Assembly (NCBI GenBank): GCA_963514005.1
Contig: OY740807.1
Coordinates: 30,380,001-30,444,000 of the forward strand
Length of the DNA: 64,000 nucleotides
Source of the DNA: Raja brachyura
Lineage: Eukaryota
Direction: 5' to 3'
The translations under genes and the position numbers were made by a program. Shown piece after piece: positions 1-64,000 of this stretch. A model generated the notes under the pieces. That model had not been told where the DNA came from. It searched no databases and was given only the letters and a program-made list of their open reading frames with translations. Position 1 is the stretch's first letter. Every line of letters starts with the position of its first letter.

Positions 1-111
1 GGCAGAATGTACATACTCCGTACAGACAGCACCCGTAATCGGGATCAAACCCGGGTCTCCAGCGCTGCAAGTGCCGTAAGACAGCAACTCTACCTCTGCG
101 CCACCGTGCCG
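1..111 (-). mobile_element. V-SINE (HE1-like) 5' head, cut by window edge
   Basis: Reverse complement reads GCGGCACGGTGGCGCAGAGGTAGAG (A box) ... GGGTTTGATCCC (B box), matching the other copies. Confidence 0.85.
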
Positions 112-1014
112 CTCATTTTTATTTTTTGTCTGGAACATTGGAGGAAACACATGACAGAAACCCGCATAGTCTTGGGGAGAAAGTGCAAACTCCACAAGGA
201 CAGCACTTGAGGTCAAGATGAGGCAGTAATGCCGACCGCCTTGCTTCTAAGCAGTGCGAAACTTTCGAATTCTCTATTCCAAACAGTGGTGGATGGGGAA
301 TCGTGAAACATGTTGGCCGCCAGAGAGATTTTAGGGCCTCCAAGTAATCAAGTGGTTTGGGGAAACAGATAGGGAAATGGAACTGAGAAAGATATTCAGA
401 TCAGTCATGATCTCACTGAGTGATGGAGGAATCTCAAGGGTCACATAACCAATTTCTTATGGTCTGTTGCGCCAGGTTTACAGATACAGAGGGAAAAACA
501 ATCAGCAATGATGCTTGTTTTTGAATATAATTGGTAGCTCCTGGTGAAAGTTACTGTTGAGATTGTAGACGTTTGTTTTCAATTGTCAAGCCTTCCATGA
601 ACATAATCCTTACAACACTGCCAGAAGGAACATTTCAATGCATTCAGAATGTCACTGAAGAGACTTTTATTTCCACTGTTATATTTTCCTCTGGATTGAA
701 AGAAAAGCATCTTATGTCAACGTTTGAATAAGACATTTGAAATCACATCCAGAAAATGATAGGCCTATTAACTTAACTTAATCAAAGTCTATGAGGGAAA
801 AATCAAATCGAGGGATTCTTAACATCCATAAATGGATAGAGTTATTTAAGATGTTTAAAATCTGACTTGAACTTTGTCTCAGTTCACTGGGGTCAGGTGG
901 TCTATTAACCATCTCCAATTAAGTGATTATGACAATATCAATGTATACGTCTGAATAATTCTAATTAACCAGCTACTAAATTTAATCAGTCCCTACACCT
1001 CCCTTTATGTCCTC

Positions 1015-2075
1015 CAGGGACATAAACACCCTTGTGAGCCATGGTTTACATGCACCATCACCAACCTCGTCTACTGCATCCGATGTTCTCAATGTGGCCT
1101 CCGTTACATTGGTGAGACCAAGCATAGACTAGTTGACCACTTCGCCGACACTTGCGCTCTGACCGTCAGGGCCTGCTGGACCTCCCGGTTACAAGTCACT
1201 TCAATTCCCCTTCCCATTCCCATTCTGACCTGCCAGTCCTCAGCCTCCTCCAATGCCAGACTGAAGCTGCACGCAGACTGGACCAAAAGCAGTTCATTTT
1301 CCACTCGCCCCTCACGTCTCCTTCTGGTTCACTAATACAGTTTACTTTCCACCCCGCTGCCCCACGTCACCCTGTTCCTTTCCTCTCCTCCTTCTGCTCA
1401 ACTCCCATCCCCACTTCTCCAGGTCCCTCCATTACCCTCCCCCCATTTCCATCTATTCACCATCCCTCCCATAGGTTCAACATCTCATTCCTCATCTTCC
1501 TTTTTGATCAGATCGCACCATATGCAGTCTTCTCCTCTCATCACCTCAAGCACCTGCGTCATCTACCAGTCCGTTTGCCCTTACCTGGATCCACCTGCCG
1601 TTTGCAAACTCTTATCCCCCACCCCTTCCCCTCAGGGCGGTCACGGTGGTGCAGCGGTAGAGGTGCTGCCTTACAGCGAATGTAGCACCGGAGAGCCAGG
1701 TTCGATCCCGACTACGGGTGCTGTCTGTACGGAGTTTGTACGTTCTCCCCGTGACCTGCGTGGGTTTTCTCCGAGATCGTCGGTTTTCCTCCACACTCCA
1801 AAGACGTACAGGTTTGTAAGTTAATTGGCTTTAAAAATTGTCCCTAGTGGATGTAGGATATTGTTAATGTGCGGGGATCGCTGGTCAGCGTGAACCTGGT
1901 GGGCCGAAGTGCCTGTTTCCACGTTGTATCTCTAAACTAAACTCACCTACTTCTACCAGTTACCTCCAATCATGAAAAAGGGGCCTGACCATTTGCCTCC
2001 ACAGACGCTGCCTGAGTTTCTCCAGCAGTTAGTTATTTCCTCAAGATTCTTGCATCAAAACTGCGTTGGGTGTCT
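1015..2075 (+). mobile_element. Penelope-like element 3' fragment (GIY-YIG endonuclease remnant plus 3' terminus), interrupted by a V-SINE
   Basis: Translation FTCTITNLVYCIRCSQCGLRYIGETKHRLVDHF..LPVTSHFNSPSHS matches the PLE GIY-YIG region; pyrimidine-rich UTR; decayed terminal module at about 1970-2075. Confidence 0.85.
1635..1942 (+). mobile_element. Full-length V-SINE (HE1-like)
   Basis: tRNA-like A/B boxes, V-domain GGAGTTTGTACGTTCTCCCCGTGACCTGCGTGGGTTTTCTCC, CR1-type tail GGGCCGAAG..CCTGTTTCC, (CTAAA)n end. Confidence 0.9.
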
Positions 2076-3112
2076 AATTTTAACCCGGGGTTGGTTGAAA
2101 TTCCTGAGCTTCAGGAAACCCCATGGCTAGAGTGGAACAAGGATAGCTGGACCAATTTTCTTTGCCCATTACCTACTTTAACCTCCTCTTCTTTCTGAGC
2201 TCCTTCCCAACTCGTCCAGTTTCTCCGCTTGCTGAGTTCCTGTGCAGGGCATCCGACCTCCCTCTGGCTCTTAGCCCCTCCTCATCATCCAGCTTCCAGT
2301 CTGCCAGCTTGCCTCTAATCTTTCCTCTTCTGAGACCCCAGTCATCTCTTCAGCATCATTCCGACCTTTCCAAACTGTGATCTGACACTAATGGCCTCCC
2401 TCCCTCTCAATTGGTTTGGCTGCATGCAGGAAAAAGATGAACAAATCAAATTGGATTGTGGTTTTGATTTCGAAGATAGGCACAAAATGCTGGAGCAACT
2501 CAGTTGGACAGGCAGCATCTCCGGTGAGAAGGAATGGGCGACGTTTCGAGTCGAGACCCTTCTACAGACCCTTTTGATTTCAGCAGGACCTGTGGGAGAT
2601 GCATTGCGATTCAGAGCAGCTCCATATATCTGAGTTAATATACAGCTCACTGTCTTCTCAGTTCCTCTATTGCTGCCCTATTTTTAAGAAATGGTTTTCA
2701 ATCATCTTTTGCTGCAGGTGTGAATTCTTCATGGAGGCAGCGCGATGCTGCCAGTAATCCTTTTAATACTTCACTCACTAGAAATTCAGACAGTCAGTGT
2801 CAAGGGAACGTTCTGCAAACAAAATCCTGGCATGATTTAGATCTAGTCCAGATGCTCTCAGGGCAGTTGTGATGTCCAGTGGATGAATCCATGTTTTAAA
2901 AACCTTTTGCAAACTTGTGTTATGTCTGACTTGGAACAGGTTTCCACATCACTGGTGGCCAGTGAGTGCAATTTTCACTGGCAGACATAATTCAGTTTAG
3001 TTGAATTTGGAGATACAGCATGGAAACAGGCCTTCCAGCCCACCGAGTCCATCACCCGTCCATCACCCATTCACACTCGTTCTATGTTATGCAATTTGCA
3101 GAGGTGGCAAAT

Positions 3113-3412
3113 GGGCAACACGGTGGCGTAGCGGCAGAGTTGCTGCCTTTCAGCGCCAGAGACCCGGGTTCGATCCTGACCACGGGTGCTGTCTGCATGG
3201 AGTGTGTACGTTCTCCCCATGAGCGCATGTGTTTTCTCTGGGTGCTCCGCTTTCCTCCCACACTCCAAAGATGCACAGGTTTGTTGGTTAATTGGCTTTG
3301 ATAGGAATTCTAAATTGTCCTTGCGTGTAGGATAGTGCTGGTGATCGCTGGCCATCATGGAGTTGGTGGTCTGAAGGGCTTGTTTTCACACTGTATCTGC
3401 CGACTAATCTAA
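3113..3412 (+). mobile_element. V-SINE
   Basis: A/B boxes, V-domain and tail. Confidence 0.85.
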
Positions 3413-3432
3413 AGGCCAGTTAACCTACAAAC

Positions 3433-3574
3433 CCGAAGATCGGGTCTGACGAAGGGTCTCGACCCGAAACGTCACCCATTCCTCCTCTCCAGAGATTCTG
3501 CATGTCCCGCGGAGTTACTTCAGCTTTTTGTTCTATCTTTGGTTTAAAACAGCATCTGCAGCTCCTTCCTACAC
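3433..3574 (+). mobile_element. Short PLE terminal-module insertion with 11-bp TSD
   Basis: AACCTACAAAC at 3422-3432 and 3575-3585 flanks the module. Confidence 0.85.
3442..3477 (+). ncRNA. Minimal type I hammerhead ribozyme motif (PLE-associated), best-preserved copy
   Basis: GGGT|CTGACGA|A|GGGT-CTCG-ACCC|GAAAC|GTC|ACCC: stem I GGGU/ACCC, core CUGANGA, stem II, GAAA, palindromic ACGU stem III, GUC cleavage triplet. Confidence 0.75.
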
Positions 3575-3911
3575 AACCTACAAACTAGCACATCTTTGGG
3601 GTGTGGGAGGAAACCGGAGCACCCGGAGAAACCTCATGCGGTCACAGGGAGAATGTGCAAATTCCGAGACAGCACCCGAGGTCAGGTTTGATCCTGACAC
3701 TGGAGTCTCTGATGCTGTGAGACAGAAACTCTACCAAAAGTGCCACAAAGGTTTCAACAAAGTAACTTTAGAAAGTTACTGCAAGGTAACTTTAGATATT
3801 ATGATCATGTTCCCAGTGATGTGCCATTTGAAGTGATTATTCAAGTGGTCGATACCACAACCACCAAGGTGAACTCACTTAGTAACTTTGCATTTATGTG
3901 GAACCTTTATT

Positions 3912-4218
3912 TTTAGTTTAGTTTAGTTTAGAGATACAGCGTGGAACCAGGTCCTTCGGTCTACCGGGTCCGCGCCGACCAGCGATCCCCGCACATTAGC
4001 ACTATCCTACACCCACTAGGGACAATTTTTACATTTACCAAGCCAATTACCCTACAAACCTGTATGTCTTTGGAATGTGGGAGGAAACCGAAGATCGAGG
4101 AGAAAACCCACACATTCATCATGGAGAGAACGTTTAAACTTTGTACAGACATCACTCGCCAGGATCGAACCCGGGTCTCTGGCGCTGCATTCGCTGTAAG
4201 GCAGCAACTCTACCGCTG
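3912..4218 (-). mobile_element. V-SINE
   Basis: (TTTAG)n tail, V-domain and head on the minus strand. Confidence 0.9.
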
Positions 4219-4429
4219 AACAGTGTCTCACAGTGTAAGGATACCAACTTGACACAATGTCAAAACATTGGAAGAGGGACAATAAGCTTTGCTCAAAAGG
4301 GAGAGAGCAATGAAGAGGCAGAAGGATGTACAATGAAAATTCTGGAATGGGACATGGTCATTGAAAGCACATTTATACAGTCTATAATCCAATACATGTA
4401 CCTGCCCTAATGTTTTTTAATTGTTATAA

Positions 4430-5390
4430 TAAGACCTCTGGCAACTCGTTCTATACACCGACCACCCTCTGAGTGAAATGTTTGCCCCTCAGGTTCCTAT
4501 TAAATCTTTCCCTTCTCACCCATGTCCTCTGTTTCGTGATTCCCCCTACGTTTGGTAAAAGACTCTGCATTCGCCCTATCTATTCCCCTCGTGTTGCCAG
4601 TGATACATCACAGGAAGGGAAGGTCAAGAAGGAAATTAATTTGTTGGAATGGAATTAGAGGATAAATTGCGGTGGATAAATTATGGGGAAAAAGAGATTA
4701 AAGAGATGGGAAAATTATGACCATGGAAGGATTTACGGAAAAGGGGTGAACATTTTTAACTTGAGACAAAAGTGCACACATAACTGGGTAGACAAAAATG
4801 TTGGAGAAACTCAGCGGGTGAGGCAGCATCTCTGGAGAGAAGGAATAGGTGAAGTTTCGGGTTGAGACCCTTCTTCCTTGCAAATCCATGTGCATATCTA
4901 AAGGCCTCTTAACTGCTACTATCGTATCTGTTTCCTGTTTGATGGCTCATTCCAGTCATCCACCTCTCTGTGTGAAACAAAAATTTGTCTCCCCAGTGGC
5001 GTAGCGGTAGAGTTATTGCCTTACAGCGCCAGAGACCCATGTTCGATCCCGACTACAGGTGCTTGTCTGTATGGAGTTTGTACGTTCTCCCCGTGACCTG
5101 CGTGCATTTTCTCCGAGATCTTTGGTTTCCTCCCACACTCCAAGGACATACAGGTTTGTAGGTCAATTGGCTTGGTATAAAAATGTAAAAATGCCCCTAG
5201 TGTGTGTAGGGTAGTGTTAATGTGCGGTGATCGATGGCCGGTGCGGACTCGGTGGGCCAAAGGGCCGGTTTCAATGCTGTATCTCTAAACTAAACATCTC
5301 CTTTAAACTTTGCCCCTCTCACCTTAAAGCTCTGGCTTCTTGTCATTGATATTCCTATCCTGGGAAACATATTCTGACTGCCTACTCTCA
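4430..5390 (-). mobile_element. Mosaic of CR1 3' fragments and a minus-strand PLE terminus (about 4788-4878), with a plus-strand V-SINE nested at 4996-5295
   Basis: CR1 motifs such as CCCCTCAGGTTCCTATTAAATC; GACAAAAATGTTGGAGAAACTCAGCGGG PLE tail. Confidence 0.6.
4996..5295 (+). mobile_element. V-SINE
   Basis: A/B boxes, V-domain and tail. Confidence 0.9.
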
Positions 5391-6037
5391 TGTTGTCACC
5401 TAGACGTACTTACAATCCACATCCACCAAATTTCACTTGTCCAATCTAAAGACCGATGCAATTACCTCAAGATTATTGTATTCCTTTGCTATAAGATCAT
5501 TTTAAAATCTCTTGATTAGTTCTTCTCCACGTGTGAGATAGAAATGAAGGGCAGGCAACATCAGTCTGGAGAGCAATGGAGCAGTCCGGTTGATAACTGA
5601 GCTCGTGTAAGCATTTCATTATCTACTGGACTATGTGTGTTATTATTCCAGTGCTGACATTAATGCCGTTAGCAAAAAAAAAACGGAGAACTGAATGGTA
5701 GCTATAACATCAATTATTTGCAAAAAGAAGATTGAACCCCAGGCATTTTGCACAAATTGCAACCAAAATACTCCATACTAATTATTTCCTGCATATCATT
5801 TATCTTGTAATCAGTTTCATACCATTTTTAAGATTACAGGCTGGGAATAAAAATAAACAAATTATTTATTTGTCTAATTCATTCAAATGCGATAAAGCAG
5901 ACACATTTCTTACTCTTAAAGTTATCTATTTTCATACTTTGAAGTTATTTGTATCCCTGAATAATAATTTGTGGGGGAGATTGAGAACAGGGAGACAGTT
6001 TTAAAATAAGGCGCATAGCTTAAGTCCGAGATAGTTA

Positions 6038-6194
6038 ACGGCCTGTCCCATTTTGTGATTTTTTTGGTGACTGCGAGCGTCAGTGACTGCGTGTCACTAC
6101 ATGCGTCACCACGCATCACGCCGCGTCACGACCCTGACGCAACAACCTCTTTTCAGACTGTCGCCGAAAATGTCGCCCAAGCGGGACAGGCCCT
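6038..6194. mobile_element. PIF/Harbinger-like MITE
   Basis: TIRs ACGGCCTGTCCCA / CGGGACAGGCCCT; TTA at 6035-6037 and 6195-6197 (3-bp TSD). Confidence 0.75.
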
Positions 6195-6337
6195 TTATTA
6201 TCTCAGGTAGTTGTGAAGCTTTGGAATTCTTTGCTCCCAAGAATCATGGATCAGATAATTCCAGTGTATTCAGTAAGTGCATTCAAGGTTAAGAAACACT
6301 CTCGGACTTTGGGATAAATAAGAGGTACAGGGGTCTG

Positions 6338-6580
6338 TATGGTGATGGGTCTCTGGAACTCTCTGCCACAGAGGGTAGTTGAGGCCAGTTCATTGGCTAT
6401 ATTTAAGAGGGAGTTAGATGTGGCCCTTGTGGCTAAAGGGGATCAGAGGGTATGGAGAGAAGGCAGGTACGGGATACTGAGTTGGATGATCAGCCATGAT
6501 CATATTGAATGGCGGAGCAGGGTCGAAGGGCCGAATGGCCTACTCCTGCACCTAATTTCCATGTTTCTATGTTTCTATGT
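6338..6580 (+). mobile_element. CR1 LINE 3' end (young subfamily)
   Basis: LWNSLPQRVVEASSLAIFKRELD ORF2 C-terminus; GGCCGAATGGCC stem-loop; (ATGTTTCT)n tail. Confidence 0.9.
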
Positions 6581-6724
6581 GATTAGATCAGCCCTGATTT
6601 TATTGAATTTAGAACTGTGATCAGGAGAGAAATCTTCCCAAGAAGGTGATTATCCATCATAAAAGGAGGCCATTATGAAAAATGATCAGAAGATGTAGAT
6701 GCATTCTTAATATGAAAGGGACTT

Positions 6725-7110
6725 TGAGTTTAGAAGGATGATGAGGGATCTCATTGAAACCTATCGAATAATGAATGACCTAGATAGAAATGTTTCCAGT
6801 AATTGGAGAGTCTAGAACCAGAGGGCACCACCTCACAATAAAAGGATGTACCTTTAGAATGGAGATGAGGAGGAATTTCTTTAGCCAGAGAGTGATGAAT
6901 CTATGGTATTTATTGACTCAGCCTGCTGTGGAGGCCAACACATTGGGTATTTTTAAAGCGGAGATTGTAAGGTTCTTGATTAGTAAGGGCATCAAAGGTT
7001 ACAGGGAGGAGGCAGGAGAATGGGGTTTGGAGGGAAAAACAGTTCAGCCATGATCGAATGGCTGAGTAGACTTGAATGGTTGAATGGCCTAATTCTGCTG
7101 CTCTGGTCTA
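6725..7110 (+). mobile_element. CR1 LINE 3' fragment
   Basis: SRTRGHHL..RRNFFSQRVMNLW..IFKAEI motif. Confidence 0.9.
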
Positions 7111-7289
7111 ATAGGATTTGAGAGAAAAGGTAGGAACATGCCACTGCAAGGGATGACCTTAATGTCTAGCCAAATAGCCTGTTCCTGACCCTTTGCTTCT
7201 GCTCAGGAACAAAGAAGTTATTTCATTCCATTAACCTGTGGATCGCTAAGGTCTCGTTTAATATTTGCTACTCGTTAATTAAACTGATA

Positions 7290-7495
7290 TTTTTTTTCTG
7301 TTCATTCATGGGCTGTGGTTGACACTGACGATGCAAGAAAGGTTCATACATCCCCAATTGCTCCTGAATCGAGGAGGCAGTTAAGAGTCAACCACATTGG
7401 AGAGCCTGGTGTCACATATTAGTCAGACTGACAAAGAATGGTAAATGTCCTTCCCTTTACTTCAGTGAACCGGGTGGGTTTTGTAATGATAATTT
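7290..7495 (-). mobile_element. Ancient SINE remnant (MetaSINE/MER131-like; family uncertain)
   Basis: GGCAGTTAAGAGTCAACCACATTG...TCCTTCCCT...GTGAACC.GGTGGGTTTT resembles a widespread chondrichthyan SINE; a more decayed copy lies at about 37720-37990. Confidence 0.5.
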
Positions 7496-7502
7496 AGTAA
7501 GT

Positions 7503-7617
7503 TAGAAACATAGAAACATAGAAAATAGGTGCAGGAGTAGGCCATTCGGCCCTTCGAGCCTGCACCGCCATTCAATGTGATCATGGCTGATCATCCAACT
7601 CAGTATCCCGTACCTGT
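7503..7617 (-). mobile_element. CR1 3' tail
   Basis: (AGAAACAT)n tail and GGCCATTCGGCC. Confidence 0.85.
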
Positions 7618-7682
7618 CATGGTACGGGATACTGTTCATGGCTAAGTGTTGGAAAGTTAATTAATTAAAACAATTATTTTAG

Positions 7683-9080
7683 TGTCATATAGTCTTACAG
7701 GGTGGAAACAGGCCCTTTGTCCGAACTTGCCCATGCCGACCCACTTGTCCCATCTGCACTAGTTCTACCTGCCTGCATTTGCCCCCTATCCCTCTAAACA
7801 TGTTCTATCCATGTACCTGTCTAAATGTTTCTTAAATGTTGCGATAGTACCTGCCTCAACCACCTCCTCCGGCAGCTCGTTCCACACACCTACCATCTTT
7901 TGTATGACAATGTTTAGCAATGTTACAAAATTTTAAAAATTTTAAAAATCAAGTCTGCAATTTATCCCACCAGATAAAGCATAAAAAGAAGTTTAATTTG
8001 ACACATAATTCACTTTCATATCTTCAGTATTAAGAAAGTTATGGCCATTTTCATACTCGGAAATTAGCATCTTGCTCCCCATTGCCTTTCAATTGACTTA
8101 ACTCAAAAGCTGTGATCTAGAACTGTTAAAAGCCCATAACTTTCTTAAAAATTAAGAGAACGCAATGAAATTTTCAGTTATTATAGATTGAAGTATTCTG
8201 AAACAAATATGAAACAATCTTACTTGGATGACCTGAAATTAAAGCATATAATTAGTTAGTTATCTAATTGTAGCTAATTACAAAATTCAATGAGTAGATC
8301 TAAACATCTATCCATTTCTTAAGAAAAGATAAACTTTTTTTTAATTGCCTAAGTGTCCAAATAACATTCACACAATAATCCACAATATAACATAATTTTT
8401 AAATCTCATTTTCATGAATTTCTGGGCCAAATGGAAGGAATTTAGTGTTTGATTCCTGTAAATTAATGGCCATTTAAATCATCTAGCGAGTGGGTTTTAG
8501 TGGAATGCGGTGGATTGGAACGTTGCGGTTAGCGGTGAAGTCGGGAGGAAAAATACTGTTTGTTCATACATTTTTTTGGACCCAATTTCGCAACATGAAA
8601 ATGTTATTAAAGCCTCCGGAAAAAACAACTTTTAATATAAAAATAAACTATTTACCTTTTTTTCTCCCCTACGCAAAATCCTTCCCATTGTCGGCGCTCA
8701 CGGCTTTTGAAGGTGATTTTTAAATTACCCTAGTTAATAAATAATTTAGCGTAATTTAAAAATACCTTCATTCATGAAATGTCGGAGCAATTTTTCTTCC
8801 GCAACTAAATCGCCCGACATTGATCGATTTTCCCTGCCTGTGGAAAAACAGCACTTTAAGCCCGCCCCCCTCGGAAAGGCGCCAAAGTCGCGCACACGGG
8901 GAGCGGCAGAACTGCAGCGCTGCTCAAGGTAAGTTTTGTAACATACCTACAATGTTAGTCCTCAGGTTCCAATTAAATCTTTCCTTCCTTACCTTAAACC
9001 TATGTCCTCTAGTTCACGATTTCCCCCACTCTGGGCAAGAGACTCTGCGTGTCTACACGATTTATTCCTCTCATTATTTT
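7683..9080 (-). mobile_element. CR1 3' fragment split by a 1035-bp DNA transposon
   Basis: CR1 sequence is colinear across the insertion at 7915-8949. Confidence 0.8.
7915..8949. mobile_element. Non-autonomous TIR DNA transposon (hAT-like, TAG...CTA ends)
   Basis: TIRs TAGCAATGTTACAAAATTT / AAGTTTTGTAACATACCTA; CAATGTT duplicated at 7908-7914 and 8950-8956; a second copy begins with the same left end at 56888. Confidence 0.8.
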
Positions 9081-10344
9081 GTTACTTGAATTTTAATTCT
9101 CGTCTACTTTGTTGGGATTTGAACACGTCTTTGGATGGCACTTTGGTATATGAGGTGGAATAAGCCATATGATTGGCAATGAAGTGGTTAAATGACTAGA
9201 CATGTAGCTAAAGTTCAGGACCATTGATTCAGAGATGTGAATCTCTGCATGACTGGGATGTTTAAATGCTGAAAGAACTTCAGATTCATCAGTTATGCTT
9301 CAGAAAAGCAAATCTACCATCTTTACTAGTCTGCTGACTCCAGTTACCCATTGTGGTCAGAGACACTTTAGCTTAGTTCGGAGATACACAGGCCCTTTGG
9401 CCCACCGAGTCCGTGCCGACCAGCGATCCTCATACACTAGCACTATCCTATACATTAGGGACAATTTACAATTTTACCGAAGCCAATTAACCAAGAACCC
9501 GTTCATCTTTGGAGTCTTTCTGGTTGCCTTTTACCTGCCTTTGTTGTACAGAGGTTATGAGGAATGGATAAAATGCATTGCCAATGTTTCCCCCACCTGT
9601 TGAATGGCTTACAATTGGAGGTCATTTCACTGTCCACACAACATCTAATGCCACAATACCATGAACTTACTGCAGCAGCTCTAACTCCAGGTTCATATTC
9701 TTCACTGTTAATCACCTGCTTAAACCCCTCTCGATTACCCTCTCCAAATCCTCTAAGCTGAGATGGCGGAAAAAAATAGTTCATGCAAAGATCAGTTGAA
9801 CATGGAATGATTTGTCAATAGCGATTGAATCAGTAGCATTACTTCTTAAGGAACGGTGGTTGAGTAATTTGGAGTACTCTTCAGATCCAGCGTTACAGCT
9901 GCATTAATTGTGGACAATTTTGTGAGATTCTGGCATAAAACAGAGTGACTCAAATGCCTTCATTCTGTGCTGTAAATTCCTGTCATTCCATGAGTGAATG
10001 GTAACTGGGAATTAGAAAATGTAATGGAGGTGAGTCTGAATGGGGAGTAAAGATCAAAAGCGGGAAATGGGTTCAACCGGAAGAGCAATAACACCAGGAA
10101 ACGGTTCCTTTATCTCTACATGAGGCAATGAGCTCAGTGCTAACAAAAAGTCTTGTCAACATTTTTGCTCAGCAATTTGTTCAAAAATATTTTAATTACC
10201 AGTAACAAAGAGGCCAAATGGCATTCTTCTTGCGATAAAGGGCTGGACCTTATCATTGCTATTCAGACGATAAAACTGCTTCAGTGTTTCCGTCACGGTT
10301 ATTGCATGCCACTTATGCAGCTACTACCATTTGGGTGTGAATAC

Positions 10345-10470
10345 AGGAAAGAAAAGTTCTGGATTAGCTCAGCAGGTCAGGCAGCATCTCTGCAAGAAAA
10401 TGGATAGGTGACGTTTCAGGTCACGACTCTTCAGACTCTTTTTTGTATAAACCAGCATCTGCCGTTCCTT
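10345..10470. mobile_element. PLE terminal module, inverted arrangement, with decayed hammerhead on the minus strand (about 10407-10437)
   Basis: GGTGACGTTTCAGGTCACGACTCTTCAGACT followed by a plus-strand AAACCAGCATCTGC tail. Confidence 0.7.
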
Positions 10471-10616
10471 TTTATTAAAGAAAATTGATGTGTTGTTTGT
10501 GGCCCCTAGTGTGTGTAGGGTAGTGTTAATGTGCGGGGATTGCTGGTTGGTGCGGACTTGGTGGGCTGAAGGGCCTGTTTCCGCGCTGTATCTCTAGTTA
10601 AACTAAACAGTCGCTT

Positions 10617-10812
10617 AAGCCTTTGGCTCCGTCAACTGACAGGGGCTGTTGCTACGCGAACCTGACTGCCCATGTCAACTCATTTCCATTTTGTGCTTGT
10701 CCCATGAGCTCATGCAAGCCATGACGATATCCTAATGGATTTACAATAGAACTAGTCTCAGTGAAGGCCAATGTTAAACAAGGCTGTGGCGTTGCCCTAA
10801 CACTTTTATTTA
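10617..10812 (+). pseudogene. Ancient RTE-clade LINE reverse transcriptase remnant
   Basis: Frameshifted translation AFGSVN*QGLL...DCPCQLISILCLSHELMQA..NGFTIELVSVKANVKQGCGVALTLLF resembles RTE motifs KAFDSV..GCP..LHD.M..GVKQGC.LAPTLF. Confidence 0.65.
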
Positions 10813-12504
10813 CTGCTGAATACCTGCTTAAACCCCTTATTCTAACTTCTTCCCTCCCCTCTCGTGAAGGTGGCCTCAGCACCATTAATAACGTGGTGAT
10901 TTCAAGTTAAGAACACATTTTCACAAAATACGAATGGGGTCAGTTTAATGGAGAAGCCTCCTTTCTCTGCGTTAGCCGTTGTGCCTTTTCGCTGACATCC
11001 CAGTATCGCCCAAACGGATTTGTTTGAACAGATAATGGAAGCGTTTAGTCCTCTGCTACCTGCAAGGTGAATGCATCACCAGGCAAGTTGGCACGTGAAA
11101 AGTTATACTTGTGCCAGCAGACTGTCCAAATCTGCAGGATGCCATGGTCAAGTTGACTTTGCTCTGACTGTGGTCTTGGCAGTGGCAATTTATATGCGAC
11201 ATCTGATAACAATCAGGTGAACCGTGGCCATTATTTTCCTTTGGCAGATATTTATGGCTTTTATATAATGTAAGCTGTTGAGATAATCTCCACAAAGAAA
11301 GATGCTGAACTGTGGTAACAGTGAACTGAATTGGGTGATGAAATCTTCCTCAGCTCCAAGCTAATTCTTACCCAAGGCTTTCTGTAATTCTGCAATTTCC
11401 TGTTCTTCCCAATGTTCCTTTGATCCTAAAACCTTTCAAAGAAAGAGCTTGCATTTAGATGATGCCTTTGATAACCAAATGATATTCTGAATCGCTTGCA
11501 AAAATCACAATACGTTTTAAAGGCGGCCAGCTTTAATCACTAGCAAGGTTTCCTCATGCGCTGTTTTCTAATCTGTCGTTACTAGCACTGGATAGTCCAC
11601 CATCAGACCATGTTTTCGGACTTTGAGTGTCTCAGTCTGGATGTTAAAGGCAGACAGTTAACCCTGCCATATCTGTGGTGTGTGACCTGCAGGTGGCTGA
11701 ACAAATCCATCCATCTTGAGGTTTTGTCAGCCTGCTAAATGTATGTTCATTTTAAATAACTGCTGGGCCTGACTTGGTCTGAATCCCTCTGCGCTGAACC
11801 AACTGCAGATCAAAAGTGCTCATTCTGAAAACTACTTCCAGTTAAGTAGCTGATCTGACGCAGGCTCTCTTATTGCAGGTTATACCGCAGGATATCTGTC
11901 CCCCACTTCTGCTTCCCCTGTTAACTGATTATGCCATTAAGAAGGAATCAGCCTAGTCCGCTGTCTATTATCAGTGTTTCAAAAATTCCAGCTTTTACTT
12001 TGATAAATAACTCAGTTCAGTTCACCGAGGTACAGAGAAAAGCTTTTTGTCGCGTGCTAACCAGTCAGCAGAAAGACAATACGTGATTACAATCAAACTA
12101 ATCGCACTCCCAGTTTTGGGCAGCCATCCAGTCAAGTTGCAACATGTCGGCATAGGTTGGTGAATCAATACTCACTGCTTCTGTAACTGCATTATTGATG
12201 GAGGCTTGGCAATGATGTTCACTGCCGATACAACATGAAGCAACTCTGAACAAACAATTCGATGGAGTCTGCTCCGCATTATTCACTGAATCTACGACCT
12301 TTGGTGTTGATCGTTCTGCATAAAACAATTTGCTGCAGAAACCACGTTCAATTGAAAGCATCACATTGGTACTCGAGGAACACTGGTGAAATGCCCCCGT
12401 CAATAGATGCACATGTAGAGTTGAAATTGCGTAAAGGAGGGATTTATTGATAAACCAGTGGGTGGGTGGCAGCCGCAGGGAACAATCACCTGATTAGTAA
12501 ATAA

Positions 12505-13010
12505 CTAATCATACATTTAAAAGTCATTTGGTCAAGTACATAGATAGAAAGGTTTAGAAGGATGGGCCAAACACGAGAAGTGGGACTTGTGTAGATAGAG
12601 CATCTTGGCCGGTATGGCAAGGTGGGCCGAAGGGCCTGTTTTCGTGCTCATAAGTTCATAAGTGATAGGAGCAGAAGTAGACCATTCGTCCCATCAAGTC
12701 TACTCCGCCATTCTATCATGGCTGATCTATCTTTCCCTCTCCTGCCTTCTCCCCATAGCCTCTGACACCCGCACCAATCAAGTATCTATCAATATCTGCC
12801 TTAAAAATATCCATTGACTTGGCCACCACAGCCACCTGTTGCAATGAATTCCTCAGATTCACCAGAAATCCCACCTCATCTCCTTCCGAAAGGTACACCC
12901 TTTTTCTTTGAGGCTATGGCCTCTCATCCTAGAGTCTCCCACTTGTGGAAGCATCCTCTCCACACCCACTCTGTCCAGGCCTTTCACTATTCAGAAAATT
13001 TCAATGAGGT
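12505..13010. mobile_element. Tail-to-tail CR1 3' fragments (plus about 12505-12650, minus about 12652-13010)
   Basis: Two CR1 tails converge at about 12650. Confidence 0.8.
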
Positions 13011-13105
13011 CCACTCTGTAATAAACAGCAGAAATCTGTACCATTGTTGTATCTGACTGACCCCTCAAATGCCTGCTGTAACAGTATGCCAACAGTAAAT
13101 CCGAT

Positions 13106-13197
13106 CTGAAGAAGGGTCTCGACCCGAAACGTCGCCTATCTCCTTCGCTCCTTAGATGCTGCTGCACCTGCTGAGTTTCTCCAGCCTTCTGTGTACT
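13106..13197 (+). mobile_element. Short PLE terminal module with intact hammerhead core; 13-bp TSD with one mismatch
   Basis: CAGTAAATCCGAT 13093-13105 / CAGTGAATCCGAT 13198-13210; insert starts at CTGAAGAAGGGTCTCGACCCGAAACGTC. Confidence 0.8.
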
Positions 13198-13509
13198 CAG
13201 TGAATCCGATACAGTTGTTTCAAGCAATGTTGAAAAGGACTGCTTCCTTCTGTAGGGTCTGCTTTTCTGTGCATAGTTCACAATACCCTCCCTTAGTGTA
13301 AACACAGCCTGCTTTAGCGTAGAGATTGTATTGAGGGTCTTGTGTTCAGACCCAAGATGTTACAGATCATGTCTCCAGAATACCAACGTGTATTTATTTA
13401 GTACCTCTAACCTACTAAATTGTCTTAAAGTTCCTCATCATAGAAATTGTCTCCAAGTCGCATAAGGTAATATTTTGATAGCTGATCAAGTACTTGGTTA
13501 GAAGTTTGG

Positions 13510-13765
13510 TTTTAGTTTAGTTTATTGTCACGTGTATCGAGGTACAGTGATAAGTTTCTGTTTTGAGCTAACTGGTCAGCAGAAAGACAATACATGATTA
13601 CAATCGAGCCATCCATAGTGTACAGATACATGATAAAGGGAATAACATGGATAACATTTAGTGCAAGATAAAGTCCAGTGAAGTCTGATCAAAGATAATC
13701 CCAGGGTCTCCAATGAGGTAGATAGTAGCTCAGGGCTGCTGGTGACTTGGAAGGATGGTTCAGTT
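13510..13765 (-). mobile_element. Rex1/Babar-type LINE 3' UTR fragment (other copies at about 12014-12095, 16475-16700, 17436-17515, 33530-33800, and 54074-54130 on plus)
   Basis: Same sequence lies directly downstream of a Rex1-type coding remnant at 36880-37450. Confidence 0.7.
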
Positions 13766-13879
13766 AGAAGAGATAGATTTTAAAAGATCATATTAAATGA
13801 GGAAAAAGAGCTTTAGAAAGGTTGGAAAGAAACCTGATCAAGAGCTCTAGCATCTTACCAGCTATAGACCTCACAGATG

Positions 13880-14230
13880 TATATACATGAGAGGTATAGA
13901 TCGGGTAGACAATCTGAACCTTTTTCCCAGGGTGGAAACGTCAAAGACCGTAAGGCTGAGTATTAAGATGAGAAGGGCAAAATTAAAAGGAGATGTGTAG
14001 GGCAATCTGTTTTACATAGAAGGTGGTGGGATTCTGGGATGTGCTGCCAGGGGTGGCGGTGGAGGCAGATATGATAGTGGCGTTTAAGAGGCTTTTAGGT
14101 AGGCAAATGGACAGGGAATGGAGAGATATGGAGTCATGTGCAGGCCGATTAGATTATTTCATCTTGGCATCAAGTTGGCATTGATATAGTGGGCCGAAGG
14201 GCCTGCTCTTGCACAGTACTGTTCGGTGCT
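13880..14230 (+). mobile_element. CR1 3' fragment
   Basis: GGTGGAGGCAGAT..GCGTTTAAGAGGCTTTTAG..GGGCCGAAGGGCCTG. Confidence 0.8.
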
Positions 14231-14813
14231 CTAAGTTGCCGATGATGGAGTGATTAAAATTGGAGATATACAAGAGGCCAGAACTGTGAGGAGCGGCGAT
14301 CTCAGGGAGCTGTGGGACTTGCAGAGTTCATTTGGGATAAAAATAAAATCTTATCATTTTAGATTGTATCCAATGACTATTAAAAATGACCCCAGGGATT
14401 TTTTTCAGATTCAATATAACACAACATGAGTTACACTGTACAGCTGTTACACAGAAGTCAGCCCAACTCAGCAGAGCTCCATTCTTTAGGAATAGCGCTT
14501 TTAAAATGTGGTTAAGATTTTATCAATAAAATATTACTTTTGCATTCAAATGTGTGAATGTAGTGATCTTGAGAGGACAGACATGCAGAGGGATAGTCAG
14601 AAAATCTATAGGAATTGTATCCTAGATGCATGATTAATAATGAACAGGGATTTAGATTTGGAAAATTGTTTAGTTAGTTAATCCGAAGAATAAATCCATC
14701 GTTCTCATTCTTGAACTTTTAACCACAGATTGGAATTAATTTTACTTGAGTTTTATGGGACAGCTGAATAACCTCATTATGTTGTTGGTAGTCTCCCAGC
14801 TAATTGGTATTAA

Positions 14814-15120
14814 TTTAGTTTAGTTTAGAGTTACAGTGTGGGAAAAAAAGCTGTTCAGCCCACTGAGTCCTCACCGATCAGCGATCACCCGTGCACTAGT
14901 TCTATATCCTGCACACTAATGACAATTTACCAAAGCAAATGAACCTATAAACCTGTGCATCTTTGGAATGAGGAAGGAAACTGGATCACTCGGGAAAAAC
15001 CCACGCGGGCACAGGGAGAACGTACAAACGCCACAGAGACAGCAGCTGTAGTCAGGATTGAACCCGGGTGAGGATTGAACCCTAGGCACTGTGAGATAAC
15101 AGCTCTACCACTGCGCCACA
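14814..15120 (-). mobile_element. V-SINE
   Basis: Tail, V-domain and head. Confidence 0.85.
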
Positions 15121-15319
15121 GAGTCACCCAAAACTACCAACTATTACTGGGTCTCCCATCAGCAAAGCAAATCCAGCCACTAGCAACACTATTACCACAG
15201 TGGTTCTTATTTGGTCAACTTCCCAAGCTTCTGTTCGTAAACATGCTTAGACCTATTGCAATGGATAGATTATTTCCTATTGCTACAGTACCGGCCTCAA
15301 ATGACATATTCATAGTAAG

Positions 15320-15530
15320 GTCATAAGGTCCAAAGTGATAGGAGTAGCATTAGGCCATTCGGCCCATCAATTCTACACGGCCATTCAATTATGACTGATC
15401 TATCTCTCCCTCGTAACCCCATTCGCCTGCCTTCTCCCCATAACCCCTCACACCCATACTAATGAAGAATCTGTCTACCTCTGCCTTAAAAATATCCATT
15501 GACTTGGCTTCCACAGCCTTCTGTGGCAAG
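15320..15530 (-). mobile_element. CR1 3' end
   Basis: GGCCATTCGGCCC..CCTGCCTTCTCCCCATAACCC. Confidence 0.8.
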
Positions 15531-16902
15531 CGAGCTGCCACATAAAAAACAATCAGGATTCATGCCTTCTATATTTTCCAGAGTCATTGTTACTGAAATA
15601 ATTTTGGAATGTAATTGGTTCTGAACTCAGCCCTCTTAATCATTTACACGAGACCATAATCTCAGCTCTATTAAATCAATTCTCTTCTCCAAGTGCTGGA
15701 GTAACTCAGGGGGCCAGGCAGCATCTCTGGAGGACATGGCTAGGTGATGACAAGTGATTGGCCTGTTTCCGTGCTGTAAGTCTAAACTAAACTAAACTAA
15801 AATGTTTTTTCCCCCCCCCTCTGTTTAAACACACTATAGATCAAAGCAATTAATTATGGTAGTCATAAAACTAAATTGTCATTTTTTTTGCTGAGGACAC
15901 TTTGAGCATTTTCTCAATATTTCAGTTTATATACTCTGGGTAAGAGGTGAATTATGGACTATTCTTTTGCATCTTCTGATTCAAATGGTATCCATACTAA
16001 TCATAGCTATTTCAATTTTCAATTTCGCTTTGCAGTGCAAAATTGTTGAAAATTATGTTTTCCAGAACTCTTAGAAATTTGACAAAATTTCACTGGATGT
16101 ATGTTAAAATAAATTGATTTATTAAGATCATAACAGAACCAATTTATTTATAATGTTATTCTTTTGACATGAGAATGCAATATACTGGAACAATCAAGTT
16201 TTGATGCTTTATAAATTGATTTCATTTAGTGTTTACCTAACAACAAGTAGGTTCTGTGCCCTTATGGGGCGCATCAGAATCTTAACGGGCACACAAAAGC
16301 AAAAAACCAAAGTAGGTTAACTAGTGTGCATCAGTGTACTCTCAACATTCTGCATGGCGTTGTTGGCAGTGATATTAAGCAGTACTTACCCATCAATAAC
16401 CTGCTAATAGATGCCTAAGTCTAATGCTTCTTGGCCCCGACCTTAGCAAAGCCTTCAACCAAATGTGGACCAGTTCAGTTTAGTTTAGTTTATTGTCGCG
16501 CGTACTGAGGTACAGTGAAAAGCTTTTGTCGAGGGCTAACCAGCCAAAAGAAAGACGAAACATGATTAGACACAGGATAAGGGAATAACGTTTAGTGCAA
16601 GGTAAAGCCAGCAAAACCGATCAAGGATAGTCCAAGGGACAGCAATGAGGTAGATTGTACTTCAGTACTGCTCTCTGGTTGTGGTAGGATGATTCAGTTT
16701 CTGTGTAGTCAAAAGTTGGTCACACAGATACACTGGAGAGGGTGCAGAGGAGATTCACTGGGATGGTGTCTTGGATTCTTAGTGGTTCAATTATGAGGAG
16801 AGGCAGGATAAGCTAGGTCTGCTCCCCCTTAAGCAGAGGAGGTTAAGAGGAGACATGATGGAGGTATATAGAATTATAAGGTGTATAAAGTATGAAGGAC
16901 AC

Positions 16903-17140
16903 GTGTTGGAGGGAACTGCAGATGCAGGTTTACACCGAGATAGATACAAAATGCTGGAGTAACTCAGCGGGAGAGGCAGCATCTCTGGAGAGAAGGAATC
17001 GGTGATGTTTTGGGTCTAGACCCTTCTTCTCACTGGCGCTGAACTCTCAGTCTGAAAAAGGGTCTCAGCCTGAAACGTCACCCATTCCTTCTATCCAGAA
17101 ATGCTGCCTGTCCAGCTGAGTTACTCCAGCATTTTGTGCC
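16903..17140. mobile_element. Inverted pair of PLE terminal modules
   Basis: Minus copy about 16903-17030 and plus copy about 17045-17140, each with a mutated hammerhead motif. Confidence 0.8.
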
Positions 17141-17518
17141 TACAAGGGACACTTTGTTGAATCTGTTGTAATCTCGAATGCTCTCATTGAGTAAGAACTA
17201 GAAGTAGTTTCAATACAGCTTTCAGAAGAGTAATGGTTTTCTGGGAACAAATTGGAGAGCTGAGAGCAGAAGTAGGGGAGGGTTGGTGATAGATTAGAGG
17301 CATAGGAGCGTACAACATAGAAATAGACCAGTCGGCAAACGTCCATATTTATCCCATTGTCCAGCACTTCGTCCATAGCCTTCAGTGCCTAAACACTTCA
17401 AGTACTTGTCTAAACAATTCTAAATGTGGACCAGTTCAGTTTAGTTTAGTTTATTGTCACGCATACTGAGGTACAGTGAAAAGCTTTTGTCGAGTGCTAA
17501 CCAGACAGAAGAAAGTGA

Positions 17519-18003
17519 AGGGCCTGTTCCACTTGGATGACCTAATCCATGAGTTTCGAAGACCCTAGACGAGTTGAAAAATATGTCAAGGTCGCGTTGA
17601 CTCGCCAAAGTAAAAGATCTCCAACGACCTCCTACGACTATGTCTACGACCTCCTACGACCCCCTCGACCCCAGTCTTCCACACCTAAGACCAACTACGA
17701 CTAGCTACGAGTGGAAAATACTCACATGATAAAATTATGTCATGTTTGCATTTTTTTTCTCGGGCCAGTTATCGACCTATGGCTACCTACGACTACTACC
17801 GTGGACATTTTTTATCTGGACTGGAAAAAACGCCGCGACCTACTTGAGGCCACGAGTACACGGAGAACACTCACGAGCATGAGGAAGAATTACAAAGACC
17901 TCCAACGACCTCCTATGACCTCTTGGCGACCATGCTGCGAGTATGAGTCAAGGGCAAACTCGGCAGAGGTCGCCAATTAGGTCGTGAAAGTGGGACAGGG
18001 GCT
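17519..18003. mobile_element. PIF/Harbinger-like MITE with internal (CTACGAC)-type repeats
   Basis: TIRs AGGGCCTGTTCCACTT / AAGTGGGACAGGGGCT; TGA at 17516-17518 and 18004-18006. Confidence 0.75.
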
Positions 18004-18192
18004 TGACTTAGCTTCAACCACTCTCTCGGGCAGTACATTACAAGTACTAACCACTCTTTGGCTGAAGAAGGTCCCCCTCATTTCCCTTCTGAATGTATAT
18101 CCCCCTTAGGCTAAATCTGTGTTCTCTGGTTTTATTTACCTTTTATATTAGGAAAGGTTTCAATCAAAGCTTTTCATTAAAAGCTCAGTCAA

Positions 18193-18505
18193 ATAGAAAC
18201 ATAGAAACATAGAAAGTAGGTGCAGGAGTAGGCCTTTCGGCCCCACGAGCCTGCAGCACCATTCAATATGATCATGACTGATCATCCAAAATCAGTACCC
18301 GCTTCCTACTTTTTCCCCCATATCACTTAATTCCGTTAGCCCAAAGAGCTATATTTAACTCTCTCTTGAAACACCGAGTGAATCGGCCTCCATTGCCTTC
18401 TGTGGCAGAGAATTCCACAGATTCACAACTCTCTGGGTGAAGATGTTTTTCTTCATCTCATCTTCATCTTCATCTTCTAAACGGCCTACTCCTTATTCTT
18501 AAACA
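18193..18505 (-). mobile_element. CR1 3' end
   Basis: (AGAAACAT)n tail; GAATTCCACAGATTCACAACTCTCTGGGTGAAG. Confidence 0.85.
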
Positions 18506-18999
18506 GTGAAATATCAAGCCTGGCATGTTTTGTCATGGAAAACATTTTAGTAGTACAAGATTTTCCAAAGCCCTCTCCAGCGTGTCTGAATTTCTTTGTC
18601 TCTGTGGTCTCTGAAGGGAGAGGTGCAGCTACAAGATACGTACATTTTAGTGGTAGCAAAATACTTGGGTTAATTCGTCTCTCTGTCAAACGGAGCATTG
18701 TCTGATTACCATGAGCAACATTGCCAGTTATATGGACTACATGCTGGCTGCTTTCTGCAGTAGTCAGATGATGAATGGGAACATAAATAATGTGACGGAT
18801 CTGCTATTAATAAAATAAAATTAAATGTATTAGTTATGCTATGGTCTGCTTTACAAAGAATATCAGCAACATGTCTGCATGAAAATAATAACAGGACTGT
18901 GGTCGTCGCAAGCCAGCAGATTGTTTTTTTTTAAGGAATAACTTTGGACAGTACAATCTCGATACAATCTAATATCTGTGTGATACAATACAGAAACAC

Positions 19000-19352
19000 G
19001 CCCGCTTCCATTTATACAATAACTGCATTGAAACAGATTATCCCAAGGAACTTCACAGGACATTTACCAAGCAAAATTTAATGGGAAAATATGTTAGAAT
19101 AGATGATTAAATCTTTGTCAAAGAGTAGAGATTTGGTGCAATTTAAAGGTGATGACGAGTTAGCCAGGGTGGCAGGGAAGGATTTCTAGAGCTTAGAGTT
19201 CTGGCAGACAAGTACTCTGCTACCAATGTAATTTAATTTGGGAATGATCAGGATACCAGAATTAGTGGCGTGTGGGTATCTTGGATTGCCGAGCTGGAGT
19301 AGATTACAGAGAGATGGGGAAGGAAGGGCATGGAGGGATTCTGGAAACAGGA
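19000..19352 (-). mobile_element. L2 LINE 3' fragment (old)
   Basis: Minus translation LCNLLQ..NSGILIIP..IGSRV resembles the L2 ORF2 C-terminus; related pieces at about 14235-14335 and 47100-47190. Confidence 0.6.
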
Positions 19353-19357
19353 AACAA

Positions 19358-19900
19358 GAGTTTGTACGTTCTCCTCGTGACCTGCGTGGGTTGTCTCCGG
19401 GCGCTCCGGTTTCCTTCCACACTCCAAAAACGTACAGGTTTGTAGGTTAATTGGCTTCAGTAAAATAGTAAATTGTCCCTAGTGTGTGTAGAATAGTGCT
19501 AGCTTAGAGATACAGCGTGGAAACAGGCCCTTCGGCCCATCGGGTCTGTGCCGACCAGCGATCCCCACATATTAACACTATTCTAGGGACAATTTTTACA
19601 TTTACCAGGCCAATTAACCTACAAACCTGTATGTCTTTGGAGTGTGGGAGGAAACCAAAGATCTTGGAGAAAACCCACGCAGGTCACGGGGAGAATGTAC
19701 AAACTCTGCACGGACAGCACCTGTAGTCGGGATCGAACCCGGGTCTCCAGCACTGCATTCGTTGTCAGGCAGCAACTCTACCGCTGCACCACCGTGATGC
19801 CGCACAGTGTTCAGGGATCGCTGGTCAGTGCAGACACGTTGTGTCGAAGGGACTGTTTCCGTGCTATATCTCTCAACTAAACTAAACTAAACTAAACTAA
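19358..19900 (+). mobile_element. 5'-truncated V-SINE with an opposite-strand V-SINE (19502-19797) nested inside
   Basis: Plus V-domain 19358-19500 resumes at about 19806 and ends in (CTAAA)n; a full minus copy lies between. Confidence 0.85.
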
Positions 19901-20367
19901 AGTAAACTAAAAGGATAACAACATCTAGCACTATAACAATCAGGGCAGAACTGCAAGGGCCAAGCAGACTTACTCACCGAGTCGGTGAGGCTGGTTGGCC
20001 CCATTCTACCCACACCGGCTCGGTCTCCTATCACGGCTGTTCCTGTGATCTTCTCCCACACACTGTTTTTTTGTTCATTTCCCACGTAAGAATAGTTGGG
20101 AGTTTACGAACAGTTCTCAAGAGAACCATGTCATCACCTGAGGACTGCATTTATTGGTCTTGAAAGGAGTGCAGCAGCACTTGAATATTACCAGGTCCTA
20201 AATGTTGGATTATGAACAAAAATAACATGAAGCCAATTGTATTCCCTTGAATGTAAAAGAACAAGGCCAGTTTGATTGATTTTAGTATTTTGAAAGGTGT
20301 TATTTGAATAAACAGTAGAGCTATTTACCCCGGAATAAGGACATTTGTCTCACACTGTTGTAACCAT

Positions 20368-20695
20368 GGGGCGGCAGAGTGGTGCAGCGGGTAGAGCTGC
20401 TGCCTCACAACGTCCGAGAGGCCGATTTAATTCTGACCTTGGGTGCTGTCTATGTGGAGTTTACACGTTCTCCCTGTGATTGCGTGGGTTTCTATCGGCT
20501 GTTCCGGTTTCATCCCCCATCCTAAAGACAGGCGGACGTCTTGTAGGCTAATTCGCCCCCGTAAATTGTCCCCAGAATGAAAAAGTGGGATAGCGTACAA
20601 TTAGTGTGAACGGGCGATGGATGGTCAGCGTAAACTCGGTGGCCGACGGGCCTGTTTCCATAGTATTTTTCTAAAACAAAAACTAAAACTAAATA
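20368..20695 (+). mobile_element. V-SINE (diverged subfamily)
   Basis: Head, V-domain and tail. Confidence 0.8.
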
Positions 20696-21189
20696 ATTCA
20701 GGAAACAGATCATTCAAGAAAGTTTCTCAATGCAAAGAGGGGCAGCCTTCCTCTCACACCAAGACAGTCTTCCTCTGACCCCTAGATCCTGTTAACACTG
20801 GGTTTGTAGGTTAATTCAATTAATAATTGTAAATCCAGTATTAACAGGGTTGTTTGACTAAGGCATAAAGACATTGATGTAGATGGATGGATGGACACAA
20901 AATGTATGGTTTAAATCAATGGGTCAGGCAGCATCTCTGGAGAAAATGTTTCGGGTCGGGACCCTTCTTCAGACTGATTGTAAGGAGGTTGAACTGGAAG
21001 CAAGAAAAGACCAGGACACGGAGATAAGATAAGTCTTTTCCCACTCTTGGTTCTTGATATTCAGCATGGACTGCGTACGTCGAAGGATCTGTTTCTCTGC
21101 TCTATGGCTCCATCACTCTACATTCACCTCCTCCAGGTTCTCTCTGATGTATTAAACAAAGTAAGTTATCAATAGAAACACAGAAGGTT

Positions 21190-22845
21190 ATGAAGGGATA
21201 TACTGTAGATAGATTAACTGAATATCCAAGATATGGCATTGGAGAATAATATTTGAAAACATTAAATCGGTCAATTTGTAGGGGAAAAATAAGAATGAGA
21301 ATATTATTTCAAAGGTTGAGGGCCTTTTGATAAACAAGAGGCTGAAAGAGTACTGAGATGCAAAGGGATCTTGGTGTCCCAGTGGATGTCTCACAAAACG
21401 CTAGCATGCAAGTAACATAAGTCATTGGGAAAGCTAACACAATGTTAACATTTATTGTTAGGGGAATTGAATATGCAAATAAGGAGGATACACCTCAGTT
21501 ATGGAGAACATTGTAAAGGCATAATCTGGAGTTTTGTGTAGACTAATGCTCATTTAAAGAGTGTTATTTAAAGAGCAGTCAGACGCATCAGACGCATTTT
21601 AGAGAAGGTTTACTGGACAGCAAGATGATTACTTTATGAATAAAGATGGGACAGGCTTGACTTATATTCACTGGAGTTTAGAAAAGTGAGAACAAACTAG
21701 TTTGAAGCATGATGGACGTATCACTGATGGGGATGAGTCCGAGTATAGGAGAGAGATCGAGCGACTGTCCATATGGTGCCAACACAACAACCTGGCCCTC
21801 AACACCAGCAAAACCAAGGAACTGATTGTGGACTTTGGAAGGTGTAGGATGGGGACCCACAGTCCTGTTTATATCAACGGGTCGATGGTTGAAAGGGTCA
21901 AGAGCTTCAAATTCCTGGGCGTGCACATCTGTGAAGATCTTTCCTGGTCCGAGAACACAGATGCAATTATTAAGAAAGCTCATCAGCGCCTCTACTTCCT
22001 GAGAAGATTACGGAGAGTTGGTCTGTCAAAGAGGACTCTCTCTAACTTCTACAGGTGTACAGTAGAGAGCTTGCTGACTGGTTGCATCGTGGCTTGGTTC
22101 GGCAACTTGAGCGCCCTGGAGAGGAAAAGACTCCAAAAAGTAGTAAACACTGCCCAGTCCATCATCGGCTCTGACCTTCCTTCCATCGAGGGGATTTATC
22201 ACAGTCGCTGCCTCAAAAAGGCTGGCAGCATCATCAAGGACCCACACCACCCTAGCCACACACTCATCTCCCTGCTACCTTCGGGTAGAAGGTACAGGAG
22301 CCTGAAGACTGCAACAACCCGGTTTAAGAATAGCTACTTCCCCACAGCCATCAGGCTATTAAACCTGGCTCGGAACTCTAATCATTAATATCCCTCCATC
22401 TGTTATTTGCACTTTATTAATTTATTAAGTCATGGGTGTATTTATGTATAGAATTGTAGTCAATGCCTTCTATGTTCTGTTGTGCTATGCAAAGAAAGAT
22501 TTTCATTGTCCTGTCAGGGACACATGACAATAAACTCTTTTGACTTTGACTTTGACTTTGACTTTGATGTCCTGCGGATAATTGTGGAGACAATGTTTCC
22601 TCTTGTGGGAAAGTCGAAAATAAGGGACAATTTAAAAAATGTTTGTGACTGGGATGAGGTGACTTGTTGTTTCTCAGAGAGTTATGAGTAGTTGGAACAC
22701 TCTTCCCCAAAAGTACTTGGAACCAGTCTTTGAATCATTTTAACGCCGAGATAGACTTTTGATAAACAAAGAGTCTGAAAGATTACCAGGAGTAAAAAGG
22801 AATATTGAGCTGAGGTTATGACTAGATCAACCAATATCTGATGAT
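21190..22845 (+). mobile_element. Old CR1 ORF2/3' fragment hosting the Rex1/Babar insertion
   Basis: Decayed CR1 motifs (AGGGATCTTGGTGTCC, GGCTTG..TTCACTGGAGTTTAGAA) on both sides of 21712-22567. Confidence 0.65.
21712..22567 (+). mobile_element. 5'-truncated Rex1/Babar-clade LINE: RT C-terminus and DUF1891-like region (open frame to 22388) plus 3' UTR
   Basis: WCQHNNLALNTSKTKELIVDF..FKFLGVHI..KKAHQRLYFLRRL..FYRCTVESLLTGCIVAWFG..DPHHPSH..LLPSGRRYR; ends CAATAAA plus (CTTTGA)n. Confidence 0.9.
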
Positions 22846-22851
22846 AGGACA

Positions 22852-23143
22852 TTTAGTTTAGTTTTGAGATACAGCGTGGAAACAGGCCCTTCGGCCCACC
22901 AAGTCCGTGCCGACCAGCGATCCCTGCACACTATACTACACACACTAGGGACAATATCCAATTTTATCAAAGCCAATTAACCTACGTCTTTGGAGTGTAG
23001 GAGGAAACTGGAGCAACTGGAAAAACCCATACAGGTCATGGAGAGAATGTACAAACTCCGTACAGATGGCACCTGTGATCAGGATCGAAGCCGGGTTGCT
23101 GGTGCTATAAGCGAGGAACCATACCGCTGTGCCACCATGCTGT
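22852..23143 (-). mobile_element. V-SINE
   Basis: Tail, V-domain and head. Confidence 0.85.
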
Positions 23144-23473
23144 CCCAAATAATTGAATGCAGTTCAGAGTTCAACTTTTAAATTATTTTATGGAATTCTA
23201 TCAGGACATCTCTAAGGCTATTTTGCAGCTTCTTGCACCCTTTTGTAATGTCCTGAACTGCTGTTAAATTTGACACTGAATTAAATTGTAAACCTTGAGT
23301 GGATCTTCAGGTGGAGAGCGGTATTATGTGCGCTTGGGTCCAAGTTACAATTGTGAGTTGGGAAGATGTTCCAGGCCTCTGCATGTACACTTAGGGCATT
23401 CTCTTGGGAAAGAGTGGTGGGGAGCCTTTCGGAGTTTGAGGAAAGAAAGAGGGAGATTTATACAATCCATCGA

Positions 23474-23960
23474 AAGACACAAAATACTGGCGTAAGTCAG
23501 CGGGTCAGGCAGCATCTCTGGAGAAAAGTAATAGGTGACATTTCGGGTCGAGACCCTTCTTCAGGCTGAGATTCAGTGGAAAGAGAAACGAGAGATATAG
23601 ATGGTGATACAATGCCCTCCTTAATGTTTGGGACAAAGACCCATCATTTATTTATTTGTCTCTGTACTCCACAATATGAGATTTGTAATAGAAAAAAATC
23701 ACATGTGGTCAAAATGCATATTGTCAGATTTTAATAAAGACCATTTTTATACATTTTGGATTCACCATGTAGAAATTACAGCAGTGTTTATACGTAGTCC
23801 CCTCATTTTAGGGCATCATAATGTTTGGGACATTAAGGAGGGCACTGTATACAGGGATATGGAACAAATGAATGAAAGATACGCAAAAAAGTAATGATGA
23901 ACAAGGAAAGACAGCACCCACAATGGTCAGTTGTTGGCCGAGGGCTAGCTGATAATGAGT
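23474..23960 (-). mobile_element. PLE 3' terminus with hammerhead motif (about 23534-23568), interrupted by a Tc1 MITE
   Basis: GGTGACATTTCGGGTCGAGACCCTTCTTCAG; UTR resumes after 23849. Confidence 0.8.
23610..23847. mobile_element. Tc1/mariner MITE (IR/DR type deletion derivative)
   Basis: TA at 23608-23609 and 23848-23849; 18-bp TIR CA(A/G)TGCCCTCCTTAATGT; internal direct repeat TAATGTTTGGGACA. Confidence 0.85.
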
Positions 23961-25037
23961 TCCGAGTCTCTGGTACAACACATTAGTGATGATGCCAACA
24001 CATCTAGTGGGGAATGGCTGTAGATTGGATTTTGGAGTCAGGCAAGTGTTTATACTCCAGTGACTCTGGTGCTGTCATATTGAAATAGACTGGGAACTGT
24101 TCCCCCCCCTTTGCTCCCCCTGGATTGATGCTGTCAGAAGCTGCTGACTAAATTCACCGTTATTGTGGATGAGAGACATAATGAAAGACGGTCTGCAGAT
24201 GCATATCGCCCTCAATGTAGGTCAAAGGAAAACTGTTTTCGGCAATTTTTTCTGTCTCTTTCTCAATAAGGTGAGGCCGAGGTGCGACAGAACTGTTTAT
24301 GTTGAAATTTAAAAACTGTGTGTGCTGGAAATATGAAGTAAAAACAGAAAGTACTGGAAAAAAAAACAGGTCAGTCGGCATCTGTGCAAGGATTTAATTT
24401 TCCAGGACGAAGATCCTTTGTCTGTTCTTCTCTTTCCGCAGATGCTGCCGACCCTGCTGAGCATTTGCTGCTTAATTTGTTTACATTTCTGTTGAATTTG
24501 CTGGTTTATCTTGCTTAAGTGTGTCAACGCCTTGTTTAAAATGGCAATTTAAACGGAATGGAAATCTAGCTGTTTCTGAAGAGCATGAAATACAATATCA
24601 GACGCTAAGGCCTGGTAGTCTTGAATTAAGAATGTAACTAAAGAGCAATTGTCCCTGCATTTTATCCCCCAATATTCAGTTCCCTCTCCCCTGACTCTCT
24701 GTCTGAAGAAGTCTTCATCTGAGACGCCACTATCCCTTTTCTCCAGAGATGCTGCCGGACCCGTTGAGTCACACCAGCCTTTGTGTCTATTCCAGTTTAG
24801 TCTGGAGTTCAGCAGGGTCTTGAATTTATTTCAACATCTTTGATCGTTTCTGAGATAACAGCAACGTCTTTTATGATCCTTTTTGTTTATATCAAGGCAA
24901 TGATTCTGCACCGATGGGTGTCTGCAATTAAAAGGCGCATTAGATGCAAGCAAGCAGATTAGCTGATTACCAGAGCGGCTGTACAATTGCTGCACTCACT
25001 GGAAAGTACAGGTAAGGTAATGAAGACCGAAGAAAAT

Positions 25038-25176
25038 GGTCTGAAGAAGTGTCTCGATCCAAAAAGTCCCCCATTACTTCTCTCCAGAGATGCAACCTGT
25101 CCCTGAAGTGCTCAGTTACTCCAGCATTTTGTGCCTATCTTCGGTTTAAACCAGCATCTGCAGTTCCTTCCTACAC
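25038..25176 (+). mobile_element. PLE terminal module with decayed hammerhead (similar copy at about 24680-24790)
   Basis: GGTCTGAAGAAGTGTCTCGATCC...TTACTCCAGCATTTTGTG...GCAGTTCCTTCCTACAC. Confidence 0.75.
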
Positions 25177-25838
25177 CCAAGATGTGCTCCAGTCCCAGGA
25201 TTGGTACAAAATGGTTTAGACTGGCAGGCCTATTCATTTATAAATTGTTCATTCACAAGATTGAGGTGTTGCCTTCTTGTCGCCAACATTAACTAGGTGG
25301 CTGTGGGTTCAAAGAAGGGTTGGTAACCTTATATCAAGTAATGAGATTGCTGATGATGATGGGCTCAATAGAGACTGTCACTGTGGGCGTGCAATCCCTC
25401 CTTCAGTTTGACAGGGTCTTGAATTAATTCTGGTGTCCTGGAAGCTGCCCAGCTGTGACAAAGTCAGAGCTATGTTCGTTGAGAAACATGCAAACTGGAA
25501 ACCCAATCTCCCCTATTTCGATTCCCCCACCTGTTCACTTGACTTTGTCATCTACATTGTTTTTTTGGCTTATCACTAAAACAATTATTGCCGTCTTAAA
25601 AGCAATGCAGAAAACAAATAATGGAGGCAGCAGCCCCCCAAAATACAGTATATGTAGGAATGGGGAGGAGAATTAAAGTGTCCAGCAACCGGGACACTGA
25701 TCAGCCCGCCTGAACCACCCGCAAACGCAGAGCGGGCCATCGTTTCTCGGAACACCTTCGCTTTCAAGAAATTCTTTAAAAATTGTGCTTGAAGATTCTT
25801 TAGTGCAATACATTATTTACATGCACAATGCAATTCTT

Positions 25839-26140
25839 TTTAGAGATACAGCGCGGAAGCAGGCCCTTCGGCCCGCCGAGTCCGCGCCGACCAGCGATCC
25901 CCGTACACTAACAATATCCTACACACACCAGGTACGGTTTACAATTCTACACAGCCAATTCACCTACAAACGTGTACTTCTTTGGAGTGTGGGAGGAAAC
26001 CTGAGCTTCTCGGAGAAAACCCACGCAGGTCACGTTGAGAACGTACAAACTCCATACAGACAGCATCCGTAGTCAGGATCGAACCTGGGTCTCTGACGCT
26101 GTAAGGCAGCAACTCTACCGCTGCGCCACCGTGCCGCCCC
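25839..26140 (-). mobile_element. V-SINE, full length
   Basis: Tail, V-domain and intact head with CpGs retained. Confidence 0.9.
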
Positions 26141-26899
26141 TTTTTATACATTTATCTACACCGCTCCCTTGAATTAATCATTGTTTACTATAGTTTGGTT
26201 CTTCAGTATTATTTCTATTTCTGTGGAGAGTGTTTGATTTAATACATCACCTCCTCTGCGCTTTACCTGAATGGCTTCTCAATCTAAGGTGACGTCTGGA
26301 TCCGCTGGCTATTTGACCATATGTGCCAGACGGGAAAGCTGGAATGCATGTTCCAACAGTCTCACCACAACTGATGCTGCCTGAAGAACCTGACAGCTCA
26401 AGTCATCCCTGAATATGGGCCCTATGATGCATGAAGGCAAATAATTAGTCTGAAGTGCAACTGGATGGAGCATGGCTTGTAATAATCCTTAGTTGTTCTT
26501 GTTGCATACCTGAATTATAAACTAAACTTGTGCAGTTTGCACCTGCGTTTGCTGGGAATGGGCTTTATCCTGGGGAAGATATTAATGCTGCAGTCTCCGA
26601 GATCTCAGTGAACATTTAGCTACCCCTACGTTCACGCTCAAAGTAGAGGCCAATAGTAGAGCCAAGATGGAGCAACTGCTGGAGTGGTTCACTTCACTCT
26701 GCTGGTTCTTCAGCTGAAGTGAATCTGTGAGACAAAAATATCTGTTCAAACCAGATGGAAGCCTCCTGGATGTGTGTAAGTGGTTCATGGGCTGGAAACC
26801 AAGCTGGTTGCTGTATCTGCTCAGTAGCCTTTGATGGTACATGTTGGCAGACTATCAACAGGAGCTTGGTTGCATGGAACTCTCAACTCCTCTTAGAGT

Positions 26900-27640
26900 A
26901 ATGGTGGGCCCTCCCTATCTTTTTGCCCATCTACACTAATGCCATTTGACCACACATACCGGTCAATGCCATTACTATTTAAATGCCTTTCTAATTGTAT
27001 CTTAAACATAGTGATTGTATTTGATCTCCCCACCTTCTCTTGCAGTGAATTCCAAACATCTCTGTGTAAATAAAAACTTTCCCTTCAAATCACTGTTAAA
27101 CGTTCTTTCTCTCACCTTAAACCCATGTCCTCTTGTTTTTGATATTCCTCCCTTCAGCAAAAGGTTCCGACTATCGATTTGGTCAATGCCTCATAATTTT
27201 TGACACTTCTATCACCCCCTCCGCCTCCTTCACTAGAGGGAAAACAAGCATTGCTGACCCAATATCTTCCCGATTTCCTGGTGAATCTCCTCCGTATCCT
27301 GGTGATTCACCCCTGCACTCTTCACAGCTCAACGAGATCCATCCTGTAGTACGGTGACCAGAAATGCACAAAATGCTTCAAGTGCAGCCTAACCAGCGTT
27401 CTGTAAAGTTGCGATGTAACATCCCAACTTTGATCAACCATGCCTTGAGCTCCGAAGGCAAGCATGCCATATGCTTAATTGTCGCTCTATTTATCCTTGT
27501 TTCTACTTTAAGAGAACTAGAGACATAAACCCCAAGCTCTTTCATCAACATTCTTTGGTGTCTTACCCTTCACTAATATGTCCTACCCCCATTTGACTTC
27601 TCAAAATGCATTCCCTCACACTTCTTGGGATTATATTCCA
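26900..27640 (-). mobile_element. Old CR1 ORF2/3' fragment
   Basis: GGTGACCAGAAATGCACAAAATGCTTCAAGTGCAGCCTAACC (reverse of the RPHLEYCVQFW region). Confidence 0.75.
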
Positions 27641-28084
27641 CCTAGTTCTTACATCAATGATCCCTTTTCTTCTTAGGAATCTTTATTTTCTTTATCTCAC
27701 CAAAATAAATACAGATAAATGCAAACATATGATTGGTGGGAGTTGGTATTTTTGTTGTCACTGAATTGAACTTCCTTTAATCTAGGACGAGGAATCTATT
27801 ATTCCTTTATTGACTTTCAATTCTTATATTTCTCTGGGGATTTTTTAAAACTCTAATGGAGATGGTGTGGATTAAGTCTGCTCACCATTACACCTCCACC
27901 ACTCGTGTATAAACTGGAAACAGCTTTCAAGGTTACAGTAAGTAATTACCTGTAACACACCATCAACCCAGTTAATGTTCTGCATCATTCTTCAAAATAA
28001 TGCATTGTAAATAAATCCCGCAACATGTTGAGAATGTTTGCTTTGAAACTGAATGCAACACGTCGTTGCCCAAACTGAAAAATT

Positions 28085-28219
28085 CAGGCTGAAGAAGGGT
28101 CTCGACCCGAAACGTCACCCATTCCTTCTCTCCAGAGATGCGGCCTGTCCCGCTGAGTTACTCCAGCATTTTGTGTCTACCTTCAATTTAAACCAGTATC
28201 TGCAGTTCCTTCCTACACA
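28085..28219 (+). mobile_element. PLE terminal module with intact hammerhead core (28089-28116)
   Basis: CTGAAGAAGGGTCTCGACCCGAAACGTCACCC. Confidence 0.85.
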
Positions 28220-28315
28220 TTACTCAAACTGTGCTCCTTCCTTCATTTCACATCTGTGGCGATTCTGCGGTCGTTGTAACTGGAATATTGTTGTAGTCTC
28301 CGTATTTGAGGAAGG

Positions 28316-28803
28316 AGTAGGTTCACTAGGTTAATTCCCGGAATGGCGGGACTGACATATGATGAAAGAATGGGTCGACTGGGCTTGTATTCACTGGAAT
28401 TTAGAAGGATGAGAGGGAATCTTATAGAACAATATAATATTCTTAAAGGATTGGACAGGCTAGATGCAGGATAAATGATCCCCATGTTGGGGGAGTCCAG
28501 AACCAGTGGTCACAGTTTAAGAATAAGGGGTAGGCCATTTAGGACTGAGATGAGGAATAACCTTTTCACCTGAATCTGTGGAATTCTCTGCCACAAGAGG
28601 CAGTGGAGGGCAATTCACTGGATGTTTTCAAGAGAGTTAGATTTAGCTGTTAGGGCCAAAGGAACAACGGGATATGAGGGAAAAAGCAGGAATGGAGAAC
28701 TGATTTTGGTTGAACAGCCATGATCATATTGAATGGCAGTGCTGGCTTGAAGGGCTGAATGTCCTACTCCTGCACCTGTTTTCTATGCCTCTGTTTTCTA
28801 TGT
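28316..28803 (+). mobile_element. CR1 3' fragment
   Basis: RLGLYSLEFRRMRGNLIE..KGLDRLDAG motif and CR1 tail. Confidence 0.9.
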
Positions 28804-29261
28804 TAATGCCGCATTTTCATATCTTCCCATTTCCCAGAAACAGCATAGTCTAACCAGTGCCCTTTCACATAAAGCAACAGCTGGCCATTACAATTCAGAC
28901 TCTTGCCCAATGCTTCATCCGTGTTTCCGACAGAGCCCCTTCTCCATTGATCCGTAACGTACACACTGATGCTGTTGACAGTCTCCAAAAATAGAGAAAG
29001 CTCCATTCTCATAGATAGATGCAGAGTGCTGGCATAACTCAGCGAGTCAGGCAGCATCTCTGGAGAAAAAAAATGTGTGTTTAAGGTCGGAAGCCTTCTT
29101 CAGACTCTGATGCTCATAGAGACATACAGCAGGGGAAAAAGCCCTTTGACCCATTGAGTCCATACTGACCATCAAGCATCCATTTGCACTATCCCAACAC
29201 TAATCTTGTATTAATTCTCTCTTCTCATTCATGTTAATTACTCCCAGTTTCTACCATTCCC

Positions 29262-29620
29262 TTGAGATGTATAAGATTATGAGAGGAATAGATCGTGTAG
29301 TTGCACAAAGTCTCTTGCCCAGAGTACGTGAATCGAGGACCAGAGAACATAGGTTTAAGGTGAAGAGGAAAAGATAGGAATCTGAGGGTAGCTTTTTCAC
29401 ACAAAGGGTGGTGGGTGTATGGACCAAGCTGCCAGAGGAGATAGCTGAGGATGGGCCTTTCCCAACATTTAAGAACCCATTAAACAGAGACATGGATAGG
29501 ACATGTTTGGAGGGATATGGACCAAATGCTGGCAGGTAGGACTAGTGTAGCTGGGACCTGTTGGCCGCTATGGGCAAGAAGGGCCTATTTTCATACTGTA
29601 TCATTCTATGACTCTATGAC
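29262..29620 (+). mobile_element. CR1 3' fragment
   Basis: GGGTGTATGGACCAAGCTGCCAGAGGAG..(CTCTATGA)-type tail. Confidence 0.85.
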
Positions 29621-30141
29621 ACACAGTGATCTATTTAGAGTGAACAGTTAATTTACCAATCTGCACAACCTTGGGTTATTGGAGAAAACCGGAACATTAG
29701 AGGAGACCCAATCAGTCACAAGCAGAAGTCCACACAGACAGCACCGGAGGTCCCGATCAAATCTGGGTGGCTGGAGTTGTGAGTAATCATCATAACCCCT
29801 TGTTTCGCACTGACAGTCTTCACCTCTACTCGAGGGAGCGGGCTCCGCTGTGATCTCCTCCAAGTCTTATCATATCCCCAATCTCAGGCATGACCACTTT
29901 TGATTTGGTCCAAAGCCTTGTGTGGACTTGACAACGTCTTTGAGGGCCGTCAGTAATTCATTCCACCTCTTGCGATGCTGTACTGGGAATGTCATCGTTT
30001 GATGATAGAAATCTAACCAGAAGACTATTTTTAAGGGGGTGAAGAGACTATTGCACTGGGAGAGGGGGTGAAGAATGTGGGACTGGGATCAGGACCGCGA
30101 TACTGCAGCTAGGGTTAGTCAACGCCAACGGGAAGCCCTTC

Positions 30142-30408
30142 AGGGCCTGTCCCACTTGACGATTTTTTCGGCGAACGCCAGCGTCATTGACTGACGTATC
30201 AGGGTTGCCGAAAGATTTTGAACATTTCAAAATCCAGCGGCGACAAAAAAAAATGTTGCAACACTTGAGGAAACACCGCGCGTCATTATGTCATCACGCC
30301 GAGTCACGCAGCGTCACGCTGCATCATGCTGCGACTTTTTCGGTGACCTGATATGTCAGTTAATGAGGCTGACAGTCGCCTAAATAATCGCCAAGTTGGA
30401 CAGGTCCT
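30142..30408. mobile_element. PIF/Harbinger-like MITE, same family as 6038-6194
   Basis: About 60-bp imperfect TIRs starting AGGGCCTGTCCCACTTG; flanks TTC/TTT. Confidence 0.7.
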
Positions 30409-30971
30409 TTTGGCACTCCGAGACAGCTTCAGGAAATTCCAGGCGATAACATCAAAGTTTGGTGCCTTTTTGTAGGATTTTGTTAAAAACGTAAAAGACT
30501 TTGAAGAATCCAACGGGCGCAATTGCCCGGTCTGCGAGTTTGGAAACAAAGAGTTAAAGCGGTGATCTGGAGAACAAAGAACTGCAGGGAATAGACTATT
30601 CCACGCAGGCTTTTGCCAACCTCCCCTTGGAGCTGTCCTCTTGCACTTGGCAGATAAAACACTTGATTAATCAATTTTACCTTTCAGGTAGAGGGAATGT
30701 GACCTTGCAGACTTTCTATAGTTGATGGGATTCAATTGCTTTTGACACCTGACTTACATGTCACGTCACATCGCCTTCCTCTTGCAGATAGCCTGGTATT
30801 GATATGATGTTTTCATCTCTAAGGCAGGATGATCAGACCAAACAGAAATAAGCAGGATGCCAATGACTTTGTGCGTGAGATTTAACCTCCAAGGTGAGGT
30901 GGCTATTGGAGAGGGTGCGACGTATAGGCATTAAAACATAATCCATCTGAAATCCCACCGAACCATCATTT

Positions 30972-31250
30972 TGTTTAGTTTTAGAGCTACAGCATGGAAA
31001 CAGGCCCTTTGCCCATCAAGACCGTGCTGTCCAGCGATCACACGTACACTAATTCTATGTTATCTCAGTTTTGCATCCCACAAACTAGCGGGAATTTACA
31101 GGTCAATTGACCTACAAACCTTAACGTCTTCGGAATGTGGGAGGAAATCAAAGCAGATGGAGAATACAGGGAGACAGACAGCTCCCAGGACAGCAGTCAG
31201 GATCGAACTTGGCTCCATGGCTCTGTAAGGCAACAACTCTACCGCTGTAC
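30972..31250 (-). mobile_element. V-SINE
   Basis: Tail, V-domain and head. Confidence 0.8.
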
Positions 31251-31594
31251 CGCTGCTTTTAATGGTGGTATATCCATACATCGTAGGTGGTACAACCACT
31301 GAAAACTTTAACGATCTTGCACAATTCAATTTTTATATTTAACCCATGGGAATCCAAGATGTAAATGAAGACCAGAAGGGCCAAATCCAGGGATTATCCA
31401 TTGCCTAAAGAGATTACATTTAATTCACATGGGAAAGGTGGCTAATTAATAAAATTAGATTCCTTTGAGCCGAAAATAGATCCCTTTGAGCTTGAGAGTT
31501 TGCCTAAAATTGGATCAAAGAGATATACTGTTTCCTTTGAGTTACACGAGTCAGAATTGATTTTATCCAGGTTGAGCCACCTGAACAATATTGA

Positions 31595-31912
31595 GTTTAG
31601 TTTGGTTTAGAGCTACAGCGAGGAAACAGGCCCTTTGGCCCACTGAGACCGAGCCAATTAGCAACCCCCATATACTTGCACTACCCTCCAAACTAGGGAT
31701 CATTTACAATTCTTGCTGAAGCCAATTAACCTACAAACGTGTACGACTTTGGAATGTGGAGGAAAAAGGAGCCCCCGGAGAAATCCCATGAGGAGAACGT
31801 ACAAACTCCATACAGACAGCAGTCAGGGTGAAACCCGTAGTCAGGATTGAACCCGGCTCTCTGGCACTGTAATGACTGAATGAATGACAGCAACTTTACT
31901 GCTGCGCTACTG
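31595..31912 (-). mobile_element. V-SINE
   Basis: Tail, V-domain and head. Confidence 0.8.
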
Positions 31913-32049
31913 TGCAGCTCTTTCTGAGTGGAATCACACCAATCCGGGAATTATGTCAGGCATTCCTGCTGAGACCCATGATAGTGTGTCTAACATGTTC
32001 CACATGCCTGGGGGCATTCTCCCTCACTCCCACTGCCTCTGTCTGTTCC

Positions 32050-32346
32050 AGGGCAGCAATAAGATGCCTTCCAACGTGACCCCTCCACTCGCCACATCTT
32101 CCCATCTGCCTTCCCCTGTCTGCCTTCCGCAAAGACCACTCCCTCCGCAACTCCCTTGCCAATTCTTCCCTTTCCTCCCGCTCCACTCCTTCCCCGGACA
32201 CTTTCCCTTGCAACCGCAAGAGATGCTACACTTGTCCCTTCACCTCCCCCATCCACTCCTTTCAGGGACCCAAGCAGTCCTTCCAAGTCCGACAGAGGTT
32301 CACCTGCACCTCCTCCAACCTCATCTACTGCATCCGTTGCTCCAGA
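32050..32346 (+). mobile_element. PLE internal fragment (linker and start of GIY-YIG)
   Basis: FRKDHSLRNSL..FPCNRKRCYTCP..RFTCTSSNLIYCIRCS. Confidence 0.85.
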
Positions 32347-32555
32347 TACTTGATGCCATTCTCTGATTGTTCTTCAACCAAGTGTTGGGAGCTGGGCTAA
32401 ACTGAATGAGGTCTCACCAGGAGTTACGAGAACCATTTTAGGGCTTACCTTTGGTCATAAACAACCCTAACGCAGATTTGCACTGGATTTTGGGCAATTT
32501 AACGTTTTTTTAAAAGTCCTGATTTAGCACTGTCAACTAAAACCACAATGTTTTA

Positions 32556-32880
32556 GTCATAGAGTCACAGAGTCTTACAGCATGGAAACAGGCACTTTGG
32601 CCCAACTTACCCACACCGGTCCCATCTACACTAGTCCCATCTGCCTGCATTTGGCTCATATGCCTGTCAATAAAACCTGTCCTATCCATGTACCTGTCGA
32701 AATGTTTCTTAAACGTTGCGATAGTACCTGCCTCAACTATCTCTTCCAGCAGCTCGTTCCATACACCCACAACCCTTTGCGTGAAAACGTTACCCCTCAG
32801 GTTCCTGTTGAATCTTTCCCCCTCCCCTTAAACCTATGTTCTCGATTCCCCTACTCCGAGCAAGCACATTTGTGTGTCTA
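32556..32880 (-). mobile_element. CR1 3' end
   Basis: VWNELLEEIVEAGTIATFKKHFDRYM. Confidence 0.9.
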
Positions 32881-33290
32881 ATTCCCCATCTCTGGACTCT
32901 GTGCGTCTAAGTTTAATAAAAAATAAGTGAAATAAAATTTCTAGGCAACAGAAGGTGACAAATTAATTCACACAATTCTTGTCAAAAATCAAGTTAACCT
33001 GGAATCTACACAGCTGCAGACATTGCTGGTAGTTCTTTTATGGCTGTCAAGGAAATTGCCTCAACATTTTTATGGAAGAAACATCATTATCCCTGGCACA
33101 GTTTTACTGACATAAAGTTCCCTCAAATGACGTCAATAAAGGTGCAAAATAATATTCTTCTGCAGTGAGATTGTTGACCTTGCAAGTCTGTGAGAAATAT
33201 TCTCTTATTTATTGACAAAATAATAAGCTTTTACCGAACCTGTTTTCCTTGAAACCACGCTGCTTCGTGAACCAACATTCAAACTGCATT

Positions 33291-33411
33291 CAGTCTGAAG
33301 AAGGGTCTCGACCCGAAACTCTCTCCAGAGATGCTGCCTGTCCCGCTGAGTTACTCCAGCATTTTGTATCTACCTTCGACTTAAACCAGCATCTGTAGTT
33401 CTGTGCTACAT
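33291..33411 (+). mobile_element. Short PLE terminal module with 14-bp TSD
   Basis: ATTCAAACTGCATT at 33277-33290 and 33412-33425; hammerhead cleavage segment deleted. Confidence 0.85.
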
Positions 33412-34739
33412 ATTCAAACTGCATTGTAAGGCACAAAAGACTCGAGGACTCTGGAGCAACTAATAATCAGCTGGAAGAAGTCAGCGGGTTGAGCAGCATC
33501 CATGAGGAGAAAGGATTAGTCTATTTAATTTTAATTTTATTGTCACGTGTACAGAGGTACAGTGAAAAGCTTTTGTTGCGTGCTAACCAGCCTGCAGAAA
33601 GACAATACATGATTGCCATCGAGCTATCCACAGAGTACAGATGCATGATAAAGGGAATAACATGAATAACGTTTAGTGTAAGATAAAGTCCAGTAAAGTC
33701 CGATCAAAGATAGTCGGAGGATCTCCAATGAGATAGATAGTAGCTCAGGATCTTTCTAGTTGTTGGTAGGATGGTTTAGTTGCTTGATAACAGCTGGGAA
33801 GAATTGTTGACATTGTGGGTCTTGCATCAGGATGGAGAAGGGAGAGGGAGGATAGGCCACATAATTAGGAGAGGGGGTGGGATGGACAGGGGCTAGTAGG
33901 CAATTGGTAGACCGATAGGTGGTGGGGGTGATATGCAGAGGGAGACAGGGAGAGGATGGAAGGTGGTGGAGTTACAGACAGGGGCAGGTGGGTGATAGAT
34001 AGAAGTAGACAAGGAAAAATAAAGCAGTTATAGTAAGATGGCGTGAGTGGTGGGTGAAGAGGGAGGCGGCCTTCATAAGTTTGTAATGTTCCGGGAGTAG
34101 AATTAGGCCATTCGGCCCATCAAGTCCATTCCACAATTCAATCATGGCTGATCTAGCTTTCCATCTCAACCCCATTATCCTGCCTACTCACCAGAACCTT
34201 TTCCTTATTCATTTCTGTGACATCCTTTGGCATGTGCTCCTAAGTCGCACTTGTTCATGGACTGTTCTGACCATGGAGATCAGGGTCATCATCATTGGCA
34301 GATTCTCAGGTTTGGGACCATTTCCGCATGCCGTTGATGATGCTGCCATATCTCACACTTTATTTCTCACTCCTGCATTAGAGAGTTCATCCAAACTCCA
34401 TGCATAGAGAAGGGCATCAGCATCTACATATCCTCATGTCCACAGGAGCGGGCAGAGCCAGCATGCCAATAGTCCATATTGCAGACTTCCTCTCAGTACA
34501 TTGAAGAACAGCGGTCCATGACATTATTCACGACTCTTGCAACTCTCTGTCAGCAGTGCCTGTTGACAACCATGAACGGTTTCCATGGCCGACTCAGCTC
34601 AAAGAACATAGTCGAGAATTTGTCAATGCAGCACCCAGGATTCAATCATTAATCGGGCAAAATCTGCATTAACTAATTCTGTGCGTGTTCCTGATTTTTG
34701 CGACTTTTTCTGGGTTTTGAAACAGCATCGGTAAAACAA

Positions 34740-35087
34740 GGCCTGGATAGAGTGGATGTGGAGAGGATTTTTCCACCAGTGGGAGAGTCTAGGACAAGAG
34801 GCCACAGCCTCTGAATAAAAGGACGTACCTTTAGAAAGGAGATGAGGAGGAATTTCTTTAGTCAGGAGTGGAGAATGTGGGCAATTCATAGCTACAGACG
34901 GCTGTGGATGCCAAGCCAATGGATATTTTAAGGTGGGAAATGATAGATTTTTGCTTAGTACGGGTGTCAGGGGTTATGGGGGGAATGCAGATTTGAGGGG
35001 AAAGATTGATCAGCCATGATTGAATGGAGTAGGCTTGATGGTCCGAATGGCCAGATTCTACTCCTACAACTTATGAACTTATGAACA
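34740..35087 (+). mobile_element. CR1 3' fragment
   Basis: GAGATGAGGAGGAATTTCTTTAG..(CTTATGAA)n tail. Confidence 0.85.
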
Positions 35088-35862
35088 ATGCAGGCAAATG
35101 TCGAATACCTTGCCTCTATATCAGGCACTATATCACCTTGCCCAGGCCCCGTGTAACTCCTGGAGGCTCACTCCCACCCCATTTCATACATTCAGTAGCA
35201 TTATTCGGCAGTTGCTAGAAGAGTGCCGCTTGTATCATGGGATGCCCCTAGTAGAGTTGGCCTCACAAATCATGATCGCCGTGCCAAATACAGACAGTTG
35301 TCAGAACTTGAAATATATTAATGAGCAACATCACACTAAATCCAAAAATGATTTCAGGACTTTAGGACTGAATGCTCCTCGCCTGCTGCTACATTTTATG
35401 TTTACAAATAGTTGCGAGGGATTCAAAATAGTGACTAGGAAAGATGGTAATGTATACCACAGTGTGCAACAGTCGACAGGTGCAGTGTGCAGGGCTGGGA
35501 CGGTACCAGCAGTGATTGGGGATGGGGCAGTTCACAGTAAATCATTATTAACTTCAGTCATTTAATCTCAGTCGGCTGGCACTTCTGACAGATTCAAAGC
35601 TTGCACTCCAACTATCTTGATAGGTTGAGAATGATTGCCTTGGTAAAGGGTAAAGCAGTAATAACAGTAATAATACTGTTGACATAAATCGATGGTCATT
35701 GAAGTAAATGCGTGTGATCATTCCACCGCAGCTTAATCTTACATCTCTGAAGATATGTGACATTGAGATATTTGGCAAAAATGTTTGTTCCTTTACCAAC
35801 AGCCGAACCAAATCTTTTCTTCACAAGTATCATTGGGGAATTAGCAGTTAGTCCTTAGTACT

Positions 35863-36027
35863 TTGTAGGAAGGAACTGCAGATGCTGGTTTAAATCGGAG
35901 ATAGACACAAAAAGCTGCAGTAACTCAACGGAAAAAGAATAGATGACGAAGGGTTTCGACCCAAAACATCACCTATTCCTTTTCTCTGGAGATGCTGCCT
36001 GACCCGCTGAGTTACTCCAGCTTTGGT
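35863..36027. mobile_element. Inverted PLE terminal pair with 12-bp TSD
   Basis: GTCCTTAGTACT at 35851-35862 and 36028-36039. Confidence 0.85.
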
Positions 36028-36879
36028 GTCCTTAGTACTATGGCTGATGCCTACTTATAATGCACAAATATAGCAACAAGGAACATTGTGGTCAGGCTGA
36101 GCTTTGATCAATCAGTTTCTAGGTGATTGCAGGGGCATTGGGTATCCATTCTACTTTTCCTATCTAAGAGAGATGGTGCATACTGGTGACCACGCAGATG
36201 AAAGTACCTCTCACACAAGGACATTTTCCTGCACGACTATCTCCTGCCAGCTAGCTGCCCTGGACCACTTACTTGACTTTGTCTCACTTACAAAACTTAG
36301 AGCAGAACATGAAATGTAAAACTCCTAAATCTTGCCAAAATGAGAAAGCTCGTTATTTCCACTGAAAGTTTATAAGGAGATAATTAGAAAACGTTCATAC
36401 ACCTTATATGTATGAGTCCTTTGTTTAGCTTTAGCCATGGGCTTGTGCTGGGATATTAAATTTGACTGCTTTTGGAGCGCATACAGTATTAAAGATAAAT
36501 ATATTGTTAAATTAAAAACAGAACAAGCTGATACCCTCTGATGAAGGGACTTTGACCTGAAACATTAAATTGGTTTCTCTTCTCACAGATACAGCCTGCC
36601 CTGCTGAGTTTTTACAGCAACTTTGGTTTTTATTTTAGATTATTTTAGATTTTACCTAAACATATTAAACACATAACCACTAGCGTGGACATCATACATG
36701 ACTTTGTAGAGGGTGCGGAGGGATTGTGGTGGTGCCGGTATACTTACTGACTGCCTCACCCACACTTACCCTTGGCTCCAACGTGTAAAATGTCTGTGGA
36801 CTCCTTGCCTCACCTCTCCATGAGAGATGTGTAGTCTCTCAGCTTTCCCTTCTGACATTCAACAAGACTCCGACCCATT

Positions 36880-37452
36880 GATACCTCACGCTGCCTCCGC
36901 AAGGTCAGCAGCATAATCAAGGATGAGTCGCACCCTAGCCACTCCCTCTTCTCCCCTCTCTCATCAGGCAAAAGGTATAGTAGTGGTGAAAACCCACACC
37001 ACCACATTCAGGGACAGTCACTTTCCAGCTATATTTCAGGCAACAGAATCATCCTACCACAACCAGGGAGCAGTCCTGAACTTCGATCTACCTCTTTGAT
37101 GTACCCCGGACTATCCTTAATCGGATTTTGCTGGCTTTACCTTGCACTAACCATTATTCCCTTATCATGTATCTATACACTCTAAAGGGATCGATTGTAA
37201 TCATGTGTTGTCATTCTGCTGAATGGTTAGCACGCAACAAAAAGCTTTTCACTGTACCTTGTTAGATGGAGCTCTAGGGGCTAGCGGAGTCAAGGGATAT
37301 GGGGAGAAGGCAGGCACGGGTTATTGGTAGGGGACGATCAGCCATGATCACAATGAATGGCGGTGCTGGCTCGAAGGGCCGAATGGCCTCCTCCTGCACC
37401 TATTTTCTATGTTTGTTACACGTGAAAATGAACTACACTGAACTGAACTGAG
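36880..37452 (+). mobile_element. Rex1/Babar LINE 3' end with a CR1 tail (about 37261-37414) nested in its UTR
   Basis: SRCLRKVSSIIKDESHPSHSLFSPLSSGKRY; UTR resumes ACACGTG..(CTGAA)n; TTGTTA repeated at the CR1 junctions. Confidence 0.8.
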
Positions 37453-38016
37453 ATGGGTCTATTTGGATCCTCCTAAAAAATGCTAAATATCCCTAAAGTT
37501 GTAATTGATTTTGAAAGTTTACAATGGACATTCAAACCAAAGGATTCTCTGAGTGACTCCCTTTAGATTGATGCATTGTTTATCCGAATGCTCCTTCACA
37601 AAGCCTTCACTAAGTATCTTTGCTAACTCTCAAGAACAGTGATGACATTTCAGAAGTAATTGAGATGTACAACATCTCACGTCATCCCAAGGGTACATTA
37701 AGATTCTCTTTCAATTTTTTTAAATCCGTTCTTGGATATACTCTTTGTTGTCAGGGCCAGAATTTACTTTCCATGCTAATTATTTTTGAATAAAATGGCT
37801 TGCTTGGTTATTTAAGAATGGTCAATTGCAATGCCGTATAACTCAAATCAAATTTAGGCTACAGCATGTCGATGTGCGAGAGTTTCTTCCCTAATAGTTT
37901 TTGCAATAATCTGATAGATCGCTGATGCCATTTTATTTTCAATTCTAGATTTATTTTCTTAAATAGATGAGGTTAAATTCCCTACCTGTCATCATTTGTG
38001 TAAATCGCTGGAATTC

Positions 38017-38285
38017 AACAGGCCCTTTGGCCCTACGGGTCCGTGCCAGCCAGCATTCACCCATACACTAGTTCTATTCTGCATACCAGGGATGATTTCC
38101 AGAAGCCAATGAACCTACAAACCTGCACATCTTTATAATGTGGGAGAAAATGGGAGCATCGGGGCAAATCCCAAATGGTCACAGGGAGAACGTACAAACT
38201 CCATGCAGACAGCACCCGTAGTCAGGATCGAACCTGGGTCTCTGGCGCTGTAAAGCAGCAACTCGACCACTGCGCCACCGTGCCA
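38017..38285 (-). mobile_element. V-SINE (an older plus-strand copy follows at about 38455-38760)
   Basis: V-domain and head. Confidence 0.85.
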
Positions 38286-39297
38286 CTCCCATGCTATGAA
38301 CCATTTCTATAGGGCTCAGCGCCTAATCTTTTTTTTTATATCACACGTATTAATGACTTGACTCCTAACGAATGAATCACTAATTCAGTGATGTGCATTG
38401 TGCTGCTGTACCCCTAATACAAACTACACTCTCATTGGGGCCATACCTCACTGAGGTGACACAGTGGTACAGCAGTGTTGCAGATTTACAGCTCCAGAGA
38501 CCATGGCTTGATCCAGATCTAAGGTGCTGCCTATATGTATACTTGCCACGGGTTCCCTTGTTATTGCCTGGGTTTTCACTGTGTACTCCAGTTTCTGCCT
38601 ACACCATAAGCATGCGCTGGTTAGTAGGTTAATTGGCCACCTTAAATTTTTCCTGATATAGGTAGTGACTGCAGAATTGAGTGGGGAGGGAGTTGATGGG
38701 GGTCCGAGTGGAAAGATAGGACTAGTGTAGAAGGGTGATTAATGCTCGGCATGGGCATGGAGGGATGTGCTGAATGACTCCAAGACTCTCATCTGTATCC
38801 ATTGGGTAGCATTGAAATTGAACATAAAAGTGTTGTGAGCATTATCTGAAAATGGTGCACAAAGAATAACAGTGTGTCTTGGACTCTGGTGATCAATAAG
38901 ACAGAGTGATTATCTCCATAACCATTGGAAACTGTTGAAAAAATAGAGCGAGGAGAAGCGACCATTTGTGAGAATGAATCCTCTGTTAAATCAGGTACCA
39001 AAACAGAACTAGTGAGAGGCCAGGAGGAGGTGTCGTTAAGAGGAAAGAAAAGAAAATTCAACATTTTTTAAATATCCTAACGTAATTTGCAGCTTGAAGG
39101 AATGAAACACGTAATTGTTTAATTTCTGTGGAAGAGGCTGATTGGCAGTCTTTAACCAGTATTCTGACGTTAAAAGGGTGCTTGTGCCGATAATTACTAA
39201 ATACATTTCTGCAGAGAGTTTAATGTACAATTAATGCCTGGATGGGAGTGCAGTTTGGACTAATTGTGAGTGAGGCATTTCCTCCACCTGCCCTTCT

Positions 39298-39570
39298 TTT
39301 TTAAAATTTTTAATTTTTATTTTATTAGTTAGAAGCCATTACATAATAAAAAAGGTGTGTGTTCATTGTTGACATCATAAAAATCATTTTGTTCTTTGTA
39401 GATATACATAATCAGTATTATTTATATTAATGATTGCATAATAATTGTGCTTCTATATTATTTTTTTCCATTTTTTTATAAAGATAGAAAATAGAAGAAA
39501 AAGATTAAACAAAAAAATATATAAGTTGGGAAAGAATGGAATATTCTACAGATTTTACATCGTTGGAGAT
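39298..39570 (-). mobile_element. L1-type 3' UTR / poly(A) retroposed insertion with 16-bp TSD
   Basis: CTCCACCTGCCCTTCT at 39282-39297 and 39571-39586; T-rich start similar to the L1 tail at 49285. Confidence 0.75.
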
Positions 39571-39828
39571 CTCCACCTGCCCTTCTAAATGGTTATTATT
39601 GAAAGCATATGATGATAACAGGAGAATATCCTATCGGAATATTCACCATTATTACGGTGCTCGGAGTATTGTACGTGATATGACCACAAAAAGAGGATGT
39701 TCGGTCTTGCTAGTGGTCAGCTGATCCTGGGGGGAAAAGCTGGGCTCACTACTTGAAGAGGTTTGCCTACTTCGAGTGGTAAGAAGACATATAGTTTGCT
39801 TGCCTCTTCGGTCAAGTGAGTGTAAGAG

Positions 39829-40505
39829 TCATTGAGTGTAAGAGTCAGGATGCCATGATGCAGCTTCATAAAACTTTGGTGTATGAAGGAACTGCAGATG
39901 TTGGTCTAAAACGTTGGTTAGGCCACATTTGCAACATTGTGTGCAGTTCTGGTCACCCCATTCCAGGTAAGATGTGGAGGATTTAGAAAGGGTGCCAAGG
40001 AGGTTCACCAGAATGTTGCCTGCATTGGGAGAGGTGTTAGCTGCAGGAAGAGGTTGGACAGACTTGGATTGTTTTCTCTGGAAGGCCAGAGTTGACGTGG
40101 AGATGTTATAGAAGTATATAAAATTATGAGAAGCATAGACAAAGGATAGACATCCCTTTCCTAGGATGGAAAAAATAAATAATAGAGGGACAACGTTTAT
40201 CGGAGATGCGTGGGGCAACATTTTTGACATTGCGGGTGGTGATTGCCTGGAACGCGCTGCCAGGGTTGGTGGTTGAGGCTGATACAAAGTGGCATTTAAG
40301 AGGCTTTTAGATAGGCACATGGACATGCAGGGTTCATATAGGAGCAGAATTGGCCCATTCGGCCCATCAAATCCTTACTCCATCAATCGTGGTTGATTTA
40401 TCTTTCCCCCTGGACCCCATTCTCCTGCCTTCTCCCCATAACTCCTGACACTCATACAAATCAAGAATCAGCCAATCTCTGACTTAAAATTATCCATTGA
40501 CTTGG
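39829..40505. mobile_element. CR1 fragments (plus about 39829-40330, minus about 40335-40505)
   Basis: TLVRPHLQHCVQFWSP..LERVPRRFTRML motif. Confidence 0.85.
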
Positions 40506-40820
40506 AGATAGACACAAAAAGCTGGAGTAACTCAGCAGGACAGGCAGCATCTCTGGAGAGAAGGAATGGGTGACATTTGGGATCGAGACCCTTCTTCAGA
40601 CTGGTTAGGGATAAGGGAAACGAGAGATATAGACGGTGATGTGGAGAGATAAAGACCAATGAATGAAAGATATGCAAAAAAGTAACGATGATAAAGGAAA
40701 GAGGCCATTGTAAGCTGTTTGTTGGGTGAAAATGAGAAGCTAGTGCGACTTGGGTGGCAGAGGGATAGAGAGAGAGGGAATGCCGGGGCTACCTGAAGTG
40801 AGAGAAATCAATATTCATTC
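40506..40820 (-). mobile_element. PLE 3' terminus and UTR with hammerhead motif
   Basis: GGGTGACATTTGGGATCGAGACCCTTCTTCAGAC; UTR homologous to 44290-44600. Confidence 0.85.
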
Positions 40821-41287
40821 TGTTAATCCTGGCTAAAACAGAGCCGCCATAGCACTAACATTTAGTAAGAACCCGTGTATTGTTACGTCATTTTGGTCAA
40901 ATCTGATGTGCTCTGCAGAAATAAGACAAGCTTCTGAATGGTGCCAGTCGTCTGAGTAACTGTCAATAATGTATTGTTGTAATTAATGTGTTTGATTGGA
41001 TTGTAAATAGACCACATTCTGTAGTTCGGCCCCTCAAGGTTCGGGGACCTTTGAAAGGCAGCCGCCACATGGTCCTTTGTCGATCTTCTGGAAGAGCGCT
41101 TGGGACTGCATGACCTTTTGGAGTGTTTCTGCTTGCACGAGGCTGAAGGACTTGGCCAGGTAGATACAAGGATCGAACCCGCAGTTGTTTAGGTATCGTA
41201 TAGGGGAATTTGTTGTTCTATCCAAAAATAAAGTGTAGTTGTTTTATTGACTGAACTAGACTGAGGGGGAAGCATAGAAGAGCTTAT

Positions 41288-41542
41288 TTACAATTTGCAT
41301 TTAGCCTCACTCTGACAATGGAGCAGACCGAGGACAGGAAGGTCTATGTAGGAATGGGAAGGAGAATTAAAATGTCCAGCAACCGGGAGATCAGGTAGGT
41401 TCAGGCAGGCTGAGCGAAGGTGTTCCGTGAAATGATCGGCCAGTCTGCGTTTGGTCTCGCTGATGTATAAAAGTCCACATTTTGAACAATGGATACAGTA
41501 GATGAGGTTGGAGGAGGTGCAAGCGAACCTCTGCCTAACCTT
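41288..41542 (-). mobile_element. PLE GIY-YIG fragment
   Basis: VRQRFACTSSNLIYCIHCSKCGLLYISETKRRLADHFTEHLRS. Confidence 0.9.
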
Positions 41543-41600
41543 ACAGCCGTCTGTGGCAAAGAATTCCACAGATTCACCACCCTCTGACTAAAGTTCCCAG

Positions 41601-41890
41601 AGTTGCTGCCTCACAGCGCTTGCAGCGCCGGAGACCCGGGCTTGATCCCGACTACGGGCGCTGTCTATATGGAGTTTGTACGTTCTCCCCGTGACCGTGT
41701 GGGTTTTCTCCGAGATCTTCGATTTCCTCTCACACTCCAAGGACATACAGGCTTGTGGGCAAATTGGCTTAGTATAAGTTTAAATTTTCCCTAGTGTGCG
41801 TAGGATGGTGTTAGTGTGCGGGGATCACTGGTCAGTGCGGAATTGGTGGGCTGAAGGGCCTGTTTCTGTGCTGTATCTCTAAACTAAACG
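41601..41890 (+). mobile_element. V-SINE
   Basis: Head (5' clipped), V-domain and tail. Confidence 0.85.
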
Positions 41891-42374
41891 AAAAACTATA
41901 TAAGTGGGTGTGCTTTTTTGATTGATTGAAACATACTGAATGGAAATAGACCGTTTGGCCCACTGTCCATACTGACCATTGACGACACTAACTCTATGTT
42001 ATCCCCTTTCGCATCCACTCCCTACGCACTGGGGGCAATTTAGAGAGGCCAATTAACCTACAAACCCGCACGTCTTTGGGATGTGGGGGGAAACCAGATC
42101 ACTCTGACACAGGGAGCATAGTGGTAGAGTGGTATTGGTATGTGACGCATTCCACTATCAAATAATTTGTCATTATGTACACTTATTTTGTTGATATTAA
42201 GGAAAAAAGCTACGTAACGTGCCTTAAAGTTGAAAATGGAAATATTCACAATTCACAATTTTTCGCTTATTAACCAAGAACTTCACAAAATGAGGTAAGA
42301 AATGGAGGCAGACAAAAGATTGAGAATGTACATCACTGCTGCTTATTTCTCCATTCTTGGTGCAAGAGCTGACA

Positions 42375-42826
42375 ATAGACACAAAATGCTGGAGTAACTC
42401 AGCGGGACAGGCAGCACCTCTGGAGAGACGGAACGGGTAACGTTTTGGGTCGAGACCCTTCTTCAGACTGAGCGTCTGGGGAGAGGGAGTTACAGAGATA
42501 AGGAAGTGAAAGAGGTCGAAAAAGATGAAGCTCAAGGAAAATGTACCTTTGTTATCTGGGAGGTGACAATAAAGTAAACGGAGATAAAATGTAACCAGGA
42601 GGACAGCCAGACTGGTCGGAGAACTGGGAAAGGGGGGGGTTGGAGAGAGAGGGAAAGCAAGGGTTACTTGAAGTTATAGAAGTCAATATTCATACCGCTA
42701 AGGTGTAAGCTGCCCAAGCGAAATATGAGGTGCTGTTCCTCCAATTTGCGCTGGGCCTCACTTTGACAATGGAGGAGGCCCAGGACAGAATGGTCAGCGT
42801 GGGAATGGGAGGGGGAGTTAAAATGA
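42375..42826 (-). mobile_element. PLE ORF end, UTR and terminal module
   Basis: HFNSPSHSH..CQSEAQRKLEEQHLIFRLGSLHLSGMNIDF then the hammerhead module at about 42436-42470. Confidence 0.9.
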
Positions 42827-43459
42827 ATGACAAGCGCGCTTGTTTTATGTCTCAAAGTCAGATTATAATTTCATGTAATCTTTAATTTGAATTCTCGCCT
42901 CCTGGGTTTCACAAAAACTTTATTTTGATGATAGCATAAAGCATCTCTGAAGGTCAATTCTTTCAAATATCAGGCCAGATCAAGCTCTGATTTAGCTAAT
43001 GGTTCTGTGGAGAATTACTACCCATCCATCTTCTGCTGGCCTTTGAGGTCTGTGCACTGTAAGTCTGGAACGTGTTGGGGATCTGTAGCCAGTATATATG
43101 ATCTTCTGCTCTTCCACTGCAATCAATATTGAATTCCATACTGGTTGTAAATCACGCTTGAGCGAGGGACAGGATGCACTTCACATATGACACAAGCTTT
43201 ATCACAGCCATTTTTTGAATAAGATCAGTGAACTTCATTTGAGGTTCAAGTTTAGTGTTTGGTCTACTTTTCTCTTTATCTTTAAAAGTTAATTTACATC
43301 TGTTTAATATATTTTTTTCTGCCTTATGATATCTCTTTTTTTAAGCATTAAAAAAAAAGTTATTTGAATCAAATTAAACTGCTTTTAAATGTATCTGACC
43401 ATCAGAGGTGTCAAAGGCCACCAGAGCATCCTTGGTACAGGGCCACGACTGCCAAAGCC

Positions 43460-44850
43460 TGAGGCCATGTCACCAATTGTGTGGAAGGCTGTCAAAGTGT
43501 ACAACGGGATGTAGATCAGCTGCAGAAATGGGTGGAGAAATGGCAGATGGAGCTTGATCTGAGCAAATGTGTTTTTGAGAGTTTCGAATGTAAGAGGAAA
43601 ACATGCAGTCGATCTCAAGATTCATAACAAGACTGATGTACTGGGTCATAGGTTATGGGGAGGAGGCAGGAGGGTGGGGTTGAGAGGGAGAAATGGTTCA
43701 GCCATGATCGAATGCTGGAGCTGACTCAATGGACCGAATGGACAAATTCTGTTCCAAAGTCTCATGATCTTATGATCTACATTGGCAACCCAAATATATA
43801 GAGTGGTTAAGAAGAAATGGGTTTGCTTGCTTTCATGGGTCAGGGCATTGAGTCAGGAAGTGATGGTGCAACTTTCTAGGATTTTGGTTAGGCCGCACTT
43901 GACGTATTCCACGCAGTCCCGGTCACCCCATTAGAGGAAGAATGTGGAGACTTTGTAGACGGTGCAGAAGAGGGTTACAAAATGATGCCTGGATCAGATG
44001 GTATTAACTAAGAGTTTAGATAGACTTGGATTATTTTCTTTGGAACACTGGAGGTTGAGGCATCAGGTATATAAAAAATAAGATTGGGTAGACAGTTAGA
44101 ACCTTTCTCTCAGGATAGAATGTCAAAGGTTGGAAGACATAGCTTTAGATGAAAGAAACACAGTTTAAAGTTTCCTAGGACTCCTCCAATGTCAGAGTGA
44201 GGCTAAACACAAATTGGATGAACAGCATCTCATGTTTTGCTTGGGCAGCTTACAGCCCAATGGTATGAATATTGATTTCTCTAACTTCAAGTAACCCCGG
44301 CATTCCCTCTCTCCCTCTGTTCCCGCCCCACCAAAGTAGCACCAGCTTCTCGATTTCACCCAACACTCAGCCTGTTTCCTTTCATATCATTACTTTTTTG
44401 CGTATCTTTCACTTATTGTTCTTTATCTCTCTACAACGTCTATAAGTCTAGTTTTCCTTACCCCTAACCAGTCTGAAGAAGGTTCTCAACCCGAAACGTC
44501 ACCCATTCCTTCTCCCCAGAGATGCTGCCTGTCCCGCGGAGTTACTCCAGCTTTTTCTGTCTATCTTTGGCTTAAACCAGCGTCTGCAGTTCCTTCCTAC
44601 ACGGTTTAAAGGAGATGTGTGGGCCAGGGCTTTTTATATAGAGGATGGTGGGTGCTGGAATGCACTGCCATGGGTGGTGGTGGAGGCAGATAAGATAGTG
44701 GCTTTTAAGAAGCTTTGACGTAGTCACATGGATATGCAGGAAATGGATGAATATGGATCATGTGCAGGAAGACGAGGTGAGTTTCTCTGGGCATTGTGTT
44801 CGGCACAGATATCATAGGCTTCCGTGCTGCAGTGTTCTACGGTCTGTTCT
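43460..44850 (+). mobile_element. CR1 ORF2/3' fragments hosting a PLE insertion
   Basis: WVEKWQMELDLSKC and LVRPHL..SWSP motifs; resumes GGAGATGTG after 44611. Confidence 0.75.
44171..44603 (+). mobile_element. 5'-truncated PLE (ORF end, UTR, hammerhead module) with 8-bp TSD
   Basis: GTTTAAAG at 44163-44170 and 44604-44611; CQSEAKHKLDEQHLMFCLGSLQPNGMNIDF. Confidence 0.85.
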
Positions 44851-45279
44851 AATTGTAGCTCCCTCTGCCTTTAGTATAATTGATCCCGCAGGGATGAATT
44901 CCATGGGTGAACTGGGTTGAGCACCTTCTAACGCATAGTATGCAATTAAGTGCTGAATCTTCTCGCACTGTTAAGGAAAATTATATTACTAATTATTATC
45001 TTCCCTATGCTAAAGTGCTTTCGAAAAGACGAGTTTTGGTTAGTTTAACTAGTATTCTTTTCTGGGTAATTGAACGAGATATGCAGATGTAATAATTTTT
45101 TTTAACATTCATTAAATTGAACGTCATTAAAACATCTTTAAAAAAATCCCAATTTGTTCTGAGCCATTTCAACCAAGGAGATTTGAGGAGCGATTAATTG
45201 ATCTGGATTGAGTTGTTTAGTTGGGATGGGTCAGGGCACGACACAACAATTAGCCCCAGTATTTTGTAGATGAGGAGGA

Positions 45280-45505
45280 GTAAGTAAGTAAATTGTATTT
45301 ATATAGCACGTTTAAATCGACTCGCGTTGAAACCAACGTGTTTTACAGAGAAGAAATAATTAAGTTTCCGTACGTCGATAGAAAAATTAAAAATAAGAAA
45401 AATGACACAGCACATTATAGAATTCAACATGAACGTTCCCCCACAACCGAATCAAAATTTTCCACTGTGAGGAAAGGCATCAGAAAGTTCAGTCCTCTTT
45501 CACAG
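45280..45505 (-). mobile_element. LINE (L2-like) 3' UTR fragment with (TTAC)n tail
   Basis: GTAAGTAAGTAAATTGTATTTATATAGCAC is typical of a reversed L2-type terminus. Confidence 0.45.
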
Positions 45506-45640
45506 GAGGGATGTTGGGCACTGTTAACTCTGGTACAAAATGCACTGGTTCCATATGATGCATGAAACCTCAAATGGTGCCCACAAGGCATTGCCGCCGT
45601 ATCTATCACTGCTTATTTAATCTTGCTGTTAGTGAAACTA

Positions 45641-45957
45641 GGGCGGCTTGGTGGAGCAGCAGTCGAGTAGCCTCCTTCCATTGGCAGAGACGCACGTCCG
45701 ATCCTGACTATGGGTGCTGTCCGATCAAAGTTAGTACGTTCTCCCTGTGACCAGTTGGGTTTTCTCCTGGAGCTCCGGTTTCCTCCCACACTCCAAAGAC
45801 GTTCAGGTTTGTAGGCTAATTGGCGTCAGTAAAGATTGTAAATTGTCCCTCGTGTGTAGGATAGTGCTTTTGTATGGGGATCACTGGTCAGCAAGGACTC
45901 GATGGGCCAAAGGTCCTGTTTCCACCCTGCATCGCTAAACTAAACTAAACTAAACTA
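45641..45957 (+). mobile_element. V-SINE
   Basis: Head, V-domain and (CTAAA)n tail. Confidence 0.85.
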
Positions 45958-46227
45958 CATAACTATTGAAATGGTGAGACATACGGCAATTTTACAACAT
46001 ATGTAAGGTAATGTGAAAAAAACAAAAATCAAAAATGCAGCAAATGCTTATGTCTGTGGTGTGAGGAACTGCATGAAATACTAACTACACTTCACGTTCC
46101 ACTGGGTCGCTGAGCATTTCCAAGACGCTCTCCTTTTATTTTGGCAGGATGAGAAATAAGTGACAGAATAAGCAGCTAACTACATATAAATGTCAAGAGA
46201 TGATCAGGAACAGAGAACTCTGAAATG

Positions 46228-46968
46228 TGGTCTGAAGACGTGTTTCAAACCAAAATGTCACCCATTCCTTCTATCCACAGAAGCTGGATGTCCCACTGAG
46301 TTACTCCAGCATTTTGTGTCTGTCTTCAATGTAAACCAGCATCTGCAGTTCCGACCTACACATGTCTGAAGGTGACAGATTAAGTTGGGAAGGTAAATAC
46401 ATTTTTAGGTAACTAACCTACAAACAACCCATCCATTCTGTGGAGAGAAGGAATTGGAAACGCTTTGGGTCGAAATCCTTCTTCAGACTTCTCGACCTGA
46501 AACGTCGCCAATTTCTTCTCTCCATAGATGCTGCCTCACCCATTGAGTTACTCCAGAATTTTGTGTCTACTTTCGAATTAATCAGCATCTGCAGTTCTTT
46601 CTTTAGCAACCCATCCATTATTTCCCTTCCCACCCACTTCCCTGTGCCCCACCTGGATTCACACCCATTTCTCTCCTTCCCCCTACCCCCACCATCCTTT
46701 TCTTCTGACTTCCCAATTCACATTTTTTCCGTCATTATCTCATACCTTTTCTGTTTTAATCTCTGGCCTTTGTGCAACCATCTGCCTGTCAAACCTACCC
46801 GTCACCTGTATCCACTTGTCACTTGACAGGCATTGTCCTGCCCCCACCTCTCTTCCAGCTCCCCCCCCGCCCCCCCCCCCACCACCACAATCACTAAACG
46901 TCACCGATCCATGTTCTCCAGAGATGCTGCCTGATCCGCTGAGTTACTCCAACGCATTGTGTCTTTTT
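46228..46968 (+). mobile_element. Cluster of PLE termini; 46438-46606 is an inverted-5' module with 13-bp TSD nested in another PLE UTR
   Basis: CAACCCATCCATT at 46425-46437 and 46607-46619. Confidence 0.8.
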
Positions 46969-47207
46969 AAAGTGAATAAGATCCCTGGCTTTATAAAGGT
47001 CAAAGTCAAGAAATAACACAAAACAATGGCTGGTTCTCAGTTCCAAGTTTGTGGAACTAGGAATTGGAGATGGTGCACCATGATAAATTATCTGTGGAAT
47101 TTCATAAAAGCGTTATCAAACAAAAATTTGCCGCCTCAGGACATATTAGCACAAAGAGCCTAAAGTGTAGTTTTCATTGAGTGTCTAACAAATGGAAAAA
47201 AAACTGA

Positions 47208-47501
47208 TTCAGTTTAGTCTAGTTTTTTAGTTCAGTTTAATTTCGAGATACAGTGTTAAAACAGGCCCTTCGGTCCACCGAGCCCGTGCAAACAGCGATC
47301 CCCGCACACTAATATCATCCTACAGACAATTTACAATTTTACCAAGCGTACATTATTAGCGTACAAACCTGTATGTCTTTGGAGTGTGGAAGGAAACCAG
47401 CGCAACCAGATAAAAAGCTAATCAGGTCACGGGGAGAAGGTACAAGCTCTGTTCGGGCAGCACCTGTAGTCAGGATTGAACCAGGGTCACTGGTGCTGTA
47501 A
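47208..47501 (-). mobile_element. V-SINE truncated by a MITE
   Basis: Head stops at CTGTAA where the MITE begins. Confidence 0.8.
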
Positions 47502-48168
47502 AGGGGCTGTCCCACTGCGGCAACCTAATCTGCGAGTTTGCCCTCGACTCAAACTCGCAGCATGGTCGACACGTGGTCCTAGGAAGTCTATGAGCCCACT
47601 GGAACTCTCCTTCATGCTTGACGGAAGTTCCCGCATACTCGCGGCCTCAGTTTGGTCGAGGAAACATTTTCAGCATGTTGAAAATGTTTCCACAAGTAAA
47701 AATTGGTTTGCATGGTTCTTTTGAACTCGTAGTGCAGTGGAGTGGGGTCACTATGTAGTTACAGGCAGTCAAGGGTAGCCATAGGCAAGCTCCTTCGCTG
47801 ACCGGCTATTTTAATTGGCTCATTAGAGTTTTCAGGATCAAGGAAAACCGACCAGTAATGTAAAATGCCCGCTAAACTTTATTATAAGTTGTCTTGTTTC
47901 TTAAAAGTGTCTTCACTCCTTCTCCCCCCCTTCTCTCCCCTTCTCTCCCCTTCTCTCTCCCCCCCCCTCCGCGCTCTCTAAAGGACTTACTGTACAATGT
48001 GCAGCCGTCTTTTACCTTTCTGTTCACCGCAGGTGTGAATTTCAGACAGCGCTCCCCCGCTTTCCCTGGCCCCCGCCTTTGCGATGTGTTTGTGTGTGTG
48101 CGTGTGGTCGGTCGATCCAGCTCGCGGTTTCATCGCTGACGGTCAATCCATCTCGAGGTTTTTCAGGC
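47502..48168. mobile_element. PIF/Harbinger-like element, left end only
   Basis: TAA|AGGGGCTGTCCCACTGCGGCAACCTAATC resembles the termini of 17519-18003; no right TIR found. Confidence 0.55.
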
Positions 48169-48179
48169 ATTGTCTGAAA

Positions 48180-48440
48180 GAATGCTAGAAATAGATAGAA
48201 TAATTTTCAAGAAGAAAATGAATGCATTTTGGCCCAGAGGCTGAGAATACTCCCAGAATCCTCAAATAGCAGAATGATACGTTATGTCCATCGGGTAAGT
48301 TGGATGGGGCTTTGATTTAACATATTAATCAAAATAAACCAACTCTGGGTTTTTAACAGGCCCTCACTATTGGATGGGAATGTCAACCTGGGTCAGGAAT
48401 CTGACCCAGATATCCTGACCACAAGGCAAGAGAGCTTGGA
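48180..48440 (-). mobile_element. Possible DeuSINE (SacSINE1-like) remnant
   Basis: Weak similarity: GGGGCTTTGATTTAACAT..CCCTCACTATTG..GGAATGTCAACCT..TCCTGACCACAAGGCAAGAG. Confidence 0.35.
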
Positions 48441-49284
48441 TTGATTTAAGACGTTCAGAGGTGAGATGCAGATCCAATTAGTCATAGAGTCTTATAGTGT
48501 GGAAACAGGCCCTTCGGCCCAACTTGCCTACAACGGCCATCTACACTTATCCCACCTGCCTGTGTTTGGCCCATGTCTCTCTCAACCTGTCCTATCCATG
48601 TATCTGTCTAAATGTTTCTTCACCGTTGAGATAGTAGTTTCTTAACCATTGCGATGATTCAATTATTTCACCTCACCACCCTATTGGTTACTTGATCCTA
48701 TTCTTGGGCCCAGGCAATAGGATTCTGCTGTACTTCTTTCCCACAAGCGTAAAAATATCTTTAAAAACATAATGTTTAATTCACCCAGAGCCTGTGTCAT
48801 AGCTCTTCTGTGCTGTGGGGTCACCTTCAGAATGTAATATAACAAATTATTCATTATCTTGCACGCAGAAGTCTATATTTTATATCTCAGCATCGATCAT
48901 GCATATATTTTTTTTAGCATTCGAAAGGTCAATGGAAGCATAATCTGTATCAACAACCTCAAATGGAAAAAAATTGCACTGGTGTAATAGAGTAAATGCC
49001 TGAGGTGAGATGGGGTGGATTTTCACCAACAATGTAAGATACTTCTAAATCAAAAACAACCCTAAAATTCAGTTAAGGTGTGGATTCATTGAGATTTATC
49101 TAATTGTTAATATTTCTGTCTTGCTCAGTGTAATGGAACGAAGGAGATTAGTTTTTGCTATCAAAGTTATACTGTATTGAAACAGACCACAATATCTATG
49201 CCAATCCCTGGGTTCCGATCCATGTTAATCCAATTTTCCAGCACGGCCCATAGCCTTCAATGTCAAGTGTTCATCCAGAAATTT

Positions 49285-50450
49285 ATTTTTAATTTTTTAA
49301 TTTTTTTAAATATTTATTTTATTAGAAGCAATTGTATAAGAAGAAAGTAATCGACTTAACAATTATACAATCTCCATACAGCTTCAGTTTTAACATTTTA
49401 TTATGGGATGTCAGGACTGTTTTATGAAGACTGGATAGACTCGGTTTATACTCTCTAGAATTTAGGAGATTGAGAGGGGATCTTATAGAAACTTACAAAA
49501 TTCTTAAGGGGTTGGACAGGCTAGATGCAGGAAGATTATTCCCGATGTTGGGGAAGTCCAGGACAAGGGGTCACAGCTTAAGGATAAGGGGGCAATCCTT
49601 TAAGACCGAAATGAGAAGGAATTTATTCACACAGAGAGTGGTGAATTCTCTGCCACAGAAGGTAGTTGAGGCCAGTTCATTGGCTATATTTAAGAGGGCG
49701 TTAGATGTGGCCCTAGTGGCTAAGGGGATCAGAGGGTATGGAGAGAAGGCAGGTACGGGATACTGAGTTGGATGATTAGCCATGAACATATTGAATGGCG
49801 GTGCAGGCTCGAAGGGCCAAATGGCCTAATAAGTCAATCGGAAAAAAGAAAAGAGGTAAGAAGGGAAAGAAAGAAGAAAGGAAAAAGAAAATAAAGAATT
49901 TCGAAAAAGATACGAAAAAGAAAGAAGACCCCTGAGCTAACAAAGAAGTGAAAAAAAAGGAGTGGAGATGTATCCCACTACCCTTCCCTACATCCGCTCA
50001 CCCGACCCTAGCGTCGATTTTGAATTTGTGTTCAACCATTCTGTTGTTGAAGAAATTCGATGAAAGGAGACCATATTTTGCAAAATTGATCTGATTTGTC
50101 AGACAACACAAGCCTTGTTTTTCTAAATGCAGTGTCTCGGTCATTTCTGTGATCCACATCTTCACTGTGGGGACTGTGGGATCTTTTTCCAGAATTTAAG
50201 TATACGTTTTTCCGCAGTTATTAAACCGTAGTCAAGGAAGCGTCTTTGGAATATCATTAACTTAGGGCAGCCCTCTGACATTCCTAATATTATTAATTTT
50301 GAATCTGACTCCAATTGAATTTTGAGTGTTTTAGAAATGGTATTGAATATTCCCATCCAGAAATGTTTTTATACAGGCTACAAAAGAATGGGTTAGGGTA
50401 GCTTCTTGGAAGTGACCCTTATCACAGAGAGGGGAGACAGTTGGGAAGAT
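49285..50450 (-). mobile_element. 5'-truncated L1 LINE (ORF2 C-terminus plus 3' UTR) with 9-bp TSD
   Basis: IFPTVSPLCDKG..ATLTHSFVAC (zinc-knuckle region)..YGLITAEKRILKFWK; CAGAAATTT at 49276-49284 and 50451-50459. Confidence 0.85.
49404..49828 (+). mobile_element. Young CR1 3' fragment nested in the L1 UTR
   Basis: RGDLIETYKILKGLDRLDAGRLFP..RTRGHSL..FTQRVV. Confidence 0.9.
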
Positions 50451-50936
50451 CAGAAATTTCTTAAATGCTGTCCGCTTCCATCATTCTCCCTGGCAGCGTA
50501 TTCCAGGCACTCACCACTCACTGGGTGAAGAAGGGTCCTTTTAACTTCCCTTGTGATTCTCATACTCATTGCTCTAAATCCGTGGTCCTCTGGTATTGTT
50601 TAACTCTGATAAGGTGAAAAGATTCCTGCAGCCCATCCTATCTATACTCCTCGTAATCTTACAGACATCAATCATGTTGTCTCTTGACCTGCTCTGCTCC
50701 AGAGAACATTAATCTAGCCTCTCCAGTCTCTTCCCACCACTGAAACAGTCCATCCCTGGCAATGTCATGGTGAACCTCCACTGCAATTTCTCCAGTGCCA
50801 TAACATCTTTTCCTCTGGCTTAAGATGATTGAGATTAGCAACAGTTCAACTGTTGAGGCCATTGTCAAAAGTTTACAATCCTTATCCACTACAGTGTGGT
50901 AACCAGAATTGCCCTCAGTATTCCAATTGAGATCTG

Positions 50937-51239
50937 TTTTAGTCTTAGTTTGGAGATGCAGCGTGGAAACAGGCCCTTCGGCTCACCGAGCCTGCACCGG
51001 CCAGAGATGCCCCTACACTAGTTCTATCTTACACATTAGGGACAATTTACATTAGGGCCAATTAACCTAAACCTGTACTTCTTTTCAATGTGGGAAGAAA
51101 CCGGAGCACCCGGACCAAACCCATGGGGTCACAGGGTGAACGTACAAACTCCGTAGAGACAGCACCCGTAGTCAGGATCCAACCTGGGTCTCTGGCGCAG
51201 TAAGGCAGCAACTCTACCGCTGCACCACTATGCTGCCCC
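50937..51239 (-). mobile_element. V-SINE
   Basis: Tail, V-domain and head. Confidence 0.85.
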
Positions 51240-51439
51240 AGTAAAGTTAGGACACAAGATTCTTGCTCTGTACTTCAGAATTCAGAGATTCTGAATCCGC
51301 TCCCTCCGAGTCATTTACGCAAAGGCAATCCCGGATAATATTAGGGAAATTGAAATCCCTGGTAGAAAAACACTATTTTAAACACATCTCTCTACTATTT
51401 GCCAATTGATGATTGGTATTGAAATGCTCATTTATACCA

Positions 51440-52130
51440 TAAGACATATGAGCAGGAGCAGGCCAATTGGCCCATCGAGTCTGCTCTATCATTCTATCAT
51501 GGCTGAGCTATATTTCCTCTGCCTTCTCCCGTAACCTTTGCTACCCTAACTAGCCAAGAACCTTTCAATCTCTGCTTTAAAAATAACCAATTACTTGGTT
51601 TCCACAGCTGTCCATGGAAATGAGTTCCGCAGATTCATCACCCTCTGGCTTAAGATAATTGAGATTAGCAACAGTTCAACCATGGAGGCCATTGTCGAAT
51701 TTTTGCAATCCTTATCCACTACTTAATTCCTTAACTACTTTAGACGAGCGCTCGTGCACATTCCTTATCTGCTGTTCAAACTCCATCAGAAAACAATAGT
51801 AAATAGATATCAACCATTCGCCCTTCATTTTAGTATGTTTATCTTGTTTTATCTTTAACCTCATCGAAACTTACCAAATAGTGAAAGGCTATTTCGCGAA
51901 AGATAGAATGGATGCGGAGAGGGTGTTTCCACTAGTAGGAGAGTCAAAGATCAGAGGGCATAGTCACAGATGGCTGTGAAGGCCAAGTCATTAGGTTTTT
52001 TCTTTATTAGTAAGGGTGTCAAGGGTTATTGGCAGAAAGCAAGAGAATGGGTTTGAGAGGGAAGGATGGATCAACCATGATTAAATGGCAGAGTAGACTC
52101 AATGGCTGAATGGCCTACCTCTGCTCCTAT
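51440..52130. mobile_element. CR1 3' fragments (minus about 51440-51650, plus about 51860-52130)
   Basis: CR1 tails and UTR motifs. Confidence 0.75.
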
Positions 52131-52465
52131 TTATTATAATATAAAACTCTGATCTTCAATGTTTGGTTGTGGGTTTGCTTGCTTGCTTGAACTTTTTCTT
52201 TGATTCCCATCTCCTAGAAAACCAGACGCAGTAACGGTGAAACTTTTACATATTCCGGTATTATGTAATTTTACATATTCCGGTATTTACCTCATAATAT
52301 CAAAAATCTCAACATCTGAAAATTTGATTTATCATTTCCCGAGTTTCTTACTAAAATTGTTCACCAATCTGACCATTTTAAAATCTAACGAGCTGGATGA
52401 TGTCACATTGGCTCCTCTTGACTGGCCTGCCGCAGTGCCCTGCCCGAGGCCCAGCCGGAGGACCT

Positions 52466-53108
52466 CTCCTTCTCCCCCACCCCTCACCTCTCCCCTCCAC
52501 CTCCCCCCCCTCCCTCTCCCAACTCCCCCCTCTCCCCACCCTCCTCTCACTCCCTTTCCCCCCTCTCTCCCCCCTCCTCTCCCCTCCACCCCTCTGCCGT
52601 CCCTCCACCACATCCCCCTCCCCTCCGCCCTGCATCATCACCTCCCTCCCCTACTCTCCCCCACTCCCCCTCTCCCCCCCTCTCCTCGCTCTCCCCCCTT
52701 CCTCCCCCTCTCTCCCACTCCTCTCTCTTCCCCTCCTCCTCTGCCACCCCTCCCCCTCCAGTCCCCTCCCCCCTCCCTTCCCCCCTCCACCCCTCCCTCC
52801 ACTCCCCCCCTCTCCCCCACTCCCCCTCCTCTCCCCCACCCCCTCTCCCCACCCCCCTCTCTCCCCCACCCCCCTCTCCCCCACTCCCCCCCTCTCCCCC
52901 AATCCCCCTCCTCTCCCCACACCCCCTCTCTCCCCCCACCCTCCTCTTCCCCACTCCCCCCTCTCTCTCCCCTGCTCTCTCTCCCCCCATCCCCCCTCCA
53001 CCCTCTGCCCTCTTCCTCCTCTCCCCCTCTCCCACCCCTCTTCCTCCCCCACTCCCCTCCCCCTCTCCCCTCCCCCTCTCCCACTCCCCTCCCCTTCTCC
53101 CCCCCTCC
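52466..53108. repeat. C/T-rich low-complexity tract, (CCCCTCT)-like
   Basis: About 640 bp almost entirely C and T on the plus strand. Confidence 0.95.
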
Positions 53109-53404
53109 AAAGTTTCAATATAAGTGACAATAATAAACTAAACTAAATAAACTAAACTAAATCTAAACATTGGCTCATTTACCACATCTGCATTGACAGT
53201 GCAAAGTAATTTGGCAGCTGATGTAGAGCAGATACATTTCCCATCAGAATAATGCAGGATGGATGCTTTGAAGGAAGGAGAATCAATCCAATTCTGGGTC
53301 CGTTTCAGCCTTAGTCCAGGAGTCTTTCACTGCATAATGTTACAGTGGGTGGAAAGCCTTTTCAACTTATGAGAAACATAATATTGGTACCATGAATCGA
53401 TCAA

Positions 53405-53566
53405 TCAATGTTTAAGAAACAGTTAGACAGAAATATAGATAGGACAGGTTAGGAGGGATATGGGCCAAATGCAGGCAGGTGGGACTAGTGTAGCTGGGAC
53501 CTGGTGGTCGGTGTGGGTAAGTTGGGCTGAAGGGCCTGTTTCATTGTTGTAGGACTCTATGTCTCT
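53405..53566 (+). mobile_element. CR1 3' end
   Basis: GGGATATGGGCCAAATGCAGGCAGGTGGGACTAG..GGGCTGAAGGGCCTGTTTC. Confidence 0.85.
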
Positions 53567-53842
53567 AAAATCTATTCCACCACAAGAAGCCGTCTGTTTA
53601 CATGACTCTGAAAAGGATGTTTGTGGAAGAGGTGACAGCCGACTCCATTATCCATGTTGGTTTCACAGTTCTTGCAAGTCTGCCGTCTCCTATAAGTGAA
53701 ACATTCAACAGTGAGTATTTTCATTATAAATATTGTGTTTCAAATATTATTTCATTTCCTATCATTTTTCTCAAGATGTAATATCCTTTTTATCAAACAG
53801 CAAAAGAATGTCATTCTTGGTAAATAGAAATAGAAGTGTTGG

Positions 53843-54030
53843 TGTGGCGCAGCTGTAGATTTGCTGCCTTACAGCGCTTATAAGCCAGAGACCTGGGTTC
53901 GATCCTGGCTACGGGTGCTTGTGTGTACAGAGTTTGTACGTTTTCCCCGTGACCGCGTGTGCGGGGACCGCTGGTCGGTGTGGACTCGGTGGGCCGAAGG
54001 GCCTGTTTCCGCACTGTACCTCTAAACTAA
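53843..54030 (+). mobile_element. V-SINE with internal deletion
   Basis: Head joined to tail at CCGCGTGTGCGGGG. Confidence 0.8.
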
Positions 54031-54167
54031 ATTAACTCAGTGCTGGACTCAGTTCCAGGTCAGGTCGTCAAAAAGCTTTTCACTGTACCTTGGTACACGT
54101 GACAAAAATAATAAACTAAACTAAACTAAATATTCTGTGGCGAGAGACCGACTTAATGATAAGAAAG

Positions 54168-55447
54168 GAAGACAAAAATGCTGGAGAAACTCAGCGGGTG
54201 AGGCAGCATCTACGTAGAGAAGGAATAGGCGGTGTTTCGGGTCAAGACCCTTCTTCAGACTGATGTCGGGGAAGGGGGCAGGAAAAAGAAAGGAAGAGGC
54301 GGAGACAGTAGGCTTGTGGGAGAGCTGGGAAGGGGGAGGGGAAGGAGGAAGAAAGCAAGGACTATCTTAAATTGGGGAAGTCAATGTTCATACCACTGGG
54401 GTGTAAACTACCCAAGAGAAATATGAGGTGCTGTTCCTCGAATTTGCGCTGGGCCTCACTCTGGCAAATGGAAGAGGCCCAGGACAGAAAGGTCGGATTT
54501 GGAATGGGAGGGGGAGTTGAAGTGCTGAGCCACCGGGAGATCAGGTTGGTTAGTGCGAACTGAGCGGAGGTGTTGGGCGAAGCGATCGCCAAGCCTGCGC
54601 TTGGTCTCGCCGATGTAGAGAAGTTGGCACCTGGAGCAGCGGATGCAGTAGATGAGGTTGGAGGGTGAACCTCTGCCTCACCTGGAAAGACTGCTTAGGT
54701 CCTTGGATGGAGTCGAGGGGGGCAGTAAAGCGACAAGTGTAGCATTTCCTGTGGTTGCAAGGGAAAGTACCCAGGGAGGGGGTGATTTATGTTGGAAGGG
54801 ATGAATTATGAATTAATTCATGAATTGCCTTTATTGTCATTCAGACCTTTCGGTCTGAATGAAATATCATGCCTGCAGTCATACATATATAAAAAATACC
54901 AAAACCACACAATGAACACAAATTTAACATCCACCACAGTGAGTTCACCAAACACCTCCTCACTGTGGTGGAAGGCAAAAGTCTTAGAGTCTCTGTCTTC
55001 TTCCCTCCTTATTCTCCCTCTGCGCTGAGGAGATCCAGGCCTCCGATGCTGCCGTCCACATTAACCAGGAAGTTACGGAGAGAAGGGCTTCTGTGGAAAG
55101 CAGAAAGGGGAGGAGATGGGAAGATGTGGTCAGTGGTGGGATCCCGTTGGAGGCGGTGAAAATGTCGGAGGATTATATGTTGTATGCGACGGCAGATAGG
55201 GTGGAAGGTGAGGGCAAGGGGGACCTGCGGGATCTAGAGGAGACCCTGGTGAGAGCCTCATGTATAATAGAGGAGGGGAACCCCCGTTCCCTAAAGAATG
55301 AGGACATCTCCAATGCCCTGGTCTGGAACATCTCATCCTGGGTGCAGATGCAGCATAGACGGAGGAATTGGAAGTAGGGGATAGAGTCTTTACAAGAAGC
55401 AGGGTGGGAAGAAGTGTAGTCCAAATAGCCATGGGAGTCAGCCATGG
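54168..55447 (-). mobile_element. Longest PLE remnant: RT thumb, linker, GIY-YIG, UTR and hammerhead module; LINE tail inserted at about 54805-55058
   Basis: DSHGYLDYTSSHPASCKDSIPYFQFLRLCCIC..FFRERGFP; NLIYCIRCSRCQLLYIGETKRRLGDRFAQHLRS; CQSEAQRKFEEQHLIF. Confidence 0.9.
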
Positions 55448-56726
55448 GATAAGAAACGTCATTTTTCTGAAACATTAATCTGATTCTCTGTCTACAGATG
55501 CTGCCTCGCCTGCTAAATATCTCATGTTTTTGCTATTTAACGTATCAGATTTCCAGCACCTGAAGATTTTATTTTTTTAATGTAAGGAATATGATTAATC
55601 TGCGTAAGTGAACTGAGGTACAAATGAATGCAAACCCATCACATTGTCCTCAGTATTATTTCTCAGCCTTGTTAGGGCATTGGGAGAAAGAGTGGGTTTC
55701 AGGAGATTTTGCTGTCCATGCTGAGTTATATGTAAATATATATACCATGATTTATATTTAAAAAAATGCTCTTGATACTAGCGGTGGGTGAACAAGTGTA
55801 ATCTGACAGAATAGCAAATCAATCTTGTTCAAGGCCATTTGAGAAGAACTCATTGTTTCTCATTTTTATTTGTCTGTGCTGGTAAACGGGTCAGGGCAAT
55901 GTCAAAGACAACCATATACTTATTAGCAGCTGCTGTGTGCAGATACTCCTTGGAATAAAGGGCAGAAAATCAACAAAGAAGGACTGAGCTCCACTCACTT
56001 CATTACTTGCCGCATCTTGGATCCTGAAGATAATCACGCCAACAAAAGCAACATAATGTAGACGCAAGGAACTGCAAGTGCTGGTTTACAAAATTATTAC
56101 GAAAGCGTGACTGTAACTCAGTAGGTCAGGTGACATCTCTGGAGAACATGAATGGGCGACGAACATGAACAGACTGAAGAAGGGTCCCAACCGATAATGT
56201 TCCCTATCCGTGTTCTCCAGAAATCCCACCTGTCTCGCAAAGTTACTCCAGCACTTTGTGTCTTTTCTTTCCAAAGGAACATAATGTTCATTTGGTCAAG
56301 ATGGCATTTTATTAACTCATTGGAGGATACGTTTCCCATTGTTTGGGGGAAAACGAACGTCGCAAATTAATGTAAATAGCTGTCAATTTTGATTTATTGT
56401 GGGTTTTCACTGGACACGCACAAACAACTTTACACAGTCATACAAAATGGAAGGTAATTGTGGCCATGTTTAGTGAACATTTAGAGATGAATGGCACCAT
56501 TTCCTGTTGCCATTGTTTACAACTGCATTGTGGGTTGGCTTGCTGTACTGCTTTCTCTCATCATTATTCATACGATATGATAGAACTTTATTTATCCCAC
56601 ATGAAACATGAAATTAAAGTGACAAATGGAAAGATAGAATGGATACGGATCCAACTTTATTCAAGTAATGATTTAGTGGTCAGGTCGGGGTAGGAGCTCC
56701 CCCCGCCCCCCCCCCCCCCCCCCGCC

Positions 56727-56796
56727 ATGGATACCATGTAATTCCATGCTAGCTGCTCCATGGTCAGTTAGTCGGATAGTCGGCGACTAAACAATC
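56727..56796 (+). ncRNA. Degenerate HDV-like ribozyme candidate
   Basis: Elements occur in the order P1 ATGGA.., L3 TCC.., GCT, P1' GCTCCAT, GG, P4, CTAA, P2' ACAATC; several stems are mismatched. Confidence 0.3.
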
Positions 56797-56887
56797 TCCC
56801 CCACCTGGTTTTCCAGGTGAGGAGGGGGATGTGGACCCCCAGCAGGACCAAAAACAAAGGGCTGTCAAAGGGCAGATGAGCTTCTAG

Positions 56888-57275
56888 TAGCAATGTTACA
56901 ACATTTAGAGATTTAAAAAATCAAGTCTGAAAATTAACCCATCAGATAAAGCATAAAAAGAAGTTTAATTTGACACTTAATTCACTTTCATATCTTTAGT
57001 ATTAAAAAAGTTATGACCATTTTCATACTCGGAAATTAGCATCTTGTTCCCTATTGCTTTTCCATTGACTTAACTCAAAAGCTGTGATCGAGGACAGTCA
57101 AAAGCCCATCACTTTCTTAAAAATTAAGAGAACTGAATGAAATTTTCAGTTATTATAGATTAGAGCATTCTGAAACAAATATGAAACAATCTTACTTGGA
57201 TGACCTGAAATTAAAGCGTATATTTAGTTAGTTACCTAATTGTAGCTAATTATCTAAGATCTAAACATCTATCCA
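56888..57275. mobile_element. Truncated second copy of the 7915-8949 DNA transposon
   Basis: Colinear with 7915 to about 8315, starting at the same TAGCAATGTTACA terminus. Confidence 0.9.
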
Positions 57276-57419
57276 TCGGTCACCCCTTCGCACTAGTTCT
57301 ATGATATTTTCCACCTTCTCCTCCACATAACACACACTAGGGAGAATTCTACGCTGCGCCAATTAACTTACGAACCCGCACGTATTTGGGATATGGGAGG
57401 AAACTGGTGCACCCGGAGG

Positions 57420-57643
57420 ATGAATCTGTGGAATTCTTTGCTACAGAAGGCTGTGGAGGCCGTCAATGGATAATTTAAAGGCAAAGATAGATAGATTCCT
57501 GATTAGTACGGGTGTCTGGGGTTATGGGGAGAAGGCAGGAGAAATGGGTTAGGAGGGTGAGATAGATCAGTCATGATTCAATGGCAGAGTAGACTTAATG
57601 AACCGAATGGCCTAATTTTTCTCCTTTCACTTATGCCCTTATG
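57420..57643 (+). mobile_element. CR1 3' end
   Basis: GAATCTGTGGAATTC..GGGTTATGGGGAGAAGGCAGG..CCGAATGGCC. Confidence 0.85.
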
Positions 57644-57714
57644 ACAAAATGGGGGCTTTATGGGTGGTCCATGGCCATAGGGAAATTAATGCAAGATGCC
57701 TATATTCTCATCTA

Positions 57715-58257
57715 TACATCTTATATTTTGCTTCGGCAATGTACAACCCAATGGTATGAATATTAAGTATATGAAGGAACTGCAGATGCTGGTTTCCTCC
57801 GAAGATAGACACAAAATGCTGGAGTAACTCAACGGGACAGGCAGCATCTCTGGAGAGAAGGAATGGGTGACGTTTCGGGTCGAGACACTTTGAATATTGA
57901 TTTCTCTAACTTCAAGTAACTCTTACATCCCCTCTTTCCATTCCTCCCCCACCCTAGTCGGCGTGTTAGTTTTACTGTCATCCTGTTTAATTCCTCATCT
58001 GTCCCACACCTACCAATAGCCTATTGTGTGCTCCCCATTTCCTTGCTTATTGGTACTTTTTGCATTTCTTCCATTCATTTCTCCCAAGTACCGTCTATAT
58101 CTCTTGTTCCCCTTTCCCCTGGCTCTCAGTCTGAAGAAGGGTCTTGACCCAAAACGTCACCTATTCCTTTTCTCCAGAGATGCTGCCTGACCTGCTAGCA
58201 TATGCCTTTTGTGTCTATCTTCGGTTTAAAACCAGCATCTGCAGTTCCTCCCTACAC
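57715..58257 (+). mobile_element. PLE ORF end, UTR and terminus, with a minus-strand terminal module (about 57768-57888) nested inside
   Basis: TGAATATT repeated around the nested module; hammerhead-like motif at about 58128-58162. Confidence 0.8.
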
Positions 58258-58436
58258 TAGGTACCTAGTATCAGTTAAGTTGCCAAATAAAGTTGCCTTT
58301 ATTTTTAAATAATCCTCATGCCACCAGTATTGTAAGAACAAAGGTTATTAGGTTCCTTGGTGTCCAAGAAGTGCATAATAGATACGAACTGGCTTCCAGT
58401 GCGTTTTTAATATTTTCTGCACATTTTGATTTGAAA

Positions 58437-58800
58437 GTGGCACAGTGATATATTTGCTGCTGTACAACGCCGGGTATCCAGGTTCGATCCTGACTCCCCA
58501 AAACCATGTGGGTTTTATCCGGTGGCTCCAGTTTCCTCCCACACTACAAAGACCTACAGGTTTGTAGGTTAATTGGCTTCGGTAAAGATTCTAAATTGAA
58601 TTGAATTGAATTTGAATTGAATTGAATTTCCTTTATTGTCGTTCAAACAAGTTTGGACGAAATTTCGTACCATGCATTCATGACAGTAAAAAGTGACAAA
58701 AGTAGGATAGTGCGAGTGCACGCTGATCGCTGGTCGGCGCAGGTTCGGTGGGCCGCAGGGCCTGCTTCTGCGCCGTATCTATAAAGTAAACTGAAATAAA
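58437..58800 (+). mobile_element. V-SINE interrupted by a LINE tail with (AATTG)n
   Basis: V-domain ends about 58596, tail resumes about 58703. Confidence 0.75.
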
Positions 58801-59889
58801 TTAGACCCTGGTCTCCTTTCGAGCGCGCTGTGCTGCAGCAGTCAGGCACTTGAACAGGCAAAGTATGGAAGGATTCGGTCCTCGAGTGTGCATGAGGGAT
58901 TGAGCGGGCAAGTGAGATCGTTGTAGGTAGGCAAATAAGTTGGCATGGACATGGTGGTCTGAAGGGCCCAATTCTGTGCTGTCCAACTCTATGACTCACT
59001 GACTGTCATCCTGAGAGCACATGTCTTAGAGCCAGGAGAATAGGCAGCCTTCAGCAACCGCAGGGAAATAACCACAGCGTGGTGAACGTTGCCACAGGTC
59101 TAGAACTCAAGGCACTTGAGCCAAGGGGGTTTAAATCATTCTTTCACTGAATTTCCTTTAGAACTAAATATCATATTCTATTATCGTTGTTGTTGATCCA
59201 TTTGTGCAGCTGAGGTTGAATGAACGCATTTAATGTAGCTAACTTGATTTTTTTTTTCATGTTTTCCATCCATCAGTCCCTTACCCTCGGAGTGTTTTGT
59301 GTTGCTGTCAATTCGGAGCACAAGATGAATGCCTGTTCAGGTGGATGTGGGCACCGCAAGCATTTAAACTCCCACTGTTCTGTGATGTTTGCCCACTCTC
59401 TGGACAAGCTTCTTGCGATCATTCAAAGGAGAGGACAGTTCAGACATGTTGCCTGAGTCCAATCAGTGGTACCATCTCATTGAGACCACGAGGAGTTTCG
59501 CCGGCTAATTGTTACCCAGGTCTAGCCTCGGAAAGCAATCAATGTCGTGAACTGCAGTGTGTTATTGCTAGGTTCAATAACAGGATAATGCCTCTTACAA
59601 TAACAGTGGACACTTGCAGATAGCTTGAAGGCTTGCAATGTTGACATACTGCAGAGGCAGGATTTTTGCTGATGTTGTGTAGCAGTGCAATAACATCATG
59701 AAGAGGAGTATTAGCCCAAGACAAATGCCCAGTTTTGCCTGCAACAATATTTTGCCTAAAAGAGGCAAGGAAGGCTCGATCTTCAGTGTAGACTGGGTTG
59801 AGAGTCACCTGTAGGCTTACAGTAGTCAGGCTCTGAATGCAAGTTCCTTGTAATTGGCCCTTTAAATGTCATTGTCTCTTAGCATTTAA

Positions 59890-60193
59890 TTCAGTGTAGT
59901 TTGCTGCACGGAAACAGACCCGTCGGCCCATCGAGACCGTGTCGGCCAGCGATCCCCACACACACTAACACTATCCTACATACACCTGGGGACAATTTAC
60001 AATTATACCAAGCCAATTAACCTCTAAGCCTGTACGTTTTTGGAGTGTGGGTGGAAACCGGAGCTCCCGGAGAAAACCCACGCAGATCATGGGGAAGGAA
60101 GTACAAGCTCCGTACAGGCAAGCGTCTGTAGTCAGGATCGAACCCGGGTCTCTGGCACTGCAAGACAGCAACTCTACCACTGCGCCGCCGTGC
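59890..60193 (-). mobile_element. V-SINE
   Basis: Tail, V-domain and head. Confidence 0.9.
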
Positions 60194-60859
60194 ACCAATA
60201 TCAGTAAACGCTGATTCTTCTGCAAGCGAACCCTTCTTTGATAGTTGAACGTTCCATTAACGATGCAATATGGACATTGCACCATTGCTGATGTCATTTG
60301 GATGTTTATGTTGCTGGAAAAACAGTGCCAGGGAACATGAGATTCTTGCCCAAAAAGGAGCACATCGTGTTAGTAACTAACGCAGGACAGCCAGAAACCC
60401 ACAATCTCTTCAATCCAGATGAATGTGATTTTCAACTTCAACACCATAACTGCAAGATCAGAACGTGATCTTCAACACCATAACCTCTGGCGTTGCGCAG
60501 TTGGATTTCTTACTGGAGATTGGCTACACTGACAACATAAAGTTGGGACATCCTGTATATCTACTTTTTGCAACTTGCACACTCAAACAAGAACATTTGA
60601 GTTCCTCCCCCAAGGCCTCTCCACTAGCACATGTGAACACTATCATTTAACTGCTGAAATGTGCAAACGAAGACCTGCAAGATGCCGGTTAATACCAAAG
60701 ATAGACACAAAGTACTGCAGTATCTCAGCGGGTCAGGCAGCATCTCTGGAGAAATAGGATCGTTTCAGGCCGGAACCCTTCTTCAGATTCAGTCAACGGG
60801 ATTTTGAGATCTTGTGTATGTCACGCAAACCACTGCAGGAGCTTGGGTGGAGACCATGG

Positions 60860-61091
60860 TATGCTACGCTAGCTCTATCATATATGGGGACAAATTATAA
60901 TTTTACCGTAGACAATTAAGCTACAAACCTGTACGACTTTGGAGTTTGGGAGGAAACCGGAGCACCAGGAGAAAACCCATGTAATCACAGGGAGAACGTA
61001 CAAATTCTGTACAGACAGCACCCGTAGTCAGTATCGAAGCTGGGTCTCTGGCGCCGTAAGGCAGCAACTCTACCGCTGCGCCACCGTGCCG
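60860..61091 (-). mobile_element. V-SINE (another deleted copy at about 61290-61506)
   Basis: V-domain and head. Confidence 0.85.
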
Positions 61092-61165
61092 CACATCCAC
61101 AATGTCCACAATGTTTATTGAATCTAATGACAAAAGACAATGTTGCCAGATATCGTCATCTAGGT

Positions 61166-61232
61166 CAGGGGTCTCCAAACTATGGCCCGCCAGCCACATC
61201 CAGCCTGCCACGAGATTTTATCCAGCCCGCAG
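61166..61232 (+). mobile_element. hAT-Charlie-type transposon left end
   Basis: CAGGGGTCTCCAAACTATGGCCCGC..CCACATCCAGCCTGCC, preceded by ATCTAGGT (close to the NTCTAGAN Charlie target). Confidence 0.7.
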
Positions 61233-61719
61233 CAAGCTCTTAACACGTTCCGTGTGGCGGGCTATTTAGCGGGTTTTTGTGGTCGCGCAGCTTTAGAGAA
61301 ACGGGCCCTTTGGCCCATCGACGCGATGCCCGTATGCACGAGCACTATCCTAGACACACTTGGGACAAATTCAATTAACCTGCAAACGTGACGTGTGGGA
61401 GAAAACCCACGCAGGTACAAACTCCGTACGGACAGCACCCGTAGTCAGGATGGAACCCGGCTCTCTGGCGCTGTGAGGCAGCGACTCACCGCTGCACCAC
61501 CATGCCACTGGTCCTGGTTTGCAAAGGCAAGTTGTGTGGGGTGGTAGCATGGGGTGGGGAGTGGAGGGGGGGAGCTAGTTGGTGGCAGGGTCGGCCAGGA
61601 TCACCCATGAACAGTGAGGGTGACCCATGAACAGCTCCCGTTCCCGTGCGCCACACTGACCTGGACACTTTGACCGGGTCTCCGCCAACGTGTGCCGGCG
61701 TGGCCACGGGAATCCTCCC

Positions 61720-61881
61720 CTGCCCTCCCTTCCTCCCTCTCTCTCTCTCCCTCTCGCTCTCTCCCCTTTCACTCTCTCCCCCCCCTCTCTTTCTCTCTCC
61801 CTCCCTCTCTCTCTCTGTCTTTCCCCTCCCCCCTCTCTCTCTCTCTCCCCCCCTCCCCCTCCTCCCCCCCTCTCTCTCTCT
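61720..61881. repeat. (CT)n/C-rich microsatellite
   Basis: Direct reading. Confidence 0.9.
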
Positions 61882-61901
61882 TGCTAGCCCTGCGGAGATC
61901 G

Positions 61902-62064
61902 NNNNNNNNNNNNNNNNNNNNNNNNNNNNNNNNNNNNNNNNNNNNNNNNNNNNNNNNNNNNNNNNNNNNNNNNNNNNNNNNNNNNNNNNNNNNNNNNNNN
62001 NNNNNNNNNNNNNNNNNNNNNNNNNNNNNNNNNNNNNNNNNNNNNNNNNNNNNNNNNNNNNNNN
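61902..62064. other. Assembly gap (N)
   Basis: Run of N. Confidence 1.
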
Positions 62065-62184
62065 TGTGTGTGTCAGTGTGTGTGTCTGTGTGTGTGTGTG
62101 AGTGTGTGTGTCAGTGTGTGTGTGTGTCACTGTGTGTGTGTGTGTGTTTGTGTGACTGTGTGTGTGTGTCAGTGTGACTGTGTG
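62065..62184. repeat. (TG)n microsatellite
   Basis: Direct reading. Confidence 0.95.
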
Positions 62185-62490
62185 NNNNNNNNNNNNNNNN
62201 NNNNNNNNNNNNNNNNNNNNNNNNNNNNNNNNNNNNNNNNNNNNNNNNNNNNNNNNNNNNNNNNNNNNNNNNNNNNNNNNNNNNNNNNNNNNNNNNNNNN
62301 NNNNNNNNNNNNNNNNNNNNNNNNNNNNNNNNNNNNNNNNNNNNNNNNNNNNNNNNNNNNNNNNNNNNNNNNNNNNNNNNNNNNNNNNNNNNNNNNNNNN
62401 NNNNNNNNNNNNNNNNNNNNNNNNNNNNNNNNNNNNNNNNNNNNNNNNNNNNNNNNNNNNNNNNNNNNNNNNNNNNNNNNNNNNNNNNNN
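62185..62490. other. Assembly gap (N)
   Basis: Run of N. Confidence 1.
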
Positions 62491-63083
62491 ATGGTCTGCC
62501 AAAATGTGCCAAATATATAATGTGGCTCTCATGCTAAGAAGTTTGGAGGCCCCTGATCTACGTCTATGGATAAGGCTTGCTGTGAAAACGTACCTCCGGC
62601 AGAAACAAATCTGCCATCCCTCGTACCAACATCTCCCACCCTTATAAAACTGGAACAGAGGTGCTCACTCCACCTTTCATTATTTCAAATTGGGGTTGTT
62701 GTATTGCAAAATATAACTCTTTACATTTAAGCAAGCATGTCTTTAAAGGTTATGACAGGAATGGTCTTTGAAGATTTATAAATGTGGACAGATTTTACAA
62801 TCCCTGCATAGAAATGGATTATTAGAAGGCAATTTGCATAAAATTGAGTATCTAATTCAAGCGCTCACACATTCTGCATAAGTGAGATTATTATTAATGG
62901 CCAGCCAGGTCTGGAACGTTGCATGCTGTGTTCTCATTAGGGAGCTCCAGAATTTCACTAATGCACCATTTTCCAACTCCAGATCAAATTCTTCCAGAGG
63001 TTCTGTTTATATATAAAACAGGGTAATATGAACCTGTGCTGTTTCTGTTATTAACTCTCTTTCATCCTGATATGTCTTTGAAC

Positions 63084-63260
63084 NNNNNNNNNNNNNNNNN
63101 NNNNNNNNNNNNNNNNNNNNNNNNNNNNNNNNNNNNNNNNNNNNNNNNNNNNNNNNNNNNNNNNNNNNNNNNNNNNNNNNNNNNNNNNNNNNNNNNNNNN
63201 NNNNNNNNNNNNNNNNNNNNNNNNNNNNNNNNNNNNNNNNNNNNNNNNNNNNNNNNNNNN
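63084..63260. other. Assembly gap (N)
   Basis: Run of N. Confidence 1.
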
Positions 63261-63431
63261 GAGAGAATAGAAAATGCCACTGAGACACTCAGAGACGGAT
63301 TTCCCAATGGATTGTTAAGGCACACAGAAATGTACATCAAAGTGCTGTACTTCAGATTAACGATATTTCAAGATCACAATGCTGCCTATTATGGGAATTA
63401 TTGAATGAATTTCCAACCTTTGATTAAAAAG

Positions 63432-63585
63432 GGCAGCACAGCGATGGAGCTGGTTATCTGCTGCCTCATAGCGCCAATGACTTTGCGTACTGTGTATGTA
63501 GAGTTTGCAGGTTAACCTTGTGACTGCATGGGTTTCCTCCAGGTGATCCGGTTTCCTCCCATGTCCCAAAGATGTGCGGGTTTGG
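63432..63585 (+). mobile_element. V-SINE 5' part (old)
   Basis: Decayed head plus V-domain GGGTTTCCTCCAGGTGATCCGGTTTCCTCCCA. Confidence 0.75.
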
Positions 63586-64000
63586 GCACCGCGGGGGGTG
63601 CAATGCATCCTTCATAAGGATGGGGAAATAGTTGTTTAATAGTATATTTGATATTTAAGAATATTTGTTCGACTTGTACGATGGTGGTGGTTTTTTGTTT
63701 TGAATTATTTAGTATTGTAAATAGTATTGCAAATACCTGAATATTGAAAAATCTGATTTTGAAAAGGAAAACAAAAAAAAAACCAGTGTGACGCAGTGTG
63801 ACCCAAGTTGGCCGTCCGGGAGTCACGGCGCCAGGCGGAAGAGGGCTCCGCTCGAGCCGACTGTCTGGACGCTCTTCCAGGGTTATGTCCGCGCCCGGGT
63901 AGTTTTAGAGAGGGACTACGCGCTGTCCACGGTTACCCTGGGGGATTTCTGGGACCGCAGTGCACTGCGGGGGGTGGAATGCATCCTTCATAAGAGTGGA

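What the first reader, a model, noticed from the sequence alone, without database searches (positions are those of the whole stretch)
3442..3477. Dispersed minimal hammerhead ribozyme motifs, about 25 copies in 64 kb
Seen: the motif CTGA(A/C)GA-A-GGGT-CTCG-ACCC-GAAAC-GTC recurs on both strands. The core is intact at 3446, 13106 and 28089. Mutated or partial copies occur near 2540, 4850, 10407, 17005, 17052, 20947, 23534, 24703, 25040, 29080, 33295, 35944, 36538, 40570, 42436, 44473, 46231, 46460, 54230, 56174, 57866, 58131 and 60760. The 3442 copy also has a 4-bp stem I (GGGU/ACCC), with predicted cleavage after C3473. Established: Penelope-like elements carry minimal type I hammerheads whose loop-less palindromic stem III (here ACGU) is thought to need dimerisation. 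Inference: any long transcript through this locus carries many hammerhead half-sites, which could cleave in pairs within one pre-mRNA.
Basis: partly seen in the sequence, partly recalled or inferred. Interest (0 to 1): 0.7.

Follow-up and report, generated by a model that had tools for sequence, protein, structure and literature searches.

The report
Penelope retrotransposon ends with minimal hammerheads
This very common short repeat is the end piece of a Penelope-like jumping gene and carries the outline of a known miniature self-cutting RNA; its copies decay like junk DNA and are unlikely to cut host RNAs, and many were likely made by copying only the first 95-130 letters of the element's uncut RNA.

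Summary
The motif is real: all 26 listed places are copies of one 95-135 bp repeat, about one per 2.2 kb across the genome. It is the pseudo-LTR end of a Neptune-type Penelope-like retrotransposon: 69 of 96 endonuclease ends are followed by it, and in full-length copies it runs into the ORF start. Minimal hammerheads in this setting, including mass solo copies, were described in 2014.

The pre-mRNA cleavage idea is not supported. Cores decay like neighbouring sequence. Stem I is 2 bp in the element. The 4-bp stem I at 3442 comes from the insertion junction and is outcompeted by an upstream hairpin. No host exon was found.

One lead remains. In a young subfamily, 61 of 147 copies start 0-4 nt before the core and 1 at the cleavage site; an extra G precedes 18 of 25 copies starting at -2/-3, against 7 of 30 controls. 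This suggests run-off copies of a capped, uncut RNA 5' end. This scan noted the same family and reading many times on other DNA.

The parts
3422..3432 (+). left target-site duplication (11 bp) of the 3442 insertion
   Evidence: identical to 3575-3585
3433..3443 (+). 5' junction letters not part of the element; the last two G supply the outer half of the 4-bp stem I
   Evidence: lie between the TSD and the element's usual start; the element itself has YCAGT here, 58 of 69 endonuclease-linked copies
3431..3445 (+). competing hairpin (3431-3436 with 3440-3445) that sequesters the 5' strand of stem I
   Evidence: pair probabilities 0.54-0.86 against 0.05-0.16 for stem I
3444..3574 (+). solo pLTR-end copy (about 131 bp): hammerhead, leader and 35-nt tail, inserted into a reverse-oriented SINE
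   Evidence: starts at -2, the commonest start in young copies
3446..3473 (+). minimal type I hammerhead core: CUGACGA, extra A, stem II 3454-3465, GAAA, palindrome ACGU 3469-3472, C17 3473
3575..3585 (+). right target-site duplication
13094..13220 (+). solo copy of the young subfamily; core intact at 13106, stem I 1 pair
28077..28212 (+). solo copy; core intact at 28089, no stem I
54170..55463 (-). 5'-truncated PLE: RT thumb, Cys linker, GIY-YIG endonuclease, stop, about 105-nt 3' UTR, hammerhead at 54258, tail; interrupted by an insert near 54830-55060
   Evidence: weak Pfam GIY-YIG hit, E 0.003
44169..44602 (+). PLE 3' end: endonuclease C-terminus, UTR, hammerhead at 44473 (stem II 3 of 4 pairs)
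42366..42825 (-). PLE 3' end: endonuclease C-terminus, UTR, hammerhead at 42466 (G12 lost)
16911..17170 (.). head-to-head pair of copies
35870..36034 (.). head-to-head pair of copies
46364..46600 (.). head-to-head pair of copies
56066..56289 (.). head-to-head pair of copies
24325..24461 (.). weak, decayed head-to-head pair
1973..60800. remaining decayed copies of the family (36 nhmmer hits in all, listed)

Best explanation
The repeats are the hammerhead-bearing pseudo-LTR end of a very abundant Neptune-type Penelope-like retrotransposon (PLE), and many short copies are likely run-off cDNAs of the first 95-135 nt of its capped, uncut RNA, which then decay without detectable selection. Shown: the repeat follows the endonuclease stop and precedes the ORF start in partial tandems. 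Short copies end at two sites about 93 and 128 nt downstream of C3, some are flanked by 7-16 bp TSDs, many begin 0-4 nt upstream of C3, often after an extra G, and almost none begin or end at the cleavage site. Inferred: (1) the element's RNA starts at the Inr-like YCAGT just before the core, so stem I can be only 2-3 bp; (2) the element protein nicks the target and starts reverse transcription internally at the two tail sites, as shown in vitro for the anole PLE; (3) near the RNA 5' end the RT runs off and copies the cap as an extra G, sometimes folding back to give head-to-head pairs; (4) starting in the downstream pLTR of a tandem transcript gives the longer 5'-truncated copies. The ribozyme, if active, would work in the element's own RNP (protein-assisted or as a pLTR dimer), not in the scattered copies. 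Confidence by step: PLE origin about 0.97; no host function of the copies about 0.9; run-off from a capped start about 0.6.
For: 69 of 96 endonuclease C-termini have the core 70-287 nt downstream. In 9 of 30 ORF-5' loci the repeat runs straight into the ORF start, and 4 of these carry the endonuclease end upstream. A 415-aa stop-free stretch has YIDD, a C-X4-C-X2-C linker and GIY-YIG. 368 copies in 824 kb, 0 in shuffles; 13,067 and 29,208 exact genome matches, controls 0. Young subfamily, n=147: 61 start at 0 to +4 upstream of C3 against 27 over the next 24 positions (10.8-fold rate); 38 extend over 40 nt; 1 starts at the cleavage site and 4 within 3 nt of it. Extra G before 18 of 25 non-inverted copies starting at -2/-3 against 7 of 30 truncated inside (Fisher p=4e-4). 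3' ends form two clusters 36 nt apart, matching loose ends at L113 1219 and 1254 in four public runs. 137 of 368 copies are in head-to-head pairs. Core intact in 56 of 190 copies against 53+-10 for matched sets.
Against: No raw reads, CAGE or RACE show the RNA start; only contigs were available. The extra G could reflect microhomology with the target or untemplated C addition rather than a cap. TSDs were found in only 21 of 82 non-inverted short young copies, and some are adjacent direct repeats that may be chance. Starts are spread over about -3 to +7, not one base. Non-CpG core positions are slightly better kept than downstream ones (0.931 vs 0.913, p=0.015), though base-matched ranges overlap and the non-essential N7 and extra A are kept as well. 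In D. virilis Penelope the start lies 46 nt upstream of an intron that ends at helix I (PMC2377424, PMC4209133), a different layout. Neptune is assigned from motifs, with no tree.
Confidence: 0.7

Rival explanations
1. Same PLE origin, but the pile-up of 5' ends is ordinary 5' truncation at a stall site: RT stops at the hammerhead fold or a bound protein in a longer RNA, and the junction G comes from microhomology or untemplated addition.
For: RT passes this point in 38 of 147 young copies. Many junctions show fold-back on the stem II arm with 2-3 nt microhomology. Heavy 5' truncation and inverted ends are general in PLEs (PMC8557442, passages).
Against: RT moving 5'-ward meets stem II first, yet ends cluster just beyond the 5' edge of the core rather than at stem II. 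The G excess is specific to starts at -2/-3 (18 of 25) and absent at internal truncations (7 of 30).
Confidence: 0.2
2. YCAG|T is a 3' splice site: an intron from the ORF stop to the base before the core, as in D. virilis Penelope, and splicing defines or remodels helix I.
For: Pyrimidine tract plus CAG in all subfamilies; a GT at the stop codon in the short-UTR subfamily; 1 genomic copy has the exact joined form.
Against: 4,356 unjoined copies against that 1, which a TCAG microhomology deletion also explains. The donor position is not kept in the youngest subfamily. The joined form keeps the same CAGU, so stem I does not improve. No clean splice joint in RNA-labelled contigs. Splicing would not give free 5' ends.
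Confidence: 0.15
3. One reading: dispersed copies act as half-sites that pair and cleave long host transcripts.
For: About 1.4e5 intact cores by extrapolation from 44 in 824 kb; 9 of 44 have a stem I of 4-5 bp; same-strand neighbours within 400 nt occur 54 times among 368 copies. A few close pairs elsewhere might cleave.
Against: No strand bias, no excess conservation, G12 among the most decayed positions. Intact plus-strand cores here are 9.7-24.6 kb apart and mostly lack stem I. Dimer folds are disfavoured. The commonest close pairs are head-to-head, so on opposite strands. 1 of 9 Xenopus dimers cleaved in vitro (bioRxiv 2026.07.22.740005).
Confidence: 0.05
4. The short repeat is an independent non-autonomous element (SINE-like or retrozyme) with its own masters.
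For: 125 of 156 core-complete copies lack the upstream UTR; some have their own TSDs.
Against: Short and long copies of a subfamily share diagnostic bases and both 3' ends. No tandem arrays of the unit like those of retrozymes were seen among the copies listed.
Confidence: 0.05

Closest known systems
Minimal hammerheads (min-HHR) in pLTRs of metazoan Penelope-like elements (Cervera and De la Pena 2014, PMC4209133; main text parts 1-2 of 4 read, supplements not seen)
   Same: Type I core, extra base between A9 and 10.1, G10.1-C11.1, palindromic 15.2-16.2, no loop III, location in pLTRs, most copies solo and attributed to truncated PLEs, close pairs on opposite strands.
   Different: Stem II is 4 bp and stem I 2 bp in the element (they give 7-8 and 4-5 bp for Schistosoma, a 2-bp helix I for D. 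virilis). Copy number is about 1e6, with about 1.4e5 intact by extrapolation, against 4,000-9,000 motifs in coelacanth and Xenopus. No cartilaginous fish appears in the parts read.
Neptune clade of EN+ PLEs (Craig et al. 2021, PMC8557442; passages)
   Same: C-terminal GIY-YIG, CX2-5CxxC linker, partial tandems, inverted 5' copy, optional 30-40 bp tail, heavy 5' truncation.
   Different: No microsatellite targeting was evident in the flanks read; clade placement was not tested by a tree.
PAc, Poseidon PLE of Anolis (Frangieh et al. 2024, PMC11167929; parts 1-2 of 4)
   Same: Two 3' ends defining the tail; uncut RNA as template; no ends at the hammerhead cut site.
   Different: In PAc the ORF starts within the hammerhead and RT starts 111-118 nt into the ORF. 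Here the first ATG is about 163 nt after C3 and both 3' ends lie upstream of it. In the parts read, the paper does not describe run-off copies of the RNA 5' end.
Non-LTR retrozymes (Li et al., bioRxiv 10.64898/2026.07.22.740005; parts 1-3 of 5; supplements closed)
   Same: PLE-pLTR-derived, hammerhead-bearing short units; monomers spread evenly; one chondrichthyan genome was sampled.
   Different: Defined by tandem units each with a hammerhead; the copies here are solo or head-to-head. Their supplements may already list this family.

Membership tests
PLE min-HHR | Core CUGANGA ... GAAA ... UH | tested here: met
   invariant in five subfamily majority sequences
PLE min-HHR | Extra base before stem II and G10.1-C11.1 | tested here: met
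   offset 1 in 42 of 44 intact copies; G-C commonest
PLE min-HHR | Palindromic, loop-less helix III | tested here: met
   ACGU; CG in 117 of 219 copies, the rest mostly CpG decay
PLE min-HHR | Helix I of 4-5 bp | tested here: not met
   2 bp in 22 of 44 intact copies, 4-5 bp in 9 of 44 and there junction-derived; a 2-bp helix I is reported for the D. virilis variant
PLE min-HHR | Covariation in stem II | tested here: inconclusive
   stem II identical in subfamily majorities while loop II varies; no excess of double changes among copies; 99 genome-wide double-change copies without single-change counts
PLE min-HHR | Located in the pLTR of a PLE | tested here: met
PLE min-HHR | Self-cleavage as a dimer or with protein | not testable with these tools
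   no genomic end peak at the site
EN+ PLE, Neptune | RT followed by C-terminal GIY-YIG endonuclease in one frame | tested here: met
   415-aa stop-free stretch; Pfam RVT_1 and GIY-YIG hits just below gathering scores; Atlas clusters with HTH_animal, RVT_1 and GIY-YIG at 0.96
EN+ PLE, Neptune | CX2-5CxxC linker between RT and EN | tested here: met
   CNRKRCYTC in P0001
EN+ PLE, Neptune | Partial tandem pLTR, inverted 5' copy, 30-40 bp tail | tested here: met
EN+ PLE, Neptune | RT phylogeny groups with Neptune references | not tested
   no reference set was available from the tools
EN+ PLE | Retained intron in the pLTR | tested here: inconclusive
Non-LTR retrozyme | Tandem units each with a hammerhead | tested here: not met
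   copies are solo, head-to-head or ORF-linked; no genome-wide tandem search was run
Non-LTR retrozyme | Abundant circular RNA | not testable with these tools
   contigs only

The most novel reading that the evidence does not exclude
The hammerhead forms the first ~31 nt of the capped PLE mRNA, and several hundred thousand genomic copies are strong-stop-like cDNAs made by internal priming near that 5' end, with the cap copied as G. The genome would then be a base-resolution record of PLE transcription start and RT initiation, and the ribozyme would be a decapping switch in the element's own RNP, kept off during retrotransposition by a 2-bp stem I.
Probability: 0.45. Interest if true: 0.55.

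Novelty: new member of a known kind. Interest (0 to 1): 0.32.

Why it matters
As a motif it is a further, unusually abundant example of a family described in 2014. The part that could matter is mechanistic. The PLE cycle and the role of its hammerhead are open questions (PMC8557442, PMC11167929). If the solo copies are run-offs of the capped 5' end, they explain the long-noted solo min-HHRs, fix the element's start site and make the ribozyme's role directly testable, with a young family (about 2% divergence) as a substrate. It also warns that counts of genomic hammerheads here count insertion by-products, not functional ribozymes.

Tried and rejected
Rfam at gathering score: 0 matches. PDB sequence search of the ORF fragment: 0.

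Host gene: Pfam on 146 of 327 candidate frames in the window plus 4 chosen frames, and on 147 of 808 flanking frames over 160 kb plus 3 PLE frames, found only retroelement domains and sub-threshold hits. Contigs of four RNA-labelled runs laid on 20001-40000 showed repeats and no exon joint among the joints shown; the one contig on unmasked DNA was a low-copy repeat. This leaves open that the window lies in a large intron. No run on record as RNA was listed as a holder, which is no evidence on expression.

Splicing: the pattern had one letter too many, so its zero is void; it was redone. The joint 1029-1121 first looked like a splice but keeps the donor bases and has unknown letters between, so it was rejected. 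Loose ends at 28089 were not used, because that copy's own upstream differs from the family.

Compensatory change: one search is uninterpretable without single-change counts. An intact full-length ORF of the young subfamily was not obtained; only a stop-free 3' part of 415 aa is in hand. Lunse et al. 2017 was not held and is known only through a review passage.

Full report
Observation. The motif is at 3446-3473 as written, with C17 at 3473. A profile built from the window's copies finds 36 hits, 18 on each strand, and all 26 of the 26 coordinates given fall in them. The unit is a 95-135 bp repeat, not just the 28-nt core. One 30-mer occurs exactly 13,067 times in the 2.7-Gb genome, the reversed control 0 times. 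In 824 kb (the window with 160 kb of flanks, and six arbitrary 100-kb blocks) there are 368 copies, 21-70 per 100 kb, and 0 in shuffles; this extrapolates to about 1.2 million. A strict descriptor finds 44 intact cores in the same DNA and 1 in shuffles. Rfam has no match at gathering score. The host looks like a cartilaginous fish from its SINEs; that is recalled, and no call names it apart from earlier AI notes.

What it belongs to. The window holds fragments of a retroelement ORF, some directly followed by the repeat: 54170-55463 (-), 44169-44602 (+), 42366-42825 (-). In all DNA fetched, 69 of 96 endonuclease C-termini are followed by the core 70-287 nt later. Walking to the ORF's 5' end, 9 of 30 loci have the repeat running straight into the ORF start, and 4 of them carry the endonuclease end upstream: the partial tandem that makes a pseudo-LTR. 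A 415-aa stop-free stretch of a young copy has YIDD, CNRKRCYTC and a GIY-YIG domain. Pfam hits are just under gathering scores, and the Atlas neighbours carry HTH_animal, RVT_1 and GIY-YIG. The Cys linker is the Neptune/Nematis mark (PMC8557442, passages). No tree was built. 137 of 368 copies sit in head-to-head pairs, five such pairs in the window, as described for PLEs (PMC8557442; PMC3846280, passages).

The ribozyme fold. The element has YCAGT before the core (58 of 69 endonuclease-linked copies) and A/G-CC after it, so stem I is 2 bp (22 of 44 intact copies). It is 4-5 bp in 9 of 44, where the extra G come from the insertion junction. The 3442 copy is such a case: an 11-bp TSD (3422-3432, 3575-3585) encloses 11 junction letters and then the element from 3444. 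Those letters form a hairpin that takes the stem I strand (pair probability 0.54-0.86 against 0.05-0.16 for stem I). The other two intact cores have 1 and 0 stem I pairs. Active dimers modelled for seven pairings are 16-25 kcal/mol above the folded monomers; this model ignores tertiary contacts and had no positive control.

Selection. Across five subfamily majorities the core and stem II are unchanged while loop II and downstream bases differ, which fits selection in active masters but shows no compensatory pair. Among copies, 56 of 190 keep all 12 essential bases against 53+-10 for CpG-matched random sets; G12 is 66% intact, like other CpG sites. Against this reading, non-CpG core positions average 0.931 against 0.913 downstream (p=0.015). 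Base-matched ranges overlap, and the non-essential N7 and extra A are as well kept. There is no strand bias in 224 kb (58+/50-, intact 7+/7-). No host exon was found (these covered 146 of 327 and 147 of 808 candidate frames and 20 of 64 kb), so transcription of the window is unknown.

How the copies end. Of 156 core-complete copies in the 824 kb, 31 extend into a shared 3' UTR, 47 have an inverted copy upstream and 78 are solo. Of 368 copies, 237 start at or before the core's 5' edge, 10 within 3 nt of the cleavage site, and 2 end there (profile edges are fuzzy). A young subfamily (2% from its majority; a 50-mer occurs 29,208 times) gives clean junctions. The 147 copies were picked by a downstream anchor, and part of the DNA was chosen because it is rich in them. 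Of these, 61 start 0-4 nt upstream of C3, 12 start 5-40 nt upstream, 38 further, 27 within the first 24 core positions, 4 within 3 nt of the cleavage site (1 exactly) and 5 beyond. Non-inverted copies starting at -2 or -3 have G as the preceding base in 18 of 25 cases, against 7 of 30 for internal truncations (p=4e-4). TSDs of 7-16 bp were found in 21 of 82 non-inverted short copies; in two clear cases one or two G lie between TSD and element. 3' ends cluster about 93 and 128 nt after C3, and contigs of four public runs break at the same two places.

Mechanism. In vitro, the anole PLE protein starts reverse transcription internally at two sites that define the tail, uses uncut RNA, and is needed for ribozyme cleavage (PMC11167929). 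The two 3' ends and the lack of ends at C17 fit that. I infer that the RNA starts at the Inr-like YCAGT, that priming near this end gives run-off cDNAs with the cap copied as G (cap copying is recalled from other retroelements), and that priming in the downstream pLTR gives the long truncated copies. This step is about 0.6 likely; a stall at the fold with microhomology joining is the main rival. A 3' splice site at the same place, as in D. virilis (PMC4209133; PMC2377424, passages), is possible: 1 genomic copy has the joined form against 4,356 unjoined. But the donor is not kept in the youngest subfamily and no clean joint was seen in contigs.

Comparison and novelty. Cervera and De la Pena described this motif class, its solo copies and opposite-strand pairs, with no monomer cleavage and weak dimer cleavage. 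Li et al. derive retrozymes from pLTRs and saw cleavage in 1 of 9 dimers. Six literature searches (listings only, except the papers named) showed no description of this family or of cap-marked run-off copies. The library lacks most subscription papers; Lunse et al. 2017 was not held, and supplements of the 2014 paper and the preprint were not seen and may list the family. The scan's own notes hold 106 findings with these words in at least 15 genomes, and 98 fit in this genome. I had seen the 5' pile-up before reading them; their run-off, cap and TSD wording preceded my junction tests.

Verdict. Real, abundant and of a known kind; the host pre-mRNA reading is unlikely. The end statistics are a testable lead on the PLE cycle. 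Interest 0.32.

Noticed in passing
window 3115-3400 and 24 further hits: Abundant SINE-like repeat (25 BLAST hits in the window; HE1-like, name recalled). The 3442 copy sits inside a reverse-oriented copy. ARAGORN finds no tRNA.
   Followed up: partly
window 21690-22388 (+): 232-aa stop-free frame with a Pfam ALKBH8_N hit (E 3.5e-13); in a repeat, probably the C-terminus of a LINE ORF rather than a host exon.
   Followed up: partly
window 32113-32346 (+): PLE ORF fragment 95% identical in protein to the young subfamily, ending abruptly within the endonuclease.
   Followed up: no
window 36532-36635 (+) and 1973-2039 (+): Strongly diverged copies, possibly an older PLE subfamily with a different downstream leader.
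   Followed up: no
L100:1522-3734 (+): LINE with endonuclease and RT frames of 298 and 471 aa, about 57 kb upstream of the window.
   Followed up: no
L112, L113 (about 1120-1500): In full-length copies the frame is open from the hammerhead through the tail into the ORF, with the first ATG 163 nt after C3; the ORF N-terminal part holds a variable tandem-repeat, Pro-rich insert.
   Followed up: partly
L201 (about 1500-1527, -): The single genomic copy in which the endonuclease end is joined exactly to the hammerhead, removing the stop; spliced retrocopy or microhomology deletion.
   Followed up: partly
L003, and two loci in blocks W224 and C8: Three copies share a non-PLE upstream sequence and stop 12 nt after the cleavage site, so a hammerhead fragment has been captured inside another repeat family (cluster 4).
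   Followed up: no
L044 and L050 (oriented 3710-3920): A solo-length pLTR copy is fused directly to a 5'-truncated ORF, as expected if a short copy is added at the 5' junction of a longer insertion.
   Followed up: partly
window 52200-53150 and 61500-62700: Long C/T-rich low-complexity tracts and dinucleotide repeats that give spurious long frames.
   Followed up: no
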